The notes under the pieces: generated by a model
Seen by the model: the letters and a program-made list of their open reading frames with translations, nothing else
Databases searched by the model: none
Told to the model about the DNA's origin: nothing
Program-made: the position numbers and the translations under genes
Shown here: in pieces, positions 1 to 64,000 of the stretch
Layout of the letters: the number at the start of each line of letters is the position of its first letter
How positions within the stretch are numbered: position 1 is the stretch's first letter
NCBI GenBank assembly: GCA_045047115.1
Contig: JASFYR010000009.1
Location: 1-64,000 of the forward strand
Origin: Sulfurospirillum sp.
GTDB lineage: Bacteria > Campylobacterota > Campylobacteria > Campylobacterales > Sulfurospirillaceae
Reading direction: 5' to 3'
DNA length: 64,000 nt

Positions 1-2
1 AC

Positions 3-102
3 GAACAACAAACAACAGGAGCCACACATTAAGTTTATTTCCAGAAAACCCTACGGGATTTCCTGAAACTAAACTGAATGGTGCTCAGCGCACCCGTTAT
101 AT
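3..102 (+). mobile_element. attC-like integron recombination site (may extend left of the window)
   Basis: Imperfect stem GAGCCACACATTAAGTTT...AAACTGAATGGTGCTC ending in core GTTATAT (96-102) just before an RBS and ATG; near-identical to 1169-1253. Confidence 0.8.
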
Positions 103-117
103 CAAAGGAGAAACAAA

Positions 118-477
118 ATGAAAGCAGTAAACCTTTTAGAAAAATTTGATTTAATTGATGAGTACTGGTCGCCAAGATTGCTGGGTGAGCTAAATAATCA
201 AGCAGTTAAAATAGCAAAATTAAAAGGTGAATTTATATGGCATCATCATGAAGATGAAGATGAAATGTTTTTTGTTATAGAAGGTTCTATGACAATAAAA
301 TTAAAAGATAAAGATATAATATTAAATAAAAATGAATTTTTTATTATTCCAAGAGGTGTAGAGCATAAACCAGTTTCAGAAGATGAAGTTTTAGTTATGA
401 TGTTTGAACCAATAGGTACAATCAATACTGGAAATGTAGAATCAAATATAACAATCAAAGAAATTGAAAAATTATAA
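118..477 (+). CDS. cupin domain protein (integron cassette gene)
   Basis: Cupin motifs FIWHHHEDEDEMFFVIEG and PRGVEHKP; RBS AAGGAG right after the attC core. Confidence 0.9.
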   Translation: MKAVNLLEKFDLIDEYWSPRLLGELNNQAVKIAKLKGEFIWHHHEDEDEMFFVIEGSMTIKLKDKDIILNKNEFFIIPRGVEHKPVSEDEVLVMMFEPIGTINTGNVESNITIKEIEKL

Positions 478-483
478 AAATAT

Positions 484-515
484 TTGAAATTTCATATTAT
501 TTTGATAAAATATCA
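484..515 (+). promoter_or_regulatory. sigma70 promoter and possible operator of the cassette TA pair
   Basis: TTGAAA-N16-TAAAAT, overlapped by the palindrome TGATA-AAA-TATCA. Confidence 0.5.
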
Positions 516-532
516 TGTAGATAGATAAAAGG

Positions 533-775
533 ATGCACATGTTAGCCTTAAAACAAGAAAAGCTTTTTGAAGAGATAGATATATTGCCTATAGATTTAAA
601 AACTAAGATAGTTGATAAAATTTTAACAAGTATTACACCGTTGGATAGTTCTATCGATGCATTATGGATAAAAGAAGTTAAAAAAAGGAAAAACGATATT
701 GAAAAAGGAAAAATATCTCTTGTGGATGGAGATGAAGTTTTTCAAAAAATATCACAAAGATTTTATAATAGATGA
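533..775 (+). CDS. addiction module antitoxin component
   Basis: IDALWIKEVKKR...G..SLVDGDEVF pattern; overlaps the toxin start (ATGA); true start may be ATG 539. Confidence 0.8.
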   Translation: MHMLALKQEKLFEEIDILPIDLKTKIVDKILTSITPLDSSIDALWIKEVKKRKNDIEKGKISLVDGDEVFQKISQRFYNR

Positions 776-1065
776 ACTATCTATTTCATCCTGAAGCAGA
801 AAAGGAATTTAATGCTACTATAGATTATTATGAAGAATGTAAAACTGGCTTGGGGTTGGAATTTGCAAATGAAGTTTACAGAACTATCCAGAGAATTTTA
901 AAATTTCCTACTGCTTGGCAAAAGTTTGATAATGAAATAAGAAGATGCTTAATAAATCGTTTTCCCTTTGGAATTATCTACTATCAAAAGGATAACGAAA
1001 TTATCATACTTGCAGTTATGCAACTTAAAAGAAAACCTAACTATTGGAAAGACAGAAATATATAA
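772..1065 (+). CDS. RelE/ParE family toxin
   Basis: FHPEAEKEF...YYE...GLGLEF...RRCLINRFPFGIIY...IIILAVM..KRKPNYW. Confidence 0.88.
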   Translation: MNYLFHPEAEKEFNATIDYYEECKTGLGLEFANEVYRTIQRILKFPTAWQKFDNEIRRCLINRFPFGIIYYQKDNEIIILAVMQLKRKPNYWKDRNI

Positions 1066-1253
1066 CAAATCATTGGAGAGAAATATTTGACCCTGTCGGC
1101 TCAAATATTTCTCAACTTGCCACCTGTCCTTTGCTGGTCTCCGCTTCGCTTCGCCCATCAAATGCCAAGAGCCACACATTAAGTTTAATCCAGGAAAAAC
1201 CTAACGGTATTTTCTTAAATTAAACTTAATGGTGCTCAGCGCGACCGTTATGT
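1060..1253 (+). mobile_element. long composite attC-like site
   Basis: Inverse core ATATAAC (1060-1066) overlaps the toxin stop and is exactly complementary to GTTATAT at the cassette start; hairpins at 1078-1113 and 1169-1237; core GTTATGT at 1247-1253. Confidence 0.8.
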
Positions 1254-1308
1254 ACTTTTATAACATTCAATAAAGGAATTAAAAATATGGACAATATTTT
1301 AGAACTAA

Positions 1309-1333
1309 TATAATGCCCCTAAAAATCAAGACA
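1309..1333 (+). mobile_element. possible IS3-family terminal repeat remnant truncating the next cassette ORF
   Basis: TATAATGCCCCTAAAAATCAAGACA resembles IS3-type ends and interrupts an RBS+ATG (1287) ORF after 8 codons. Confidence 0.35.
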
Positions 1334-1355
1334 GCATCTACTTTTACAGTCCCCT

Positions 1356-1455
1356 CAGCTTAATATTCATTTTAAAGAAAGGCTCAAAGATGCTTTAGGA
1401 TTATGACATAATTTTAGGAGAGATTAGGTGTTGACACAGAATTTATTACACCCCC
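1356..1455 (+). mobile_element. IS256-family remnant (transposase C-terminus and right end)
   Basis: QLNIHFKERLKDALGL* followed by TTGACACAGAATTTATTACACCCC. Confidence 0.6.
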
Positions 1456-1473
1456 AAGTAGTCTTCTGAAATT

Positions 1474-1752
1474 TTAAGTAAACATGATAAGTGCATTTTC
1501 TCCCAAGACTTTCTTTTTTGTTCTAACTAAAAAGTGATCCCAGACTAGTGTTCTTTTTATAGTTCCAAATGGATGTTTTACAATAGAACTTCTTAATTTT
1601 ACTATTTTTTTTGCTTGTGGTGTTGCCATCTTTTTATTGTAGTTGTCTATAATGTTTTCATGCTCCCACCTGTATACTTGTTTATTAGGTGTTTTATCTG
1701 ATAAACAGTTTTGTTTTAGTGGACATACTTTTATATACTGGTACTTTATCAC
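1474..1752 (-). pseudogene. IS1182-family transposase fragment
   Basis: CPLKQNC...RSSIVKHPFGTIKRTL.WDHFLVR...V.GENALIMFT; both ends missing. Confidence 0.8.
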
Positions 1753-1998
1753 TCTTGAGAGCTTTTTTAACTGTATTTCTACTTATACCTAAAAGCTCTG
1801 CTATTTTTCTTGTTCCTAGCTTTGGATTTTTAGCTTTGATATTTCCTGTCAAGTGACATGCTAATACTTACCTAATCTTCCATTTTTAACACTCCTGTAT
1901 CCTTCTATTGTTTTTTACAACAAAAGTATAGTTTATTTACTACACAGGTGGGTCAAAAGTTTTCAAAAAAGTGGGTCAATTTTCAGTCAAAAAAAACA
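1753..1998 (-). mobile_element. IS21-family left end with broken istA N-terminus
   Basis: Minus strand begins TGTTTTTTTTGACTGAAAATTGACCCAC with repeated TTGACCCAC; then an IstA-like HTH GTRKIAELLGISRNTVKKAL preceded by an in-frame stop and a small insertion. Confidence 0.7.
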
Positions 1999-1999
1999 C

Positions 2000-3370
2000 A
2001 AAATAAACTCAAATATAAAAGATTATGAAAATATAGATATAGATGACAATGAAAGGAAAAAACTCTTTAAAGATTTTGCAAATGCAAAAAGTGCCATCAC
2101 TAAAAAAATCCCTATTGAAATACTAGAACTTGAACTTAAAAACTCAAATGATGAAAAAGAGATTTTAAAAAATGTTGTCTATAAACATAAAATAAAAACT
2201 ATAAAAGCCAAAGATAAAAGAACCCTAAAAACATTACAAAGATATATTGATTTAAAAACCAAATATGAAGAGCAAAAGCAACATAAAAAATATAATAATC
2301 AAGTATTGCTAAAAGAGGTTTTATTTAAAATACCAGAAAATCAAAGACTAAATCTTAGCAATGAGCAGTGGCAAATTGTGATAGACAATTTCAAACAAAA
2401 ATACTTCAAAGAATATGAAATGTTTTTTAGCACCATTCATAATGATGAAGGCAATAGCAAAGAGATAAAAGGTCATGTTCATATGTTTCTTTCAGGCTTT
2501 AATTCAAACAAAAATGACTTTGATATAAAAAGAAATATCTTTGATAAAATCTCCAAAGAGCACAACTTAGATTTAGATTTTAATGACAAAGAGAATCATA
2601 AAACAATTATGAACTTATTTCAGCAAGATTTTTATGATTTTTTCAATGATAACCTATCAAAAATGGGTGTAGAACAGCAAATAGCACTAAATGAGTATAA
2701 AAGCATTGATGAACTGAATAAGAGGCTAGAAATCAAAAAAAGTGATCTACTTACAATTGATGAAAAACATCAAAAGTTAGCAAATCAAATCATAGAAGAA
2801 AAGTTTTTAGAGCTAGATACAAAAAATGAATATATGAATTTAGAGTTTGAAGTATCTGAAAATATATTAAGTGATAGTTTAAAAATCAAAACCAATCTTG
2901 CATATGATAGTAGCAATGATAATGCAAGAATTGAGATTTTTAGCAATATGTTAAAGGTTAGTCAGTATTTTAGTAAATATGTCAAAAAACTAAATGAAAA
3001 GATAGATAAATTAAAAGATTTACTACTTGCTAAAACAAAAGAGATTATGAATCTAAAATCTGTTATCAAGCAAAAGGACAAGGAAAAAGAAACAGAGTTT
3101 AAAGAACTAGAAAATAACCTAAAAATCAAATATGAGAACCAAATGAAAAAAGATATTCAAGGTATCATTGGAACTCACAATATAAATATGTTTAAAAAAG
3201 ATAAAGAGATAGAAGCGCTTTCAAAAAAGAATGATTTACTGTTTAATATGAAACTGAGATATAAAAAGTTTGAAAGAGTGTTTAATGTTGATATTAGACA
3301 AAAGATAAGAGATTATGAAAAAAGCAAAAAGAGCAAGAAAAAAGATTTATCTTGTGAAATTTGTATTTAA
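2000..3370 (+). pseudogene. HUH relaxase / mobilization protein (MobV-like), N-terminally truncated
   Basis: Motif IHNDE...GHVHMF plus a coiled-coil C-terminus; the frame is open back to the IS21 end at about 2000 with no native start. Confidence 0.6.
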
Positions 3371-3535
3371 AAATGGCTTATAAAAAATACTTTTTATATA
3401 AATAAAATAGAAAATGATATAATTGTAATGAAAATTTTATAAGGTCAAAGAGTTTTGCTAAAAAATGAACTTTTGTTCACTTAATATAATATATTCAGAC
3501 ACAATAAAAATCTTTAATTATGGAGAAACTTAAAT

Positions 3536-4663
3536 ATGCAAGCAGCTTTAAATGAAGCAAAAGATTTAATGAATCTGAAAAATAAAATATTAGAAAGTGA
3601 TGCACATGAATATAAATTACAAATAGCTTCAGCAAACAGAATTTATAAAATTGTCATATTGTCTTCTGATTATAAAACAATAACTACCCAAGATGAGATA
3701 TGGAATCTAAATAGTGGAGAATTTCAAGAAAACAAAAAAATTTCAGATGGAATATTTTTAGGTGAAAAAATTGTTATAGATGAAAATATAGACTGTTGGG
3801 TTACTTGCTTTGCAAAAATTTCAGATGGGATATATGCAATATCTGCAAAAGGTTTGAATGGATTGTCCATAATTGGTGCTCCAACTGATACATTTTTTGG
3901 ATTAGTAGAAGTAAAAAATGAAAAAATATACAAAATAATAAAAACTTTTGATAGATTTACAGAAGATAGTAGTAGCTCAGATATGGGTTATGATAAAATG
4001 GTAACCGCAATACTTATAACATCTGATAAAAATATTTTCTATACACAAGGAAGATATCTATATTACTTAAACATAAAAAACAGTAGCCTTCATATTTATT
4101 ATACTGCTCCCAAGGATAGATGGATAGAGGCTATAGCAATAACACCTGATGAGAAATATATATATTGTGCATACAAAAATTATATAGACAAGATTGATAT
4201 TTTCAATTATAAAAATGTAGAACCTTTTATAATTGAAAAAGAAGATGAAGAAAATGATATTCTTAGCATTTCAGCTACAAACGATGGAAAAGATATAGTT
4301 GTATCTTTTAAAGATATTATAAAAATATTAGATGGGATTACAGGAAAAGAAAAAATAAATTTAGTGTTTTTTAAAGATAATAAATTGCAATATAACAAAC
4401 AAGATGGATATAACTATTTAATTAATTCTTTTTATTCAAGTAGAAAACCAAGTAATATTAAATATCGAGAGTGGGTTGCATATACAAATGATGGATATTA
4501 CGATTGTTCATCCGCTGCTAAGCAATATGTAGGTTTTTTTAATGGAGATGTTTTGCTAGATAAATCAGACAATATATATGAACAAAAAAAAGTATATAAT
4601 CTTGTGAGCAAGATTTTAAAAAATGATATTGAGGATATTTATGGCAATATACTCAATATATGA
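3536..4663 (+). CDS. WD40/YVTN-like beta-propeller protein
   Basis: Repeats VTAILITSDK, IEAIAITPDEKY, ILSISATNDGKD; C-terminal EWVAYTNDGYYD motif. Confidence 0.65.
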   Translation: MQAALNEAKDLMNLKNKILESDAHEYKLQIASANRIYKIVILSSDYKTITTQDEIWNLNSGEFQENKKISDGIFLGEKIVIDENIDCWVTCFAKISDGIYAISAKGLNGLSIIGAPTDTFFGLVEVKNEKIYKIIKTFDRFTEDSSSSDMGYDKMVTAILITSDKNIFYTQGRYLYYLNIKNSSLHIYYTAPKDRWIEAIAITPDEKYIYCAYKNYIDKIDIFNYKNVEPFIIEKEDEENDILSISATNDGKDIVVSFKDIIKILDGITGKEKINLVFFKDNKLQYNKQDGYNYLINSFYSSRKPSNIKYREWVAYTNDGYYDCSSAAKQYVGFFNGDVLLDKSDNIYEQKKVYNLVSKILKNDIEDIYGNILNI

Positions 4664-5846
4664 CAAAGATAAAGCAATTAATATATTACAAAGGCTAAAG
4701 TCTCTAAAGCTTGCAATATCGCTTTTAGATAATGATGCAATAGATTTTCAAATAAACAAACTTCAAGAATTAGGTTTTAAAGGAATCAAGGATTTCAATA
4801 TATGTGATGATATTTTTAATTGTGAAGAAAAATTGTGTAAAGATATAAATAAATATATAAAAAAAATAAAAAAAGAACTAAAACTGTTTGAGAATGTAAA
4901 AGATGTTTTTGGTACAATGGAAAATGATAGATATGAATTATATGAGCTTATTAGAATAAAAAATGATTGCTTTTCTACAATTTTAAATTTTAATATTCCT
5001 TATAAAATTTTGCTTGGTAAAAAGATAGAAAAAATATTAAATACTGAAGAATTTTTGCCAGAGGATGATACACAATATTCAGAGGTTGAATTACAAGAAT
5101 TATATCAGTCTTTAGAAGATACAAACTCCGAAAAAGAAGAAGTTATAGGTATCATAAATGAAGTGGAAGAATTATCAGAAAATTATGATAATGATGATCC
5201 CATAGAAGACAATGAACCAAATCTTACCTATGAATTAAAAATTAAAAAAGACAAGTTAGAACAAAAAATAGAAAATATAGAATTTGAGATTAAAATGCAT
5301 GAGTATGAATGTTTAGAAAATGAAGAAAATAACAGTATAAATATAGATATTTTAAAGAAAAAAATATTTAACCAAGAATATCAAGAGTTAATAATGAAAA
5401 GTCGTCATCACTCTATAGAAGACATTATAGAACTTGAAACTTCATTTCATTTAGGAAATAATTATTGCCAATATCATTATAAAATATATGGGAAGCAAAA
5501 GCAAGTAAAAAAAGCAACCAAGAACTTAGAAGTTGCCTATAAAAATTTTGATATCATCTCTATAAAAAATATTATAAGAGATATTCAACATAGAGATTTA
5601 TTGAAGCTAAATCATAAAAAAATACTTAATAGAGAAAATCTACTATTTTTTGAGAAAAAATATAAAAAGTTAATTTTCAAACTTAAGGAAGAAATAGATA
5701 TTACTATGTCAAATAAGTTTTATCAAAGCATTATAACTATTAGACATATATATAAAAATGATAAATATTATAAAAGTTTAGAAGAAAAATTAATAGAACA
5801 ATACCCATATACAAAACAAATTGAAGTTGACTACCCTAAAGATTAA
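4623..5846 (+). CDS. acidic coiled-coil hypothetical protein, possibly a degenerate J-domain family member
   Basis: Long ORF overlapping the upstream gene; LQRLKSLKLAISL.D N-terminus; no HPD motif; start uncertain. Confidence 0.5.
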   Translation: MILRIFMAIYSIYDKDKAINILQRLKSLKLAISLLDNDAIDFQINKLQELGFKGIKDFNICDDIFNCEEKLCKDINKYIKKIKKELKLFENVKDVFGTMENDRYELYELIRIKNDCFSTILNFNIPYKILLGKKIEKILNTEEFLPEDDTQYSEVELQELYQSLEDTNSEKEEVIGIINEVEELSENYDNDDPIEDNEPNLTYELKIKKDKLEQKIENIEFEIKMHEYECLENEENNSINIDILKKKIFNQEYQELIMKSRHHSIEDIIELETSFHLGNNYCQYHYKIYGKQKQVKKATKNLEVAYKNFDIISIKNIIRDIQHRDLLKLNHKKILNRENLLFFEKKYKKLIFKLKEEIDITMSNKFYQSIITIRHIYKNDKYYKSLEEKLIEQYPYTKQIEVDYPKD

Positions 5847-6272
5847 ATAAATACACAATAAATATTGATGGGCATATAAAATATACAGGTGATAAACTAA
5901 AAAAATACTTTAATTAGTCATGGCATAATAAATTTACATAAAATCTTAAAATTGGAACTTTTCTAAATAACCCTAATTATTGATTTTTTGCTTTGTTTAG
6001 TAAATTATACTAAAATATAATTTATATGGCTTTGAGGGTCAATTATTGTATAAATTAAGAGTGTTATTTGAGATGAACTTTTCTTCTTTCTGATATTATT
6101 TTTACTCTATCCAATAAAATTTAACTGCTATAATTTTTTGTCAATTTTATCTGATGGACTTGTGATTTTTTTTCTTTTCTTTTTTGTGTATCTTTTTTTT
6201 GGATATCTATTTTTATTAAGATTTAAAAATAAAAAAAAGATGTGATAACTTTGTCAATTATAATTACCAGAA

Positions 6273-6551
6273 TTCCGGGGACAGGATACTTAATTATTTG
6301 TAGTATAAATTATTTATTCACCCAAATATCACTACCAGCTGGGATAGTTGTAATAGTATTTATACCTTTTGCATTACTTATGGCTGTTTGCATTACACTA
6401 TTTGGACTGTATGCACTCCATGAACTTGTAGCATTAGAATATATCCAAATGATTTTTGCATTATTAAATACAGATAAATCTGTGATAGCTAATGGTGTAC
6501 TTGCGAGTGTCCATCCTGTTGGAAAGTTCCGGGGACAGGATACTCAATTAT
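6273..6551. repeat. 25-bp direct repeat TTCCGGGGACAGGATACTYAATTAT, two copies (6273-6297, 6527-6551)
   Basis: 24/25 identical, read directly. Confidence 0.85.
6310..6523 (-). pseudogene. frameshifted C-terminal fragment of a surface/secreted protein
   Basis: PTGWTLASTP...VFNNAKIIWIY...WSAYSPN / ITTIPAGSDIWVNK*, with one frameshift and no start. Confidence 0.5.
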
Positions 6552-6734
6552 CTTTGCTCATTCCCATCATCATCGATTGGAATGACAATAGGGGTCAGTA
6601 ACAAAAAAGATAATGAGGGTCAGAGGTTTACTATTAATCAAATCACCCTCTACACGTGAAGTCCATTATAATCAAGAAAAATGGAGAGAAGTTTGCTTAA
6701 TTATTTTTGCTCATTTCCATCATCCAGATGGGAA
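6543..6734. repeat. two degenerate REP-like hairpin repeats (6543-6585, 6696-6734)
   Basis: 26/29-nt identity between 6543-6571 and 6696-6724; each continues into an ATTYCC...GGAAT hairpin. Confidence 0.6.
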
Positions 6735-6783
6735 TTTTTAGTGTTAGATGATGCTTTATGAATTTTGGCGAGTAATAAAGCAA

Positions 6784-7089
6784 TTATTTATAAATACCAC
6801 CACGATATCCGATATCTTGAATGATAGCTTCGATTATGATTTCATCGTTTATCAACTTTAGCATAATCCGAATATTGGCTTTTCTAATTCTATAAATATC
6901 ACTTATGTTCCCTTGCATCTGCTTATAATCAATATTGGTATCAATATTATATATTTTCTTTTTTATAAATTTGATAACCAATTTATCGCACTGTTCTTCA
7001 GTGAAAATATTTTGATTTTTTGCTAAAAACTTAGTAGCCTTCTTAAGATATGTAAGCTTAATATCTTTTTTCATTTTAAATATCAACAC
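6784..7089 (-). CDS. RelE/ParE-like toxin
   Basis: Basic ~100 aa protein with YRIRKANIRI...IQDIGYRGGIYK, downstream of and overlapping the antitoxin. Confidence 0.75.
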   Translation of the reverse strand: MLIFKMKKDIKLTYLKKATKFLAKNQNIFTEEQCDKLVIKFIKKKIYNIDTNIDYKQMQGNISDIYRIRKANIRIMLKLINDEIIIEAIIQDIGYRGGIYK

Positions 7090-7363
7090 TTATAATTTTT
7101 GAATGGGAAATGGTTTTATCTTCTTTGGTTCTATTTGCTAAGATTTCTTCTATCTCTTTTTGCTCCAAAGTATCATAGGCCCTTTGAAGCAATTCATACT
7201 CTTCTATACCAACTATTACAGCTTCAGGCTTATTTCTTCTTATGATTGCTATTTTATTAAACACATTTGAAGTAACTTTATCCAAGTAGCTCCCTAATGA
7301 TTTACCAAGTTCTGTGATGCCTACCATCTCGTCTTTTGCATAAGTTACCATATTATTCTCCAT
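7076..7363 (-). CDS. Phd/YefM family antitoxin
   Basis: VGITEL.K.LGSYLDKV...IAIIRRNKPEAVIV..EEYE. Confidence 0.85.
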   Translation of the reverse strand: MENNMVTYAKDEMVGITELGKSLGSYLDKVTSNVFNKIAIIRRNKPEAVIVGIEEYELLQRAYDTLEQKEIEEILANRTKEDKTISHSKIISVDI

Positions 7364-7387
7364 ATTTAACTATATATTATTCTATGT

Positions 7388-7415
7388 ATTATAACCAAAT
7401 AATCTTTAAAGTCAA
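7388..7415 (-). promoter_or_regulatory. sigma70 promoter of the TA operon
   Basis: TTGACT-N16-TATAAT on the minus strand. Confidence 0.6.
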
Positions 7416-7535
7416 GATTTACTGGTATTGGGCAATGTGAAAAAATACAAACAGTAAAAATAAGCTAAATTTAAGAAAGTGTGCCTCCAGAGCTGCACCT
7501 TTGTTATCAAGGGCTCTGCGAGGGTATCATTCGTC

Positions 7536-7555
7536 CTTATAAGCCGGAGGTCGGG
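7536..7555 (+). mobile_element. tRNA-Met-like fragment, probable attR of an integrated element
   Basis: CTTATAAGCCGGAGGTCGGG resembles the anticodon loop to variable arm of Campylobacterota tRNA-Met (recalled as CTCATAAGCCGGAGGTCG); lies at the switch from AT-rich island DNA to ordinary coding DNA. Confidence 0.55.
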
Positions 7556-7602
7556 TGTCTATATCTGTTTTTTAGAGATATTTTATGTAGCTAAAATTTA
7601 TT

Positions 7603-7633
7603 TTACAATTTCTTCACAATTCCTTATTATAAT
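7603..7633 (+). promoter_or_regulatory. 11-bp tandem repeat plus -10 box upstream of the beta-barrel gene
   Basis: TTACAATTTCT TCACAATTCCT then TATAAT. Confidence 0.5.
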
Positions 7634-7720
7634 GTATTATTAACAAAAAGATAATTATATAATTAATTTTAAGTTAATATTATTGGTAAAAGTGTTAAAA
7701 TTGATAAAAAAGGAGAAAAA

Positions 7721-9679
7721 ATGCAAAGTATTTGTCGAAAAATTGTGTTATTGATTCTCTTCTCTTTATTGATGGGCACTTTATCGGTTGCGTCAGCCGA
7801 TACAATAAAGGACGAAATTGTGTTGGGAGGAGATCAGGTTGCGATTGAAAATGCGGTGGTGACAAAGAGGCCAGATATTATTTGTCAATGCAAAGATATT
7901 GATGTATCTTCGATCTCTATGGTTATGCTGGATGATACTGATATTACTGCGAATATCAAGCATACAAAAAATGGATTTGCCTACAAATCTGTTTTAATAT
8001 TGCCTGCTGGTGAACATACTCTTAGCATTTTTTATATAAAACAAGGTGAGGATGCTCAAAAAGACTATACTTTTATAACCAGGCAATCGAAAATGTTTGA
8101 AAGAGCACAGAGCGATGTAGGTATATCTGCCAATTATGAAAATATAGTAAAAAAATCAAAAAATCTTACAGGTGTAATATGGTCAAAAGCCCAAGCAGAT
8201 ATTGGGTTGAAAACTTCTCTTGGTGAGAAGAGATGGAATTATTCATTTGAGACAGATTTAAGATTTTTAGACCAGAGTTTGGCCGTACAACCTCCTGAAA
8301 TAAAAGGTATAAATTTAGCCAGTTATCTTTTTAGTGTTGATTTTAATGGTGACAATTTGCAGGCTGGGTTAAAACTTGGTGATGTTACAGCGGATGAGTC
8401 TGACTATAGCGTGCAAGGACTTGCAAGTAGGGGCGTTGCATTCAGTGCGATATACCAAAAATATGAATTGCATACTTTTTTGATGGATGGTGTGCAAAAT
8501 TATGGATGGCATGGTGGCATGGGACTTAGTGCGAGAGATAGTGATCACATATATGGAGTGTCTCTGCAGAGAACATTTTTAGAAGATACTAAGTTGAAAG
8601 TCATATATGCAAAAGGAGGTAGAGTTGGGGATGGATTTGGCACATCTTCGGAAGATTCAAGCAGTGTAGCAAGAAAAGGTGATGTTTTAGGGTTTTTATT
8701 TAATACATCTCTTATTCAAGAGAAGCTAAATCTCACAAGTGAGATTGATTTTTCCAAATTTGACCAAGACAGCAGTGATGGATTTGGGTATGAAAGAGAT
8801 AAGGCTTATAATGTAAAATTTGACGGTTCGCTAAACGAAAAGTATTCGTATAATTTGATGTATGAGTATTTGGGGCCAAAATACAACAGTATTGCTGCAG
8901 ATGGACTTGAAAAAGACAAGAGTGGCTTTTCTGGTGAACTGGATGCAAATTTCAATGACATACATGCTTTAACTTTTGGTTTTTCAAGATATAATGATAA
9001 TGTTAAAAATGACAGTACATATGCCAGAGTTTACACTACTGAGGAATCATTGAATTATACCTATTTAAAATTTGAAAATATTCCTATGAGTGCCGGATGG
9101 AATCACTCTGTGCAAAAAAGCGAACATGAGCCAAGTAGCAGTGATATAGTCGAAACGCTTACAGATACGATAAATACACAAATAGGCTACAATGTAAACA
9201 ATTGGAATTATGGACTTAGCGTGGAGTACACCAAGACAAATGACAAAAGTACGGCCGATGCTGATACAACAAGTAAGACGGTATCGTTTACTCCCGCATA
9301 CTCTATAGAAACATTCCATTTGGAAGCAAGTTTTACATTTAATCGCTCAACCAGCAAGCAAGATGTGGATACGGATACTTTTACTGTTTCTTTGGGATTG
9401 GGAGGAACTTTTTTTAGTGAAAGGGTGGGATATGATTTTTCATCGAGTTACGAAAAGAACAGACCAGATGTTGGTGACGATACATATACTTTGAGTATAA
9501 ACGGACAGATAGCATATAATTTTGTTGCACCAAAGAGATGGATGGATCATCCGATAGTGGGTATAAAGGGAGTTTATAACAATGGAAATGCCGATAGTAC
9601 AACCTCGACAGAAAATACAACAGGTGAGAGTTATAGCGTGAGTCTTTTTGTATCTATACCTCTTAATTACTCATTTTAA
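7721..9679 (+). CDS. large outer-membrane beta-barrel protein with N-terminal Ig-like domain
   Basis: Signal peptide; long run of amphipathic beta strands; C-terminal IPLNYSF (BAM-type terminal Phe). Confidence 0.7.
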   Translation: MQSICRKIVLLILFSLLMGTLSVASADTIKDEIVLGGDQVAIENAVVTKRPDIICQCKDIDVSSISMVMLDDTDITANIKHTKNGFAYKSVLILPAGEHTLSIFYIKQGEDAQKDYTFITRQSKMFERAQSDVGISANYENIVKKSKNLTGVIWSKAQADIGLKTSLGEKRWNYSFETDLRFLDQSLAVQPPEIKGINLASYLFSVDFNGDNLQAGLKLGDVTADESDYSVQGLASRGVAFSAIYQKYELHTFLMDGVQNYGWHGGMGLSARDSDHIYGVSLQRTFLEDTKLKVIYAKGGRVGDGFGTSSEDSSSVARKGDVLGFLFNTSLIQEKLNLTSEIDFSKFDQDSSDGFGYERDKAYNVKFDGSLNEKYSYNLMYEYLGPKYNSIAADGLEKDKSGFSGELDANFNDIHALTFGFSRYNDNVKNDSTYARVYTTEESLNYTYLKFENIPMSAGWNHSVQKSEHEPSSSDIVETLTDTINTQIGYNVNNWNYGLSVEYTKTNDKSTADADTTSKTVSFTPAYSIETFHLEASFTFNRSTSKQDVDTDTFTVSLGLGGTFFSERVGYDFSSSYEKNRPDVGDDTYTLSINGQIAYNFVAPKRWMDHPIVGIKGVYNNGNADSTTSTENTTGESYSVSLFVSIPLNYSF

Positions 9680-9691
9680 AAGGAGAATGAA

Positions 9692-10765
9692 ATGAAAACA
9701 ATCAAATTAATATCGATTTTTATAATAGCACTATTTCCAGCGTTGTTGGTAGCTTCTGCAACAGCATCAAAGCCATCTGTAAAGGTTGTTAGAAACACAC
9801 CATACTCTTTTTTTGAGAGATATCATCTAAGTGATGACACAACAATAGATGTGTGCGATAAGGCCACTTCTGTGCAAGGTGAATTTCAAACTGTTAGTGG
9901 GGTAACACTGGGTACCGTAGCTAAGAGTCTAATAGCAACTTTGAGTGGACCCGGACCACATGTTGGAGGTGTAAATGAATCCGTAAGAGTTCCATACAGC
10001 GTGATGAAAAAAGCACAACAATTAGGTTTAAGTGCTTTTCTCTATAACAGGAGTTTCTCTTTTACCGGGCCATCTTGTAACACAAATAATGCTCCGATTA
10101 GTATAAATATAAAGATGACAGGTGCAAGTTCTGTTGCTCTGCATGTGAGTAGAATACAGTTGTACTTTATAAATAAAAGGGCGGATATAACTGTGGATAA
10201 AAATCAAAATCTTCCACTTAGCGTTGATTTGAAAATTTATGGAAAAGGCTTGTTGAAAGGTTATTGGGAAGTTGATGGTAGAATCTTGTCCGGAGTTTAC
10301 AAGCAGATAAATTTTGGAAAAAGTATCACGCTAAAAGTCCCAAAAGTGCCGGGATTACCGACTTATGAAACAGGAACTCATAGAGTCCGTTTTGTGGTAA
10401 CTTCTCCGGAACCAAGCATATCATTGCCTCAGGCCATATACTTTGTAAAAGAACAGCCCTCCATCGTTTCTTCAACCATAAATTTAATATCTCCAAAAAA
10501 TGGTGATATATTAAATGGAGATGTGTGGGAGTTTACCTGGAAGCCGATACTTAAAACAGATACATATTTGATAGAATTTTATAAAAAAGGCGGAGATAAA
10601 CCAATGTTTTCTGCTCTAAGTAAATCTCCTGCATATACAGTACCGGGTTATATAATGAAAAAGATTTTCAACATGAGTGGAATATATAGTTGGAAAGTGA
10701 CCGGATACAACTCTCTTTCAAATCAAATAGGAAACAGCGAGACAAGAGACTTTCTGGTAAATTGA
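9692..10765 (+). CDS. exported Ig/FN3-like beta-sandwich protein
   Basis: Signal peptide; C-terminal INLISPKNG...FTWKP...YLIEFY...YSWKVTG module. Confidence 0.6.
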   Translation: MKTIKLISIFIIALFPALLVASATASKPSVKVVRNTPYSFFERYHLSDDTTIDVCDKATSVQGEFQTVSGVTLGTVAKSLIATLSGPGPHVGGVNESVRVPYSVMKKAQQLGLSAFLYNRSFSFTGPSCNTNNAPISINIKMTGASSVALHVSRIQLYFINKRADITVDKNQNLPLSVDLKIYGKGLLKGYWEVDGRILSGVYKQINFGKSITLKVPKVPGLPTYETGTHRVRFVVTSPEPSISLPQAIYFVKEQPSIVSSTINLISPKNGDILNGDVWEFTWKPILKTDTYLIEFYKKGGDKPMFSALSKSPAYTVPGYIMKKIFNMSGIYSWKVTGYNSLSNQIGNSETRDFLVN

Positions 10766-10768
10766 TTC

Positions 10769-10802
10769 AAAATATCCTTGTATTTTAACACAGGGATATT
10801 TT
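10769..10802. terminator. bidirectional terminator hairpin
   Basis: AAAATATCCTTGT...ACAGGGATATTTT between convergent genes. Confidence 0.7.
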
Positions 10803-12790
10803 TATTTTATCTCTATTGTGCTACTTTTGGATGCAGCTCCCTGGACACCATTTTCTGCTCTGTAAATAACCCTGTATAATAATTTTGCATTGCTATTGAT
10901 TTTCAAATCAGCTATAGTGGCCGTATCAGAGATATTTGCAACATATCTCCATCTGTTGTTTTGTTTTTTCTCTATTATGGCTACCATCCTTTTTGGAACA
11001 GAGGCTATCTTTATCAGTACATGTGGCACAGGTTGGCTTTTGTATGACAAGATTGGTTTTAGGGGTGTTGGGATTGATGGATTTTGGGCTACAACTGTGC
11101 GTGATTGACTAAAGCTACTTCTATTTCCACTCTTATCAACTGCCACCAACCTATACCAGTATCTTTGTCCATATTTTACAAATTTATCTACTATTTGGTG
11201 TTTGGATGCGGGTATCTTATCTCCTATGACAAGGCCTGCATCATCGGGCGATACACTTCTGATGAGTAGAAAATAGTTAATATCCCCATATGGAGGAGCA
11301 GCTTTGAAGCTTATCTTAACCTGCCCGTTATTTGGATCAATATTTGTGATATATGGAGGGTTTGGAGATATAGAATCTTTTAGCTCTACATGTATAGGTT
11401 TGCTTGGCTTGCTCTGTTTCGTATCGTTTCCGATTGTGACTATACGATAATCAAATGATCCATAAGTTGATGCACTGTATGAGTCCTCATAAAATTCATC
11501 CGGAACAACATAATTATTTAGTTGAGACCATTTTTTGGTTCCCTTTGGGCGACGAAAAACAAGATAGCCTGCTACATCTATTTTTGGTTTTTTCCATTTT
11601 AGTTTTATCTCACTTACTCCCACATCGGCTTTTAGATCTGTTATAACAGGCGGTTTGCTCTTGGAAGTAGGCACTGCCATCCTTGCATGTGAAGGTGAGC
11701 CGACTTTTCCTCTGACATTTATAGCTCTTAGCCTATAGTAGTACGCAGTTCCGCCTTTTAGATTTTTATCGGTATATTTTGTTTTGCTTTGCTTTAGTCC
11801 TTTTGGTGTTACAGCAATATAAGGACCTTTGCTTAGATATGATCTCTCAAGAAGATATCCGGCACAATAAGGACTTTGATTTTCACTCCACTCAAGCTTT
11901 ACACTCTCTTTTTCACCTTTTATTGTAATTTTATCAGGAGGCATCAATGCACTTAAATCTTCAACAAAAACTTTGATGCTCTTAGGTTTTCCCCTGTTGG
12001 CAAAAAATCCTACACTAAAAACTTTATATATCACATTTTTTTCCAAAGGGGCGTTTATATCAGTTATGATTGCTACTTTGTTTTTAAATACATTATCTGC
12101 TACGACAAGAGTTTTGTCTTTTAAACTCTCAAGGGAGCCATCGGGGTCTATTCTCTCTATACTATATCCGACTACAGGATTTTTTTTGTCAAGTTTTGGT
12201 TTTTTCCAAAGAAGTGAAACGCCATCCAATACTACAGTTGCTTTTACATTTGTCACGCTAGGAGGAAGGGGTGATTTTTTATAGGGGTTTACAGTTTTAC
12301 TTTTGCTCCAAGCTATGATTTTACCGTTTTTATCTAAGGTGCTTAGTTTATAAATCCTACTGCCTTTTGTTTTAGAGTTATCATCATATCTTAAACCCAA
12401 AGCTTTTCCGTAGTTTCTATTGGTTGCTGCATATGAACCAAAGACAAATTTGGCCAAATTTGCTCGATTTCCTTTCATTGCCCCTGATTTAATCTGCACA
12501 GCAAATTTTTCTATCTGTTTTATGTCTTTTGTGGATAGTTTAGACAAGGCATTTTTGTCTTTTGCAGGGAAAATATTATCGGCTAGAAGTGTTGTTTTCC
12601 CATTTTGTATTTTCTCTAGTCTCCATCCGCCTCTTGACCAGGTTTTGTTCGGAAGCCAAAATAACTTGATATATCCTTTGCCGTCACTATATGACCAGAT
12701 ATAAGGTTTGCTTAAATTTACTTTACCTAAAAGTTGTGTACCCAATAAAAGCCCAACACTTAAAATAAACAGTATCTTTTTCATTTTCAC
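10802..12790 (-). CDS. exported multi-fibronectin type III domain protein
   Basis: Signal peptide; about five FN3 repeats (VSLLWKKP..GYSIER, VKLEWS..GYLLER..YYYRLRAIN, IKLKWKKP..GYLVFR, YWYRLVAVD). Confidence 0.8.
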   Translation of the reverse strand: MKMKKILFILSVGLLLGTQLLGKVNLSKPYIWSYSDGKGYIKLFWLPNKTWSRGGWRLEKIQNGKTTLLADNIFPAKDKNALSKLSTKDIKQIEKFAVQIKSGAMKGNRANLAKFVFGSYAATNRNYGKALGLRYDDNSKTKGSRIYKLSTLDKNGKIIAWSKSKTVNPYKKSPLPPSVTNVKATVVLDGVSLLWKKPKLDKKNPVVGYSIERIDPDGSLESLKDKTLVVADNVFKNKVAIITDINAPLEKNVIYKVFSVGFFANRGKPKSIKVFVEDLSALMPPDKITIKGEKESVKLEWSENQSPYCAGYLLERSYLSKGPYIAVTPKGLKQSKTKYTDKNLKGGTAYYYRLRAINVRGKVGSPSHARMAVPTSKSKPPVITDLKADVGVSEIKLKWKKPKIDVAGYLVFRRPKGTKKWSQLNNYVVPDEFYEDSYSASTYGSFDYRIVTIGNDTKQSKPSKPIHVELKDSISPNPPYITNIDPNNGQVKISFKAAPPYGDINYFLLIRSVSPDDAGLVIGDKIPASKHQIVDKFVKYGQRYWYRLVAVDKSGNRSSFSQSRTVVAQNPSIPTPLKPILSYKSQPVPHVLIKIASVPKRMVAIIEKKQNNRWRYVANISDTATIADLKINSNAKLLYRVIYRAENGVQGAASKSSTIEIK

Positions 12791-12796
12791 TTCCTT

Positions 12797-15700
12797 TTAT
12801 AGACTAAATGAGCCACATACACCACCAAGTGGCCATGGTAAATCAACACATGCATGAGCAGAAACTTTTAAAGGTAGAGCTTCGGCTTTTACCCCTGCTG
12901 ATATCGAAGGACCTACGCATACTTCACAACAGCATATCTTGGCTTCAAATGCACCCTCTGCATATCCCATGATGTGTGGTGGAACTCTTATCTCAAGCCC
13001 CATATCAAGATTGCCCGATATATGACCTATGCCCGCATTTAGATAAAAAGACATACCTCCGCCGACAGCTAGAGCATGAGGATCAAGCATAAAATAACCA
13101 TTTGTATCTAGTATAACGATAAATACATGTATCCTGGGACCCTCTTTTTTGCCTGCATATATGTGCCAATCTCCGTGTCCAAAGTGCATGGTCATGGCAT
13201 CGTGTGGTATGACAAATTTAACCATACCTCCAAGATAATCCAATTTACCCTCAAGTGCTCCGTCAAAATTTCCTCCACCATATTGTATGTAGCCTTGGAA
13301 GTTTCCATCTCCTGAATGATTTGTACTTAAAAGCCAAGCTCTAAAGTCCATCCTTGCAGCTTCTCCTATCTTGATAGTCAAATCCCCATCTGTGGTGACA
13401 GTAAATTTATCCGAGCTTCCTATTCTGATTCCTGCCATAAACATATATGAGCCATCGATATCAGGATATACACTATTTATAGTGCCGGCATGTTTAAAAG
13501 CATCTACTGGAAAATTATGTCCTAAGCCACCCCTTATCTTGTAAAGATTCATAAGAGGAGGGATAAAAGGCACACCACTTTGTCCTAAACCTACAGTTGC
13601 TCTTATCAGCCAATAATCAGCTCCACCCTCGTATCCAAGTCTAAATTCTGCTTTGATGGGAGGTCCTCCATACATGGCTAAATCTACGCTTCCTTTGTAT
13701 TGATCATTTTTAGTGCTTCCTTCACCGGTGCTTGCATAAGCCGGAGTTGCAAGTGAAAAGTTGGATATGGCATCTGCCAAGTGCTCAAAGTTATTTTGCG
13801 AAATTGATGCAGTTTTGCTTTGACCGGCATCTTTTTTATAATCACATGTGACTTTTGCCTCAGCATTTGGATTACCCGCAGGAAATGCTACGGGAACATC
13901 AAATTTTGGAACTTGTGGACCAAGTGCAGAGTAAGTGTCTCCAACGATATTTAGTTTGTAACATACCGGAACGGAAACTGTTGGTAAAACTTTTGATATT
14001 GAAAAATTTGTTTTGATTGTAAAGTCAATGAGACTTTTGCCGTTTTTGGGATGAAGTTTTAAATCCGCTGCAATCAAATCAACTGTCGTTTTGCCAAAAG
14101 ATGCTTTTCCTCCAAGCGGAATCGTAGTGCTTGTTTTATCTTTAAGGAGATGAGCTCTTCCATCCATGCCAAAAATCAAGCCGTTTAACACTGCCTTGTC
14201 CGTTACGAGTGAGCTTTTGGTAGAGAAAGTAAAGGCAGTATCGCTCCAAACTCCCCATCCCACTCCTTCAAAACTTCCAAATATCAGATTATCAGCTGTA
14301 AATTTGAGGGTTTTATATGATTTGCTGATAGCCGGAGATTTTAACCCTTTGAAATTTGCTGAAGCCTCAACTCCCGGCTGACCGTCTATAAGTTGGGCAT
14401 CTCCTTTTAAGTGAGTGTCTAGCCAAGGAACTTTTACATCCATATTTTTATATATTGCTTTAAAGTTTCCGCCTTTTGTATCTATATCTATTTTGTCAAA
14501 TGAAATTTTGCCTTTTTTAAAATTTGTTGAAAAATGCCCAAGCGTTGTTTTTCCGCAAAGTCCTGTTTTGCTACCGGTTTGAGCTATGCCCCAGTCTGAG
14601 ATTTGTTTGGTATATCCATTTTGCACAAGGTCAAATGTATTTGGTGTGAGAGTGGCATTGCCTAGATGTATGCCTGTCCATTTCACACCGTTTTTTCCTT
14701 GTTCGCTACATTGTGAACCAACGCCTTTTCCATTTTTTGTATCCAAATCCAAAAGCATACTGTTGGATTTTATCCTAAATCCACTCCATCCTATAGAAAA
14801 TTCTCTCTGCTTTGTATCTTTATAGAGCCAATCACCCTCATCACTCAGTTTTGATGTGATATCTTTCCACTCAAGTGCTTTTGAAGAGCCCGGAATTCTT
14901 AGTGTGTTTTCTTGGGCGGACATATCTAATTTCAGCTCCATATCACTTTTGTTTGCCTGGCAATGTAGTTTTTTGAGTGATATCTTCATCCCGTTTTCTG
15001 TAATTTGATGAGAGAAATCCGTATCTAGAACTCCTTTTATCACATCCATACCATCAACTTTCCAATGGTCTATGTTAACAGGCAGAAGAATCTCGCTTTT
15101 ATCGCCGGCATTTAGGCTTATATCTATATCTCCTGTTCCGCTATATACTCCTTTGCTTACCTCTGTGACACTTTTTGATATATTTTTTACTGTAAATTTA
15201 TCTCCTGATTTTGTTGTGATAACAAATTTGCAAGGCTTTCCTTGTGCGTGAGGTGTGACTTTAAAATCATAAGAGCTTGATTTGACATAGTATGGTTTTT
15301 TCTTTGGAACATTTTTATATGATGGTGTGATACCTGTTGCATGTGATATAGCTTGATTTACATTTGCAACCATAGGCATACCTTTTGCCAAATGTTTTGA
15401 AGGTGAGAGAACTCCAAACTTTGCACCGCTTTTTTGTATCTGTGTAAGATATGGATTATTGATAGTATTTGAATTGAAAGCAACTCTGAGCATTTGTGGT
15501 GTTATAGTATTTGAAGCAATTTTTTGAACATGCGGTATGGCATCTGCTATCTCATTTAGCATCTCTTTTTGCGAGAGAGTTGAGGCAGTAAATGGGTCAA
15601 CCGTAGCATCTACATATAGTCTGTATTTTTTATTGATTTTGAATTTATCCAACTCTAAAACTTTTGAATCTACAGGAAAATAACTAAATGAATCAGACGA

Positions 15701-18700
15701 AGGAGTGTTGAAATTATCTTGTGTCAGATTTTTTCTCTGTTTGGATGGTCCGAGGGGTTTAGAGTATGTTCCAAGTAAAAGTTTACTATCATCCGAGCCA
15801 TAAAGAGTCCATTTGAATTGTACATTTCCTTTTCCATAGTACCTTAGTTTTGCATTTGCCTGAAGAGAGTCACAGTTTGTAAATTCGGCAGTCTCTTTAT
15901 ATTTCACCCTATTTTTGCTTATATTTTTTATGTTGCTGGTGCTTGTTGATTTTTTTGTTGATTTATTACTTAATTTATAGCCGTTTTTTACGCTACTTAT
16001 GAGCTTATTTGAGCCGGACTCTGTTGTTTTGGAACTGCTCTCTCCTCCATTTGTCTCTGCTATTGCGATACTCTCAAGATGAAGTGGTCCAGATGCTACC
16101 AGATCAGCTCGCGGATCTATAACTATCTTATGGCAATAGAGCATATAAGCATGTTTTGATATTTTAACCATATCCATATTTGGAGTCGGAAGATTACCGC
16201 CTAGTTGAAGCGTTTGATAGTATGGATCATTTTGGGATGTGCCAATTGTCTTAAAATTTGTGTTAAGTGATGCACTTTTTGTACCTGCATAGTAGTTATA
16301 TGCTGCAACTATTTGAGATGGATTGTTGTGCTGAATATCATCTTCGGGAAGCATAAAAACACGGATTTTTCTAGCACCCTGACTCAAGTAACGGTGAGTC
16401 ATAGAGTTGATTTCATACTCTTTATCAGCTTTTTTTAGATTTAACGGCTCTACTACACCGTCACCCCAGCTGATAAAGATGTTGCGAGGTCCTATCCAGA
16501 CTGCATTTGAATTGTACTCTCTGTATGCCCAAGGCGATTTTTTCAAATCAAACGAACCGGAGAGTTCTATATGATCTCCTGTATAATTCACAGTTGCCGT
16601 GACTCCAGGTTCCTTGCCTTTTCCTAGATCTAAGTTTTGGATATTTATATTTGATGTTTTATGGTCTGCCTTGCAAGTTAAACCTGTTGTGAAGTCATTG
16701 ATAGATAGAGGCCAACTATCTGATTGTTCAACCACAAAGGTGACCAATTCCATCTTTGGTGTTTTTTCTATACTTTGCTTTTGTTCTTTTTTGGCAGTCC
16801 CGTTTTTCTTGTAAGCTCTTGTGCCTATAACTTTCCAAAACAGTTTGATTTCGTTTCGGTGAGTGTTCATGTATTGATCACGGGGAGAAACATTAAAGTT
16901 ATTTGCCATATTGATATCGACGCCATTAGCTGGATAACCCACGCCACTGTTGATGTTTTTGTTTGAATGAGGATTATTGGCAGGATTTATCATTTTGGTT
17001 TTTGTTATTTTTTCGATTTTTGCACTTGAAGTTTTTTGCAATTTTTTGAAGTTTGCAATTTTATCATTGCCTTTTATCGCAAAACTGTGAGTCGGTCTTT
17101 GCATTAACTCTAAAATTTTATATACAAAGTTTGAATCTGCATGAAAAGCTTTTGTTTTTCCTAGATTTTTAGCTAAAAGTATATCACCGTTTCTGTTTAT
17201 AACCTGCAATTGAAAGTTTTCGGCAAGACCCGGATTTTCTTCTCTAAATGTAAAAACTGTCTTGTCATTGAGCTTTGGTATTCCTTTATCTTGATATACA
17301 TCTCCACCGCATCCAAATGAGCCAAATTCCGGTTTTTCGAGCAGAATTTTGCCCATAGGAAATTTAATATCCGGTGTGATTGGCTTGATTTTAAATTTTG
17401 GCATAACTTTTTTAAAAGTGACGCTTTTTTCAATCCAGCCATATAATTTAGTTTTGATAAATTTACCTACTATACTGTTTTTTATATTATATAGCAGGTA
17501 TGTTTTTCCGGTTTTGGCTTTTGTTGATACTTTTATTTTGAGTTTTATCTCTTTTTTGTTTAAAAAAATTTGGGATAAAATGGAAATATCTTTTGAAAAT
17601 CTAAAATCTAATTTTTTATTTAATTTTTTACCTTTTATAATAATATTGTATTTTTTGCCTTGTTTCCAATGACTTGGAAAGATTGAACTGAAAATGATTT
17701 GCTCTTTGTTAGAAGTTGAGACAATTGGTCTAGTTGTCACATGTACAGGTTTTATCGGTAGTAATTTTGATTTACAGTTTTTTACTTCAAATTTAAATAG
17801 TTTTTTATTGTTGTTATCATAGGTATCATGCTCCTTGATACCGTCTCTAGCTGTACAGTTTGCATTGAAGAGTAGCTTGTATCTTCCTGCTTTCCATTTT
17901 TTAGCAGAGTTTTGAGGCCATTTTAGTATGAAGGTTTTTCCTGATTTTATAGGTGGTATTTTTGCATAGCCGATTAGATAAGCAGGGCAAGAGGAAGAGA
18001 AATCTGCCGTTGTAAAACTCGTTGTTGAGCCAACTTTTGTGCATTTGACACACATGGTGCTTTTTGGAGCATCGTGATTTCCTAAATTTGCTATTTTTAC
18101 TTTTATTTTTGGGTTTTGGTTTAATCTTTTATTTGCACAAATTTTTTTAGAAAGTTTTATGTCTCCTATCGCAAAATCTATATATTCGTTTGATTTAACT
18201 TTTATAGTAAACTGCTTTTTGTTGTTGCGTGTATTTGACTCTTTCGTTTGGTTTTGATTATTTGTGAAAGTATGGGTTGGTTTTAGTTTTACGCTTGCAG
18301 TTATGTAAAACAGTCCCTCGCTCCATCTCTCTTTTGAGTTTTTGCCCCAGTATATCTTAAGAGTCCTGCCACATTTTATCGGATTTAGCATTATGTAACT
18401 ATTTAAGATTTTAGGACAAGTACCCTGTCTTGCTCTACATGTGAGTTTTAGTATCGATTTTGGGGCTTTAGCTTTTCCAATATTTGTGATGTTTAGAGAT
18501 ATTTCTCTGTTTTTACCTATCTTGCTTTTAGGCTTGATATTTGGTTTGATGCTTACCGATCTTATTGCTAAATCCGGCAGTTTGTTAGTTCTGAATTTTA
18601 TATTTTTATTTAGATGAAAACTGTTTTTATTTAGACTTATGCCACCAGTGCCACTCTTGTGCGTTAAGTCTAAAGCGTATGAAGAAAAAATACCAAGGCA

Positions 18701-18730
18701 AATTGCCAACATAAATCTCATAACCCACAT
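12797..18730 (-). CDS. giant exported protein (CARDB-like x2, IPT/PKD-like, beta-rich C-terminal half)
   Basis: Signal peptide; LPDLAIRSV...ITNIG..A..S...ESNTRNN CARDB-like pattern twice; ISWGDG; Gly/aromatic beta-rich C-terminus. Confidence 0.7.
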   Translation of the reverse strand: MWVMRFMLAICLGIFSSYALDLTHKSGTGGISLNKNSFHLNKNIKFRTNKLPDLAIRSVSIKPNIKPKSKIGKNREISLNITNIGKAKAPKSILKLTCRARQGTCPKILNSYIMLNPIKCGRTLKIYWGKNSKERWSEGLFYITASVKLKPTHTFTNNQNQTKESNTRNNKKQFTIKVKSNEYIDFAIGDIKLSKKICANKRLNQNPKIKVKIANLGNHDAPKSTMCVKCTKVGSTTSFTTADFSSSCPAYLIGYAKIPPIKSGKTFILKWPQNSAKKWKAGRYKLLFNANCTARDGIKEHDTYDNNNKKLFKFEVKNCKSKLLPIKPVHVTTRPIVSTSNKEQIIFSSIFPSHWKQGKKYNIIIKGKKLNKKLDFRFSKDISILSQIFLNKKEIKLKIKVSTKAKTGKTYLLYNIKNSIVGKFIKTKLYGWIEKSVTFKKVMPKFKIKPITPDIKFPMGKILLEKPEFGSFGCGGDVYQDKGIPKLNDKTVFTFREENPGLAENFQLQVINRNGDILLAKNLGKTKAFHADSNFVYKILELMQRPTHSFAIKGNDKIANFKKLQKTSSAKIEKITKTKMINPANNPHSNKNINSGVGYPANGVDINMANNFNVSPRDQYMNTHRNEIKLFWKVIGTRAYKKNGTAKKEQKQSIEKTPKMELVTFVVEQSDSWPLSINDFTTGLTCKADHKTSNINIQNLDLGKGKEPGVTATVNYTGDHIELSGSFDLKKSPWAYREYNSNAVWIGPRNIFISWGDGVVEPLNLKKADKEYEINSMTHRYLSQGARKIRVFMLPEDDIQHNNPSQIVAAYNYYAGTKSASLNTNFKTIGTSQNDPYYQTLQLGGNLPTPNMDMVKISKHAYMLYCHKIVIDPRADLVASGPLHLESIAIAETNGGESSSKTTESGSNKLISSVKNGYKLSNKSTKKSTSTSNIKNISKNRVKYKETAEFTNCDSLQANAKLRYYGKGNVQFKWTLYGSDDSKLLLGTYSKPLGPSKQRKNLTQDNFNTPSSDSFSYFPVDSKVLELDKFKINKKYRLYVDATVDPFTASTLSQKEMLNEIADAIPHVQKIASNTITPQMLRVAFNSNTINNPYLTQIQKSGAKFGVLSPSKHLAKGMPMVANVNQAISHATGITPSYKNVPKKKPYYVKSSSYDFKVTPHAQGKPCKFVITTKSGDKFTVKNISKSVTEVSKGVYSGTGDIDISLNAGDKSEILLPVNIDHWKVDGMDVIKGVLDTDFSHQITENGMKISLKKLHCQANKSDMELKLDMSAQENTLRIPGSSKALEWKDITSKLSDEGDWLYKDTKQREFSIGWSGFRIKSNSMLLDLDTKNGKGVGSQCSEQGKNGVKWTGIHLGNATLTPNTFDLVQNGYTKQISDWGIAQTGSKTGLCGKTTLGHFSTNFKKGKISFDKIDIDTKGGNFKAIYKNMDVKVPWLDTHLKGDAQLIDGQPGVEASANFKGLKSPAISKSYKTLKFTADNLIFGSFEGVGWGVWSDTAFTFSTKSSLVTDKAVLNGLIFGMDGRAHLLKDKTSTTIPLGGKASFGKTTVDLIAADLKLHPKNGKSLIDFTIKTNFSISKVLPTVSVPVCYKLNIVGDTYSALGPQVPKFDVPVAFPAGNPNAEAKVTCDYKKDAGQSKTASISQNNFEHLADAISNFSLATPAYASTGEGSTKNDQYKGSVDLAMYGGPPIKAEFRLGYEGGADYWLIRATVGLGQSGVPFIPPLMNLYKIRGGLGHNFPVDAFKHAGTINSVYPDIDGSYMFMAGIRIGSSDKFTVTTDGDLTIKIGEAARMDFRAWLLSTNHSGDGNFQGYIQYGGGNFDGALEGKLDYLGGMVKFVIPHDAMTMHFGHGDWHIYAGKKEGPRIHVFIVILDTNGYFMLDPHALAVGGGMSFYLNAGIGHISGNLDMGLEIRVPPHIMGYAEGAFEAKICCCEVCVGPSISAGVKAEALPLKVSAHACVDLPWPLGGVCGSFSL

Positions 18731-18842
18731 GATTTATCCTTTAGTATGACATATTCCTATATCGCAACAAGTCTATTATATGAGTGGTTAAATTAATAAT
18801 AGCTTAATTAATTGTAGATTAATAGAAAAGTTTTGTAGCGTG

Positions 18843-20123
18843 TTACTTATTGGTTGGTATTGTGATGCCCTCAATTTTTGAGATTATCAGAGATTTTATC
18901 TCTATATTGTCCAGGTTTTTTCCTAAATACAGGTCAGATATGATGGCTCTTCCAATGATATATCTGCCCTCTTTTCCATCCTCTTTCGTTTTGATTCCCC
19001 ATAAATTATGTAGCACAACGATATCACCTTTTTTGTTGCCAATATAGAGCATTATATGTCCTTTGAGATATATGAGCGTTTGAAAAGGTATGCCAAGCTC
19101 TAAAATTGTTTTCTCTTTTTCTTTGTTGCTTTTTCCTTTTAGAGATATGTACCTGAGCATATTTTTTTGAGCAGCTGAATTTCTTGGTAGCCATATACCA
19201 AAGAGAGTAAAAAAATCTTTTGTCAAAGCAGAACAGTCTCTGTTTCCCAGGTATCCTCCCCAGCCGTATTTTTGGTTTAAGAGTTGGTTTATGGTGATTT
19301 TTATATTGTTTGGGTTAAAAGCCAATGGAAATTTCTTTGCTAAATTTTTTGGTATGGTAAGTTTAATTTTCTTGCTTTTATTTTCAAAATTGTTTATAAA
19401 AACATAAGAGTAGTAGAACTGTTTATCTTCTTTTATATAAGGAAATATAGCCCCTAAGTTTGTATGTGTGAAAAATTTTTGATGTTTTGTGTATATTGGG
19501 GCTTTGTCTTTGATGATGATGATCTTTTGGGCTTCTTTGAACTCGCCTTTTTGTTTCGTATTTAGGATTGCAATGTCATTTGTGGGTATCCAGCCAAGAG
19601 AGAAGGGATTTTGTATAAATGCCCAAGAACCATCGCTGTTATAGTGAGAGATGAGCAGAGGAGTGTTTATATGTATGCGTGAGTTTTGCAGATAATCAAA
19701 TGGATATCCCTCGCCGGCTTTTTTGAAATCTCTAAAAAAAGGTTTATTTGTCGGAAGGTTTCTAATTTGTGTATTTTTAGAGGTTATGGCATATAGATTT
19801 GATGCATTGTAATCATCAAAATTTGTAGATTTTATGATGGATGATATGTTTTTTGAATTCCAAGGCATAGTATTTTCACTAAAAAAGATTTTATTTTTTA
19901 AAAAGACTCTGTTTGCCCAAGAAGCACTCTTCTTGCTACTCCTCATGAAACTACTCTGCCAAGGTGAAAAATAGTGAGAATTGAATTTTCTTAGCTCTGC
20001 ATGTAGAGGTTTTATATTTGTGATATAAGGCGTAATATCTTGCTTGTAACTGATAACCTGAGGTTCTTTTTGTGCACAATTTACAAATATAATGAGAATT
20101 ATAGACAAGAGTATATTTTTCAT
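18843..20123 (-). CDS. SH3 / NlpC-P60 family lipoprotein (cell-wall endopeptidase)
   Basis: GEGYPFDYLQNS, YGWGG..NRDCS, LPRNS, GHIMLY; lipobox-like VNC. Confidence 0.88.
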   Translation of the reverse strand: MKNILLSIILIIFVNCAQKEPQVISYKQDITPYITNIKPLHAELRKFNSHYFSPWQSSFMRSSKKSASWANRVFLKNKIFFSENTMPWNSKNISSIIKSTNFDDYNASNLYAITSKNTQIRNLPTNKPFFRDFKKAGEGYPFDYLQNSRIHINTPLLISHYNSDGSWAFIQNPFSLGWIPTNDIAILNTKQKGEFKEAQKIIIIKDKAPIYTKHQKFFTHTNLGAIFPYIKEDKQFYYSYVFINNFENKSKKIKLTIPKNLAKKFPLAFNPNNIKITINQLLNQKYGWGGYLGNRDCSALTKDFFTLFGIWLPRNSAAQKNMLRYISLKGKSNKEKEKTILELGIPFQTLIYLKGHIMLYIGNKKGDIVVLHNLWGIKTKEDGKEGRYIIGRAIISDLYLGKNLDNIEIKSLIISKIEGITIPTNK

Positions 20124-20220
20124 AGAAATATAATACCATAAATTTAGATTGTTTTCTTTAAGTTCTATTTTGTTTGTATTCGATAAAATCTCGGGTTAAT
20201 AATTTTATGGGAGGGGTGTT

Positions 20221-21558
20221 TTGAAAACAGCTAGATTTGGCAGGATAGGTTTTATAATGGCTGCAGCAGGTAGTGCTGTCGGGCTTGGAAATATATGGAA
20301 ATTTCCATATATGGCAGGTCAAAACGGTGGTGGTGCATTTGTGCTCATATATCTTTTGACAGTAGTTTTCATAGGGTTGTCTATTTTTATCGCTGAAGTT
20401 CTTATGGGTAGGATTTCAAGAGGTGATAGCGTGAGTGCTTTTGAGGAGTTGGCTCCAAGACATGGAAATCTTTGGAAATATGCAGGTTTCATGGTTTTTA
20501 CCGGAGTTTTGATACTCTCTTTTTATACGATAGTAATAGGTTGGATTTTTAAGTATATCTTTTTATCTTTTTACTCGTTACCAACAACAGTGAAGAGTGC
20601 AGGCACTCTTTTTGGTGGCATGGTCGGTGTAGAGTGGTTTCAGCAGTTTGTTTTTTTCAATATGGCATTTTTCCTTACAATGTGGATAGTTGTGCGAGGT
20701 GTTAAAAGAGGTATAGAGAAGGTAAATGTTATCTTAATGCCACTGTTGGTTTTGATTTTATTAGCTCTGTTTTTCTACTCTATGACTCTTGATGGTTTTA
20801 AAGATTCACTTGCTTTTTTATTTTATCCTGATTGGTCAAAATTGACAGGTACATCTATCTTAAAAGCTGTTGGACATGCTTTTTTTACACTCTCTTTGGG
20901 TATGGGAACAATTATGACTTACGCTGTCTCATTGCCTAAAAATGAAAATATAGTAAAATCTTCATTGATGGTGGCAGTAATCGATACTTTGATAGCTTTG
21001 GCTGCAGGAATCATTATTTTTACTTTTATATTTCATTTTAATGCCAAGCCTTCTCAGGGTCCCGGACTTGTTTTTATCTCTCTTCCTGCTCTGTTTTCGC
21101 AGATGGGCTTGCTTGGAAATATCATATCCATATCATTTTTTACGGCACTTGCATTTGCGGGAATTACATCGGCAGTTTCAATAGTAGAGCCGACTGCTCT
21201 GTATCTGATCAATAGATTCAATATGACAAGAACTAAAGCGTTATTGAGTATATCTGCAATCACATATATATTTGGTGTTATGGCCATATTTTCAAATGTT
21301 AAAGTTTATGCTCACTACTTTACATATTTTGGAAAAGGGTACTTTGATATACTTGATTATCTAAGTTCTGCCATATTGTTGCCGTTAGGAGGTATGGTTA
21401 TAGCATTTTTCGTGGGATTTGTTATGCCAAAGAGCAGAGTTCATGCTGTTTTATCAAAATATATGAGCGAAACTGTATTTAATTTATGGTATTTTTCAGT
21501 TAAGTATGTTGCTACTATCGCAGTAGCGATAGTGATGATCAATAAACTTTTCTTTTAA
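20221..21558 (+). CDS. sodium-dependent transporter (NSS/SNF family)
   Basis: GSAVGLGNIWKFPY...NGGGAF signature. Confidence 0.95.
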   Translation: MKTARFGRIGFIMAAAGSAVGLGNIWKFPYMAGQNGGGAFVLIYLLTVVFIGLSIFIAEVLMGRISRGDSVSAFEELAPRHGNLWKYAGFMVFTGVLILSFYTIVIGWIFKYIFLSFYSLPTTVKSAGTLFGGMVGVEWFQQFVFFNMAFFLTMWIVVRGVKRGIEKVNVILMPLLVLILLALFFYSMTLDGFKDSLAFLFYPDWSKLTGTSILKAVGHAFFTLSLGMGTIMTYAVSLPKNENIVKSSLMVAVIDTLIALAAGIIIFTFIFHFNAKPSQGPGLVFISLPALFSQMGLLGNIISISFFTALAFAGITSAVSIVEPTALYLINRFNMTRTKALLSISAITYIFGVMAIFSNVKVYAHYFTYFGKGYFDILDYLSSAILLPLGGMVIAFFVGFVMPKSRVHAVLSKYMSETVFNLWYFSVKYVATIAVAIVMINKLFF

Positions 21559-21560
21559 AA

Positions 21561-22841
21561 CTACTTATCAGAGTCAAATAGCATTTTGGCTCTGATTTTT
21601 TTATATCTTTTTGAAGTCATTTTTTTTATCTGTTTTTTGGTCAGTTTTGAGCCGTTTATGATATTGTTTGGTAGTTGCATATCTAAGACTTCATAGCCTG
21701 TTTTTTTTGGGTTGATTATCAAAGGATTGTTGTGGCAACTCTCGCAGGATTTTGCTCTCTTGCCTGTGGTGTGAGGAGAATAGGGGAGCCATACTTCTAT
21801 CTTTCTGCCGTCTATCTTGTTTATATCATCTAAAATCATTTTACCATTTTTATCTCTGTAGCTTATGCGATACTGAAAGAGAGGGCGCACTATCATAATC
21901 CTGCCATCCTTTGAATTTGCCAGATTAAAATGTTCCCATCTTTTATATCTGTAGCCACTGTACCAGATACCGTCTTTAAACTTGTGCGTTATCCAATCAG
22001 GCATCTTTGGTGGAATTTTTCTTTTGCTTTTTAGTGCTTTGTGTAAAAAATTTGTCAAATATCCATCTTCTTGCAGTGTCAAGTTTCCCCACTTTTTATA
22101 ATCGCTTGTGTCATCTCTAAAAACAGAGAGTTCATAGGAGTTGTTGTTCCAAGTAGAGTGACAAGTGGAGCAGGCTAATTTTGTGTGATAAGAGGTGTGG
22201 TTTTTTTTACTCAATTTTTTATGACAATCCCTGCAACTTGCTTTTTTTATGCCAAGCATATCATCTTTTTTATGACAATCAATACAAGTCATGCCAAGTC
22301 GATAGTGTATATCGCTACTTAGATGATGAAAATCTATACCGTATTTTTTGGGTGGATATCTGCCGTCTTTTGTGAGCGGTGCTCGATAACTTTTGTCATA
22401 ATCTTTTGGGAAAAGTCCTAAATAATCTCCGCCTACAAACTCTTTGTTGTGACAGCTAAGACACTTTTTCATATTTATTTTACTTTTTTGGCACTTGCCT
22501 TGTTTTTGGTGAGGAGTATGACAGGCTAAACAATCTTTGCCTCTATTCATGCCTTTTTCACCGCTACCTTTGTTGTTTAGATGACACTTTAAACACTTTC
22601 TTCTTAAAAAATCATCCACTAAGTCTTTTGTATTTTTTATCTTGGTTTTTGGTAGTGGAAGAGTTTGGATTGTTACATTGCTATCTTCTATACCCCACGC
22701 AATTCTTGTGATATTTATGGCTTTTTTAAGAGTGTAGTGCAAACTTTTTTTGCAGTTCTTAGTAACTTTGGGATGGCATTTTATACAATCATTTGCAGAT
22801 AAGAAAAGTGCTATGAATAGCAAGAGAGCTATTTTAGGCAT
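21561..22841 (-). CDS. octaheme c-type cytochrome (ExtO-like)
   Basis: Signal peptide and 8 CXXCH motifs. Confidence 0.85.
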   Translation of the reverse strand: MPKIALLLFIALFLSANDCIKCHPKVTKNCKKSLHYTLKKAINITRIAWGIEDSNVTIQTLPLPKTKIKNTKDLVDDFLRRKCLKCHLNNKGSGEKGMNRGKDCLACHTPHQKQGKCQKSKINMKKCLSCHNKEFVGGDYLGLFPKDYDKSYRAPLTKDGRYPPKKYGIDFHHLSSDIHYRLGMTCIDCHKKDDMLGIKKASCRDCHKKLSKKNHTSYHTKLACSTCHSTWNNNSYELSVFRDDTSDYKKWGNLTLQEDGYLTNFLHKALKSKRKIPPKMPDWITHKFKDGIWYSGYRYKRWEHFNLANSKDGRIMIVRPLFQYRISYRDKNGKMILDDINKIDGRKIEVWLPYSPHTTGKRAKSCESCHNNPLIINPKKTGYEVLDMQLPNNIINGSKLTKKQIKKMTSKRYKKIRAKMLFDSDK

Positions 22842-24586
22842 GATGTTTTTCCGCTATAAAAGAGTTTTTTTGATTTTTTAAAATCAACATATATCTTATC
22901 ACTATATTTGTTATGGCAAATGATACACTTATATGCTCCTATTATTTTGTTCAGTTCACCTGAATTAAAGCTTCTAGCCTCTTTTCTTGAAGTGCTTTGA
23001 AATTGTTTGCCTTTTGGTGATACAAAGGCATCTATCGGGTAGGAAAAAGGCATACCACTTTTTGTTGAATCATAAATCGGAGTAAATGATATGTTGCCAT
23101 CTTTTATATCCAAATTTCCTCGCCCAAGTCCCAAGGAGGCAGGATTAAAGTGACAGTCGACACAAGTTCTTGAAGTTTTTTGAGTAGTATGCGGATCCCA
23201 TCCTGCCATTGCTAATGAGTGAAATTGTTTAACTTTTTTATCTTTAAATACAGTGCCAATAACTTGACATCCAGGAGCAAAAGGCATAATTTTTTTATTG
23301 TAACCAATTCCTAGAGATGGCGATTCAAATCTTAAAAAACTTCTTAACTCTTGCCATTGTCCTTTGGTAACTTTCTTTTTTACCCAATCAAACTGCTTTC
23401 CATTTTGAAAATATATCTCATGACAACCATAACAGCTTGGTGCCCATGAGCTATGACAAGCTGAACAATCAAGCCTTTTGTGAATTGCTAGAGTATGATA
23501 TGGTTTGTCACTCATTTTGGGCAAATTAAACTTTTTACCATCAATTTTTCTATAAAAATCAGTTTTATTTCCATCTTTTTGTACATTGTATAGCGGCGAG
23601 TTGAATTTTTTGGTATAAGCTATGATTTTTGGCTCAGGTACTTTTTCATTTGTATCCGCTAGCGTAACAGCAAGGGTATTTGCCTTTTCAAAGTGGGGTT
23701 TATGACAGTCTTTGCACTTGATATCTTCGGCCTCTTCCATGTGATAGTGCTTTTTACCGTCTCCCATCACACCTTTTTCGGTATGGCAATCTATACAACT
23801 CATGTTTGCACTCTTATGGTGTATGTCATCAGGAAGATTATAATAAAATCTTCTGCCGTCACTCATCTTGTGTGTGAAATCTCCATGTTTGTAAGGCGTG
23901 CCGTAACCCGCACTCTCAAAAATACCCTCATAAGAGAGTCCTATGCGGTTTGAGCGATTATGGCATTTGAGGCAGTTTTTTGTGGGAATTGCCGTAGTGA
24001 ATTTAGCATGTAAGTTGCCTTTTGTTTTTGAGCTTCTATGACAGTCACTACATCCACCACCTCTTGCAATTTTTTGATTTTTAAAAATTTTTTCATCTTG
24101 ATTGATATGACAAGCCGCGCAGAGTTTTCTAAAGTGGCTTTGTGCGAGCGAGATATTTGTATCTCCTCTTATGTCTGCTATGCCTATAGTTGAGTTCAAC
24201 TCTTTGCTTTCACCCCATTGGTATTTCAAAACATTTAGGATTCCACTTTGGGATTGCATCATGGATTTACTTACTCTTTTTATTATTTTTTTGTGGCACT
24301 TGATACAAAATATAGAGGCATGTTCGAGTCTTGCAGGGTTTAAAACCATGCCTTTGTGAGCATCTGCTTTGTCTGTTGCCCATCTGTTTCCGCCATGACA
24401 CGAGGCACAGCCAAATATCTCTTTTGGATGAGCATGGTCTATATCGCTCATATTGCTATGACAACTCATGCATTGGTCCGGTTTTGTCATCTTTGGAGTT
24501 TTTTTTATGCCGTTGGAAAAGATAGAATACACTAAAAGTGCTATAGATATAAGAGCTAGTATAAAGAGTATATTTTTATATTTCAT
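22829..24586 (-). CDS. dodecaheme c-type cytochrome (ExtM-like), membrane anchored
   Basis: 12 CXXCH motifs; start set to ATG 24586, which overlaps the cytochrome b stop (ATGA). Confidence 0.85.
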   Translation of the reverse strand: MKYKNILFILALISIALLVYSIFSNGIKKTPKMTKPDQCMSCHSNMSDIDHAHPKEIFGCASCHGGNRWATDKADAHKGMVLNPARLEHASIFCIKCHKKIIKRVSKSMMQSQSGILNVLKYQWGESKELNSTIGIADIRGDTNISLAQSHFRKLCAACHINQDEKIFKNQKIARGGGCSDCHRSSKTKGNLHAKFTTAIPTKNCLKCHNRSNRIGLSYEGIFESAGYGTPYKHGDFTHKMSDGRRFYYNLPDDIHHKSANMSCIDCHTEKGVMGDGKKHYHMEEAEDIKCKDCHKPHFEKANTLAVTLADTNEKVPEPKIIAYTKKFNSPLYNVQKDGNKTDFYRKIDGKKFNLPKMSDKPYHTLAIHKRLDCSACHSSWAPSCYGCHEIYFQNGKQFDWVKKKVTKGQWQELRSFLRFESPSLGIGYNKKIMPFAPGCQVIGTVFKDKKVKQFHSLAMAGWDPHTTQKTSRTCVDCHFNPASLGLGRGNLDIKDGNISFTPIYDSTKSGMPFSYPIDAFVSPKGKQFQSTSRKEARSFNSGELNKIIGAYKCIICHNKYSDKIYVDFKKSKKLFYSGKTSCLK

Positions 24587-25386
24587 AAACCAAAAACCGA
24601 TATATATGCATAAAACAAGAGCCAAAGAATCAAAAGAGTTTTGATGAGTAGCCTGTAGCTGGTAAAAATGTATAAAAAGAGGAATGCAAAAGGTATAAAA
24701 AGTATAAGATTTACACTTAAGGGCGATAGAGATTTCAGTAGCATATTTTCTGCACCTTGAAAAAACCAGGGGCTTGAGAGTGTGGTTGCTTTTTCGTTTA
24801 AATTTATATCGCTTGGCATATTTAGGGACACAATCGCTAAAACAGTGATGCCAAAGGCGATACTTAGATATTCGGTCTTTACATACAGAGTATCGATGTG
24901 TCTATATATCGCATATCCAAGCATAAGAGGTAAAAATAGTATATGCCAGATAAAAAACTTATAGTAAAAAACAGTATTGTCTTTAAAAAGTGATAAAAAT
25001 GAGTTTAAAACAGGAGTGTTTTTGATGAGGTTAAATGCTACTTCTGCTGCACCGTTTGCACTTAAATCTGCTTTTAGTACAAATCCGCTAAACATTAAAA
25101 TCACTACCGATGCAAAACCTAAAATTGAGTAAATCCAGGATTTATTTGTTATCTTGATTCTGGATTTGCTTAATTCAAGTAGAATATGCATTAAAAGAGA
25201 GATGGTAAATATTTCTGAGCTAAAGTAGTGTAGTTTTCTAAAAAATTCTCCATAAGGTATGAGAAAATTTATCTTTTGAACACTGGCAAATGCAGCTGAT
25301 GGATGATAGGCAAAGACTACTATAAGACCACTAAGCATACTAACAAAAAAGAGCCCAAGCGTAAGAAAGGATACAAATCTAGACAT
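24583..25386 (-). CDS. cytochrome b/b6-like membrane protein
   Basis: RKLHYFSSE...LMH and WH...RH heme ligands; SPWFF in the PEWY-equivalent position. Confidence 0.8.
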   Translation of the reverse strand: MSRFVSFLTLGLFFVSMLSGLIVVFAYHPSAAFASVQKINFLIPYGEFFRKLHYFSSEIFTISLLMHILLELSKSRIKITNKSWIYSILGFASVVILMFSGFVLKADLSANGAAEVAFNLIKNTPVLNSFLSLFKDNTVFYYKFFIWHILFLPLMLGYAIYRHIDTLYVKTEYLSIAFGITVLAIVSLNMPSDINLNEKATTLSSPWFFQGAENMLLKSLSPLSVNLILFIPFAFLFLYIFTSYRLLIKTLLILWLLFYAYISVFGL

Positions 25387-25388
25387 AT

Positions 25389-25778
25389 CTACCCTATAAA
25401 AAGTTTATTATTTTTGATATTGAAAGCTATTTTATCCAAATCTCTCTGTGCCGGTCCTTTGATTCTGTAGCCATCTATCGTAAATTGGCTGTGGTGACAA
25501 GGACAAATAAACTTTTTTTTATCTTTGTAGAAGTTTAAAATACAGCCCATATGGGTACAGTGAGCATCAAAAACCTCTATTTTATCAGCATTTTTATAGA
25601 TAAAAATGTTATGTTTTTTTATCTTTGTGATTCCATCTTTTATATTTTTAGAAGAGATCCAAAACTCTTTATCTGTATCTTGACTAAAAAATATAAATTT
25701 TCCGATAGGATATGCCAAAACTCCTGCCATGGTATATGGCAGGAGTTTTAGAAATTTTCTTCTTCTATTATTCAACAT
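25389..25778 (-). CDS. Rieske 2Fe-2S protein
   Basis: Tat-like RRKFLK; CTHMGC and CPCH motifs. Confidence 0.92.
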   Translation of the reverse strand: MLNNRRRKFLKLLPYTMAGVLAYPIGKFIFFSQDTDKEFWISSKNIKDGITKIKKHNIFIYKNADKIEVFDAHCTHMGCILNFYKDKKKFICPCHHSQFTIDGYRIKGPAQRDLDKIAFNIKNNKLFIG

Positions 25779-25803
25779 TTAAAATTCAACATTCAACATT
25801 AAA

Positions 25804-26163
25804 TTAACATCCCTCGAATTGAGCTCCACCACTAGCTTTTGGAGCTTGTGCAGCTGTTGTTTCGTCTATAAAAGTATTGAAATCTTTTATATCTCCATTG
25901 TCTGCCAATCTTTGTATAACATCATTATAATTTGCCCAAGCTGTTTTTTCCCAAGGGTTTGCTTGTACAGCTTTTTGAGCATATACTTTCGCAAGCGGTA
26001 AATTATCGTTGCTTACCATCTGTCTTGAAAGTTTAACATAGTGAGCACAAAGAACTTTATCCATACTGTAGTTTTGACTGTTTTGGGCACTAAGATTTAT
26101 ACCAAGTAACCCTAAAAGTAACCCTAGACCCATAACTGCGATGATTAGTTTTTTTATTCTCAT
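25804..26163 (-). CDS. small exported protein with C-terminal Cys (…GGAQFEGC)
   Basis: Signal peptide, TPR-like helices, Ala/Gly tail ending in Cys; in operon with RBS. Confidence 0.75.
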   Translation of the reverse strand: MRIKKLIIAVMGLGLLLGLLGINLSAQNSQNYSMDKVLCAHYVKLSRQMVSNDNLPLAKVYAQKAVQANPWEKTAWANYNDVIQRLADNGDIKDFNTFIDETTAAQAPKASGGAQFEGC

Positions 26164-26172
26164 TTTATTCTC

Positions 26173-26766
26173 CTAATAATTTACTGTGACATAATAGACA
26201 TTTGGTGATGTCCCTTCGTCCTCTTTTAGTTTAGCTATACTAGTAGCATCTCTTAACAATTTTGAAACATTGCTGTCTTTATCATTTAGATCACCAAAGT
26301 TTCTCGACTCCCCAACACAAGTTGCAACACAAGCCGGATCAAGTCCGTTTGAGATTCTAGGCAAACAGAAAGTACACTTATCGACTGACTTTTTCTCTTC
26401 ATTATAATATCTTGCATCATACGGACAAGCTACCATACAAGCCTTACAGCCTATACACATGTCAGGCTCAACTAAAACGATACCATCCTCATCTCTTTTG
26501 AAACTTGCTCCTGTCGGACAAACATCTACACAAGGTGCATTATCGCAGTGGTTACAGAGTGTAGGCAAAAAGCTGATAGTCGGATTTTTATGTACATCTT
26601 CACCCTCTACTACAAAAACCTTTGTTCGGTATGCCTCTTTCATGGCAGGCACATCCCAATCAGTTTTGCAAGCAACATAGCAAGCATTACAACCGATACA
26701 TCTATCTCCGACTATAACCATCGCTAGGTTTTTTTGTTTTTTTGTTTTTCTTTTTAATAAACTCAT
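26173..26766 (-). CDS. 4Fe-4S electron-transfer subunit (PsrB/NrfC/DmsB type)
   Basis: CIGCNACYVAC, CNHCDNAPCVDVCP, CIGCKACMVACP, CTFC...PACVATC. Confidence 0.93.
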   Translation of the reverse strand: MSLLKRKTKKQKNLAMVIVGDRCIGCNACYVACKTDWDVPAMKEAYRTKVFVVEGEDVHKNPTISFLPTLCNHCDNAPCVDVCPTGASFKRDEDGIVLVEPDMCIGCKACMVACPYDARYYNEEKKSVDKCTFCLPRISNGLDPACVATCVGESRNFGDLNDKDSNVSKLLRDATSIAKLKEDEGTSPNVYYVTVNY

Positions 26767-26767
26767 A

Positions 26768-29029
26768 TTATGCCCTTACTATTTTTACAAAAGCATTGTT
26801 ATATGCAGCTGCTCCACTGAGCGGATCAACCCCATCACTGACAAACCAAACATCTTTAGTGCCTTTTTTGTATCCTCTAGTCCATCTTTTTGTTGTATGT
26901 CCAAAACCATGATGGATAAATACAGCTCCATCTTTCATTCTTTTGGTAACTTTTAGTCTTTCGCTATGAACTGATCTATGTCCCGTTTTTGCATCTACTA
27001 TGTACACCATATCACCGTCTTTTAAGCCCAATTTTTTCGCATCTTTTGGACTCATCCATACAGGGGTATCGTCTTGTAACTCAAGAAGTAACCAGTTGTT
27101 TTGACTTCTGGCATGTGAATGGTTAGGTGTTTTTCCAGACAAAAACCTAAACTCATCTTTTTTTGGCATTATAGGATCTTTGTAGATTGGAAGTGGAGAA
27201 AAATCATCCCCGCTTTTTTTATATAGCTTTTCCAAATCAGGCACATACAACTGAACTTTGCCAGTTGAAGTTGTAAAATGCATAGCAGCCCCACTTGCAT
27301 TTGGATATGGATCAACATCTTCAAAGAGAAGCACACCCTCTTTTTCCAAAGTTTCCATTTGTTCTTTGCTTAAAATTTTTGGTAATTCTTCAATTTGCTC
27401 TTTTGGAGATTTTTCAAACCATTTTTCAAGTCCAAATTCTTTTGCTATACCCTTACAAATATCAAAACATCCTTTTGTATCATATATAGGATTTATGGCA
27501 GGTTTTCTAAGAGCTATAAAAGGTATTTTATCACTTTGTACAAATGGAGCGTCATACCTTTCAAGATAAGTTGACTCAGGAAAAATGACATCCGCATACA
27601 TGACTGTATCACTAAACTGGGTATCTATCGCAATGATAAGATCTAAATTATCCATAGCTTTGTATAGATGATTCACGCCAATTGACGAATGAGATAAAGG
27701 ATTTGTTCCATATATCAACCAGGCTTTTAAAGGATATGGTTTTTGTGTCAGGGTTGCTTCATATATACCGTTTGTTCTACCAAGATTTGTTGGTGCTAAG
27801 AAGTATTTTTCACCTTTGCCTGCTCCATCGGCTCTTCTGGCTTTAGGATGTTCAGGATGTTTTTCTTTTGGAAAATCAACTGGAACTTTACTTCTTATCC
27901 ATATGCCACCTGGCACTGCCCAACTCCCCATAAGAGCATTTATGATAGCTATAGCTCTTACTGTTTGAGTGTCATTTCCATATCTTGCCATTCTTCTAGC
28001 TGGAATTGCTACGACATTTGGTGCATCTTTTGCAAACTCCCAAGCTATTCTTACTATGGTTTTAGCATCTATCCCACACTTTTTACTAGCCCATTCCGGA
28101 GTGTATTGCTTTACATGTTTAACAAGTTCGTTATAACCGTAACAATACTTTCTTACAAAATCCATATTTACCAGATTGTCTCTGATAAATACATGTATAA
28201 ACCCCAATGCCAAAGCCAAGTCTGTGCCAGGAATAATTTGTAGCCAATCCGTTGCATTTACGGCTGATTCGCTCTGTCTTGGATCTATGTAGGTTAGCTT
28301 TGAGCCTCTTGCCAATCCCTCAGCAAAATCTTCAGCTTCTCTTACTTGAACAGCTCCTGCCATATTTCTTCCAAAAATCATCATATGTTTTGAATTTGCC
28401 ATATCGTAAGTTTCATGTCCGCTAATTCCGGTACCAAATGTAAGAGCCCATGCCATTTCACGACTACCTAAACATTGAGAATATGCCGGTATTGTTATAT
28501 TTGGACTTCCAAGTGCCATTGTAAGCATATGAGGATAAGGCTCACCAGTTCCGTGCATAAAGGTTGCCAATGTTTCTGGACCATGCTTTTTTATAAGTGG
28601 ATTTAATTTCTCATATACATATTTACTTGCTTCTTCCCAAGATACTTTTTTAAATTTGCCTTCTCCTCTTTTGCCTGTTCTTATCAGTGGAGATTGGACT
28701 CTGTCTGCATCATATGTTGACTGAATTCCTGCATTTCCTTTTGCACAGAGATGTCCTCTGTTATTTGGATTTAACGGATTTCCTTCTAGCTTATGAACTA
28801 CACCTTTTCTTGTATATGCTTTTACTCCGCAGTTAAAAAAACACATTTCACAAAAGCTTGGTGACTCAACTCCTCGGTCGTATTTTAGAAATCTGGCACC
28901 TCTTGTTGCTTCTTGTTTGGCAGATGCCTTTAGAGGAGATGGAAGGCCTGTAATTCCGGCAGTAACAGCAACTGAACTTGCGCCTGCAAGTTTTAAAAAA
29001 CCTCTTCTTGATATATGGTGTCTGCTCAT
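26768..29029 (-). CDS. Tat-exported molybdopterin oxidoreductase (Psr/Phs/Srr clade) catalytic subunit
   Basis: SRRGFLK; CEMCFFNC...LCAKG FeS motif; putative Cys Mo ligand in PAYSQC; C-terminal MGD-binding domain. Confidence 0.9.
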   Translation of the reverse strand: MSRHHISRRGFLKLAGASSVAVTAGITGLPSPLKASAKQEATRGARFLKYDRGVESPSFCEMCFFNCGVKAYTRKGVVHKLEGNPLNPNNRGHLCAKGNAGIQSTYDADRVQSPLIRTGKRGEGKFKKVSWEEASKYVYEKLNPLIKKHGPETLATFMHGTGEPYPHMLTMALGSPNITIPAYSQCLGSREMAWALTFGTGISGHETYDMANSKHMMIFGRNMAGAVQVREAEDFAEGLARGSKLTYIDPRQSESAVNATDWLQIIPGTDLALALGFIHVFIRDNLVNMDFVRKYCYGYNELVKHVKQYTPEWASKKCGIDAKTIVRIAWEFAKDAPNVVAIPARRMARYGNDTQTVRAIAIINALMGSWAVPGGIWIRSKVPVDFPKEKHPEHPKARRADGAGKGEKYFLAPTNLGRTNGIYEATLTQKPYPLKAWLIYGTNPLSHSSIGVNHLYKAMDNLDLIIAIDTQFSDTVMYADVIFPESTYLERYDAPFVQSDKIPFIALRKPAINPIYDTKGCFDICKGIAKEFGLEKWFEKSPKEQIEELPKILSKEQMETLEKEGVLLFEDVDPYPNASGAAMHFTTSTGKVQLYVPDLEKLYKKSGDDFSPLPIYKDPIMPKKDEFRFLSGKTPNHSHARSQNNWLLLELQDDTPVWMSPKDAKKLGLKDGDMVYIVDAKTGHRSVHSERLKVTKRMKDGAVFIHHGFGHTTKRWTRGYKKGTKDVWFVSDGVDPLSGAAAYNNAFVKIVRA

Positions 29030-30177
29030 TAGTGTGTCTCCTCTTCCAAATTAAAAAACTTTTCGCCTAAAAAATATACCAAAGTTGCGACACCTAAACC
29101 ACCTATAAAAATGGAAAGTTCGCTGTTTGATACATGATAAGTGTGCAGAGTAAAATTCATATGGATACTTGGGCGAGAGAGAAGTTGTCCGCCAACTATC
29201 ATATCAAATCTTGCAAAAAACATACCTATGACCATAAAAAACCCTGCCAATGCAGAAAAGAAAGGAGACTTGAAACCGCTGAGAACAAGTAAAATTACAG
29301 GTAAAATGATACCTAGACCCAATTCAAAATAGTAAAAATTATTTGCCAATGGACCATTTCCAATAAAAAGTTTCATCGTAGCGTCTAGTTCGCTTTGGGC
29401 TCCATATGTATTTAGGAAGATATTCCATGTGTCTACAAAAAACATCAAACATAAACCCAAAAAGAGCATCTTGCTAAGTGCTCTTACATTTTCTTTGAGT
29501 ATCTCCCCTCTGCCACTTACAAAAATCATCATAAGCACTATAGATGCTCCTGCAGCTACAGCTGAGATGATGAAAAAGAGTGAAAATGATGTACTGTGCC
29601 AAAGTGGTCTAGTAGCATTTGAAGCAAAAACGAATGCAAGGGTAGAGTAGGCAATTACTCCCAAAAATAGTCCGAAAAGTGAAGCAAAAAAGGCTGATCT
29701 ATTTTTTTTGCTCATAAGAAAATATACCTCTATTGCTAGGAGAGGTAATTCTATCATGTAAAGTGTTACCATCCACCATATAGGTGAGGTTATCTCAAAG
29801 TTTGTATAGTATTTCAAAAGTCTTAGAGTTTGAAGCTGATATGGTCCAGCCAATTCCCAAAAGATGATAAAAAATGCGCCAATTAGAGCTGCAAGTGAGA
29901 CAAGAGCGACTCTTTTACTCATCACATGAAAGGCTGAAACTTTAAAAACATGTGCGAGCGAGCCGATTATCGCTGTCCCAGCACTGATACCTACTAAAAA
30001 AGAGTAGCCAATGATTAAAATACCCCAAGGTACTTCTCTACTGATCCCGTAAGATTCCTCTTGGCCATAGATGAAGACATGATACATGCCATATAAACTA
30101 ATAGCCGCTATAAAAAAAGACAAAAATAGCCACACGCTAGCGGGCTTTTTTTGCAGAATAGTTGCGTCTGTACTCAT
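29029..30177 (-). CDS. NrfD/PsrC family membrane anchor
   Basis: VPWG.....Y.F.VG.SAG, TSPIWW, RPLWH; about 10 TM helices. Confidence 0.9.
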   Translation of the reverse strand: MSTDATILQKKPASVWLFLSFFIAAISLYGMYHVFIYGQEESYGISREVPWGILIIGYSFLVGISAGTAIIGSLAHVFKVSAFHVMSKRVALVSLAALIGAFFIIFWELAGPYQLQTLRLLKYYTNFEITSPIWWMVTLYMIELPLLAIEVYFLMSKKNRSAFFASLFGLFLGVIAYSTLAFVFASNATRPLWHSTSFSLFFIISAVAAGASIVLMMIFVSGRGEILKENVRALSKMLFLGLCLMFFVDTWNIFLNTYGAQSELDATMKLFIGNGPLANNFYYFELGLGIILPVILLVLSGFKSPFFSALAGFFMVIGMFFARFDMIVGGQLLSRPSIHMNFTLHTYHVSNSELSIFIGGLGVATLVYFLGEKFFNLEEETH

Positions 30178-30698
30178 AATTTTTCCTTAAAAGAGTTAAT
30201 TATTTTTATTGAAATATTTAAAGCATAACTGAAATATTTTACATCTGTAGCCAAATTCAAAGAATTTGCAAAATCATTTGTCCAAGTTAAAAACTTGGCA
30301 AACTCTTTTATCTCTTCTATTTTATTGTCTTCAGCTAAAATTGCTATAAATGAAATCATTGAAGATATATTGTCAGCTGGCTGTTTTACTTTTTCAGCAT
30401 CAAATTTATATCCACACCTAATATAAAAATCATGAATTTTTGACAGAGTTCTTCCTGACATTCTTCCATCAATCCACCAAGATGCATAAGGAACACATCT
30501 TAGTTTTGTAGAACTCATCGAAAAAACTCTTAAATACTCAGCGCATAAGTCATCAAAAGCAACTTCTTGTGAATTACACTTGGTATTTGTCAAATCTTCT
30601 AATTTTTTTATATTGTTTTTATACTCACTGTTTGGATAGTCTAAAATATCCGCACACAAAAAGAGTGCGGATATTTTATCATTAAGTGATAGCTCCAA
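30174..30698 (-). CDS. TorD/DmsD family chaperone
   Basis: EYLRVF...PYASWW...FY...QPADNIS; start reassigned to TTG 30698 just after the rhodanese stop. Confidence 0.8.
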   Translation of the reverse strand: MELSLNDKISALFLCADILDYPNSEYKNNIKKLEDLTNTKCNSQEVAFDDLCAEYLRVFSMSSTKLRCVPYASWWIDGRMSGRTLSKIHDFYIRCGYKFDAEKVKQPADNISSMISFIAILAEDNKIEEIKEFAKFLTWTNDFANSLNLATDVKYFSYALNISIKIINSFKEKL

Positions 30699-30699
30699 T

Positions 30700-31641
30700 T
30701 TACTTATCACCCTTGATAAGTCTTCTTTTTGGCCATCTTGTGTAATCAGCCATACTTCCGCTGTACATTCTTGATTTGTCACCCATGCCAAGAATATATC
30801 TTGCTGTAAACCAGGTACCAGTTGCTAAGTGACCGGTGTTACAATAAGAGATGATTGGTTTGTTTGTATTGAGTCCAGCCTTTTTAAATTTTTTAGCAAT
30901 AAATGCTTTGCTTCCTAGATAGTAAACTCCATCTTTTTTCACAGTTAAAATTTTTGGACTAAGTGGTATTGCACCCTTTAGATGACCTTCGTGTAATCTT
31001 CTTGGGTCTTTTGCCGTTCCGTACCAGTGCTTATTTTTTCCATTTGCATCCAGTGTTTGGGCGTCGCCTGTCCAAACAGCTTCATCAACATTTTCACCCG
31101 TAGCCATGATAGCTTGGTTAAATTTTCTGCCTTTGAAGCTAAAGTTTCCTCTAGTAACTTTTGGTCTTATATTGTTAACTGCTCCACCAGCTTTTTTCCA
31201 GCCAGCCAGTCCACCATTTAAGATAGCTACATTTGAAAAACCGTAGTATTCACATGTGAAATCAGCAAGCGTGGAAAACAAGAAGTCTCCTGGCTTAGCA
31301 CCGCCACTATAAAGAACTATAGCACTGTCATTATTTACACCACTTTTTCTCATTGTTCTCTTAATTGTAAGAGGAGCGGCTACATAACCGGGAATTGGTT
31401 TTTTAGTGATTCTGCTATAGTATCTACCCTCTCTAAAATCTCTGCTTTTCCAGGCAACTGCACCCTTTATGTGTTTTGCCTTATAGCCTTTTTTCCTCAC
31501 ATCTATAATTACAAGGTTTTTATCACCCATGTGTGATTTTAACCATGCAGCATCAACAATGTGATTTGCAGGGACAGTTAGAGCCATTGCTGAAACTGAT
31601 ATAAGAGCTGATATAATCAACCCACTTGAAATTTTCTTCAT
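30700..31641 (-). CDS. exported tandem-domain sulfurtransferase (rhodanese)
   Basis: Signal peptide; HIKGA, LNGGLAGW, active site YCNTGHLA, YSGSMADY. Confidence 0.9.
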   Translation of the reverse strand: MKKISSGLIISALISVSAMALTVPANHIVDAAWLKSHMGDKNLVIIDVRKKGYKAKHIKGAVAWKSRDFREGRYYSRITKKPIPGYVAAPLTIKRTMRKSGVNNDSAIVLYSGGAKPGDFLFSTLADFTCEYYGFSNVAILNGGLAGWKKAGGAVNNIRPKVTRGNFSFKGRKFNQAIMATGENVDEAVWTGDAQTLDANGKNKHWYGTAKDPRRLHEGHLKGAIPLSPKILTVKKDGVYYLGSKAFIAKKFKKAGLNTNKPIISYCNTGHLATGTWFTARYILGMGDKSRMYSGSMADYTRWPKRRLIKGDK

Positions 31642-31671
31642 ATACTCTCCTTTAAAATTTGTTGTAAAATC

Positions 31672-31704
31672 ATTCTATAATAAAAAAGGGAGTAAAAAGG
31701 GAGT
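31672..31704 (-). promoter_or_regulatory. operon promoter with perfect 11-bp tandem repeat
   Basis: AAAAAGGGAGT x2 (31683-31704) next to a minus-strand TAGAAT. Confidence 0.65.
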
Positions 31705-31727
31705 AAATAGAAAATGATGAATATATT

Positions 31728-33170
31728 TTAAAAAATAATAGTAAAAATTGCCCCAGTGTGTAGATTTTTCACATCTATTTTTCCATTATTGTTTTTTTCG
31801 ATGATCATTTTGGTCATATATAGACCTATGCCTGTACCGGAATTTGCATATTTTGTTGTAAAATACGGTTCAAAAATTTTATCGATTGGATTAGTGGTTA
31901 TACCACCGGCATTGTCTTGTATAGTTACTGTTTTTTTTGAGTTTTTTATAAAAGCTCTGATTATGATTTCAGGATTTTTTATCCCTCTTTCGATGCAGAC
32001 ATCTTTTGCATTGTTTATAATGTTTACAAAAGCCTGTACGATTTCGTTTGGGAATCCGATTAAGTTGAAATTTTCCCCCATATTGATTGTTAGTTTGATT
32101 TTATTTTTATCTAATGTTGCACTTAAGAGTTGTTCTGTTAGAGATATGACCTCTTTGATTGTATACTCCTCTTTTGGCTTCCCGGATGAAAAAAAGTTTC
32201 TAAAATCATCAATAGTATTTGACATAAAGGAAATCTGTGTATTTGCTTCGTTAATTTTTTCTTCTAGTTTGTTTCCTGTCAATTTACCTCTGTTTGAGTT
32301 TAATTCGATATTTACGAGTATGATAGAAAGTTGCGCTAGAGGTTGTTTCCATTGGTGGGCTATGTTGCCAATCATCTCGCCCATAGATGCTAGTTTGTTT
32401 TGGTTTAATAAAAGAAGATCTTGCCTGGCTTGAAGTTTTTGGTTCTTTTTATAGATAATGTATAGAAATATGTAAAAGATTATAAAAACAATCAAAGCTA
32501 TGGAAATCGTAATCAAAAAGTCCTTTATGTGTGTCGAAACTATGTGCGAGAGTGGAATCTTTAGTGAAATAATAGCTCTTAAATCTCCTGTTTTTTCGTA
32601 AAATCCTGCCTTGTCTCCATACATCTGTATCAACTCTTTTGGTGCAATATTCGGTGTGCTGTGACATTTCATGCATGATTTTTTATTTCTTTCGATTGGA
32701 ACAGCAACATAGAAGTAATTTTTACCGTTTTCTTTTAAGATTGTCGAAAATTCTTTAATTTTTTTTTTTCTAAATTTTTCCAAGATTCTTTTTTCAAAAT
32801 CATTTGCTCTATTTATTGGATTTCTAGGGTTTGTTGCTGCTAGTTTGAATTTGTAAGGGATTTTATTTTTTAATTTTTGTGAATTAGTATACATGTGGTG
32901 AATAGTGTTTACTATATATGTTGATGACATAATTCTTGAATCAAAGAAATCCTTATACAACTTTCCTTTCTTTTTAAGATTATAAATAACAGGTTTTTGG
33001 ATATTTTCTATATAGCTTCTTATTGTTTTTGTGGTATTTAAAATATTTACTACTTCTTGTTTTGCATCTTTTATCACAAGGTGCTGATAGAAGTTATAAA
33101 AAAAACCAACCATAGTAATATAGAGCAAAATTAGAAGAATAGCTGAAATTCTAAGATTTATTTTAAACAT
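31728..33170 (-). CDS. sensor histidine kinase with periplasmic heme c (DUF3365/Tll0287-like) domain
   Basis: AATNPRNPINRA, SCMKCH, IAHQWKQPL, HATPase G boxes. Confidence 0.9.
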   Translation of the reverse strand: MFKINLRISAILLILLYITMVGFFYNFYQHLVIKDAKQEVVNILNTTKTIRSYIENIQKPVIYNLKKKGKLYKDFFDSRIMSSTYIVNTIHHMYTNSQKLKNKIPYKFKLAATNPRNPINRANDFEKRILEKFRKKKIKEFSTILKENGKNYFYVAVPIERNKKSCMKCHSTPNIAPKELIQMYGDKAGFYEKTGDLRAIISLKIPLSHIVSTHIKDFLITISIALIVFIIFYIFLYIIYKKNQKLQARQDLLLLNQNKLASMGEMIGNIAHQWKQPLAQLSIILVNIELNSNRGKLTGNKLEEKINEANTQISFMSNTIDDFRNFFSSGKPKEEYTIKEVISLTEQLLSATLDKNKIKLTINMGENFNLIGFPNEIVQAFVNIINNAKDVCIERGIKNPEIIIRAFIKNSKKTVTIQDNAGGITTNPIDKIFEPYFTTKYANSGTGIGLYMTKMIIEKNNNGKIDVKNLHTGAIFTIIF

Positions 33171-33179
33171 ATTATTTAA

Positions 33180-33878
33180 TCATATAGTTTTAAATATATA
33201 GCCAACACCATATATATTTTCTATCATCTCTTTTTCTATCTTTTTTCGCAACTCTTTTATTATAAATTTTATAGCCTCTTTGCTGGGAGTGTCAAGACCC
33301 CAGATATAACCGTAAATACTACTATAAGACACCACTTGGTTTGGGTGTTTTATGAAATACTCCAAGAGTCTGCTTTCATTTGTGGAGAGTTTATTGCTTT
33401 TTTGATTGATATATATAGTCTTTGTGCAGGGATTATATGTGCATTGTTCATGCAATTTTATATTTGTTTTGTTATCTGCTAGTTCTAGGCATACAGCTTC
33501 TAGTGTTTTGATCAGAGTATCTTTATAGCAAGGTTTTGAAAGATATTTTGTAATTTTTAGCTCAATTGCACGCCAGAGATACTCTTGCTCTGTATGAGCA
33601 GAGATGATAACAATAGGAATTTTTTTGTCTGTTTCCCTAATTTTTTTTATGGTTTCAATTCCATCAAGATGTGGCATGAATACATCAAATATAAGCACAT
33701 CATAACTGCTGTTTTCTAACTCTTTTAGTGCCTCTTGTCCATCTGTAACACCAACAACTTTTTGGAAAAAAAATTCTAAAATCTCTATAGTATTTTTTGC
33801 AATTCCTTCATCATCTTCGGCATATAGTACTTTTTTATCTGAAAGAATATCTAGTAAATTAGCTTTTTTTGTTTTCAT
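33180..33878 (-). CDS. OmpR-family response regulator
   Basis: LYAEDD...FDVFMPHLDG; wHTH ending GVGY. Confidence 0.9.
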   Translation of the reverse strand: MKTKKANLLDILSDKKVLYAEDDEGIAKNTIEILEFFFQKVVGVTDGQEALKELENSSYDVLIFDVFMPHLDGIETIKKIRETDKKIPIVIISAHTEQEYLWRAIELKITKYLSKPCYKDTLIKTLEAVCLELADNKTNIKLHEQCTYNPCTKTIYINQKSNKLSTNESRLLEYFIKHPNQVVSYSSIYGYIWGLDTPSKEAIKFIIKELRKKIEKEMIENIYGVGYIFKTI

Positions 33879-34009
33879 AATTATGCTATTTCTCCTTGAT
33901 GCATTATAATATTATAGCATATCTATTTGCTTGGTTGAATAATATGATATAGTGCTAGATAAATATAGTGTTTTTAGATATAATTCAAAACTATATTTAA
34001 AGGATTTTT

Positions 34010-34270
34010 ATGAGAGAGTTAGAATTGAAAAATATACTTAAAGTAGATGATAGAGAGTTTTTGGTTTCTACAATCAGTATGAATGTTCGTCACTCTTGGT
34101 TTGAGGGAGATAGTGAAAAGAAAGTATATGAAACTATGGTTTTTGAGATAGAAAATGAAGAAGTTTTATATGATAACCCTAGGTTTAATGAGAGATACAA
34201 TACGTTGGATGAAGCTGTGGCCGAGCATGGTGCAATCTTGAAAAATCCGAAAGAGTTTTTTATTCTTTAG
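34010..34270 (+). CDS. hypothetical protein
   Basis: RBS; VSTI...YETMVF...RY.T.DEA..EH. Confidence 0.6.
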   Translation: MRELELKNILKVDDREFLVSTISMNVRHSWFEGDSEKKVYETMVFEIENEEVLYDNPRFNERYNTLDEAVAEHGAILKNPKEFFIL

Positions 34271-34272
34271 GT

Positions 34273-36063
34273 TTAATTATTTATTTCTATAACAAATACA
34301 GCCCCAACTTTGGAGTTTCTTGCATAAAGTTTTCCGTTAAAGTTTTCTTCTATTATTGTTTTTGACATATAGAGTCCGATACCGGTTCCGGTTTTTTGCT
34401 TGCTTGTAACATAGGCATCAAAAATTCTGTTTATAATTTTTTCATCTATGCCACCTGCATTATCTTTAATCTCTATAAATTTTTTTCCACTTTTTTCATA
34501 TACTTCTATATCTATATATGAATTTTTTATATTTTTTTCCTCTAGTGCATCTTTTGCATTTTGTATGATATTTAGAATTACTTGAGAGAATTGGTTCGCA
34601 AAGCCTAAAACTTTAAATTTATTTTTTATTTGTAAAGAGAGTTCTATTCCTTCGTGTTTTATGGAGGCATTTACAATTTTATATGCATTTCCAATAGCAA
34701 TAGACGGGTCAAAAAATGATTTTTCACTGTCTTCTTTATAAAAATTACGAAAATCCTCTATGGTTTCGGACATATAATCAATTTGTTCAAGTGAATTTTT
34801 GTAATACCTGTTAAACATCTCTTTTGTGAGTTTTTTACCGTCATACATTGATTTTAGGTTTTGCATTATAAGGGAGAGTCTCGTGATCGGATGTCTCCAT
34901 TGGTGAGCGATATTGCCTATCATTTCACCGAGGGCTGCGAGTTTTGCCTGATTTTCCAAAAGCCTGTCTTTTGCCCTGTTTTTTTCTATCTCGACTTGAA
35001 CTCTTATTTCAAGATTATTTGCCTGTTTTGCAATGCTTTCCGCCTCTTCTTCTAATGAATCATATAGCTTTGAGATAGGAAAAGATACAAGGTATGCAAA
35101 TGGAAAAGATATAAAGACGGCAAACAGAACAGTTGTCAGGACTCTTTGTCGTATCAGTTGGCTTGTTAACTTTTTCTGTTTTAGATTTTCAAAGTATATC
35201 AATTTTAGATTATTGTAGCCGCTTATTTTAAGGGTCTTTATATAATATCTATGTTCTTTTGAGAAAAAATTCTCTTTTGAAAAATTCTCTTTTTTGATAT
35301 TAAATTCATCTAAGGCATTAATCTTTTTGCCCTGGTATTTTGACCAATTGTTTTTCGGATTTTTACTGATAATAAAATTTCCACTTAAATCGCATAAATA
35401 AAGATCATATATAGAAGACTCTGTTAAATCATTTAGATAATGTTTCATAAAAACATTTAATATTAAAAAACCAAGATATCTGTTTTTGTCAAAAACAGGA
35501 ATAGAGACCCTGATGACAGGCTTGATTGGCTGTTCAATTTTTCCGTGTTCAACATTTAGATCAATATTTGAAAACCATACTTCTTTATCTTTTAGACTTG
35601 CACATTTTTTGCAGTAATATCTTTTGGATTTATTTTGTAAATTTTTTTGTTTGAAAACTTCTGTGCCTATATCTTTTCTGTCAAATCTTATTATTTCATC
35701 ACCATTTGAATTTATATATCTAAGCTGCATGTAGCTCTTGTCTGTTTTTATCATAGAGTAGAGTAGATCTTCAACAATTTTTTTGTCTTTGCCTGTTTTT
35801 ACAAATGATATAAATTCGTTATTTGATAAAATTGCTTTTATAAGATTGGAGCTTCTGCTTAAAAAATTATCTATATATCTCTGTTTTTGTGTAGAGTTTC
35901 GGATTGTATTATTTAGAAAATGCTTTAAAGACTCTTGTGCCGAAATTCTAACATGTAACATATAGATAGAAAAAAGTATAAGGGTTGCAAAAGTTATATA
36001 AGAGATAACCAGAATTTTCCTGAAACGTTTTTTCTGCTTTTTGATCTTTTCTATATTTGTCAT
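34273..36063 (-). CDS. sensor histidine kinase with Cache-like periplasmic domain
   Basis: LQNKSKRYY, IDLNVEHG..EQP.KPVIR, IAHQWRHP, GTGIGLYM. Confidence 0.9.
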   Translation of the reverse strand: MTNIEKIKKQKKRFRKILVISYITFATLILFSIYMLHVRISAQESLKHFLNNTIRNSTQKQRYIDNFLSRSSNLIKAILSNNEFISFVKTGKDKKIVEDLLYSMIKTDKSYMQLRYINSNGDEIIRFDRKDIGTEVFKQKNLQNKSKRYYCKKCASLKDKEVWFSNIDLNVEHGKIEQPIKPVIRVSIPVFDKNRYLGFLILNVFMKHYLNDLTESSIYDLYLCDLSGNFIISKNPKNNWSKYQGKKINALDEFNIKKENFSKENFFSKEHRYYIKTLKISGYNNLKLIYFENLKQKKLTSQLIRQRVLTTVLFAVFISFPFAYLVSFPISKLYDSLEEEAESIAKQANNLEIRVQVEIEKNRAKDRLLENQAKLAALGEMIGNIAHQWRHPITRLSLIMQNLKSMYDGKKLTKEMFNRYYKNSLEQIDYMSETIEDFRNFYKEDSEKSFFDPSIAIGNAYKIVNASIKHEGIELSLQIKNKFKVLGFANQFSQVILNIIQNAKDALEEKNIKNSYIDIEVYEKSGKKFIEIKDNAGGIDEKIINRIFDAYVTSKQKTGTGIGLYMSKTIIEENFNGKLYARNSKVGAVFVIEINN

Positions 36064-36072
36064 ATATTGTAT

Positions 36073-36729
36073 TTAATTTGCATAATTTTCTATTTTATAG
36101 CCACTTCCTCTGATATTTTTGATGAAGTCATAGCTGATTTTTGAGCGCAGTTTTTTTATCAAAGTCCTGAGCGTATTGTCGGATACTATTTTATCTTGCC
36201 AAATATAATCGATTATAACACCGGAGCTTAATATATGATTTATATTTTTAATGAGAAAAAAAAGTAGATTTCTTTCGTTTTCACTTAATTCAATAATTTT
36301 TTCGTTATCTGTTAGTTCTCTTCTTGCAAGGTCAAAAAATTGTTTCTCCCCAATCTGAATTTTTGATAAATCATCATTGAAGAGTATCTTGTTGATTCTG
36401 ATTTCTAGTTCTTCAAAGTGAAAAGGTTTTCTTATGTAATCACTGCACCCGGCATCAAATCCGGATTTAATATAGTCAATATCAGACATAGAAGTAAGAA
36501 AAACTGCAGGAGTTTTTATCTCCATACTTCTAATCTCCTCAAGAGTATCTATGCCATTTTTGACAGGAGTGTTTATATCTAGTATAAATATGTCTGTTGT
36601 AAATATATTGGGACTGTCTAAAAGTTCTTCACCATTTGCAAAGATCTCTACTTGATGATCTTTCATCTCAAAATAGATTTTGATCTCTTGTGCGATAAAA
36701 GAGTCATCTTCAAGTAGAGTAATTCTCAT
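36073..36729 (-). CDS. OmpR-family response regulator
   Basis: LLEDD...LDIN...DYIRKPF...RGSGY. Confidence 0.9.
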   Translation of the reverse strand: MRITLLEDDSFIAQEIKIYFEMKDHQVEIFANGEELLDSPNIFTTDIFILDINTPVKNGIDTLEEIRSMEIKTPAVFLTSMSDIDYIKSGFDAGCSDYIRKPFHFEELEIRINKILFNDDLSKIQIGEKQFFDLARRELTDNEKIIELSENERNLLFFLIKNINHILSSGVIIDYIWQDKIVSDNTLRTLIKKLRSKISYDFIKNIRGSGYKIENYAN

Positions 36730-36753
36730 AAAAAGTTTACCATGCCAAAACTG

Positions 36754-37260
36754 CTAATTTATAAGCCTGGTCTCTTTTAAGTACTTGTTTAAATCTTCTT
36801 TCTTATATATACCCTTGGCTACATAATTAACAAAGATTTTCATCATACTTGGATCGGCGTATCCCGGGAGTTGGATTATTTTATTCCAATTTTTATCAAA
36901 CATGATTATCTGTGGAGTTGCTTTGACTGTAAAACCCATCTTTAAAGATGTTGTATTTGTCTTTTTTGGTGGATTTTTATCTCCCATAACATAATTATGA
37001 TACTCATCAAGAGGGATAGAATAGACATGGAAATTATCTTTTAAAAGTTTATGCAAAACTTTGTCTTTTTCTATATCTTTTTTAAATACTTTACAGTATG
37101 CGCAGCTTTTTGTTTCAAATAGCAGCAAAACATTTTTTCCATTTGCTACAAGCCTGTCTGTATGCAGAAGTAAGCTGTCGCTTGCCTCTGCACTAACAAA
37201 GGAAAATCCTAAAAACAGTAAGAAAATTACTAATTTTTTTATCATTATATCTCCAGTCAC
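36754..37260 (-). CDS. SoxW-like periplasmic thioredoxin
   Basis: CAYC, ATP cis-Pro loop, LPGY; signal peptide. Confidence 0.8.
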   Translation of the reverse strand: MTGDIMIKKLVIFLLFLGFSFVSAEASDSLLLHTDRLVANGKNVLLLFETKSCAYCKVFKKDIEKDKVLHKLLKDNFHVYSIPLDEYHNYVMGDKNPPKKTNTTSLKMGFTVKATPQIIMFDKNWNKIIQLPGYADPSMMKIFVNYVAKGIYKKEDLNKYLKETRLIN

Positions 37261-37928
37261 TTTTTCTTTTTGATTATGTTTGCTAAGCCATGATCAATGT
37301 AGTAGTTTTTAAGAGCCTTATAGACATCACCATTTTTCCTATCTAGTCCTAGCCATTTTTGATCTTTTACAAAATCAAGTGTGATTAAAAACTGTTTTGC
37401 CGGTATGTAGCCGGGAACAACAAAGATACTTTTGCCTTTTTCATCTGTAAAAATCAGAGTTGGAGTTGCTCTCACACTATAGATATCTATCAAAGTCTTT
37501 GTGTCTACATCCAAATCTTTTCCTTCATGTTGAAGTTTATGAATTTTATTGTTTTTTATATTTAAAAGATATGTGGTAAAATCATTTTTAAGTTCATCTT
37601 TTAATTTTTTATTATCATGAATATCATTTTTCATTTTAGTGCAATACGGACATTCATCGCTACCAAAAATAATTATCATATATTTGCCCTTTGGAGCAAT
37701 TCTCGCACTGTCCTTAAAAACATCACCCAAATCAAAATCTTTTTTAACAACACTAGTTGCTTTTTTTGCTGCATGTGTTTCAATTTTAACTGTTTTTGGT
37801 GTTTCAGTTTTTTTGATAACAGTCGGTTTTTCAATGGTGGTTACTGTCGTTTTTTCATTACCACAACCAATTAATAAAAATAGAGTTATTGCTAACAATC
37901 CTATGGTTTTTAAAAAAGATTTTGTCAT
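37257..37928 (-). CDS. SoxW-like thioredoxin lipoprotein
   Basis: Lipobox LIGC; CPYC; ATPTLIF..VPGY. Confidence 0.82.
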   Translation of the reverse strand: MTKSFLKTIGLLAITLFLLIGCGNEKTTVTTIEKPTVIKKTETPKTVKIETHAAKKATSVVKKDFDLGDVFKDSARIAPKGKYMIIIFGSDECPYCTKMKNDIHDNKKLKDELKNDFTTYLLNIKNNKIHKLQHEGKDLDVDTKTLIDIYSVRATPTLIFTDEKGKSIFVVPGYIPAKQFLITLDFVKDQKWLGLDRKNGDVYKALKNYYIDHGLANIIKKKK

Positions 37929-37956
37929 ATTTCTGCCTTGTTATTGAAAATTTTGT

Positions 37957-37982
37957 GTGCGACACGGATATTCGTGTCGCAC
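37957..37982. terminator. stable hairpin downstream of the multiheme cytochrome gene
   Basis: GTGCGACACG-N6-CGTGTCGCAC; no U-run on the coding strand, so it may be a stabiliser rather than a terminator. Confidence 0.45.
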
Positions 37983-38007
37983 TTTGTTAAAGAAATCTAG
38001 CGATCTC

Positions 38008-40311
38008 TTATTTAACTGATTTATGCAGTATACTATTAACTTTGTTAATATGTTCTTTATCAGTTAAGATTCCAGGGTTAGTGTTGACTTTTTTCCACAA
38101 CTCTTTGTTTGTCATATTTTGATGACAGCCCATACAGACTCCACTTCTCTCCATCTTAACTCTCATGTCTTGGTCGAGAGGGCGAGATGCAGGCCAGTGT
38201 GAACCGACATTTGTAAGTTGTTTTCCATCTCTAGTAACAACTTGAGACCAGCCAAAATTCATACCAGGAATTGCTTCCATTTGAACTGTCGTATGAGAAG
38301 AAACAAACTTGCCGGTTGCAAGATCTTGCAAGTCGATCTTGACATTTTTGTCTTGATCTATCAGAGAGTTTTTCTTTCCATATCCAAGTGCTTTTTGGCT
38401 TGAATGACAGCTTTCACAAGTTCTGGCATGCAGTGTTGTTGTATGCGGTTGAACCGGAGACATGTCTATGGCGTCAACCATGTTACCGTTATCATGCACT
38501 CTTGCTTGCTTGTTTAGAATAAGAGTCTTGCCATTTGGACCAATAACTGTATAAGTTACTTGACAGCCAGGTATGATTGGAGTTACAAGGCCTTCACCGT
38601 TGATACCAAGAATTGGATTTTCCCATTCGGTATAACTTCTTGTTTCACTTGCTTTACCTATCTGTTTTTTGCCTTTTGTTCCAAGTACAGATTCACTGGT
38701 TTCACCGTTTTTGAAGTGTGTAGAACCACTTGCGATCCAGTCAATTTTGCTTTTGCCTTTTCTGTAATCAACCTTGACATGACAACCATAACATTGAGGT
38801 GCCCAGCTTGAGTGACAAGAGTAGCACTCCAGTTTATCCATGTGAGCTTTAACAGCATACATGGCAACTTGACCATCTTGGGTTAGTTGTTTTTTGATTT
38901 CTAGTGATTTAAGAACAGGTACAACCAAATCTTTACCACTTGCTAGATGAGCTATTACTCTGTTGCTTCCTTTTTCTTTAACAACATTTCCTAAAGGATT
39001 TCCTCTTGTACTTAGTAGATAACCGCCTTTTGGATTATAAACCATACCTTTTTGCATATAGCCGGGAAGTGTTTTTGCTAATCCTCTTGCTTTATTTGAA
39101 GCTTTTACGGCAAGATTTTTTTCACCATAACCAACTTTTAACTCCCATGGGAATTTTGTAGTTGTACCATGACAATCAGAACACTCTATCTCAACTTGAC
39201 CTAGAGTTGTACCAAATAGTGTGCCATCACCATGCATGTCTATTGATGTATGACAATCTTGACAAGTCATACCTGCTCTAAAGTGTATATCTGATTTTAA
39301 GTGTTGGTATCTTTTACCATGAGTTTTGGTCTGAGCTTTACCGCCTGGCATAAGAGGTGAACCATAAGGCTGTTCCATCATACCCATGTACGAAACACCA
39401 ATTCTTTTACCTCTGTTGTGGCAAGAGTTACAAGTTTCAGGATGAATACCACTAAATGTCACACCGGTTGAGGGGACATGTACTTTGGCATCTCTGGTAG
39501 CTTGCATTTCATGAACCAAAAGATGACCATGCTCTTTTTTATTGATAGTTGGATCATTTCCTTCATATATACCCTCATTTCCATAAGGAATATGACAGGA
39601 ACTACAGCCCATACCTCTCCAGTCACCTCTGCCTTTTCTGCCTCTTACACCGATGTGACATCTTTGACAATCACTTCTTTGATAAGATATAGATGCAGCA
39701 TAACCTAGTTCTTTTTCATTCATTGCAGAAATATCTTTGCTGCTTTGTGGTGGCAATGGAAGTTGTTTTAGCTCTGTTGGGAATTGATCAGGATATTTGT
39801 CCATCATAGCAACCATATACTTTTTATAAGTTTTAGTTCCCCAAGCAGGAGTTTTTCCATCAGTATCTTTTATGGCGTAATCACCAAATTTTACCTTTTG
39901 AGTATCTTCACTACCGAATGTGTGTAAATTTCCTTGTATCTTACCGGCTTCTGTAGCCATAAGAGCCTTTTTCATGTTTGCTACAGTGTCGGCATGACAA
40001 AGTCCACATGTTTTGTCCATGATCCAGTAACTACCGGGATCTCTAACAAATGCCTCTAACCCGCCTGGATGATTTGGTGCACCTTTGTGTGCCATCTCTT
40101 TAGTGGTGGCCTTTACATTACCTCCGTGGCAGATAGTACATCCCGCAGGATCGCCAACGCCGGCTCCTATGGCCTTAATTTGTTGCATCATGCCTGAATC
40201 TTGATGTCTTATATCCTCTATACCTTTGTGACACGACATACAGTCAGCAAATGCCCACGAAGATATAAGAGCTACAAGAAACAGAGCTTTTGTAAAGCTA
40301 GATTTCAACAT
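38008..40311 (-). CDS. periplasmic dodecaheme c-type cytochrome
   Basis: Signal peptide and 12 CXXCH motifs. Confidence 0.9.
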   Translation of the reverse strand: MLKSSFTKALFLVALISSWAFADCMSCHKGIEDIRHQDSGMMQQIKAIGAGVGDPAGCTICHGGNVKATTKEMAHKGAPNHPGGLEAFVRDPGSYWIMDKTCGLCHADTVANMKKALMATEAGKIQGNLHTFGSEDTQKVKFGDYAIKDTDGKTPAWGTKTYKKYMVAMMDKYPDQFPTELKQLPLPPQSSKDISAMNEKELGYAASISYQRSDCQRCHIGVRGRKGRGDWRGMGCSSCHIPYGNEGIYEGNDPTINKKEHGHLLVHEMQATRDAKVHVPSTGVTFSGIHPETCNSCHNRGKRIGVSYMGMMEQPYGSPLMPGGKAQTKTHGKRYQHLKSDIHFRAGMTCQDCHTSIDMHGDGTLFGTTLGQVEIECSDCHGTTTKFPWELKVGYGEKNLAVKASNKARGLAKTLPGYMQKGMVYNPKGGYLLSTRGNPLGNVVKEKGSNRVIAHLASGKDLVVPVLKSLEIKKQLTQDGQVAMYAVKAHMDKLECYSCHSSWAPQCYGCHVKVDYRKGKSKIDWIASGSTHFKNGETSESVLGTKGKKQIGKASETRSYTEWENPILGINGEGLVTPIIPGCQVTYTVIGPNGKTLILNKQARVHDNGNMVDAIDMSPVQPHTTTLHARTCESCHSSQKALGYGKKNSLIDQDKNVKIDLQDLATGKFVSSHTTVQMEAIPGMNFGWSQVVTRDGKQLTNVGSHWPASRPLDQDMRVKMERSGVCMGCHQNMTNKELWKKVNTNPGILTDKEHINKVNSILHKSVK

Positions 40312-40354
40312 ATTCTCTCCTTTTTAGAATTTGTCAAATTAATGACTTATTGCA

Positions 40355-40387
40355 ATTATAAGTTATGAAAGTGCTTAATAAGTGCTT
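40355..40387 (-). promoter_or_regulatory. promoter with 11-bp-spaced direct repeat
   Basis: AAGTGCTT-AAT-AAGTGCTT (40369-40387) next to a minus-strand TATAAT (40355-40360). Confidence 0.6.
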
Positions 40388-40471
40388 TTGGGTAAAAATG
40401 TAAATAAATAGTTTTTTATGTTTCTTTTAAGGTTTCAAAATGTAACATTATGAGAATTTTAGGAGGTTTAT

Positions 40472-40957
40472 GTGAAAAAATTATCTGTTCTAATAGTTTT
40501 TATTATCTTTTCAAATTTTGCTTTTGGGGCAAATGATATAGTGGATGGTTGGGAGACAGATTTAGAGCAGGCAAAAGAGGATGCAAATCGTCTAAAAAAG
40601 CCAATAATGCTTTTTTTGCACTCTGTGAGTTGTTTTTATTGCCCTAAAGTTATAGAGCAAGTATTGCCAAATCCGGACTTGGCAAAATATTTAAAGAATA
40701 ATTTTGTGAGATTGGAGCTTGATACCAGTACCGGTTCTGATTCTATAGAATCAGATGTTACAGATCAGGCGCCTCCCAGGTTTATAGTCAGCATCACACC
40801 GGCATATATATTTATGGGACCAAATGAAGAAAAGTTGGCAAGAAATGGTAAAAAACATATGATAGTATATGGTTTCTGGGATGTCAATGACACTAAAAAA
40901 TGGGCGCAGGAAGCCTTGAAGAGATTTAAAACATTATATGGAGACAAGTATAAATGA
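40472..40957 (+). CDS. periplasmic thioredoxin-fold protein (SoxW/DsbD-like)
   Basis: Signal peptide; KPIMLF...CFYC; ITPAY. Confidence 0.8.
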   Translation: MKKLSVLIVFIIFSNFAFGANDIVDGWETDLEQAKEDANRLKKPIMLFLHSVSCFYCPKVIEQVLPNPDLAKYLKNNFVRLELDTSTGSDSIESDVTDQAPPRFIVSITPAYIFMGPNEEKLARNGKKHMIVYGFWDVNDTKKWAQEALKRFKTLYGDKYK

Positions 40958-41271
40958 GATTTTTAGTTTTACTATTGGTTAGCACGGTTTTTGTTTTTGG
41001 AGCTCATGAAAAAAGAGGACAAAAATATTATTTGCAAAGATGTTCTTCCTGTCATGGAACAGGTAAGATGTGGGGAAATGTTGCTACTCAGGAAGAGTGG
41101 AAAGATTTTTTGACGAAAAATATTAAGGAATTAAAAAGTTTTCATACTAAAAATCCAAAGGTTTTGAACTATCTTGATTCTAAAGATTTTAAGAAAGAGA
41201 AAAATAGAATGATGAGATTTTTACAAGAATTTGCAAGTGATTCAGACTCAATACCAAGCTGTAATAATTAA
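40954..41271 (+). CDS. monoheme cytochrome c
   Basis: Signal peptide; CSSCH; C-terminal FASDSDSIPSC. Confidence 0.8.
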   Translation: MRFLVLLLVSTVFVFGAHEKRGQKYYLQRCSSCHGTGKMWGNVATQEEWKDFLTKNIKELKSFHTKNPKVLNYLDSKDFKKEKNRMMRFLQEFASDSDSIPSCNN

Positions 41272-43462
41272 ACAGATATTTCTGCTTGTTTTTTTGGCAT
41301 CGGGACTCTTTGCACTTAGTAACACTAAAAATATACTCTTGGTCCACTCATATCATAGAGGTTATAAATGGAGTGATGATATCTCAAAAGTTTTGGAAAA
41401 AAAGTATGAAAATAACTCTGGAACTTCTCTGACTACCGTTTATATGGACACAAAAAAGGTAGCAACTCCAACATATTTTGACAGATTGTTTTCTCTGTAT
41501 GATGAGCAGTTTAAAGGTAGGCATTTTGATTTGGTGATTGCTGCAGATAACAATGCTTTAGAGTTTGTTATAAGATATCACGAGCATTTGTTTAAAGATT
41601 TGCCCGTTGTATTTTTAGGTATAAATAATTTTGATGAATCTATGATTTATGAAAATAACATGAGGCAATACACAACAGGAGTTGCAGAAAATGTGGATAT
41701 TGCCAAAAATATAGATTTAATTTTAAAAATCCATAAAAATTGTAAAAAGATAGTGATTATAAATGACAGATCAAAAACTGGATATGCCATAAGAAGAGAT
41801 ATTTCCAAAGTTTTACCAAGATATAAAAACAGAGTAAAGTTTGAGTATGTTGATGATATTTCTTTACAGAACTTAAAAACTAAAATATCAAATTTACCCA
41901 AAGATACAGTCATGTTGTGGGTTTTGCTTTTTAAAGATAAAACAGGGAGAAAATTTACATACAAAGAGAGTTTGAGGCAAGTTAGGTCTATCTCGAATAT
42001 CCCAATATACGGCTTGTGGGATTTTTATCTTGGAAAGGGAATAGTAGGGGGATTGCTTACAAGTGCCACATCTCAAGCAATTGCTGCCTCAAAGATGGTT
42101 GATGAGATTATCAAGGGCATAAAACCAAGAAATATACCAATCTTGCAAAAGAGCCCAAATGAGTATATATTTGATTATAACGAATTGAAAAAATACAGGA
42201 TAAAGATACCTGAAAATATAAAAAAGTATGTGGTAGTAAACCAGCCTTTTTCATTTTATAAGCACTATAAAAAGCTAGTCTGGATAACACTGTCTGTATT
42301 TTTTATCTTTACACTGATTTTAATTTTGCTTATATTTAATGTTGCCAAGCGAAGAAAGAGTGAAAAAGAGCTGAAAAATCAACTACAATTTATAAGAGTT
42401 TTAATGGATACCATCCCAAATCCGATGAATTACAAGGACATTAATGGAATATATCTAGGTTGTAATAAGGCGTTTGCTGATTTATTCAATTGCAAAAGGG
42501 AGGATATCATAGGCAAAAGTGTGTATGATTTTTTTGAAGAAGACTGGGCACATGAGCAGAGTCAAAAAGATGAGGAGCTACTGTATAAAAAAGGAACAGA
42601 TAACTTTGAAAAGACTCTGCACTTCCCAGATGGAAGAGCAAGAATGGTGAGTTATAGTAAAACAGCATATGAAAACATAGATGGAAATTTAGGTGGAATT
42701 GTTAGTATAATGGATGATATAACACAAAGAAACCAACAAAAAGAGTTCATAATCCAACAATCAAAACTTGCCGAGATGGGAGAAATGATAGCAGCAATTG
42801 CCCATCAGTGGAATGAACCATTAGTAGAGCTTTCGGCTATATTGCAAGATATGGAGTTTTCTTACAGACAAAATGAACTTAATGAAAAAAATATGAATGA
42901 TTTCGTAAAAGACTCAATGGTGCAAATCCAGTATATGTCTAAAACCTTGAGCGATTTTAGAAATTTTTTGAAACCATCGACAAAAAAAGCACTGTTTTGT
43001 GCAAAAAAAGCACTTGATGAAGTGCTTGAGATTATAGGAAAGCAGATATTTTATTCGCATATAAATCTTAAGGTTATTTGCAGAGATGAAAAAGTTCCTA
43101 TATATGGTTATGAAAATGAATTTAAGCAGGTTTTGTTAAATATTATAAATAATGCAAAAAACAAATTAATCAAGACGCAAAAAGGTAAAAGTATAGAGAT
43201 TTTTGTTGAGGCACATTATGATAGTGTTAAAATTAGAATTATTGATGATGGAGAGTTGATTCCAAAAGAAATTTTGGATTTGATTTTTGATCCCTATTTT
43301 AGCACTAATAAAAACGGTACAGGGCTGGGTCTATATATGGCAAAAGTAATAATAGAGGATAAAATGGAGGGAAAAATAAGTGCATACAATTATGTAGATA
43401 AAGTAATTTTCAATATAATAGTCCCAAGTATTCAAAAACAGAACACAAGGGTAACAGTATGA
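41231..43462 (+). CDS. sensor histidine kinase (substrate-binding-like periplasmic domain plus PAS)
   Basis: LLVHSYH.GY.W, YLGCNKAF PAS, IAHQWNEPL; start uncertain. Confidence 0.88.
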   Translation: MQVIQTQYQAVIIKQIFLLVFLASGLFALSNTKNILLVHSYHRGYKWSDDISKVLEKKYENNSGTSLTTVYMDTKKVATPTYFDRLFSLYDEQFKGRHFDLVIAADNNALEFVIRYHEHLFKDLPVVFLGINNFDESMIYENNMRQYTTGVAENVDIAKNIDLILKIHKNCKKIVIINDRSKTGYAIRRDISKVLPRYKNRVKFEYVDDISLQNLKTKISNLPKDTVMLWVLLFKDKTGRKFTYKESLRQVRSISNIPIYGLWDFYLGKGIVGGLLTSATSQAIAASKMVDEIIKGIKPRNIPILQKSPNEYIFDYNELKKYRIKIPENIKKYVVVNQPFSFYKHYKKLVWITLSVFFIFTLILILLIFNVAKRRKSEKELKNQLQFIRVLMDTIPNPMNYKDINGIYLGCNKAFADLFNCKREDIIGKSVYDFFEEDWAHEQSQKDEELLYKKGTDNFEKTLHFPDGRARMVSYSKTAYENIDGNLGGIVSIMDDITQRNQQKEFIIQQSKLAEMGEMIAAIAHQWNEPLVELSAILQDMEFSYRQNELNEKNMNDFVKDSMVQIQYMSKTLSDFRNFLKPSTKKALFCAKKALDEVLEIIGKQIFYSHINLKVICRDEKVPIYGYENEFKQVLLNIINNAKNKLIKTQKGKSIEIFVEAHYDSVKIRIIDDGELIPKEILDLIFDPYFSTNKNGTGLGLYMAKVIIEDKMEGKISAYNYVDKVIFNIIVPSIQKQNTRVTV

Positions 43463-44109
43463 AAATTCTTTTGCTTGAAGATAATAAGAGACTAAATGAG
43501 ACGATAACAAGAAGATTAAAGGCAAAAGGGTATGAAGTTTTTAGTTTTTTAGATGGCCTAAAGGCTTATAATGCTATTGATGATGGATATATATGTTTTG
43601 TACTGGATATTAATGTACCTACGATTGATGGTACCGAAATACTAAAGAGAATAAGAGAGTTCAATAAAAATACACCTGTTATCATAATAAGCTCGACTGT
43701 AGAGCTTGACATCATAAAAGATTCATACAAACATGGTTGCAATGACTATCTAAAAAAACCTTTTTTTATAGATGAGCTTGAGATAAAGATAGAGAAACTG
43801 TGTAATTTTGATAATGATGTTATAGATATTTATAAAGGTTGTAAATTTTTCTTTAAAGAGAGTGCTTTGGAGATAGATGGAGTCAGGGAGCATTTGTCAA
43901 AAAAAGAGAGACTTTTTTTAAATCTGTTGCTTTCAAAAAAAGGAAGCGTTGTACCTTTTGATTCTATTCAAGATGTTGTGTGGGAGGGAGGCTTTACGAG
44001 TATAGACTCTATTCGCTCTTTGATGCGTAGAATTAGAAAAAAATTTCCTATCGATTGTATAGAAACTGTCGTAGATGTGGGGTATCTCTTTAAAAAATGT
44101 TTCGATTAG
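43459..44109 (+). CDS. OmpR-family response regulator
   Basis: LLLEDN...LDINVP...DYLKKPF...VGY. Confidence 0.9.
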   Translation: MKILLLEDNKRLNETITRRLKAKGYEVFSFLDGLKAYNAIDDGYICFVLDINVPTIDGTEILKRIREFNKNTPVIIISSTVELDIIKDSYKHGCNDYLKKPFFIDELEIKIEKLCNFDNDVIDIYKGCKFFFKESALEIDGVREHLSKKERLFLNLLLSKKGSVVPFDSIQDVVWEGGFTSIDSIRSLMRRIRKKFPIDCIETVVDVGYLFKKCFD

Positions 44110-44155
44110 TAACGAATTTTAGAATAAATTTTGCATTAAGACAATAAATGCAAAA

Positions 44156-44188
44156 TGTCATATACTTGTCATATATTGGAGTTAAAAT
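44156..44188 (+). promoter_or_regulatory. 11-bp tandem repeat plus -10 box upstream of the TRAP operon
   Basis: TGTCATATACT TGTCATATATT then TAAAAT. Confidence 0.65.
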
Positions 44189-44238
44189 GCCATTATACGT
44201 GAATGACATGTAATAAAAATTCAATTTAAGGAGAAAAT

Positions 44239-45303
44239 ATGAAGTTAGGAAAGGTTCTTGGAACTTTGGGTTTGGCAGCGGTATTGGCTGTAACTGCAAG
44301 TGCTGCAGATAAGAGAGTTAAGTGGAAGTTGGCTATGACATGGCCTACTAGCTTATCACCATTTACTGATGCTGTACATGAGATGGCCAATTTGGTAAAA
44401 GAGATGAGTGACGGTAAATTTACTATCAGAATAGATTCTAAAAACAAACATAAATCTCCATTTGGCATATTGGATATGGTTAAATTGGGTCAGTATGATA
44501 TGGGACACTCTGCATCATATTACTGGAAAGGTAAAGATTTAGCAACTCTTCCTTTTACTACTATGCCTTTTGGTATGATTGCTCCTGAGCAATATGCATG
44601 GTTCTACTACGGTGGTGGAATGGCACTTATGCAAAAAGTTTATGCTAAACACAAAGTTTACTCTTTTCCTGGTGGAAATACAGGAAACCAAATGGGTGGG
44701 TGGTTTAGAAAAGAGATTAAAACTGTTAATGACCTAAAAGGTCTTAAGATGAGAATTCCTGGCTTTGCCGGTGAGATTATGTCAGAGCTTGGTGTTACAG
44801 TTACAAACATAGCTCCGGGCGAACTCTATACTTCACTTGAGCGTGGTACAATTGATGCACTGGAGTGGGTTGGACCGGGAATGGATATAAGAATGGGATT
44901 TCATAAAGTAGCACCTTACTACTATACAGGATGGCATGAGCCCGGTACAGAGTTGCAGTTTTTAGTAAATATCAAAAAGTTTAAAAAACTATCTCCAAAG
45001 TACCAAACTATTCTAAAAACCGCAATGAAATTGGCTGCATATGATATGTACATAGAGAACTATTATATGAGTGCAGTTGCTTGGGCTAAAATTAAAACTG
45101 ATTATCCAAATATCAAAATCAAATCTTTTCCGCCGGCAGTTATAGCAGCGATGAAAAAAGCAAATACAAAATTACTCAAAAGAGATGAAGCAAAAAATGC
45201 TGAATTTAAAGAGGTTATAGAGTCTCAGCAAGCTTTTATGAAGAAAGTTAGAGAATGGACAAGAATGTCTGATTATCTATCACTTAAATACAACAATGTC
45301 TAA
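44239..45303 (+). CDS. dctP: TRAP transporter substrate-binding protein (TakP / 2-hydroxy- or keto-acid type)
   Basis: GNTGNQMGGWF, LKMRIPG, ERGTIDALEW, GWHEP. Confidence 0.9.
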   Translation: MKLGKVLGTLGLAAVLAVTASAADKRVKWKLAMTWPTSLSPFTDAVHEMANLVKEMSDGKFTIRIDSKNKHKSPFGILDMVKLGQYDMGHSASYYWKGKDLATLPFTTMPFGMIAPEQYAWFYYGGGMALMQKVYAKHKVYSFPGGNTGNQMGGWFRKEIKTVNDLKGLKMRIPGFAGEIMSELGVTVTNIAPGELYTSLERGTIDALEWVGPGMDIRMGFHKVAPYYYTGWHEPGTELQFLVNIKKFKKLSPKYQTILKTAMKLAAYDMYIENYYMSAVAWAKIKTDYPNIKIKSFPPAVIAAMKKANTKLLKRDEAKNAEFKEVIESQQAFMKKVREWTRMSDYLSLKYNNV

Positions 45304-45322
45304 ATAGTTTGTAAAACTGAAG

Positions 45323-45354
45323 TTTGCCACCAAATCTCTTGGTGGCAAATTTTT
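45323..45354 (+). terminator. intrinsic terminator or stabiliser after dctP
   Basis: TTTGCCACCAA-N5-TTGGTGGCAAA followed by a T run. Confidence 0.7.
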
Positions 45355-45439
45355 ATAAAAACCGGCAATATTTTTACAGATTTTTATAAAAATTTAAAAT
45401 AATTCTGATTTTAAAATAATTATCAAAAAAAGGACTTTA

Positions 45440-45985
45440 ATGCTAGATAAGATAGAGATGTTTTATAAAAAAATCACTAAAGCTTTAGGAATTTTTTTAT
45501 TTATTGTAATGCTGCTTATGACTTTTAATGTCGCTTATGACGCGATAGCCAGGTATGCTTTTAATACAGGATCAATCGCTATGCAGGAGATGGAATGGCA
45601 TCTGTTTTCAGTGCTGATTTTAATTGGAATGTCTTATGCGCTTATGGAAGAGGGGCATGTGAGAGTTGATCTTTTGTATGATACTTGGTCGGTGCAAAAA
45701 AAGGCCAAGATAAATATGATGGGTGCGGTCGTGTTTATTTTGCCTTTGGCTCTGCTTATCGCAACTAACTCAGTAGATTTTATGATGGAGTCTTATACAT
45801 CACATGAAATTAGCGGAGACCCGGGTGGTCTTACCCATAGATGGATTATAAAAGCTTTGATCCCAGCATCTTTTTGGTTGCTGATATTTATGGATTTTGG
45901 TTATTTTATACAAAATTTAAATATTTACAAAAAAGACAAGGCAGCAAAGATGGATGTAAATTATAAAGAAGGAGAGGCGCTATGA
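45440..45985 (+). CDS. dctQ: TRAP transporter small permease
   Basis: QEMEWHLF, GHVRVD, DPGGL. Confidence 0.9.
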   Translation: MLDKIEMFYKKITKALGIFLFIVMLLMTFNVAYDAIARYAFNTGSIAMQEMEWHLFSVLILIGMSYALMEEGHVRVDLLYDTWSVQKKAKINMMGAVVFILPLALLIATNSVDFMMESYTSHEISGDPGGLTHRWIIKALIPASFWLLIFMDFGYFIQNLNIYKKDKAAKMDVNYKEGEAL

Positions 45986-47337
45986 CTGGTATTGTAATGT
46001 TCGGGGCAGGACTTGTGATGCTACTGATAGGTTTCCCTGTAGCTTTTACTTTTGGTACGGTTGCTGTTATTTTTGGACTTTCATTTGGTGTGGTTGATGC
46101 ACTTCAAAATTCTCTTCCTATATGGGAAACCTTTGTGGATACCGGCGTTGATATGTTTGGTTTTATGCCTTTTAGGATATATGCTATCATGCAAAATACC
46201 ATTTTGATGGCGGTTCCTCTTTTTATATTTATGGGTATTATACTTCAGAAATCCAAATTGGCAGAAAAGTTGCTAGAGGCAATGGGTACGCTCTTTGGTG
46301 AAGTTAGAGGTGGTGTAGCTATCAGCACGGTGCTTGTTGGTGCTCTTTTGGCAGCTTCTACCGGTGTGGTAGGGGCGAGTGTTGTTGCTATGGGTGTCAT
46401 ATCACTTCCTGTTATGCTTAAATACAACTACAGCAAGAAACTGGCAACCGGAACAATTTGTGCATCTGGAACACTTGGCCAAATCATTCCTCCATCAATT
46501 GTTTTGATTATTTTGGGTGATGTTTTTCAGGTTCCTGTCGGCGATCTTTTTAAAGCAGCTGTAGTTCCGGGATTGTCCCTGGTTGGTGCATATGTTTTGT
46601 ATATAATCATTGTTGCGTTTAGAGACAAAGATGCTGCACCTGCAATTCCCCCGACTGATTTAGATGAGACTAAGTTTCAGCAAATTATCAGAGCTTTAAA
46701 AGCTATACTTCCACCACTACTACTTATCATAGTAGTTCTGGGTTCTATTTTTGCCGGAGTTGCAACTCCTACAGAATCAGCTGCAGTCGGATCGGTCGGT
46801 GCTATGATTTTGGCGATTGCGTATAGGCAATTTTCTCTGGTGATGCTAAAAGATTCAGCACTGGAAACCGCAAAAGTTACAGCTATGGTTTTTGCGATAC
46901 TTATAGGTGCGACAGCCTTTTCCATGGTGTTTACCTACTCTGGTGGAGATACTATAGTTGAAAACTTTATGATGAGTCTGCCAGGTGAAAAGTGGGGATT
47001 TATCTTAACTTCTATGCTTGCAATTATGTTTTTAGGATTTTTTATTGATTTTGTTGAAATATCATATATTATAGTTCCTATTTTAGTACCAATAGCAGAA
47101 AATTTGGGAATCAACCCTGTATGGTATGCTATATTGATAGCGATGAACTTGCAGACTTCATTTTTGACCCCTCCTTTTGGTTTCAGTCTCTTTTATCTGC
47201 GTGGAGTTGCGCCGAACAGCGTAAGAACGATAGATATATATAAGGGCGTGATGCCTTTTATCGTGATACAAGTTTTGATTTTAGCCATTTTGGTTATAGA
47301 ACCAGGTTGGTTTGGAATATCAGCACTCCTTAAATAG
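45982..47337 (+). CDS. dctM: TRAP transporter large permease
   Basis: GTLGQIIPPS, ATPTESA, QTSFLTPPFG. Confidence 0.93.
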   Translation: MTGIVMFGAGLVMLLIGFPVAFTFGTVAVIFGLSFGVVDALQNSLPIWETFVDTGVDMFGFMPFRIYAIMQNTILMAVPLFIFMGIILQKSKLAEKLLEAMGTLFGEVRGGVAISTVLVGALLAASTGVVGASVVAMGVISLPVMLKYNYSKKLATGTICASGTLGQIIPPSIVLIILGDVFQVPVGDLFKAAVVPGLSLVGAYVLYIIIVAFRDKDAAPAIPPTDLDETKFQQIIRALKAILPPLLLIIVVLGSIFAGVATPTESAAVGSVGAMILAIAYRQFSLVMLKDSALETAKVTAMVFAILIGATAFSMVFTYSGGDTIVENFMMSLPGEKWGFILTSMLAIMFLGFFIDFVEISYIIVPILVPIAENLGINPVWYAILIAMNLQTSFLTPPFGFSLFYLRGVAPNSVRTIDIYKGVMPFIVIQVLILAILVIEPGWFGISALLK

Positions 47338-47344
47338 GCTACCT

Positions 47345-47382
47345 TAAACTTGCGCAAATATTAATTTGTGCAAGTTTATTTT
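47345..47382 (+). terminator. intrinsic terminator after dctM
   Basis: TAAACTTGCGCAAAT...ATTTGTGCAAGTTTA plus T run. Confidence 0.65.
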
Positions 47383-47425
47383 CTTTCTCGCTTTTTAGTG
47401 TTATAATTTTATTGAGGAGTTATAT

Positions 47426-50251
47426 ATGAAATTAAGTGGTGCTTATTTAAAATTTTACGAAGAAATTATCGAGGTTATTTCCAACAAGAGGGTTTTTACG
47501 GATTCTCTGCATACTTTGGTTTATGGTACAGATGCCTCTTTTTACAGGCTTATTCCAAAAATTGTTATATGGGTCAATAATTCTAATGAGGTATCAAAGA
47601 TATTAAGACTATCTTCATCACTCTCTTTACCAATCGTTTTTAGGGCTGCTGGGACTAGTCTTAGTGGTCAGGCTATTACTGATTCTATTCTTGTGGTTAC
47701 TTCAAGAGATTGGCGAGGTAAAAAGATAAGCGAAGATCACTCTTTGGTCACACTTGAGCCCTCAGTTGTTGGAGTTGATGCAAATGATTTTTTACTCCCT
47801 TATGGTAAAAAAATTGGACCCGATCCTGCCAGTATAAGTTGTGCTATGATTGGGGGAATTGCTGCAAATAATGCCAGTGGTATGTGTTGCGGTGTAGCCG
47901 ATAACTCCTATAAAACTCTACACTCTATGAAGGTGATTTTTTATGACGGAAGCGAGCTTGATACCAATGATAAAAAGAGTAGAGAAAATTTCTTAAATAC
48001 TCACGGTATGATGGTTGAGAGCATCAATCAACTACATCTAAAAATCAAAAAAAATAGAGCTTTGCATGATAAAATAGTAAGAAAATTTAAGATAAAAAAT
48101 ACTTGCGGTTACTCGCTGAATGCTTTGGTGGATTTTGAAGATCCTATAGATATAATCTCTCATCTTATGATAGGAAGTGAAGGAACTTTGGGTTTTATAA
48201 AAGATATTACCTATAGAACTGTTCCCGAATATAGTGATAAAGCAAGTGCATTGATGATTTTTAAAGATATAAAAGATGCATGTGATGCTGTGATAACCAT
48301 GAAACTTCATTGCAGACAGAGTGTGAATGCTGCTGAAATTATGGATAGAGCTGCCCTAAGATGCGTCCAGGATAAAGAGGGAATGCCTAAATTTCTAAAA
48401 ACATTAGAAGAGAGTGCTACTGCTGTACTGGTCGAAACAAGAGCTCCGAGCAAAACAGAATTGGAAAACAATATTAACATTATATTGGATAAACTAAAGG
48501 ATTTTAACCCTGTTTATCCATTGGAATTTACTGATATTCCAAGTGAATACAATCTCTATTGGGATATTAGAAAAGGTCTGTTCCCGGCTGTTGGAGCAGT
48601 AAGAAAGACAGGTACGACTGTTATCATAGAAGATGTTGCATACCCGATAGAAGATTTAGCAGAGGCAACGCTTGAATTGCAAGACATATTTAAAAAATAT
48701 GGATATGACGAAGCGATTATATTTGGTCATACACTTGAGGGAAACCTTCATTTTGTTTTTACACAAGCTTTTGATGATGAAAATGAGATAAAAAGATATG
48801 AGCAGTTTATTGCAGAAGTGGCAAACCAGGTGGCTTTAAAATACAAAGGAAGTCTAAAAGCAGAGCATGGAACAGGCAGGAATATGGCGCCTTTTGTAGA
48901 ATTGGAATGGGGAGAAGATGCTTATAATCTCATGAAAGAGATAAAGCGTATATTTGATCCAAAAGGATTGATAAACCCAGGTGTTATACTTAATGTTGAT
49001 AAAAAAATACATCTCAAAAACTTTAAAGCTATGCCAAAAACAGATGAACTGATTGATACATGCATAGAGTGCGGATATTGTGAGCCCAAATGTCCATCTA
49101 ATTTTCTCACTCTTACACCAAGACAAAGGATTGTTTCAAACAGGTACATGTCAATACTGAAAAACAGCGGTAAATTTGAAGAGCTTATAGAATTTGAAAA
49201 ATTATATCAGTATGATGGTATTGAAACTTGCGCTACATGTCAGCTTTGTTCTATCTCTTGCCCTATAGATATAGATACAGGAAATTTAACAAAAAAATTA
49301 AGAGCCAAGCAGATAGGAAAACTAGGACATAAAATCGCATGGAGCGTAGCAAATAATTATGGAACAGTTTTAAGTGTGGGTAGATTTGCATTGAGCGTTG
49401 TAAAAGGAGTGAATGCTATCATACCAAATAGTACTATGGAAAGCATAAGCAGAGGTTTGAGAACTATAACAAATAACGCTATGCCTCTTTGGAGCTCATC
49501 TTTGCCAAAAGGTGAAAAATTTAAGATAAACAGAACAATTTTTGACGCAAAGCAGAAGGTTGTCTATTTTTCATCTTGCATAAACAGGACCATGGCAAAT
49601 CCAAGAGGGAAAAAAAGTGAGCCAAGTATCAGTGAAGTAGTTGTGATTTTACTTGAGCGTGCTGGATATGAGGTGATAATTCCAAAAGATATAGATAATC
49701 TGTGTTGCGGTATGCCTTTTGGTTCAAAAGGCTATAAAGAAGAAGCCAAAAGCAAGTCTGATGAGCTTGAAACTTCATTAAGAGATGCAAGCCAAAATGG
49801 CAAATATCCAATTCTTTGTGATATGAGCCCTTGCAGTAAAACTATAGAGCAAAATTTTCCTGCTAATCTGAAAGTTTACGATACAGTAGATTTTATAGCA
49901 GAATTTTTAGCAAAAAAACTAAAATTTAAACAGGTTGATGATCCGATTGTTATACACACAACCTGCAGTACAAGAAAGAGCGGATTGACAGGTAAGTTTG
50001 AAAAAGTGGCTCGTATGTGCAGTTCAAATGTAACGATACCAAAAAGTGTTAGTTGTTGCGGTTTTGCAGGTGATAGAGGTTTTACGTTTCCAAAGCTTAA
50101 TGCTTCGGCTCTAAGGCATCTAAAAGAAGAGATTCCAAAAGATGTAAAATATGCCTTTTCAACAAGTAAAACTTGTGAAATAGGCTTAAGTGAACATAGT
50201 GACTTGGACTATAAATCTATTTTTTATTTAGTGGAACGCTGTACGAGATAA
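47426..50251 (+). CDS. dld: FAD- and FeS-dependent D-lactate dehydrogenase (Dld-II type)
   Basis: YGTDASFYRL.PK, FRAAGTSLSGQ, GPDPAS, KAEHGTGRNMAPF, ferredoxin and CCG domains. Confidence 0.85.
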   Translation: MKLSGAYLKFYEEIIEVISNKRVFTDSLHTLVYGTDASFYRLIPKIVIWVNNSNEVSKILRLSSSLSLPIVFRAAGTSLSGQAITDSILVVTSRDWRGKKISEDHSLVTLEPSVVGVDANDFLLPYGKKIGPDPASISCAMIGGIAANNASGMCCGVADNSYKTLHSMKVIFYDGSELDTNDKKSRENFLNTHGMMVESINQLHLKIKKNRALHDKIVRKFKIKNTCGYSLNALVDFEDPIDIISHLMIGSEGTLGFIKDITYRTVPEYSDKASALMIFKDIKDACDAVITMKLHCRQSVNAAEIMDRAALRCVQDKEGMPKFLKTLEESATAVLVETRAPSKTELENNINIILDKLKDFNPVYPLEFTDIPSEYNLYWDIRKGLFPAVGAVRKTGTTVIIEDVAYPIEDLAEATLELQDIFKKYGYDEAIIFGHTLEGNLHFVFTQAFDDENEIKRYEQFIAEVANQVALKYKGSLKAEHGTGRNMAPFVELEWGEDAYNLMKEIKRIFDPKGLINPGVILNVDKKIHLKNFKAMPKTDELIDTCIECGYCEPKCPSNFLTLTPRQRIVSNRYMSILKNSGKFEELIEFEKLYQYDGIETCATCQLCSISCPIDIDTGNLTKKLRAKQIGKLGHKIAWSVANNYGTVLSVGRFALSVVKGVNAIIPNSTMESISRGLRTITNNAMPLWSSSLPKGEKFKINRTIFDAKQKVVYFSSCINRTMANPRGKKSEPSISEVVVILLERAGYEVIIPKDIDNLCCGMPFGSKGYKEEAKSKSDELETSLRDASQNGKYPILCDMSPCSKTIEQNFPANLKVYDTVDFIAEFLAKKLKFKQVDDPIVIHTTCSTRKSGLTGKFEKVARMCSSNVTIPKSVSCCGFAGDRGFTFPKLNASALRHLKEEIPKDVKYAFSTSKTCEIGLSEHSDLDYKSIFYLVERCTR

Positions 50252-50317
50252 TTTTATTAAATTATAGTTACTTTATTGGTTTTATTTAATAAAAGAAATG
50301 ATAAAATACCTCAAACT

Positions 50318-50363
50318 AAGTACCTAACCAAGAGTAACAAAGTTACTCTTGGTTAGGTACTTT
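50318..50363. repeat. perfect 21-bp inverted repeat in the oadG leader
   Basis: AAGTACCTAACCAAGAGTAAC-AAAA-GTTACTCTTGGTTAGGTACTT. Confidence 0.9.
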
Positions 50364-50390
50364 ACTCTGAGTATATAGGGAGGAGACAAC

Positions 50391-50645
50391 ATGGACAATG
50401 TGAATCTTGTTGTAGAGGGTTTGAAGTTTATGGTTTTAGGTATGACTACCGTTTACCTATTTCTGTTATTAATGGTATTTGTGCTCAATATAATATCTAA
50501 AATAGTTAAAAAATACTTTCCGCCAAAAAAATTAACCCCTGCTTATACGAAAAGAGAAGTTCGAACAACGCAAAAAGTTAGCGAAGATGATGCTGTAGTG
50601 GCTGCGATTGTAGCCTCAATTCAACAATTCAAAAAACAAAATTAA
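50391..50645 (+). CDS. oadG: Na+-translocating decarboxylase gamma subunit
   Basis: GLKFMVLGM..V.LFL; VVAAIVA. Confidence 0.88.
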   Translation: MDNVNLVVEGLKFMVLGMTTVYLFLLLMVFVLNIISKIVKKYFPPKKLTPAYTKREVRTTQKVSEDDAVVAAIVASIQQFKKQN

Positions 50646-50663
50646 CCCAAATAGGAATGCAAG

Positions 50664-52457
50664 ATGGCAAAAAAATACATTGACATAATGGATACAACCT
50701 TTAGAGATGGTTTTCAGTCGGTTTTTGGTGGACGAGCTCTCATGGATGACTTTATGCCGGCGGTTGCAGTTGCTAGAGAAGCGGGAATTACCCATTTTGA
50801 GTTTGGAGGGGGAGCCAGGTTTCAAGCACTCTTTTTCTATCTAAATGAAAATGCTTTTGATATGATGGATAAATTCCGTGAGGTTGCAGGACCTGAAGCA
50901 AACTTACAAACTCTCGCACGTGGCGTAAATACAGTTATGCTCGATACAGGCAGCAGAGAGCTGATAGATCTGCATGCAAAGATGTTCAAGAAACACGGAA
51001 CTACAACAATTAGAAACTTTGATGCTCTGAATGATGTGGAAAATTTAAAATATAGTGGAGAGAGGATCTCTCATCACGGATTAAAACATGAAGCAGTTGT
51101 TACTATGATGGATCTGCCACCGGGATGCAGTGGTGCTCATGATGTTGCTTTTTATGAAAAAACTCTAAGAGATATACTTGATGCCGGAATTCCATACGAT
51201 AGTATTTGTTTTAAAGATGCAAGTGGAACTTCCAGTCCGCAAAAAGTTTATGAAACTATAAAAATGGCTAAAAAACTTCTTCCGGAGGGTGTGCATGTAA
51301 GGCTTCATACTCACGAGACAGCAGGAGTGAGCGTCGCCTGTTATCTGGCTGCGTTAGAAGCAGGGATAGATGGAATTGATTTAGCTGCAAGTCCTGTAAG
51401 CGGAGGAACTGCTCAGCCGGATATCTTGACGCTTCTGCATGCTACGAAAGGTAAAGATTATGATTTGGGTGGCTTGGAGTTAGAAAAAATCTTAACTTAT
51501 GAAGAAGTTTTGAAAGATTGTTTGAGTGATTATTTTATGCCTCCGGAAGCCACACAGGTTTCGCCATTGATTCCTTTCTCTCCTATGCCAGGAGGTGCAC
51601 TTACAGCAAATACTCAAATGATGAGAGATAACAACATACTAGGAAAGTTTCCTGAAGTTATAAAAGCAATGAGGGAAGTTGTGGAAAAAGGCGGATATGG
51701 AACAAGTGTGACTCCTGTATCTCAATTCTATTTTCAGCAGGCATTCAATAATGTAATGTTTGGACCTTGGAAAAAAATAGCTGAAGGTTATGGAAAGATG
51801 GTGTTGGGCTATTTTGGTCACACGCCTTCAACTCCAGATAGTGAAGTTGTAGCTTTGGCATCCCAGCAGTTAAAACTTGAGCCGACAAGCGAAAATGCAG
51901 TAGATATCGCAGATAAAGATGAAACAAAATCTTTGGCACATGTAAAAGCTATTTTGGAAAAAGAGGGTATAGAGATAAATGATGAAAATGTATTTATAGC
52001 AGCTTCCTGCAAAGAGAAAGGCATAGCTTTCTTAAAAGGGGAAGCAAAAGTAAATGTAAGAAAAATAGATAAAAATGAAACAAAAAAAGAGGGGAATAAA
52101 AAAGTGGCAACAACAGGTAGTGGAGAATACACAGTAGTAGTCAATGGCCAAAAATATAATGTTCAAGTAAGCGAAGGACTTGATGCAAGTGTTGAGGTAA
52201 AATCCATCGCGTCTGCACCTCAATCCGGAGCACCTCAGAGTTCAAGTGGTTTTGAGGTCAAAGCTACACTCCCGGGTGTAGTTTTTAAAGTAGTGAGCAG
52301 TACTGGACAAAGTGTCAAAAAAGGGGATGTTCTGCTTGTTTTGGAGGCTATGAAGATGGAGATAGAGATAGTTTCTCCAAGGGATGGCGTGGTGAGTTCT
52401 ATCTTGGTTAAACAAGGTGACAATGTAGAAGATGGCCAAGCATTAGTTATATTGTAG
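50664..52457 (+). CDS. oadA: oxaloacetate decarboxylase alpha / pyruvate carboxylase B subunit
   Basis: DTTFRDGFQS, HTH, MPGG, VTPVSQ, biotinyl EAMKME. Confidence 0.88.
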   Translation: MAKKYIDIMDTTFRDGFQSVFGGRALMDDFMPAVAVAREAGITHFEFGGGARFQALFFYLNENAFDMMDKFREVAGPEANLQTLARGVNTVMLDTGSRELIDLHAKMFKKHGTTTIRNFDALNDVENLKYSGERISHHGLKHEAVVTMMDLPPGCSGAHDVAFYEKTLRDILDAGIPYDSICFKDASGTSSPQKVYETIKMAKKLLPEGVHVRLHTHETAGVSVACYLAALEAGIDGIDLAASPVSGGTAQPDILTLLHATKGKDYDLGGLELEKILTYEEVLKDCLSDYFMPPEATQVSPLIPFSPMPGGALTANTQMMRDNNILGKFPEVIKAMREVVEKGGYGTSVTPVSQFYFQQAFNNVMFGPWKKIAEGYGKMVLGYFGHTPSTPDSEVVALASQQLKLEPTSENAVDIADKDETKSLAHVKAILEKEGIEINDENVFIAASCKEKGIAFLKGEAKVNVRKIDKNETKKEGNKKVATTGSGEYTVVVNGQKYNVQVSEGLDASVEVKSIASAPQSGAPQSSSGFEVKATLPGVVFKVVSSTGQSVKKGDVLLVLEAMKMEIEIVSPRDGVVSSILVKQGDNVEDGQALVIL

Positions 52458-52465
52458 GAATTAAA

Positions 52466-52543
52466 ATGAAATTACAGAGCAAAGCTCGTGCTTCAGTCGC
52501 GAGGAATTTAAGAGGGGTTTTACTCCTCTTAAGGGGGCAGTAG
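52466..52543 (+). other. structured intergenic insert carrying a 25-codon mini-ORF
   Basis: [32 protein letters not shown] at both ends; internal hairpin. Confidence 0.45.
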
Positions 52544-52544
52544 A

Positions 52545-53876
52545 ATGAAAAATCTAATTTTTGTGTTTCTGACATTTTTTGCTATCAGCTTTTTGGCAAA
52601 TCCACTTTATGCAAGTAGCAGTGAAAATGCTGTCCAAACTCACAAAGTTGTTCAGCAAAAAGAGCATGTGGCAAAGAGTATATCAGCTATGTTTAGCAAC
52701 TTTTATAAAACTACCGGAATTTATGCTTTTTTAAATCCAAGAGATGGAGCTACAAATGCCTTGGGTGAGCCACTGAGTAAATTTGCTCAAAGTTGGGGCA
52801 GAGTGATTATGATTTTGATAACATTTTTACTCTTTTATTTAGCTATTGCCAAAAACTTTGAACCTTTATTGTTACTTCCTATTGCTTTTGGTGGTTTATT
52901 GGCAAATATACCGCTTGCAGATATCATCGGGCACCATGGTTTTATAGGTACTCTTTTTGACGCAGGTATTAAGAATGAACTTTTTCCATTGATTATTTTT
53001 ATGGGTGTTGGGGCCATGACTGACTTTGGTCCGCTCATTGCCAATCCTAAAACAGCACTTCTTGGAGCTGCCGCCCAATTTGGAATCTTTGGTTCGCTCG
53101 TTGGTGCAGTTGCGCTTTCCCAATACACTTCACTTTTTGATTTTACACTAAAGCAGGCTTCTGCTATTTCAATAATTGGTGGAGCAGATGGTCCGACATC
53201 TATATTTGTCGCTTCAAAACTTTCACCCGATCTTATGGGTGCTATTGCAGTCGCAGCTTACTCTTACATGGCTCTAGTGCCGATAATTCAACCTCCGATA
53301 ATGAGACTTTTTACTACCGAGGAGGAGAGAAAGATTAAAATGGTACAGTTGAGAGATGTTGGAAAGATTGAAAAACTTATGTTTCCACTTACTGTCTTGA
53401 TGCTCTCTATATTGATTTTGCCTGAATCTACTCCTCTTATCGGAGCACTTACTTTTGGTAACTTTGCAAGAGTTTCAGGTGTTGTTGACAGGCTTTCAGG
53501 CACAATGCAAAATGCACTTATAAACATAGTTACTATATTTTTGGGATTGGGAGTTGGCTCAAAATTGGCTGCAGAAAAGTTCTTGGTCGCAGATACTTTA
53601 GGGATTTTGGCTCTTGGACTTGTTGCGTTTGCGATAGGAACGGCAGCGGGAGTTTTGATGGCAAAAGTTATGAATAAATTTTCAAAAGATCCGATAAATC
53701 CACTGATAGGCTCAGCTGGAGTAAGTGCAGTTCCTATGGCAGCCCGTGTTTCAAATAAGGTTGGAATGGAAGAAGATCCTGCAAATATGTTGCTCATGCA
53801 TGCTATGGGTCCAAATGTTGCCGGTGTTATAGGCTCAGCCGTAGCAGCAGGCGTACTGTTATCAATATTTAAATAA
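52545..53876 (+). CDS. oadB: Na+-translocating decarboxylase beta subunit
   Basis: [52 protein letters not shown]. Confidence 0.95.
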
Positions 53877-53886
53877 GAAGGAAATT

Positions 53887-55464
53887 ATGTTGAAGGTTAA
53901 TGGAATAGAAGATTTAGGTTTAAAAAATTTAGGCAAGATTTATCACAATTTGAGCTACGAAGAGCTTTTTGAGCATGAAGTTGCAAACAAAGAGGGAAGA
54001 GTTTCAAGTAGTGGTGCATTTATGGTGGATACGGGGGTATTTACAGGAAGAAGTCCCAAAGACAAATATTTTGTAAAACAAGATCCTTCACAAAAGTACA
54101 TCTCTTGGGGAACAATAAATCAACCAACAACAAAAGAAGTGTTTGATGAGCTTTTGGTAGTTGCAAAAGAGCAACTTTCAAACAAAGATTTATATGTTCA
54201 AGATGCTTATGCCGGAGCTAGTTTGGATAGCAGAAAAAGCATAAGAGTTGTATCTGAAGTTGCTTGGCAGGCACATTTTGTCAAAAATATGTTCATCCGT
54301 CCAGATGAAAAAGATTTGGAAAATTTTAAACCGGATTTTACACTTTATGTGGCTTGTAAGACTGTAGACAAGGATTATAAAAAACACGGTCTTAACTCTG
54401 ATGTTTTTGTTATCTTTAATGTAGAAGAAAATATAGCGATAATCGGTGGCACATGGTATGGTGGAGAGATAAAAAAAGGTGTTTTCTCTATGATGAACTA
54501 TTGGCTACCGTTAGAGGGTAAACTATCTATGCACTGCTCGGCAAATGTTGGTGTAGATGGAGACAGTGCCCTGTTTTTTGGTCTTAGCGGTACAGGAAAA
54601 ACAACACTCTCTACCGATCCAAAGAGACAACTCATAGGTGATGATGAACATGGCTGGGATGATAACGGTATCTTTAACTTTGAGGGTGGATGTTATGCAA
54701 AGTGCATAAATCTAAAAGAGAAGAGTGAACCTGAGATATTCCATGCTATAAAAAGAGATGCACTTTTAGAGAATGTTGTGGCAGATGAAAATGGCGTTGT
54801 GGATTATGATAATGGCAGCAAGACAGAAAATACAAGAGTCTCTTATCCAATATATTTTATAGAGAATTTTAAGGAAGATTCAAAAGCAGGTCATCCTGGA
54901 AAAATTATATTTTTAAGCGCAGATGCTTTTGGTGTACTTCCTCCTGTTTCAAGACTAACCAAAGAGCAGGCTATGTACTATTTTATGAGTGGATATACTG
55001 CAAAAGTGGCAGGCACAGAGAGAGGAATCACAGAACCGGTTGCTACCTTTAGTTCTTGTTTTGGTGAAGCATTTTTACCACTTCATCCAACAGTATATGC
55101 CAAGCTTTTGGGTGACAAGATAGACAAACACGGAGTTGAAGTCTATCTTGTAAATACCGGCTGGAGTGGCGGTGCTTATGGTGTTGGTAGCAGAATGAGT
55201 ATCAAAGCTACAAGGGCATGTATAAACGCTATACTCGACGGCAGTATCAATAATAGTGAGTTTGAGAAACTGCCTATTTTTGATTTAAGTGTGCCAAAAA
55301 CGCTTGACGGTGTTGAGGCAAATATTTTATATCCAAGAAACAGTTGGGCAGACAAAGAAGAGTATGATAAAACAAGTCAAAAACTTGCAAATATGTTTAT
55401 AAAAAACTTCAAAAAATATATCACAGAAGATTCTGACTTTTCAGAGTTTGGACCAAGACTTTAA
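53887..55464 (+). CDS. pckA: phosphoenolpyruvate carboxykinase (ATP)
   Basis: [37 protein letters not shown]. Confidence 0.97.
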
Positions 55465-55482
55465 AACTTAAAAAATACTATT

Positions 55483-55505
55483 ATAAGGAGAGAGGCTCTC
55501 CTTAT
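55483..55505 (+). terminator. hairpin after pckA
   Basis: ATAAGGAGAG-AGG-CTCTCCTTAT. Confidence 0.5.
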
Positions 55506-55528
55506 GCCTTTACATGCAAGGAGTTAAA

Positions 55529-56914
55529 ATGCATAAAGTTGCCTCAGGTAAAATAAAAAAATCAAGCGCGAAGATATTGGATGAGTTTAATGCCTCTATA
55601 ATGTTTGACAAAGAGTTATACCTGGAAGATATAGAGGGATCTATTGCTCATGTAAAGATGCTTTCGAAGCAAGGAATTATAGATAAAATTGCCAAAGAAA
55701 ATATCATAAACGGTTTGAAAACTATAAAAAAAGAGATACAAGAGGGTGATTATTTTTTTGATATAAAAGATGAAGATATACACATGTCTATAGAGAACAG
55801 ATTAACTGCTCTTATCGGTGTTGATGCAAAAAAGATGCATACGGCCAGGAGCAGAAATGATCAGGTTGCTTTGGATTTTAGACTCTTTGTGTTGAAAAAA
55901 AACAAGCAGATTGTAAATCTATTGATTGGGTTGGAAAAGGTATTGTTGGAGATAGAGAAAAAACATACAGATACACTTTTGCCCGGTATGACACATCTGC
56001 AACATGCCCAGCCTATAAATTTTGCTTATCATCTACTTGCTTACAGTTCTATGTTTAAAAGAGATATATCAAGATTTGAGGACTCTTATGTCAGAGCAAA
56101 TGTTTCTCCTATTGGATGCGCAGCACTTGCAGGAACTCCATACAGAACTGATAGAGAGTATGAAGCTGAACTTTTGGGGTTTGACAGTGTGAGTGTGAAT
56201 TGCCTGGATACAGTAAGCGATAGAGATTTTGCGCTTGAAATTTTATTTAATATTTCTACGGTGATGATGCATATATCCAGGCTATCTGAAGAGGTTATTC
56301 TTTGGAGTAGCAGTGAGTTTGGATTTGTTGAGCTTAGTGATGAGTATAGCACAAGCAGCTCCATAATGCCTCAAAAGAAAAATCCTGATGTCCCAGAACT
56401 CCTAAGAGGAAAAACAGGCAGGGTATATGGAAATCTTATCTCTTTGCTAACAGTCATGAAGGGTTTGCCGCTTGCTTACAATAAAGATACACAAGAAGAT
56501 AAAGAGGGTGTTTTTGACAGTATTAAAACAGCTCTTATCTCTATAGAAATTCTCACAAAAGCACTAAAGAGTATGAGTGTCAATAAAGAAGCTATGGCAA
56601 AAGCCACCAAAAAAGGACATTTGAGTGCTACTGATTTAGCTGATTATCTGACAAGTGAGTGTGGATATGCTTTTAGGGACGCTTATAAATTAACAGGCAA
56701 TATAGTCGGTTATGCTGATGATATTGGCAAAGATATGAGCGAGCTAGAGTTGCCTGAGCTGCAAAAATTTGAACCAAATATCAAAGAAGACATTATTGAG
56801 ATACTTAAACTCTATAACTCTATGAATGCTAGAAATTCACAAGGTGGAACTTCGATCAAAAGCACAAGAGAGCAGATAGAGTATTTTGAAAAATGGTTAG
56901 ACAAGAGAGATTAA
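55529..56914 (+). CDS. argH: argininosuccinate lyase
   Basis: [28 protein letters not shown]; start set to ATG 55529 after AGGAG. Confidence 0.96.
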
Positions 56915-56926
56915 TCTCTCTTGTCT
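56899..56926. terminator. perfect 28-bp palindrome between convergent argH and the HIT gene
   Basis: AGACAAGAGAGATT|AATCTCTCTTGTCT. Confidence 0.65.
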
Positions 56927-56927
56927 T

Positions 56928-57284
56928 CTACAAAAAGTTCTTAGTATCGCTATCGGCCATATGTCCCCAGGATAATTTTGCTCCTCCAAGCAGATGAAAG
57001 TGTAGGTGCATAACCTCTTGTCCGCCATTATGGCCGTTGTTGGTTATGAGCCTGTATCCATTTTTGTCAAGTCCGAGTAGAGTGGCAACTTCTTGTATAA
57101 AAGATGTCATGCCAGCCATAATCTCAGGCGTTACTTGCTGGAAATTTTCTATTTCCGCTTTAGGAACGATAAGTATGTGAATTGGTGCTTTTGGATTGAT
57201 GTCATGAAAAGCCAAAAAATCATCACTCTCTAACACTTTATTACAAGGAATTTCACCTTTTATTATTTTACTAAATATAGTCAT
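56928..57284 (-). CDS. hinT: histidine triad nucleotide-binding protein
   Basis: FHDINPKAPIH, GQEVMHLHFH. Confidence 0.93.
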   Translation of the reverse strand: MTIFSKIIKGEIPCNKVLESDDFLAFHDINPKAPIHILIVPKAEIENFQQVTPEIMAGMTSFIQEVATLLGLDKNGYRLITNNGHNGGQEVMHLHFHLLGGAKLSWGHMADSDTKNFL

Positions 57285-57434
57285 CTGTTATATCCTTTAT
57301 CTTCGGTTTATAACTAGTATTATACTGTTTTTTGTTTAAAATTTACTACGATTTCTTTCCGGTATTGATCTTGCTTAACTCTTTTTAATCAATATTTTTA
57401 TATAATAAAAGAAAATTATTTAAGGCAGTAAAAA

Positions 57435-58427
57435 TTGTATGATATAAAACAATCTATTAAGACTTGCAAGAGTCTAAAAGATTTGGAAGAGTTAAGACTA
57501 TCTTTGTTTGGAAAAAAGGGGTTTTTTGCGACACAATTTGCAAAAATGAAAACTTTGCCAAACAGTGAAAAAAAAGATTTTGCACAAAAGTTAAATGCTG
57601 ATAAAGAGTTATTTTTAAATCTTTTAAGTGATAAAAAAATGATTTTAGAATCCAAAGAGATCGAGCATGAGATGAAAGAGCAAAGTGTAGATGTAACACT
57701 TTTAAATTCTACGCCTACTTCAGGAGCTTTGCATCCTGTGATGGAGACTATGGATAAGATTATAGAGTATTTTGTGAGTATGAATTTTTCTATCCAAGAG
57801 GGTCCTTTGGTTGAAGACGACTTTCATAATTTTGAAGCTTTAAATCTTCCAAAATACCACCCCGCAAGAGATATGCAAGATACTTTTTATTTTAGAGACT
57901 CTATGCTCTTAAGGACTCATACAAGCCCTGTTCAGATAAGAACCATGTTGAAAGAGAAGCCGCCCATTCGTATAATATCTCCAGGAGCAGTCTTTAGAAG
58001 AGATTACGATTTGACTCACACGCCTATGTTTCACCAAGTTGAAGGTTTGGTGGTAGATAAAGAGGGCGCAGTTTCATTTGCAAATCTAAAGTATATACTG
58101 GAAGATTTTTTAAAGTATATATTTGGTGATGTTGATGTTAGATTTCGTCCATCTTTTTTCCCTTTTACGGAACCTAGTGCAGAGGTTGATATAAGTTGTA
58201 TATTTTGCAAGGGTAAAGGATGTCGTGTCTGTTCTCATACGGGATGGCTTGAGATTTTGGGAAGCGGAGTGGTTGATCCAAATGTTTTTAAGGCTGTTGG
58301 CTATGAAGATGTGAGCGGATATGCTTTTGGTCTGGGTGTTGAGAGAGTCGCTATGTTATCTCATAAGATACCAGATTTAAGATCACTGTTTGAGGGAGAT
58401 TTGAGATTATTGGAGCAGTTTAGATGA
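57435..58427 (+). CDS. pheS: phenylalanine--tRNA ligase alpha subunit
   Basis: [36 protein letters not shown]. Confidence 0.98.
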
Positions 58428-60757
58428 TTATTACAAAAGAGTGGCTGGAAGAGTGGATCGACATAAAAGATATAGAGACGGATACTATAGCCAAAGAGCT
58501 TAACTCTATAGGGCTTGAGGTTGACAGTGTAACTAAAATAAGGATGCCAAAAGATGTTGTTGTGGGGCTTGTAGTCTCTTGTGAAAAACATCCAAATGCA
58601 GATAAATTAAATGTATGCAGAGTTGATATAGGCGATAAGATCGAGCAGATAGTTTGTGGAGCTAAAAATGTAGCAAGCGGACAGATGGTTGCTGTTGCAA
58701 AAGTGGGGTCGATACTACCAGGAGATTTTAAGATTAAGCCTGCAAAACTAAGAGACATAGATTCAAATGGCATGATTTGCTCCTCAACAGAGTTGGGACT
58801 TCCGAAGATTAATGATGGCATTATGGTGCTAGATGAGAGTATTGGAAAATTGGAAGTCGGTAAACAATTAAGTGAACTTCCTTTGCTTAATGATGATGTG
58901 ATAGAACTGGAATTGACAGCTAACAGGGGAGATTGTTTGAGTGTTCGTGGTGTAGCTAGAGACCTATGTGTGCCGTTTAATTTAGATATAAAGTCTATAG
59001 AGGTGAGAGAAGAGGAAGATAACCAGCTTGGAATCGGGCGAGTTTTGAATATAACAGTTGGTGATAAAATTGAGTCATCTTTTATATTTAAAGCACTTGA
59101 CAATAAAGAGATAAAATCAAATCTTTTGATAGATTTAAGACTTGCTTTAGTAAATGAGAGCGATGATGACCCACTTCAGAGATTACTTGCTTATGCAACA
59201 TATTGTACAGGTGTTTTACTTAGAGCTTATGATTATGAAGCATTTGGGCATAAAGAAGAAAAAGCACTTTTGAGTCTAAAAAAACAGGATAATGATCTTG
59301 ACGCCGTTATAGGTAAAAAAATAGTCTCATTTGTTGGTATTTCTCAAGAAGATGAGAGTAGAGCAAATTCTCAAATGAGCAGAATTATTATCGAAGCAAA
59401 TTACTCAAACCCAAATATAATTTCTGAAAATACATACAATAAAAAAATAAATTCAGACAGGCACCTGTATAGATCCAGCAGGGGCAGTGAGCCTAATTTG
59501 GATTTTGGTATGAATTATTTGATTAATACTTTTCAAAGCAGTAGCGATATAATGATATATGCGGGAAGTCAACAGGTGATTCAGGATTTTGATGAAGTTA
59601 TAATCAGTCTCCATCTTGATGATTTAAACAAGATGATTGGTGAAGAGATTCCAAAAAACAGAGTAGTTGATATATTAAAAAAATTAGACTTTGGTGTGAT
59701 TTTTAATCACGAACAAGAGACTTTGAAGATAGTAGTACCTGCCTTTAGGCATGATATAGTAAACAAACAGGACATTTGCGAAGAGATTGTCAGAATGGTT
59801 GGAATTGACAATATCACATCCAAGCCATTGCTGTTTTTCCAAAGTGCCAAACATAACGAATCATATAAAAATTTCAAAAAAAGGCAGGCATACAGATGTA
59901 AAGCTTCTGCAAATGGTTTTTTTGAATCTTTGCATTTTATTTTTGACAATAAAGAGAGAAATGTTAAGTATGGATTAAAAAGAGTTTTAGATGAATTGGA
60001 TGTTCTAAATCCGATAACAAGTGAACTTAATTCTCTTAGAACTTCACTGATTCCAAACATGCTGGATTCTGTAAATAAAAATATCAAATATGGTAAAAAA
60101 AGCATCCCTCTTTTTGAAATTGGAACTGTTTTTAACCAAAATAGAGATGAAAGCATAAAGTTAGCTTTTGTATTTAGTGGTGAAGAGAATTATGCAGATA
60201 TATCAAATCATGCAAAACCATTGCAGATAGATTTTTACTCGTTTGCGAGGAAAATTTCAAATGTAATTGGAAAGTTTGATTTGATTAAAGGCGTTGCGGA
60301 TACAAAATTATCAAATCCTTATGAGTTTGCAATTATCATAAAAAACGGTGTTGAGTTGGGATATATATCAAGACTTCACTCCAGTGTTCAGAATGATTTT
60401 GATCTCTATAAGACATATATTTGTGAGCTTGATTTTGATAAGTTGTCATTTGGAAAGAAAATAGTAGAACCATACTCTAGTTTTCAGGCGATTTCTAGAG
60501 ATTTGAGCCTTTTGGTACCATTAGATATGCCATACCACAAGATAAACAGTTTTATAAAAAAATTAAAAATTAAAAATTTAGTAGATTTTAACGCTGTTGA
60601 TTTATATAAGAGTAAAGAATTGGGAGAGCATGTAAGTCTTACTATTAAATTTAATTTCCAGGCAAATGACAGGACTCTCAAAGATGAAGACATAAAGAGT
60701 TCAATAGATATGATTTTGAATGAACTCAAAAAAGAGTTTGGTATTACTATAAGATGA
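58424..60757 (+). CDS. pheT: phenylalanine--tRNA ligase beta subunit
   Basis: [27 protein letters not shown]. Confidence 0.97.
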
Positions 60758-62046
60758 GTTTGCTTAGTGTTTCTCCTCTGGGGAGTTTTAATAAGGAGAT
60801 AGCAAATATAGCCAGTGACAAATCTATCTCTCACAGATGTGCTATTTTTGCTTTACTGAGCGATAAAAGTTCTGTTGTGAAAAATTATCTTCGAGCAGAA
60901 GATACGATGTGCACACTAAATATAGTTAAAATTCTAGGTGCCAAAATAGAAGATGACGGAAAAGATATAATCATAACTCCACCAAAGACGCTTAGTGAGC
61001 CAGCTTGTGTATTGAATTGTGGAAATTCGGGTACTGCTATCAGATTACTTATGGGCTTTTTATCTACATATAGAGGTTTTTTTGTGCTGAGTGGTGATAA
61101 ATATCTAAATACCAGACCAATGAGAAGAGTTGCAGATCCTCTTAGAGACATAGGTGCAAACATAGATGGGAGAAGCGATGGAGAGTTTGCTCCACTGGCC
61201 ATAAGAGGAGATGAGAATCTCAACTCTTTTGATTATGCAAGTAAAATAGCTTCGGCTCAAGTTAAAACAGCTTTGATACTTGCAGCTCTTAGAGCAAAAG
61301 ACAGTTCTACCTATACAGAACCAGTGCTCAGTAGAGATCATAGTGAAAAGATGCTAAAAGCTATGGGAGCGCAGATAGTTACTGCCCAGACATCAATAAC
61401 TATAGAGCCACTTAAATCACCATTAAAGCCATTGGATATTGAAGTTCCAAATGATCCCTCAAGTGGTTTTTTCTTCGCGGTTGCTGCTGCAATTACAAAA
61501 GGCTCAAAAATCAGACTTAAAAATATGCTCTTAAACAAAACAAGAGTAGAGGCATATAGAGTATTGGCTCGCATGGGGGCAAAAGTAGAGTTTATAAAAA
61601 CAGATTCAAAATATGAAGATGTGGGTGATATCGTAGTTGAATATGCACCCTTGAATGGTGTGGAGGTGAGTGAAAATGTAGCATGGTTAATTGATGAGTT
61701 ACCGGCTCTTTCTATCGCTTTTAGTGTAGCAAGCGGTAAAAGTATAGTAAAAAATGCAAAAGAGTTGAGAGTAAAAGAGAGTGACAGGATACATACAGTA
61801 GCTCAGAATTTGAAAAAGTGTGGCATTGAAGTAAAAGAGTTTGAAGACGGGTATGAGATAGAGGGTGGAGATTTTAAGAGTGCCAAAGTTCAAAGTTATG
61901 GAGACCACAGAATTGCTATGAGTTTTGCCATAGCTGGAGTATTAAAACCGATGATTATAGATGATGTTGAGTCTATAAAAACATCTTTTCCTAATTTTAT
62001 AGATATTTTATCAGAAATAGCAGAAACAGAAATAAAAAAGAGGTAG
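60754..62046 (+). CDS. aroA: EPSP synthase
   Basis: [33 protein letters not shown]. Confidence 0.97.
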
Positions 62047-62048
62047 AT

Positions 62049-62873
62049 ATGAAAGTTGTATTGGCAAAGCATTATGGATTTTGCTTCGGAGTAAAAAGAG
62101 CTATAGAGATAGCTGAAAACTCGAGAAATGCTTCAACGATAGGACCATTAATCCATAATAATGAAGAAATTATGAGATTGCAAAGAGACTTTAATGTTGA
62201 GACTCTAAATGATATGCAGGATGTTGATTGTGTGCAAAAAGCTATCATTAGAACGCATGGTATAGCAAAAGAAAACCTGAGATTTCTTAAGGAAAAAAAG
62301 ATAGATATAGTTGATGCTACTTGTCCATTTGTGACAAAACCACAGCAAATATGTGAGCAAATGAGCAATGATGGCTATGATATAGTGATATTTGGTGATA
62401 AAAATCATCCAGAGGTTCAAGGTGTCAAAAGCTATGCTAAAAGCAGTGTTTATGTTGTCTTGACTCCCCAAGAGCTGGAAGATAAATTTTTGTCGAACAA
62501 GATAGCTGTTGTTGCACAAACAACAAGAAAAGTTGATGAATTTATAAAGATTGTTAATTACTTGATAAAGAATCATAAAGAAATTAGAGTTTTTAACACT
62601 ATCTGCAATGCAACTTTTGAGAATCAAGATGCTGCAAAAGAGTTGGCAAAAAAATCTGATATTATGGTCGTAATCGGTGGCAAAAATTCATCAAATACAA
62701 AGCAGTTACATAGTATCTCAAAAGAGTTTTGTAAAGATAGCTATCTGATAGAGAGTGAAAATGAACTAAAGCATGAGTGGTTTGAAAATAAAAAAAGATG
62801 CGGTGTAACCGCCGGCGCATCAACTCCTGACTGGATTATTGAAAAGGTTATTGGAAAAATAAAGAAAATTTAA
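62049..62873 (+). CDS. ispH: 4-hydroxy-3-methylbut-2-enyl diphosphate reductase
   Basis: GFCFGV, DATCPFV, TICNAT, SSN, TAGASTP. Confidence 0.97.
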   Translation: MKVVLAKHYGFCFGVKRAIEIAENSRNASTIGPLIHNNEEIMRLQRDFNVETLNDMQDVDCVQKAIIRTHGIAKENLRFLKEKKIDIVDATCPFVTKPQQICEQMSNDGYDIVIFGDKNHPEVQGVKSYAKSSVYVVLTPQELEDKFLSNKIAVVAQTTRKVDEFIKIVNYLIKNHKEIRVFNTICNATFENQDAAKELAKKSDIMVVIGGKNSSNTKQLHSISKEFCKDSYLIESENELKHEWFENKKRCGVTAGASTPDWIIEKVIGKIKKI

Positions 62874-62931
62874 GTATAATATCAAACTTCATGCTTCCAA
62901 GCATGTAAAAATTTTAAAATAAGGGAAAGAA

Positions 62932-64000
62932 ATGGTGAATGAGGCGAACGAAACAGTTCAATCACACGGCGCAAATGAACAAGAGGAGATGGATTTTGCG
63001 ACTATGTTAGAAGAGTCTTTTAAAGATACAGAAAAAGATGCACTAATAAATGGTGTTATTGTAGAGATCAAGGATGATGTTATATTGGTTGATGTTGGTA
63101 AAAAATCAGAAGGCAGACTATATACTTCTGAAGTGACTGACAAAGATGGAAATATTACATGTAAAGTTGGAGATACAATTGCTGTTGTGATATCCGGTTT
63201 TAGAAATGAACGACCTATCGTTTCTCATAAAAAAGCCATTAAAAAAGTAAAAGTAAAAGAGTTTATATCTTCCTTTAAAGAAGATGAAGAAAAAGTTTTA
63301 GATGTTAAAGTGATTAATAAAAACAGAGGTGGCTTCATAGTTGAAAATGAAGATGGTATAGAGTTTTTTCTTCCCCGCTCACAAGCTGCCGTAAAAGATA
63401 TCAACTCTTTAATGGGAAAAATAATTAAAGTTAAAATTATAAAAATTGATGCACAAAATGAGTCAATTATAGTCTCTAGAAAGAAATTTTTAGATGATGA
63501 GAGAAGAAAAAGAAAAGAGATTGTTCAAGAATTAATCGAAAAAGATGAAATTGTCGAGGGTGTTATCAAAAAGATTACAACTTACGGTATGTTTGTAGAT
63601 GTAGGTGGAGTTGACGGTCTAGTTCACTATAGTGAGATAAGCTATAAGGGACCTGTAAATCCAAATTCTCTATATAGTGAAGGTGAAGTCGTTCCTGTAA
63701 AAGCTATCAAGTACGACAAAGAGAAGAGACATTTGTCACTCTCTATAAAGGCTGCTATGCCAGATCCTTGGGATGAGATAAAAGGCGAATTGGAAACAGG
63801 TGATACAATATCTGTTACAGTGAGCAATATAGAGCCTTATGGTGCATTTGTTGATTTGGGAAATGATATAGAAGGCTTTTTGCATATTTCAGAAGTATCT
63901 TGGGATAAAAATATAAAACATCCAAAAGATTATATAAAAGAGGATGAAGAGATAGATGTAGAGGTTATTGAAATTGATGCAAATGAAAGAAGGCTTAGAG
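62932..64000 (+). CDS. rpsA: 30S ribosomal protein S1 (runs off the window end)
   Basis: ATG 62932: MVNEANE...DFATMLEESF...VDVGKKSEG...YGMFVDVGGVDGLVH...YGAFVDLG S1 repeats. Confidence 0.96.
   Translation, partial: MVNEANETVQSHGANEQEEMDFATMLEESFKDTEKDALINGVIVEIKDDVILVDVGKKSEGRLYTSEVTDKDGNITCKVGDTIAVVISGFRNERPIVSHKKAIKKVKVKEFISSFKEDEEKVLDVKVINKNRGGFIVENEDGIEFFLPRSQAAVKDINSLMGKIIKVKIIKIDAQNESIIVSRKKFLDDERRKRKEIVQELIEKDEIVEGVIKKITTYGMFVDVGGVDGLVHYSEISYKGPVNPNSLYSEGEVVPVKAIKYDKEKRHLSLSIKAAMPDPWDEIKGELETGDTISVTVSNIEPYGAFVDLGNDIEGFLHISEVSWDKNIKHPKDYIKEDEEIDVEVIEIDANERRLR

What the first reader, a model, noticed from the sequence alone, without database searches (positions are those of the whole stretch)
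7721..18730. Candidate undescribed surface/secretion system: OM barrel, Ig protein, giant CARDB protein and multi-FN3 protein
Seen: four exported, beta-rich, function-unknown proteins in two tight convergent pairs sharing one terminator. They are a 652-aa barrel with terminal Phe, a 357-aa Ig-like protein, a 1977-aa giant and a 662-aa FN3 chain. No T1SS, TpsB/POTRA, autotransporter or pilin genes accompany them. Recalled: the FN3 protein (IKLFWLP...GWRLEK...ALGLRYDD) and the giant's C-half (G...DYWLIRA.V.LG..GVP....LY.IRGG.G.N) resemble the large-protein plus FN3 plus barrel clusters of Bacteroidota (TANFOR-domain-associated loci), which I do not know as a described system in Campylobacterota. 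Inference: the barrel exports or anchors a large adhesin, filament or effector-delivery scaffold built from the other three.
Basis: partly seen in the sequence, partly recalled or inferred. Interest (0 to 1): 0.82.

Follow-up and report, generated by a model that had tools for sequence, protein, structure and literature searches.

The report
Barrel-threaded Ig anchor with giant client
Four neighbouring genes with no named family recur together across several bacterial phyla; a predicted wide outer-membrane pore likely holds a folded domain of a small partner protein inside it as a surface anchor, and a giant exported protein with its fibronectin-repeat partner appears to depend on that pore, which would make this an undescribed envelope anchoring or export system.

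Summary
The four genes are real and conserved together. Giant and FN3 genes are adjacent in 61 of 61 testable loci; a barrel lies in the locus in 47 of 57. They are not one fixed quartet. Barrel plus Ig protein is the core: barrel in 53 of 55 testable Ig loci, giant in 2 of 80. The barrel models as 26 strands, closest to MtrB and ushers, with no family match. A complex prediction (0.86, best control 0.00) puts the Ig protein's middle domain D2 inside the lumen. D2 also occurs fused in front of the barrel, at the front of other giants, and beside subtilase or Ig-repeat cargo. Best reading: a stalled-export anchor threaded through the pore, with giant plus FN3 as an optional client. Which side the giant's body lies on is open. 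This giant has no TANFOR domain and no toxin tail. The scan noted related barrel-giant-FN3 trios before on other DNA; the barrel-Ig core and D2 were not among those notes. Everything functional is predicted, not tested.

The parts
7721..9679 (+). Outer-membrane barrel, 652 aa: signal-like N terminus, small beta domain (res 45-121), 26 predicted strands (res 128-651), terminal Phe
   Evidence: AlphaFold2 mean pLDDT 82.8; strand count; best structural match MtrB Z 17.6, rmsd 5.3 over 452; F652 invariant in 16 homologues
7853..8083 (+). N-terminal small beta domain of the barrel, inferred periplasmic; touches the Ig protein in the model
   Evidence: side inferred from general barrel topology
8630..8662 (+). 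Barrel loop 304-314, predicted to pair with the first strand of D2 (res 153-158)
   Evidence: lowest-error contacts; disordered in the lone barrel model; only moderately conserved
9692..10765 (+). Ig protein, 357 aa, three beta domains D1, D2, D3; predicted to thread through the barrel
10112..10459 (+). D2 (res 141-256), the predicted lumen-resident domain and the most conserved part
   Evidence: 63 of 92 contact residues; conservation 0.58 against 0.44 for D1 and D3; found fused to barrels and giants
10769..10802 (.). Hairpin between the convergent pairs, possible shared terminator
10802..12790 (-). FN3-chain protein, about 660 aa, very basic (pI 10.0); directly after the giant in all testable loci
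   Evidence: PF00041 E 1e-12; 61 of 61 loci
12797..18730 (-). Giant exported protein, 1977 aa: variable N-terminal Ig-like arm, conserved middle, C-terminal beta region
17765..18583 (-). Two CARDB-like domains (res 50-322); replaced by IPT, PKD, He_PIG or D2 in homologues
15581..15883 (-). Degenerate D2-like segment of the giant (about res 950-1050); weak match
   Evidence: hhalign probability 34%, E 4e-4; homologues E 1e-3 to 1e-5, none for this protein itself
12800..15253 (-). Conserved all-beta region (res 1160-1977) ending in an amphipathic beta-meander (res 1675-1977), related to DUF6603
   Evidence: model pLDDT 81.4; amphipathy

Best explanation
The barrel is predicted to be a 26-strand outer-membrane sheath that holds the folded middle domain (D2) of the 357-aa protein in its lumen, so that this protein would span the membrane as a stalled-export anchor, and the giant with its FN3 partner is likely an optional client of that barrel. 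Steps: (1) All four proteins likely cross the inner membrane by Sec (signal-like N termini seen in the sequence). (2) D2 is predicted to enter the lumen and pair with barrel loop 304-314. (3) D1 would face outward, and D3 would stay periplasmic against the barrel's N-terminal domain and stop full export (inferred). (4) In relatives, cargo fused before D1 (PKD, He_PIG, IPT arrays) would be displayed outside, and cargo after D3 (subtilase) would be periplasmic (inferred). (5) The giant likely engages the same barrel through a D2-type domain: its own in some homologues; here the free Ig protein or its degenerate internal copy. Its variable Ig-like arm would point outward, and its conserved amphipathic beta body plus the FN3 chain would form a periplasm-side scaffold (weakest step). 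Shown: the genes, linkage, fusions and nested distribution. Predicted: folds and the barrel-D2 interface. Inferred: sidedness and the giant's role.
For: Complex prediction: score 0.86 in 3 of 3 runs, best of 3 controls 0.00, contacts agree at least 91%, partner pLDDT at least 82. The mark was reached by 116 of 157 solved complexes and 2 of 215 mismatched pairs; these counts hold only roughly with my own alignments. Contacts touch 20 of 26 strands at alternating positions, and 63 of 92 partner residues are in D2. Barrel present in 58 of 80 Ig loci and in 53 of 55 with 600 nt or more upstream; giant in 2 of 80 and 0 of 13 with wide flanks. In 201 genomes of the phylum of G063: strong Ig in 9, strong barrel in 8 (all beside an Ig gene), giant region in 3 (all with barrel and D2). 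About 30 Acidobacteriota loci fuse IPT-D2-D3 in front of the barrel's N-terminal domain, the order this topology needs. Canonical D2 lies in 17 of 197 full-length giant homologues and starts three other giants of 4611-5144 aa that lie two genes after a barrel. Same-genus G009 keeps an intact barrel and Ig gene beside a deletion remnant of the giant. Precedent: MtrA is trapped in the 26-strand MtrB by 'stalled' excretion (PMC7198977, passages).
Against: No experiment and no expression data. The pass may reflect likeness to solved barrel-plus-insert complexes, although no solved sequence relative was found. The tool gave no pairwise D3 contacts, so sidedness is inferred. No model of giant with barrel or with FN3 was made. 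This giant's D2-like segment is weak. The barrel is unlinked from the giant in 5 genomes and was not found for L029 or L070. L054 and L055 have a divergent barrel with no D2 in the locus. D1 is missing in 23 of 75 complete Ig-family ORFs. Giants that begin with D2 would leave almost nothing outside under this topology, which fits full export better. The genome has 4 secretins, another possible route out.
Confidence: 0.55

Rival explanations
1. A true secretion channel: D2 is a targeting signal, the free Ig protein or D2-only proteins plug the idle pore, and giant, FN3 and neighbouring CARDB proteins are exported whole as chains of folded Ig domains to build a surface adhesin or scaffold.
For: Ushers are the next-best structural matches (Z 15.2). 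D2 sits right after the signal peptide in 4611-5144-aa giants, with a separate 151-166-aa D2-only gene between barrel and giant. Barrel-Ig loci without a giant are flanked by varied signal-peptide CARDB/IPT proteins. The barrel is acidic (pI 4.8) and the other three are basic (pI 9.6-10.0).
Against: D2 fused in front of the barrel cannot leave. No energy source or chaperone gene is conserved nearby. An 800-residue beta body is unlikely to pass folded. The flanking CARDB proteins mostly lack D2.
Confidence: 0.25
2. The giant's amphipathic beta body is a bridge-like conduit for lipids or other hydrophobic cargo (AsmA/TamB-like groove) that the barrel-Ig pair docks at the outer membrane.
For: Strands in res 1675-1977 alternate strongly between hydrophobic and polar residues. 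The sheet fits barrels only with rmsd 10-15, so it is probably open; wide barrels fit patches better (rmsd 4.7-5.7 over about 200 residues).
Against: No AsmA or TamB family hit in 47 members. The N terminus is a cleavable-type signal followed by Ig domains, not a membrane anchor leading into a groove. The patchy distribution is unlike a core lipid pathway. Which face is hydrophobic could not be read from the tool output.
Confidence: 0.1
3. The giant's C-terminal meander inserts in the outer membrane itself (partial, hybrid or oligomeric barrel) and anchors the giant. The separate barrel is only an assembly partner, or anchors the Ig protein independently.
For: All of the top 45 structural matches of this region are membrane barrels (Z up to 13.7). 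131 of 202 homologues end in Leu on an amphipathic strand.
Against: High rmsd. In the second type of giant the same meander is internal, followed by about 480-720 residues. The giant is almost always with a barrel.
Confidence: 0.1

Closest known systems
MtrAB porin-cytochrome complex (PDB 6r2q; PMC7198977, passages read)
   Same: 26-strand barrel sheathing a folded partner by stalled excretion; best structural match (Z 17.6, rmsd 5.3, 452 aligned).
   Different: No CXXCH motif in any of the four proteins; no Pfam hit for the barrel; 9% identity; the partner is an Ig-like chain.
Chaperone-usher ushers FimD and PapC
   Same: Wide barrel that passes folded Ig-like domains (recalled); top Foldseek hit and second by VIA-align.
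   Different: 26 against 24 strands; TM-score at most 0.38; no usher, chaperone or pilin family in the proteins or window.
TANFOR polymorphic toxins of Bacteroidota (TIGR02542; PMC7073777, parts 1-3 of 6 read)
   Same: Large Sec-exported proteins with FN3 and PKD domains enriched nearby.
   Different: No TANFOR domain, no C-terminal toxin tail, no conserved immunity gene, other phyla. The parts of the paper I read propose T9SS export and mention no linked barrel.
DUF6603 (PF20248)
   Same: The giant's meander aligns (hhalign 99.3%, E 7e-21) with the region of the second giant in this genome that scores over the DUF6603 cut-off (27.7 against 27). Top Atlas feature hit 0.94, family on 23% of members, a lead only.
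   Different: No direct Pfam hit in 47 members; no paper in the library holds the term.
Two-partner secretion and autotransporters (type V)
   Same: Barrel plus large exported beta-rich protein; the Acidobacteriota fusion puts Ig domains N-terminal to a barrel, as in an autotransporter.
   Different: 26 strands rather than 16 or 12 (recalled); no POTRA, ShlB, TPS or autotransporter family hit.

Membership tests
MtrAB porin-cytochrome | About 26-strand barrel enclosing a partner protein | tested here: met
   predicted only
MtrAB porin-cytochrome | Multiheme cytochrome partner with CXXCH motifs | tested here: not met
MtrAB porin-cytochrome | MtrB/PioB sequence family | tested here: not met
   0 Pfam families at E up to 0.1; no PDB sequence match
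Chaperone-usher | Usher family with 24 strands and internal plug, plus chaperone and pilin genes | tested here: not met
   no such conserved neighbours
TANFOR polymorphic toxins | N-terminal TIGR02542 domain | tested here: not met
   no hit in the four proteins, 11 Ig proteins or 24 giant homologues; the genome search was blank but had no positive control
TANFOR polymorphic toxins | Variable C-terminal toxin domain with downstream immunity gene | tested here: not met
   0 of 202 homologues with a tail over 100 aa; the downstream gene is FN3 in 61 of 61
TANFOR polymorphic toxins | FN3 and PKD proteins in the neighbourhood | tested here: met
TANFOR polymorphic toxins | Homology of the giant's body to Bacteroidota TANFOR giants | not tested
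Type V (TpsB/TpsA, autotransporter) | 16-strand Omp85 barrel with POTRA domains, or 12-strand autotransporter barrel | tested here: not met
AsmA/TamB repeating beta-groove proteins | AsmA or TamB sequence family with an inner-membrane anchor | tested here: not met
AsmA/TamB repeating beta-groove proteins | Continuous groove with hydrophobic concave face | tested here: inconclusive
   amphipathic open sheet; model coordinates not available
DUF6603 | Match to PF20248 | tested here: inconclusive
   no direct hit; indirect link through the paralogue

The most novel reading that the evidence does not exclude
An unnamed class of outer-membrane protein export and display system: a family of 26-strand barrels recognises one portable Ig-like domain (D2) in the lumen, and any protein carrying or binding D2 (Ig-repeat arrays, subtilases tied to ECF signalling, giants of 1600-5100 aa) is thereby anchored across or exported through the outer membrane, in at least six phyla.
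Probability: 0.45. Interest if true: 0.92.

Novelty: categorically new. Interest (0 to 1): 0.8.

Why it matters
Dedicated routes for proteins through the outer membrane are few and named. A barrel family with a portable lumen-binding domain would add one, would explain hundreds of unannotated giant and Ig-repeat proteins (499 clusters at 50% identity match the giant's C-terminal profile), and gives a sharp test: one barrel, one 115-residue domain, one loop. It may also bear on how related barrel-giant-FN3 loci noted in Bacteroidota work. Cultured species carry members (names: Nitrosophilus kaiyonis and Sulfurimicrobium lacus for the giant, Hippea maritima for the barrel).

Tried and rejected
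Sequence searches of solved structures found nothing useful for giant, barrel, giant profile or Ig profile (best E 0.008 for D1 against phage tail Ig domains). Foldseek on the giant's C-terminal model gave no fold match (TM at most 0.15); no AsmA, TamB or VPS13-type chain was among the 50 VIA-align rows, which does not exclude them. No plasmid match for the giant. No RNA holder listed. TpsB and TANFOR genome searches had silent controls. Promoter and terminator counts are at chance level. Recent horizontal arrival is not shown: locus GC 0.363 against genome 0.348, GC3 0.285-0.288 against 0.26-0.33 in four neighbouring genes, although the distribution is patchy. No other conserved gene accompanies giant-centred loci. 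Paper searches found no description: DUF6603 0 papers; combined-term searches 0, 0 and 0, 1 and 1 unrelated; AsmA-like papers seen as listings only. The library lacks most subscription journals. The supplements of PMC7073777 (neighbour tables) were not read and could list such barrels.
Full report
Observation. The four ORFs are as described, in two tight pairs converging on a hairpin at 10769-10802. Family scans leave barrel and Ig protein unnamed, give fn3 for the 662-aa protein and only sub-threshold CARDB and IPT-like hits for the giant. The window ORFs scanned are toxin-antitoxin genes, a transposase fragment, respiration, signalling and housekeeping genes, with no secretion machinery.

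Starting from the giant. 120 homologues were found, 29-86% identical over the C-terminal 808 residues, and 499 clusters at 50% identity match that region's profile. A genome scan gave 71 loci, with titles from Campylobacterota, Desulfobacterota, Nitrospirota, Acidobacteriota, Myxococcota and Proteobacteria (best 80 of 171 matches kept). FN3 follows the giant in 61 of 61 loci with 300 nt or more downstream. A barrel is in the locus in 47 of 57 with 3.5 kb or more upstream, and 52 of 71 overall. Of the 10 misses, five have the barrel elsewhere in the genome, L062 has a divergent barrel-like gene upstream (E 0.005), three end at or near the giant, and L070 has none found. Gene order varies: barrel-Ig-giant-FN3, giant-FN3-barrel-Ig, or convergent as here and in L057. 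No other gene is conserved. The module is rare among relatives: the giant's region matched 2 of 251 genomes of the own phylum, counting this genome, the other being the distant type; the barrel matched 3 of 61 relatives.

Starting from the Ig protein. In 80 metagenome loci (best 80 of 117) the barrel is present in 58, and in 53 of 55 with 600 nt or more upstream. The giant is in 2 of 80 and 0 of 13 with wide flanks. In a sample of 201 genomes of the phylum of G063, strong Ig matches occur in 9, strong barrels in 8 (each beside an Ig gene) and the giant region in 3, each with barrel and D2. Kin are not independent, so these are descriptions, not a statistical test. In same-genus G009 (94% complete) barrel and Ig genes are intact, a 158-aa ORF upstream is made of three separated pieces of the giant, and no giant C-terminal region was found. 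So barrel plus Ig is the core and giant plus FN3 is an optional add-on.

Modularity of the Ig family. Among 75 complete ORFs: 21 plain, 23 without D1, 20 with N-terminal extensions, 8 with a C-terminal subtilase, 3 with both (PKD, He_PIG and Peptidase_S8 named). About 30 Acidobacteriota loci fuse IPT-D2-D3 in front of the barrel. A D2 profile trained without giants finds canonical D2 (E down to 1e-27) near the front of 17 of 197 full-length giant homologues, and a weak second copy in the middle of many. This window's giant has no canonical D2; its internal copy scores 34% by hhalign. Three other giants of 4611-5144 aa begin with D2 and lie between a barrel, a short D2-only gene and an FN3 gene; none has a Pfam hit.

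Structures. The barrel model (pLDDT 82.8) has a small N-terminal beta domain and 26 strands. Foldseek ranks FimD first with TM at most 0.38; VIA-align ranks MtrB first (Z 17.6, rmsd 5.3, 452 aligned), then ushers. The barrel-Ig complex scored 0.86 in three runs against a best control of 0.00; the mark was reached by 116 of 157 solved and 2 of 215 mismatched pairs, contacts agreed at least 91%, and partner pLDDT was at least 82. The model supports binding and does not show it, and likeness to solved barrel-insert complexes may contribute. Contacts run round 20 of 26 strands, and D2 supplies 63 of 92 partner residues. Loop 304-314, disordered alone, pairs with D2 residues 153-158. That loop follows strand 9 and so should be extracellular; barrel N termini are periplasmic (general knowledge). 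From this I infer D1 outside, D2 in the lumen and D3 periplasmic, which matches the fusion order in Acidobacteriota. The giant's region 1160-1977 models as nearly all beta (pLDDT 81.4) with no fold match. Its last 370 residues resemble barrel walls, but mostly at rmsd 10-15, and the strands of 1675-1977 are strongly amphipathic: an open meander. It is homologous (99.3%) to a second giant in this genome that hits DUF6603.

Mechanism. I commit to a stalled-export anchor (0.55): barrel holds D2 (about 0.8), the giant uses this barrel (about 0.7), and the giant's variable arm faces out while its beta body and FN3 stay inside (the weakest step). These are my estimates. Full export of the giant (0.25), a lipid bridge (0.1) and self-insertion of the meander (0.1) remain. 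Against my reading: no model of the giant with the barrel, a weak internal D2, unlinked or missing barrels in some genomes, D2-less loci L054 and L055, and four secretins in the genome.

Comparison with what is known. It works like MtrAB, where MtrA is trapped in a 26-strand sheath (PMC7198977, passages), but has no heme motif. It is not an usher, type V or TANFOR member by the features tested. PMC7073777 (abstract, introduction, results and start of methods read) defines TANFOR proteins by the N-terminal domain and toxin tails and proposes T9SS export; neither feature is present here. Strand numbers for type V barrels are recalled. Searches found no description of this system. Earlier scan notes report barrel-giant-FN3 trios in Bacteroidota, Gemmatimonadota and Deinococcota (unchecked AI notes). 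One predicted a giant's front end inside the pore, and that lead shaped my complex test. No note matched these sequences or the barrel-Ig-subtilase wording.

Verdict. Real, conserved, unassigned to any family tested, with a concrete predicted interface and cheap tests. Interest 0.8; categorically new as a candidate, pending any experiment.

Noticed in passing
G000:C4:5601-10320 (L181) and G000:C38:46416-54425 (L082): A second, distant locus of the same kind, split over two contig ends: CARDB-bearing 276-aa protein, 524-aa barrel, FecR-headed giant with DUF6603 and a long tail, FN3 protein. Whole in G013.
   Followed up: partly
L091, L094, L095, L098, L099, L101, L111, L127, L189: An ECF sigma factor and an anti-sigma-like protein with a C-terminal subtilase-propeptide-like domain lie upstream of barrel and Ig-subtilase fusions (12 and 14 of 80 loci). 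Possible trans-envelope signalling by a barrel-tethered periplasmic protease; no paper found.
   Followed up: partly
L182:3748-17679, L184:2742-16577, L186:1347-16781: Giants of 4611-5144 aa with N-terminal D2 and no Pfam hit, preceded by short D2-only genes, two with lipobox-like Cys (seen by eye).
   Followed up: partly
L189:6351-10026; L111, L112, L113, L120, L127: Runs of small signal-peptide CARDB/IPT proteins with Pro/Lys-rich leaders next to barrel-Ig genes; candidate clients.
   Followed up: partly
L193:11866-12342 (G009): Deletion remnant of the giant upstream of an intact barrel-Ig pair, with a 614-aa multi-CARDB-like protein downstream.
   Followed up: yes
L054:17004-19609: Divergent barrel without the N-terminal domain, followed by a 294-aa exported protein that by eye resembles the 276-aa protein of L181; perhaps a second kind of barrel partner.
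   Followed up: no
window:118-7363: Low-GC stretch (0.23-0.30) with two toxin-antitoxin-like pairs, a transposase fragment and three unnamed ORFs, just left of the barrel gene.
   Followed up: no
window:21561-40311: Multiheme cytochromes, one with an MtrC/MtrF-like domain hit (38008-40311), and a polysulfide-reductase-like operon. Not conserved beside the barrel in distant loci, so probably unrelated despite the barrel's likeness to MtrB.
   Followed up: no
L022, L076: Giant homologues in records titled Chloroflexi and Eubacteriales; L076 has a barrel, so misbinning is possible.
   Followed up: no

Follow-up and report, generated by a model that had tools for sequence, protein, structure and literature searches.

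The uphill transfer of menaquinol electrons to polysulfide or thiosulfate is understood only in part, and no demonstrated role was found in the literature for either the Geobacter Cbc6/ExtMNOP module or the GPWF class of bc complexes. A locus of the vent-type bacterium Sulfurospirillum sp. (Campylobacterota, contig JASFYR010000009.1), analysed within a stretch of 64,000 nucleotides (the window), places an ExtMNOP-like module beside a second, unrelated sulfur reductase, a molybdenum-containing Psr-type enzyme instead of MccSep. No published study of such a unit was found in the literature.

Layout and probable regulation of the locus

The ten open reading frames all lie on the minus strand and run from 31641 to 21561, preceded by a putative control region and a two-component pair:

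31728..33878, minus: two-component pair upstream of the unit (Pfam; neighbour comparison)
33180..33878, minus: OmpR-type regulator of this pair
31728..33170, minus: histidine kinase of this pair, with a Tll0287-like haem-c sensor domain
31685..31706, minus: tandem 11-nt direct repeat, TTACTCCCTTT twice
after the tandem repeat, minus: -10-like box TATAGAAT
30700..31641, minus: tandem-domain rhodanese, 313 aa, signal peptide by eye (PF00581, two stretches)
30174..30698, minus: TorD/DmsD-type chaperone, 174 aa (PF02613; NF003442 below cut-off)
29029..30177, minus: NrfD/PsrC-family membrane anchor, 382 aa, putative first quinone-reacting module (PF03916)
26768..29029, minus: predicted Mo/W-bisPGD catalytic subunit, 753 aa, with twin-Arg signal, FS0 cluster motif and Cys ligand
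26173..26766, minus: four-cluster Fe-S subunit of the PsrB type, 197 aa (PF13247)
25804..26163, minus: small exported TPR-like protein, 119 aa (TPR look-alikes score 0.91-0.94)
25389..25778, minus: Rieske protein, 129 aa, twin-Arg signal, disulfide type, Ser/Phe signature (PF00355)
24583..25386, minus: minimal bc-type cytochrome b, 267 aa, 7 membrane helices, four haem His, Qo motif SPWF
22829..24586, minus: 12-haem cytochrome c, 585 aa, N-terminal membrane helix, ExtM/CbcM homologue
21561..22841, minus: 8-haem cytochrome c, 426 aa, exported, ExtN-like, paralogue of the 12-haem protein

Two mechanically assigned starts were corrected before the gaps were computed: that of TorD is most likely the TTG at 30698 (174 aa; several orthologues have 170-182 aa), and that of the 12-haem gene most likely the ATG at 24586, giving a protein whose identical length of 585 aa is already on record. 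With these corrections the preliminary description of ten co-directional genes separated by at most 25 nt holds, the successive gaps being +1, -4, -1, +1, +9, +25, +2, -4 and -13 nt. The gene identities proposed there also agree with the Pfam matches (Rhodanese, Nitrate_red_del of the TorD type, NrfD, Molybdopterin/Molydop_binding/Molybdop_Fe4S4, Fer4_11, Rieske and Cytochrome_B), and the two multihaem cytochromes contain exactly 12 and 8 CxxCH motifs, as had been stated; the 119-aa protein had no match in the Pfam search of the ten reading frames.

The first start codon follows the tandem repeat at a distance of about 45-65 nt. The repeat is retained in 9 of the 25 loci listed, some of them duplicate records and all with a rhodanese at least 66% identical, and a relaxed form of the pattern has only 2 matches in the own genome. 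Together with the -10-like box the repeat, which we take to be an OmpR-type site, is probably the response-regulator site and operon promoter. The kinase gene adjoins the unit in loci L031, L033, L035, L042, L044, L064 and L065 as well, and the two-component pair is probably the regulator of the unit.

The molybdoenzyme and its anchor

In the membrane anchor, Tyr58, Glu/Asp108 and Arg323 are retained in 24 of 24 sequences and presumably play the part of their counterparts in Wolinella PsrC. The 382-aa protein had no sequence match to solved chains, PsrC included. The Fe-S subunit is 70-91% identical between orthologues. The catalytic subunit combines the features by which the PsrA/PhsA/SrrA lineage is recognised, namely a Cys ligand, an FS0 cluster, Tat export (motif SRRGFLK; PF10518 at 18.1 bits, below the cut-off of 22.7) and neighbouring genes for an Fe-S subunit and an anchor. 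Its sequence places it in this lineage, with predicted active-site loops like those of Thermus PsrA (E 5.9e-142 to 2vpw, in an alignment that brings the Cys, HGTG and PxR motifs into register), so that the Psr/Phs/Srr affiliation first suggested is borne out by model score, 2vpw alignment and quick tree. In the latter its companions in the clade (SH-aLRT 99) are proteins bearing the names of Hippea, Deferribacter desulfuricans, Flexistipes and Limisalsivibrio; Salmonella PhsA and the three other Psr-like enzymes of the host stand outside this group.

A PhsABC thiosulfate reductase was considered and rejected because of a score below the cut-off of the PhsA model (NF012032, 489 against 694 bits), an NrfD instead of a PhsC anchor, an identity of about 30% and a clade separate from Salmonella PhsA in the quick tree. 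Alternative complex III was also rejected, since the Cys ligand and the FS0 motif are retained and its ActB subunit is described as devoid of Mo/W-bisPGD (PMC10100899). The lineage as such holds several activities (PMC10100899, PMC12949373), and as most Deferribacteres possess psrABC yet S0 reduction is ascribed to only three species (PMC6896113), the substrate is not fixed by clade membership.

The Rieske/cytochrome b pair

The four Cys and two His of the Rieske ligand loop are found in 35 of 35 homologues, as are the Ser and the combination of Ser with Phe or Tyr (Phe in 32/35). For Ser/Phe Rieske proteins a potential of about +260 mV is given (PMC4122944), with one measured at +335 mV (PMC12954380), and the signature in the unit predicts a value of about +260 mV, too positive for the Rieske branch to feed polysulfide or thiosulfate reduction in the forward direction.

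Among the cytochrome b homologues the haem His, the PWFF and the (G/S)PWF motif are each retained in 42 of 42. The AF2 model (pLDDT 93.7) aligns with five bc/bcc cytochromes b at Z 20.8-23.9 over 260-265 residues, beginning at residues 18-36 of the references. All attributes of a bc-type pair are thus present, i.e., four haem His, Rieske ligand and disulfide motifs, the Qo-side motif and the bc cytochrome b fold, and on its Qo motif and the Mid+/high Rieske signature the cytochrome can be assigned to the GPWF type. Two quinone-interacting modules, as originally proposed, are plausible from this fold and from the conserved residues of NrfD and cytochrome b. The suggested Q-cycle, in contrast, has lost ground, as the cytochrome lacks the N-terminal extension (its first His comes after 52 residues, that of the PetB of the same genome after 94) and has a short D-E loop, with 26-30 residues between the last His and a conserved Pro in 36/36 sequences against 72 in PetB and no conserved residue in that stretch. 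Recognisable Qi parts therefore appear to be missing, though a non-canonical site might exist.

The multihaem pair and the probable sulfur carriers

In its AF2 model (pLDDT 92.6) the 12-haem protein has a fold resembling that of OTR (1sp3; rmsd 4.2 over 266 aligned residues, 17% identity), with a Z of 8.7 that is near the level which the tool calls common, a Foldseek E of 0.12 and a next match at Z 3.2; the region of haems 7-8 aligns weakly with NrfA. Two free cysteines, Cys440 and Cys583, are conserved, a Cys occupies the Met/Cys-switching site, and Cys440 is common to the true ExtM members P0368 and P0319, which exceed the 800-bit cut-off. The substitution pattern suggests that Cys440 might be a haem ligand. 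Counterparts of the 8-haem gene encode 10 haems in many relatives, and in 8 of 19 long distant homologues tested the 12-haem protein is fused to a cytochrome b domain (PF00033).

The link to the Geobacter ext cluster drawn in the preliminary description stands in part: the second half of the unit is homologous to ExtM/N/O/P, but all Ext cut-offs are missed by far (ExtM 273 of 800, ExtN 80 of 200, ExtP 67 of 290 and, for the rhodanese, ExtH 56 of 200 bits), and membership in the ext/Cbc6 family was accordingly rejected.

The rhodanese, with its active-site Cys267 in a CNTGH loop (retained in 24/25), is a predicted periplasmic sulfane-sulfur transferase. The 119-aa protein ends in a low-complexity linker and the residues Glu-Gly-Cys, of which Cys119 is found in 27/27 and the complete EGC in 23/23 sequences. 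Gly-Cys tails, carried by only 4 of 3403 reading frames in the own genome, recur in related loci, where rhodaneses, a YeeE protein and a further small protein have them, and the 119-aa protein is probably a persulfide carrier.

Conservation and separability of the modules

In a sample of 61 genomes (the host and 60 relatives) an orthologue of the Mo subunit occurs in 19, of which 18 also have the 12-haem gene and 17 the cytochrome b, while neither of the latter was found in the 42 genomes of this set without a Mo orthologue. Within the phylum the Mo orthologue is present in 6 of 401 genomes, all six with the 8-haem gene, which occurs in 7/401 altogether. Among 26 non-redundant loci defined by a 12-haem protein at least 50% identical and at least 5.5 kb of upstream sequence, 16 combine the Mo, cytochrome b and 12-haem genes, and the adjacency of the ten genes is therefore not due to chance. 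The ten genes are a real conserved unit, and the two halves, for which the opposite had been named as grounds for abandoning the proposal, do co-occur in other genomes. That two unrelated operons merely happen to be juxtaposed is an idea already largely refuted and next to negligible, although each half is found alone in some genomes, since translational coupling extends across the junction (+9, +25, +2, -4 nt) and linkage is kept in genomes of at least three families, down to a Mo subunit identity of 53%.

At the same time the modules are separable. Two closed genomes and one metagenome contig have an otherwise equal run from which Rieske and cytochrome b are cleanly absent, the Psr half is found inverted at two genome loci (L041, L043) and unlinked in another genome (G439), and in G169 and G435 the haem pair is present with no Psr-type enzyme found; the obligate hybrid complex initially envisaged is weakened by the Rieske/b losses, the inversions and the unlinking. 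The Mo enzyme is more closely tied to the haem pair than to the Rieske/cytochrome b. Of the ten close non-redundant loci without a Mo gene, eight still have YeeE, rhodanese or Gly-Cys-tailed genes. In distant loci (below 50% identity), the haem pair stands without a detected carrier, Rieske/b or Psr gene nearby in 19 of 25 non-redundant cases, and its sulfur role is therefore not universal by context.

Proposed function and alternative readings

The reading to which we give about an even chance is that the unit serves sulfur respiration in the periplasm through two arms, a Psr arm of low potential and a cytochrome arm of high potential, which would share the sulfur carriers and the (methyl)menaquinone pool and act on compounds with sulfur-sulfur bonds. 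The first arm, by its predicted subunits a complete PsrABC-type enzyme plus chaperone, would let electrons from quinol reach the Mo centre by way of NrfD and the Fe-S subunit; at this centre, polysulfide or thiosulfate brought by the rhodanese and the Glu-Gly-Cys carrier would be cleaved. In the second, the ExtM/ExtN-like pair may be another sulfur-handling redox unit, either as a catalyst with a His/Cys haem or as a haem wire, which the Rieske/cytochrome b, where present, would connect to quinol at high potential; where it is absent, an ordinary bc complex or NrfD would substitute. With potentials of +198 mV for S4O6/S2O3, -275 mV for S0/HS-, -402 mV for S2O3 and -125/-70 mV for the menaquinones (PMC12949373), such an arm would suit acceptors like tetrathionate or longer polythionates. 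Qcr-fed reduction of moderate-potential acceptors has a precedent in Campylobacterota and was suggested for tetrathionate (PMC6195509), and in Geobacter the ExtMNOP genes lie next to MccSep, whose polysulfide reductase activity is proven and whose electron donor is described as still missing (bioRxiv 2025.11.18.688581, PMC5877670). Against this reading, OTR itself is reported to have taken no part in tetrathionate respiration of Shewanella ANA-3 (PMC12949373), Qo motifs with Pro at position 2 (APWY, PPWY) are tied to reverse operation (PMC4122944), and ordinary forward turnover is difficult to reconcile with a cytochrome b devoid of evident Qi parts. Co-regulation of the two arms is probable, and they probably let the cell respire several sulfur compounds. 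As the genome has an ordinary bc complex and Sox genes and also encodes two Ttr-like and three further Psr-like enzymes, the unit need not be invoked to account for any one trait; nor can the growth of Sulfurospirillum sp. 1612 (record P0023, Mo subunit 74% identical) on H2 with S0, thiosulfate or nitrate, using mainly MMK-6 (PMC11406935, PMC13209400), be assigned to it.

A doubtful but serious possibility is oxidative or reverse operation, which would include the coupling of oxidation and reduction (disproportionation) put forward in the preliminary description. Either the Psr arm would oxidise sulfide to polysulfide and reduce quinone, with Rieske/b and the haems draining electrons to high-potential acceptors, or the haem pair would oxidise carrier-bound sulfur in the manner of SoxAX or TsdA while Rieske/b, running backwards, reduced quinone for the Psr arm. 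The order HS- (-275 mV), menaquinone, Rieske (about +260 mV) is downhill and unstrained, one haem-pair locus (L034) directly precedes a cluster read by eye as sox, and the Gly-Cys arm of the 119-aa protein is, as we see it, reminiscent of the SoxY arm. According to PMC4122944, the only partners of GPWY-type cytochromes b are Rieske proteins of the Mid+ or high class, and reverse operation is assumed for the related APWY type. However, an ordinary bc complex and Sox genes are already at hand, the homologous Geobacter cluster is tied to sulfur reduction, and the ext-type cytochrome b occurs in only 4 of 401 phylum genomes (five further fragments at E~1e-4 were set aside as noise) and is thus no general trait of the sulfur oxidisers of this phylum. 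Improbable is a single physical supercomplex with one catalytic site, in which the haem chain would end on the Fe-S/Mo subunits as a second entrance to the Mo enzyme, or in which quinol bifurcation at the Qi-less cytochrome b would send a very low-potential electron via the His/Cys haems and so power the uphill reduction of polysulfide or thiosulfate. The close linkage of Mo gene and haem pair even where Rieske/b is lost and the absence of recognisable Qi parts speak for it, as do the potentials of Rieske and haem bP, usually symmetric about quinol (PMC12954380), which from +260 and -125 mV would by our arithmetic put bP near -500 mV, and the reduction of tetrathionate by a Psr homologue (PMC12949373); against it are the haem pairs without a Psr-type enzyme, the inverted or unlinked halves and the fact that, were S0 the only acceptor, the high-potential electron would have no sink.

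More improbable still is a selenite or tellurite reductase, be it Srr-like or of the kind originally suggested for the ext cluster. SrrA is a member of this Mo subunit lineage (PMC10100899), the NCBIfam Ext models are named after selenite/tellurite, and MccSep also reduces selenite, yet prefers polysulfide sevenfold (bioRxiv 2025.11.18.688581); moreover all Ext scores are far below cut-off, the ExtI porin and MccSep genes are absent from the ten, and YeeE and rhodanese genes are the neighbours in relatives. Beyond family names nothing found in the analysis points to the role of selenium that had been considered.

A bolder joint reading, speculative and rather unlikely, would see in the ExtM/ExtN-type pair a new family of His/Cys-haem sulfur enzymes acting on Glu-Gly-Cys persulfides, the pair and the Glu-Gly-Cys arms being the counterpart of SoxAX with SoxYZ, and in the Rieske/b a Qi-less GPWF bc complex without Q-cycle that passes on very low-potential electrons or reverses, coupling high- and low-potential sulfur reactions. 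Should polythionate reduction be all that the cytochrome arm does, it would be a useful, modest addition; if a new haem catalyst and a Qi-less or reverse bc complex are real, the picture of sulfur respiration would change and the missing electron donor of Geobacter MccSep would be named. Since natural deletion variants with and without Rieske/b and with and without the Mo enzyme are on offer, and a cultured vent strain holds a close relative of the Mo subunit, direction and substrate of the module are directly testable.

Comparison with known systems

With the Geobacter ext cluster (extHIJKLMNOPQS; Cbc6/CbcMNOPQR, MccSep), where the role of Cbc6 is given as unknown (PMC13591261), the unit shares homologues of the rhodanese, the small protein, Rieske, cytochrome b and the 12-haem and 8-10-haem cytochromes. 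It differs in having as catalytic neighbour, in place of MccSep, a Mo enzyme that brings an NrfD of its own (no five-haem or porin gene, i.e., neither MccSep (ExtKL) nor ExtI, and no ExtS being found in the ten-gene run), in the order O-P-M-N, and in a single-chain cytochrome b in place of ExtP plus ExtQ. The GPWY/GPWF clade of Kao and Hunte (2014, PMC4122944) has the same (S/G)PWF Qo motif and Ser/Phe Rieske and, in some members, a c-type haem domain fused to cytochrome b. OTR (PDB 1SP3), of the HAO/NrfA multihaem fold, is the best structural match of the 12-haem model, which differs from it by its low identity, 12 haems, a membrane anchor and a paralogous partner. The respiratory selenite reductase SrrABCDEF has the Mo subunit lineage and NrfD, TorD and rhodanese partners in common with the unit; it has two rhodaneses against one in the run, where a cytochrome arm is added. 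Thermus thermophilus PsrABC (PDB 2VPW-2VPZ), finally, likewise combines a Tat-exported Mo subunit with Cys ligand and similar loops, a four-cluster Fe-S subunit and an NrfD-family anchor, whereas in the Sulfurospirillum locus the gene order is C-A-B and a carrier, Rieske/b and 20 c-haems are added in the same run.

Organisation of the ten-gene run

The ten co-directional ORFs of the preliminary description are indeed present in the order proposed: rhodanese, TorD, NrfD, Mo subunit, Fe-S subunit, small protein, Rieske, cytochrome b, 12-haem and 8-haem cytochrome. They occupy minus-strand positions 31641 to 21561. When TorD is read from 30698 and the 12-haem protein from 24586, the gaps between all ten range from -13 to +25 nt. 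The Mo arm (Mo subunit, Fe-S subunit and NrfD; the Psr half) and the cytochrome arm (the 12-haem and 8-haem pair, with or without Rieske and cytochrome b) share this operon structure. Directly upstream are the genes of a two-component system whose sensor carries haem c.

Features of the run and of the DNA ahead of it
31706-31685: 11-nt tandem repeat, ahead of the first gene (rhodanese)
Mo subunit, Rieske protein: twin-arginine signal, read by eye only
Rhodanese, small protein, 8-haem cytochrome: Sec-type signal, read by eye only
12-haem protein, residues 3-26: membrane helix

The tandem repeat is retained in 9 of the 25 upstream regions listed, and a scan with promoter and terminator consensus sequences remained at chance level (58 vs 55.5; 10 vs 8.2). 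A 12-pair hairpin at window positions 21567-21596, where the 8-haem gene and an SNF transporter gene converge, is a possible shared terminator. The 12-haem protein found no match among plasmid records, and the closest named records are MAGs of Campylobacteraceae, Campylobacterales and Sulfurospirillaceae. Elsewhere, window positions 1-8000 have a low GC content (23-30% vs about 35%) and several ORFs without NCBIfam hits at 1e-15; a 1977-aa ORF adjoining this stretch at 12797-18730 also lacks such hits.

Conservation and modularity

An orthologue of the Mo subunit is found in 19 of 61 genomes, our own included, with at least 62% identity, the next matches reaching at most 38%. The two halves, which had been described as one unit, do occur together elsewhere: 18 of these 19 genomes have the 12-haem and 17 the cytochrome b orthologue, and neither was found in any of the 42 genomes of the set without the Mo orthologue. 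The two Mo-orthologue genomes lacking cytochrome b (G004 and G009) are fragmented, their runs stopping at contig edges. Since the 61 genomes are kin, co-occurrence among them does not count as independent evidence. Across the phylum, sampled evenly with 401 genomes, the Mo orthologue is found in 6, the 8-haem gene in 7 and the cytochrome b in 4, leaving aside five cytochrome b fragments with E~1e-4. The closed genome G013 carries the whole run with one gene inserted ahead of the 12-haem gene (locus L058). In one genome there is a second operon copy (L062:8694-9485, on G012:C145), whose cytochrome b match contains one in-frame TAG.

Parts of the unit have been lost independently. The closed genomes G081 and G126 show the identical gene order minus Rieske and cytochrome b, the enzyme of the run being the only Psr-type enzyme found and a single Rieske gene being present in each; metagenome locus L131 likewise lacks these two genes. 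In G169 and G435 the haem pair is accompanied by YeeE-like, rhodanese and Gly-Cys-tailed genes, and no Psr-type match was found in either; with regard to an ext-type cytochrome b, the cytochrome b query found none in G435, and G169 is absent from the phylum-sample matches. In G439 the Psr half and the haem pair reside on separate contigs, and in loci L041 and L043 the Psr half is inverted.

The locus survey retained 51 of 107 loci, leaving out duplicates and loci with less than 5.5 kb upstream, and the underlying metagenome scan reached the Cys-type branch only (the 80 listed of 280 confirmed stretches), the fused Met-type branch being left out. Among the 26 close loci (at least 50%), 16 have Mo and Rieske/cytochrome b genes, eight only carriers, and in two nothing was detected. 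Of the 25 distant ones, 19 have the pair alone, five Rieske/cytochrome b, one only carriers and none Psr; a Psr-clade gene is adjacent in 0 of 25, and distant locus L089 carries a different Mo enzyme. It follows from these counts that the recurring unit is the haem pair, to which the Mo clade clings, and that Rieske/cytochrome b is optional.

On higher-GC metagenome contigs (L072-L133; 19 non-redundant loci), a pair of 11-haem and 10-haem cytochromes is surrounded by housekeeping genes, and neither a carrier nor a membrane partner was detected nearby. In L034 (9995-20490) the haem pair lies directly upstream of a cluster identified by eye as soxCDXYZAB, with the Psr half of that genome on another contig. 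Rieske/cytochrome b/haem-pair runs in two higher-GC loci (L113; L117:524-1438) have just upstream of them a gene for a protein of some 300-340 aa with five CxxCH motifs.

The Mo arm

Thermus PsrA is the top solved match of the Mo subunit (2vpw, E 5.9e-142), and the alignment covers the ligand Cys as well as the adjoining loops. Neither Salmonella PhsA nor the other Psr-like enzymes of the same genome share these loops. NrfD retains Tyr58, Glu/Asp108 and Arg323 in 24 of 24 sequences, residues which we take to function as in Wolinella PsrC, and a degenerate NrfD was rejected on this ground; a sequence search among solved chains gave no match to NrfD. Judged by its sequences, the Psr-type arm is complete.

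In a quick tree (51 rows, no bootstrap; without Thermus, Wolinella and SrrA references) the Mo subunit groups (SH-aLRT 99) with proteins recorded under the names Hippea, Deferribacter desulfuricans, Flexistipes and Limisalsivibrio. This position hints at sulfur respiration, the substrate not being fixed by it, since psrABC is reported from most Deferribacteres yet S0 reduction from only three (PMC6896113), and members of the PsrA/PhsA/SrrA lineage reduce polysulfide, thiosulfate, selenite or S0 (PMC10100899). Sulfurospirillum sp. 1612 has a Mo subunit on record (P0023) with 74% identity; this strain is described as using H2 as donor and S0, thiosulfate or nitrate as acceptor for growth (PMC11406935), and papers on it mention Psr and not Rieske.

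The Rieske/cytochrome b module

The cytochrome b, as modelled, is a true bc-type protein, its model matching bc-type structures with Z 20.8-23.9, and the four invariant His and the PWFF motif are kept in 42 of 42 sequences. Helix A forms its N-terminal end, and its D-E stretch is short and lacks conserved residues; in both respects it differs from PetB of the same genome. No canonical Qi site is evident, though the two haems are retained. The motif matches that of the GPWY/GPWF clade (PMC4122944), and the bc-type arm is of unusual make.

The haem pair and the putative sulfur carriers

The 12-haem protein is an ExtM homologue scoring under the family cut-off of the NCBIfam model. Its distant relatives are often fused to a cytochrome b (8 of 19 long homologues tested), and 12 of 15 that were inspected share the xPWY/F motif. 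Twelve free His/Met/Cys residues are conserved, equal in number to the twelve haems. All 113 close sequences have Cys at position 440, and among 123 distant ones 85 have Met and 32 Cys there; in sequences of at least 840 aa, the size class of the fusions, Met occurs in 31 of 32 and Cys in none. This Met/Cys switch suggests an axial haem ligand. Cys583 is retained in 97 of the 123 distant sequences. True ExtM has Cys440 too and lacks Cys583; Cys440 was thus rejected as a hallmark of this lineage. His/Cys haems are described as marking several sulfur enzymes, among them the Geobacter polysulfide reductase MccSep (bioRxiv 2025.11.18.688581).

The best structural match of the 12-haem model is octahaem tetrathionate reductase (OTR) at a borderline Z of 8.7, the next being 3.2; Foldseek with this model returned nothing at E<=0.001, and OTR was not among the matches listed by a profile search of solved sequences. 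In Shewanella ANA-3, OTR is reported to have no part in tetrathionate respiration (PMC12949373). A third paralogue in the window (38008-40311, minus strand) encodes an ExtM-like cytochrome of 767 aa that has 12 haems and shares the PGC motif. As a stand-alone gene it is common across the order; in this window, two thioredoxin-like genes (36754-37928) and another two-component pair (34273-36729) precede it.

The small protein resembles TPR proteins in its predicted look-alikes, and all 23 aligned sequences terminate in Glu-Gly-Cys. In related loci, Gly-Cys tails on a flexible acidic linker are also found on rhodaneses, on a YeeE protein and on another small protein. Such tails are carried by 54 of 2604 locus ORFs, a count that includes duplicates and some chance occurrences, vs 4 of 3403 ORFs of the own genome. 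The tail would be a persulfide-carrying arm like that of SoxY.

Two further loci of the own genome carry such tails. L154 (7867-9325; G000:C9, about 157866-159325) has a YeeE/YedE-like pair and a small protein with a Gly-Cys tail, a combination that elsewhere forms the cassette flanking the haem pair; the two YeeE-like genes appear split into short ORFs, being either pseudogenes or assembly errors. L152 (5244-11247; G000:C18) encodes a divergent Ttr-like Mo enzyme of 1092 aa (TtrA model 447 bits vs 1750) followed by two small proteins with Gly-Cys ends, which suggests that other sulfur Mo enzymes use the arm too.

Proposed function

The unit might serve the respiration of sulfur compounds, the Mo arm working at low and the cytochrome arm at high potential, a proposal to which we give about even chances. 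Physiology alone cannot assign the role, as Sox genes and an ordinary bc complex are likewise present in the host, together with three further enzymes of Psr-like, two of Ttr-like and two of TorA/BisC-like type. For the Ser/Phe Rieske signature about +260 mV is predicted (PMC4122944), and with S0/HS- at -275 mV and thiosulfate at -402 mV (PMC12949373), forward flow via such a Rieske cannot feed those reductions; tetrathionate, at +198 mV in the same source, would be within reach, and in C. jejuni Qcr and TsdA have been suggested for a tetrathionate route (PMC6195509). Oxidative or reverse use, disproportionation included, is rather unlikely. The APWY type, related to GPWY/GPWF, is linked to reverse operation, biochemistry being described as lacking for such complexes (PMC4122944).

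A single wired or bifurcating supercomplex is improbable, and we hold selenite reduction to be more doubtful still. Mere chance juxtaposition is highly improbable.

Comparison with known systems

In membership tests the unit proved not to be a member of PhsABC, of the ext cluster or of alternative complex III, and no published description of this union of genes was found in the open-access literature searched. The unit is real, conserved and, as far as searched, undescribed. Each of its parts belongs to or resembles a known family, and the whole can be likened to PsrABC plus Geobacter ExtMNOP/Cbc6. For the Geobacter system the literature gives no known role (PMC13591261); its neighbour, the polysulfide reductase MccSep, has a donor described as unidentified (bioRxiv 2025.11.18.688581).
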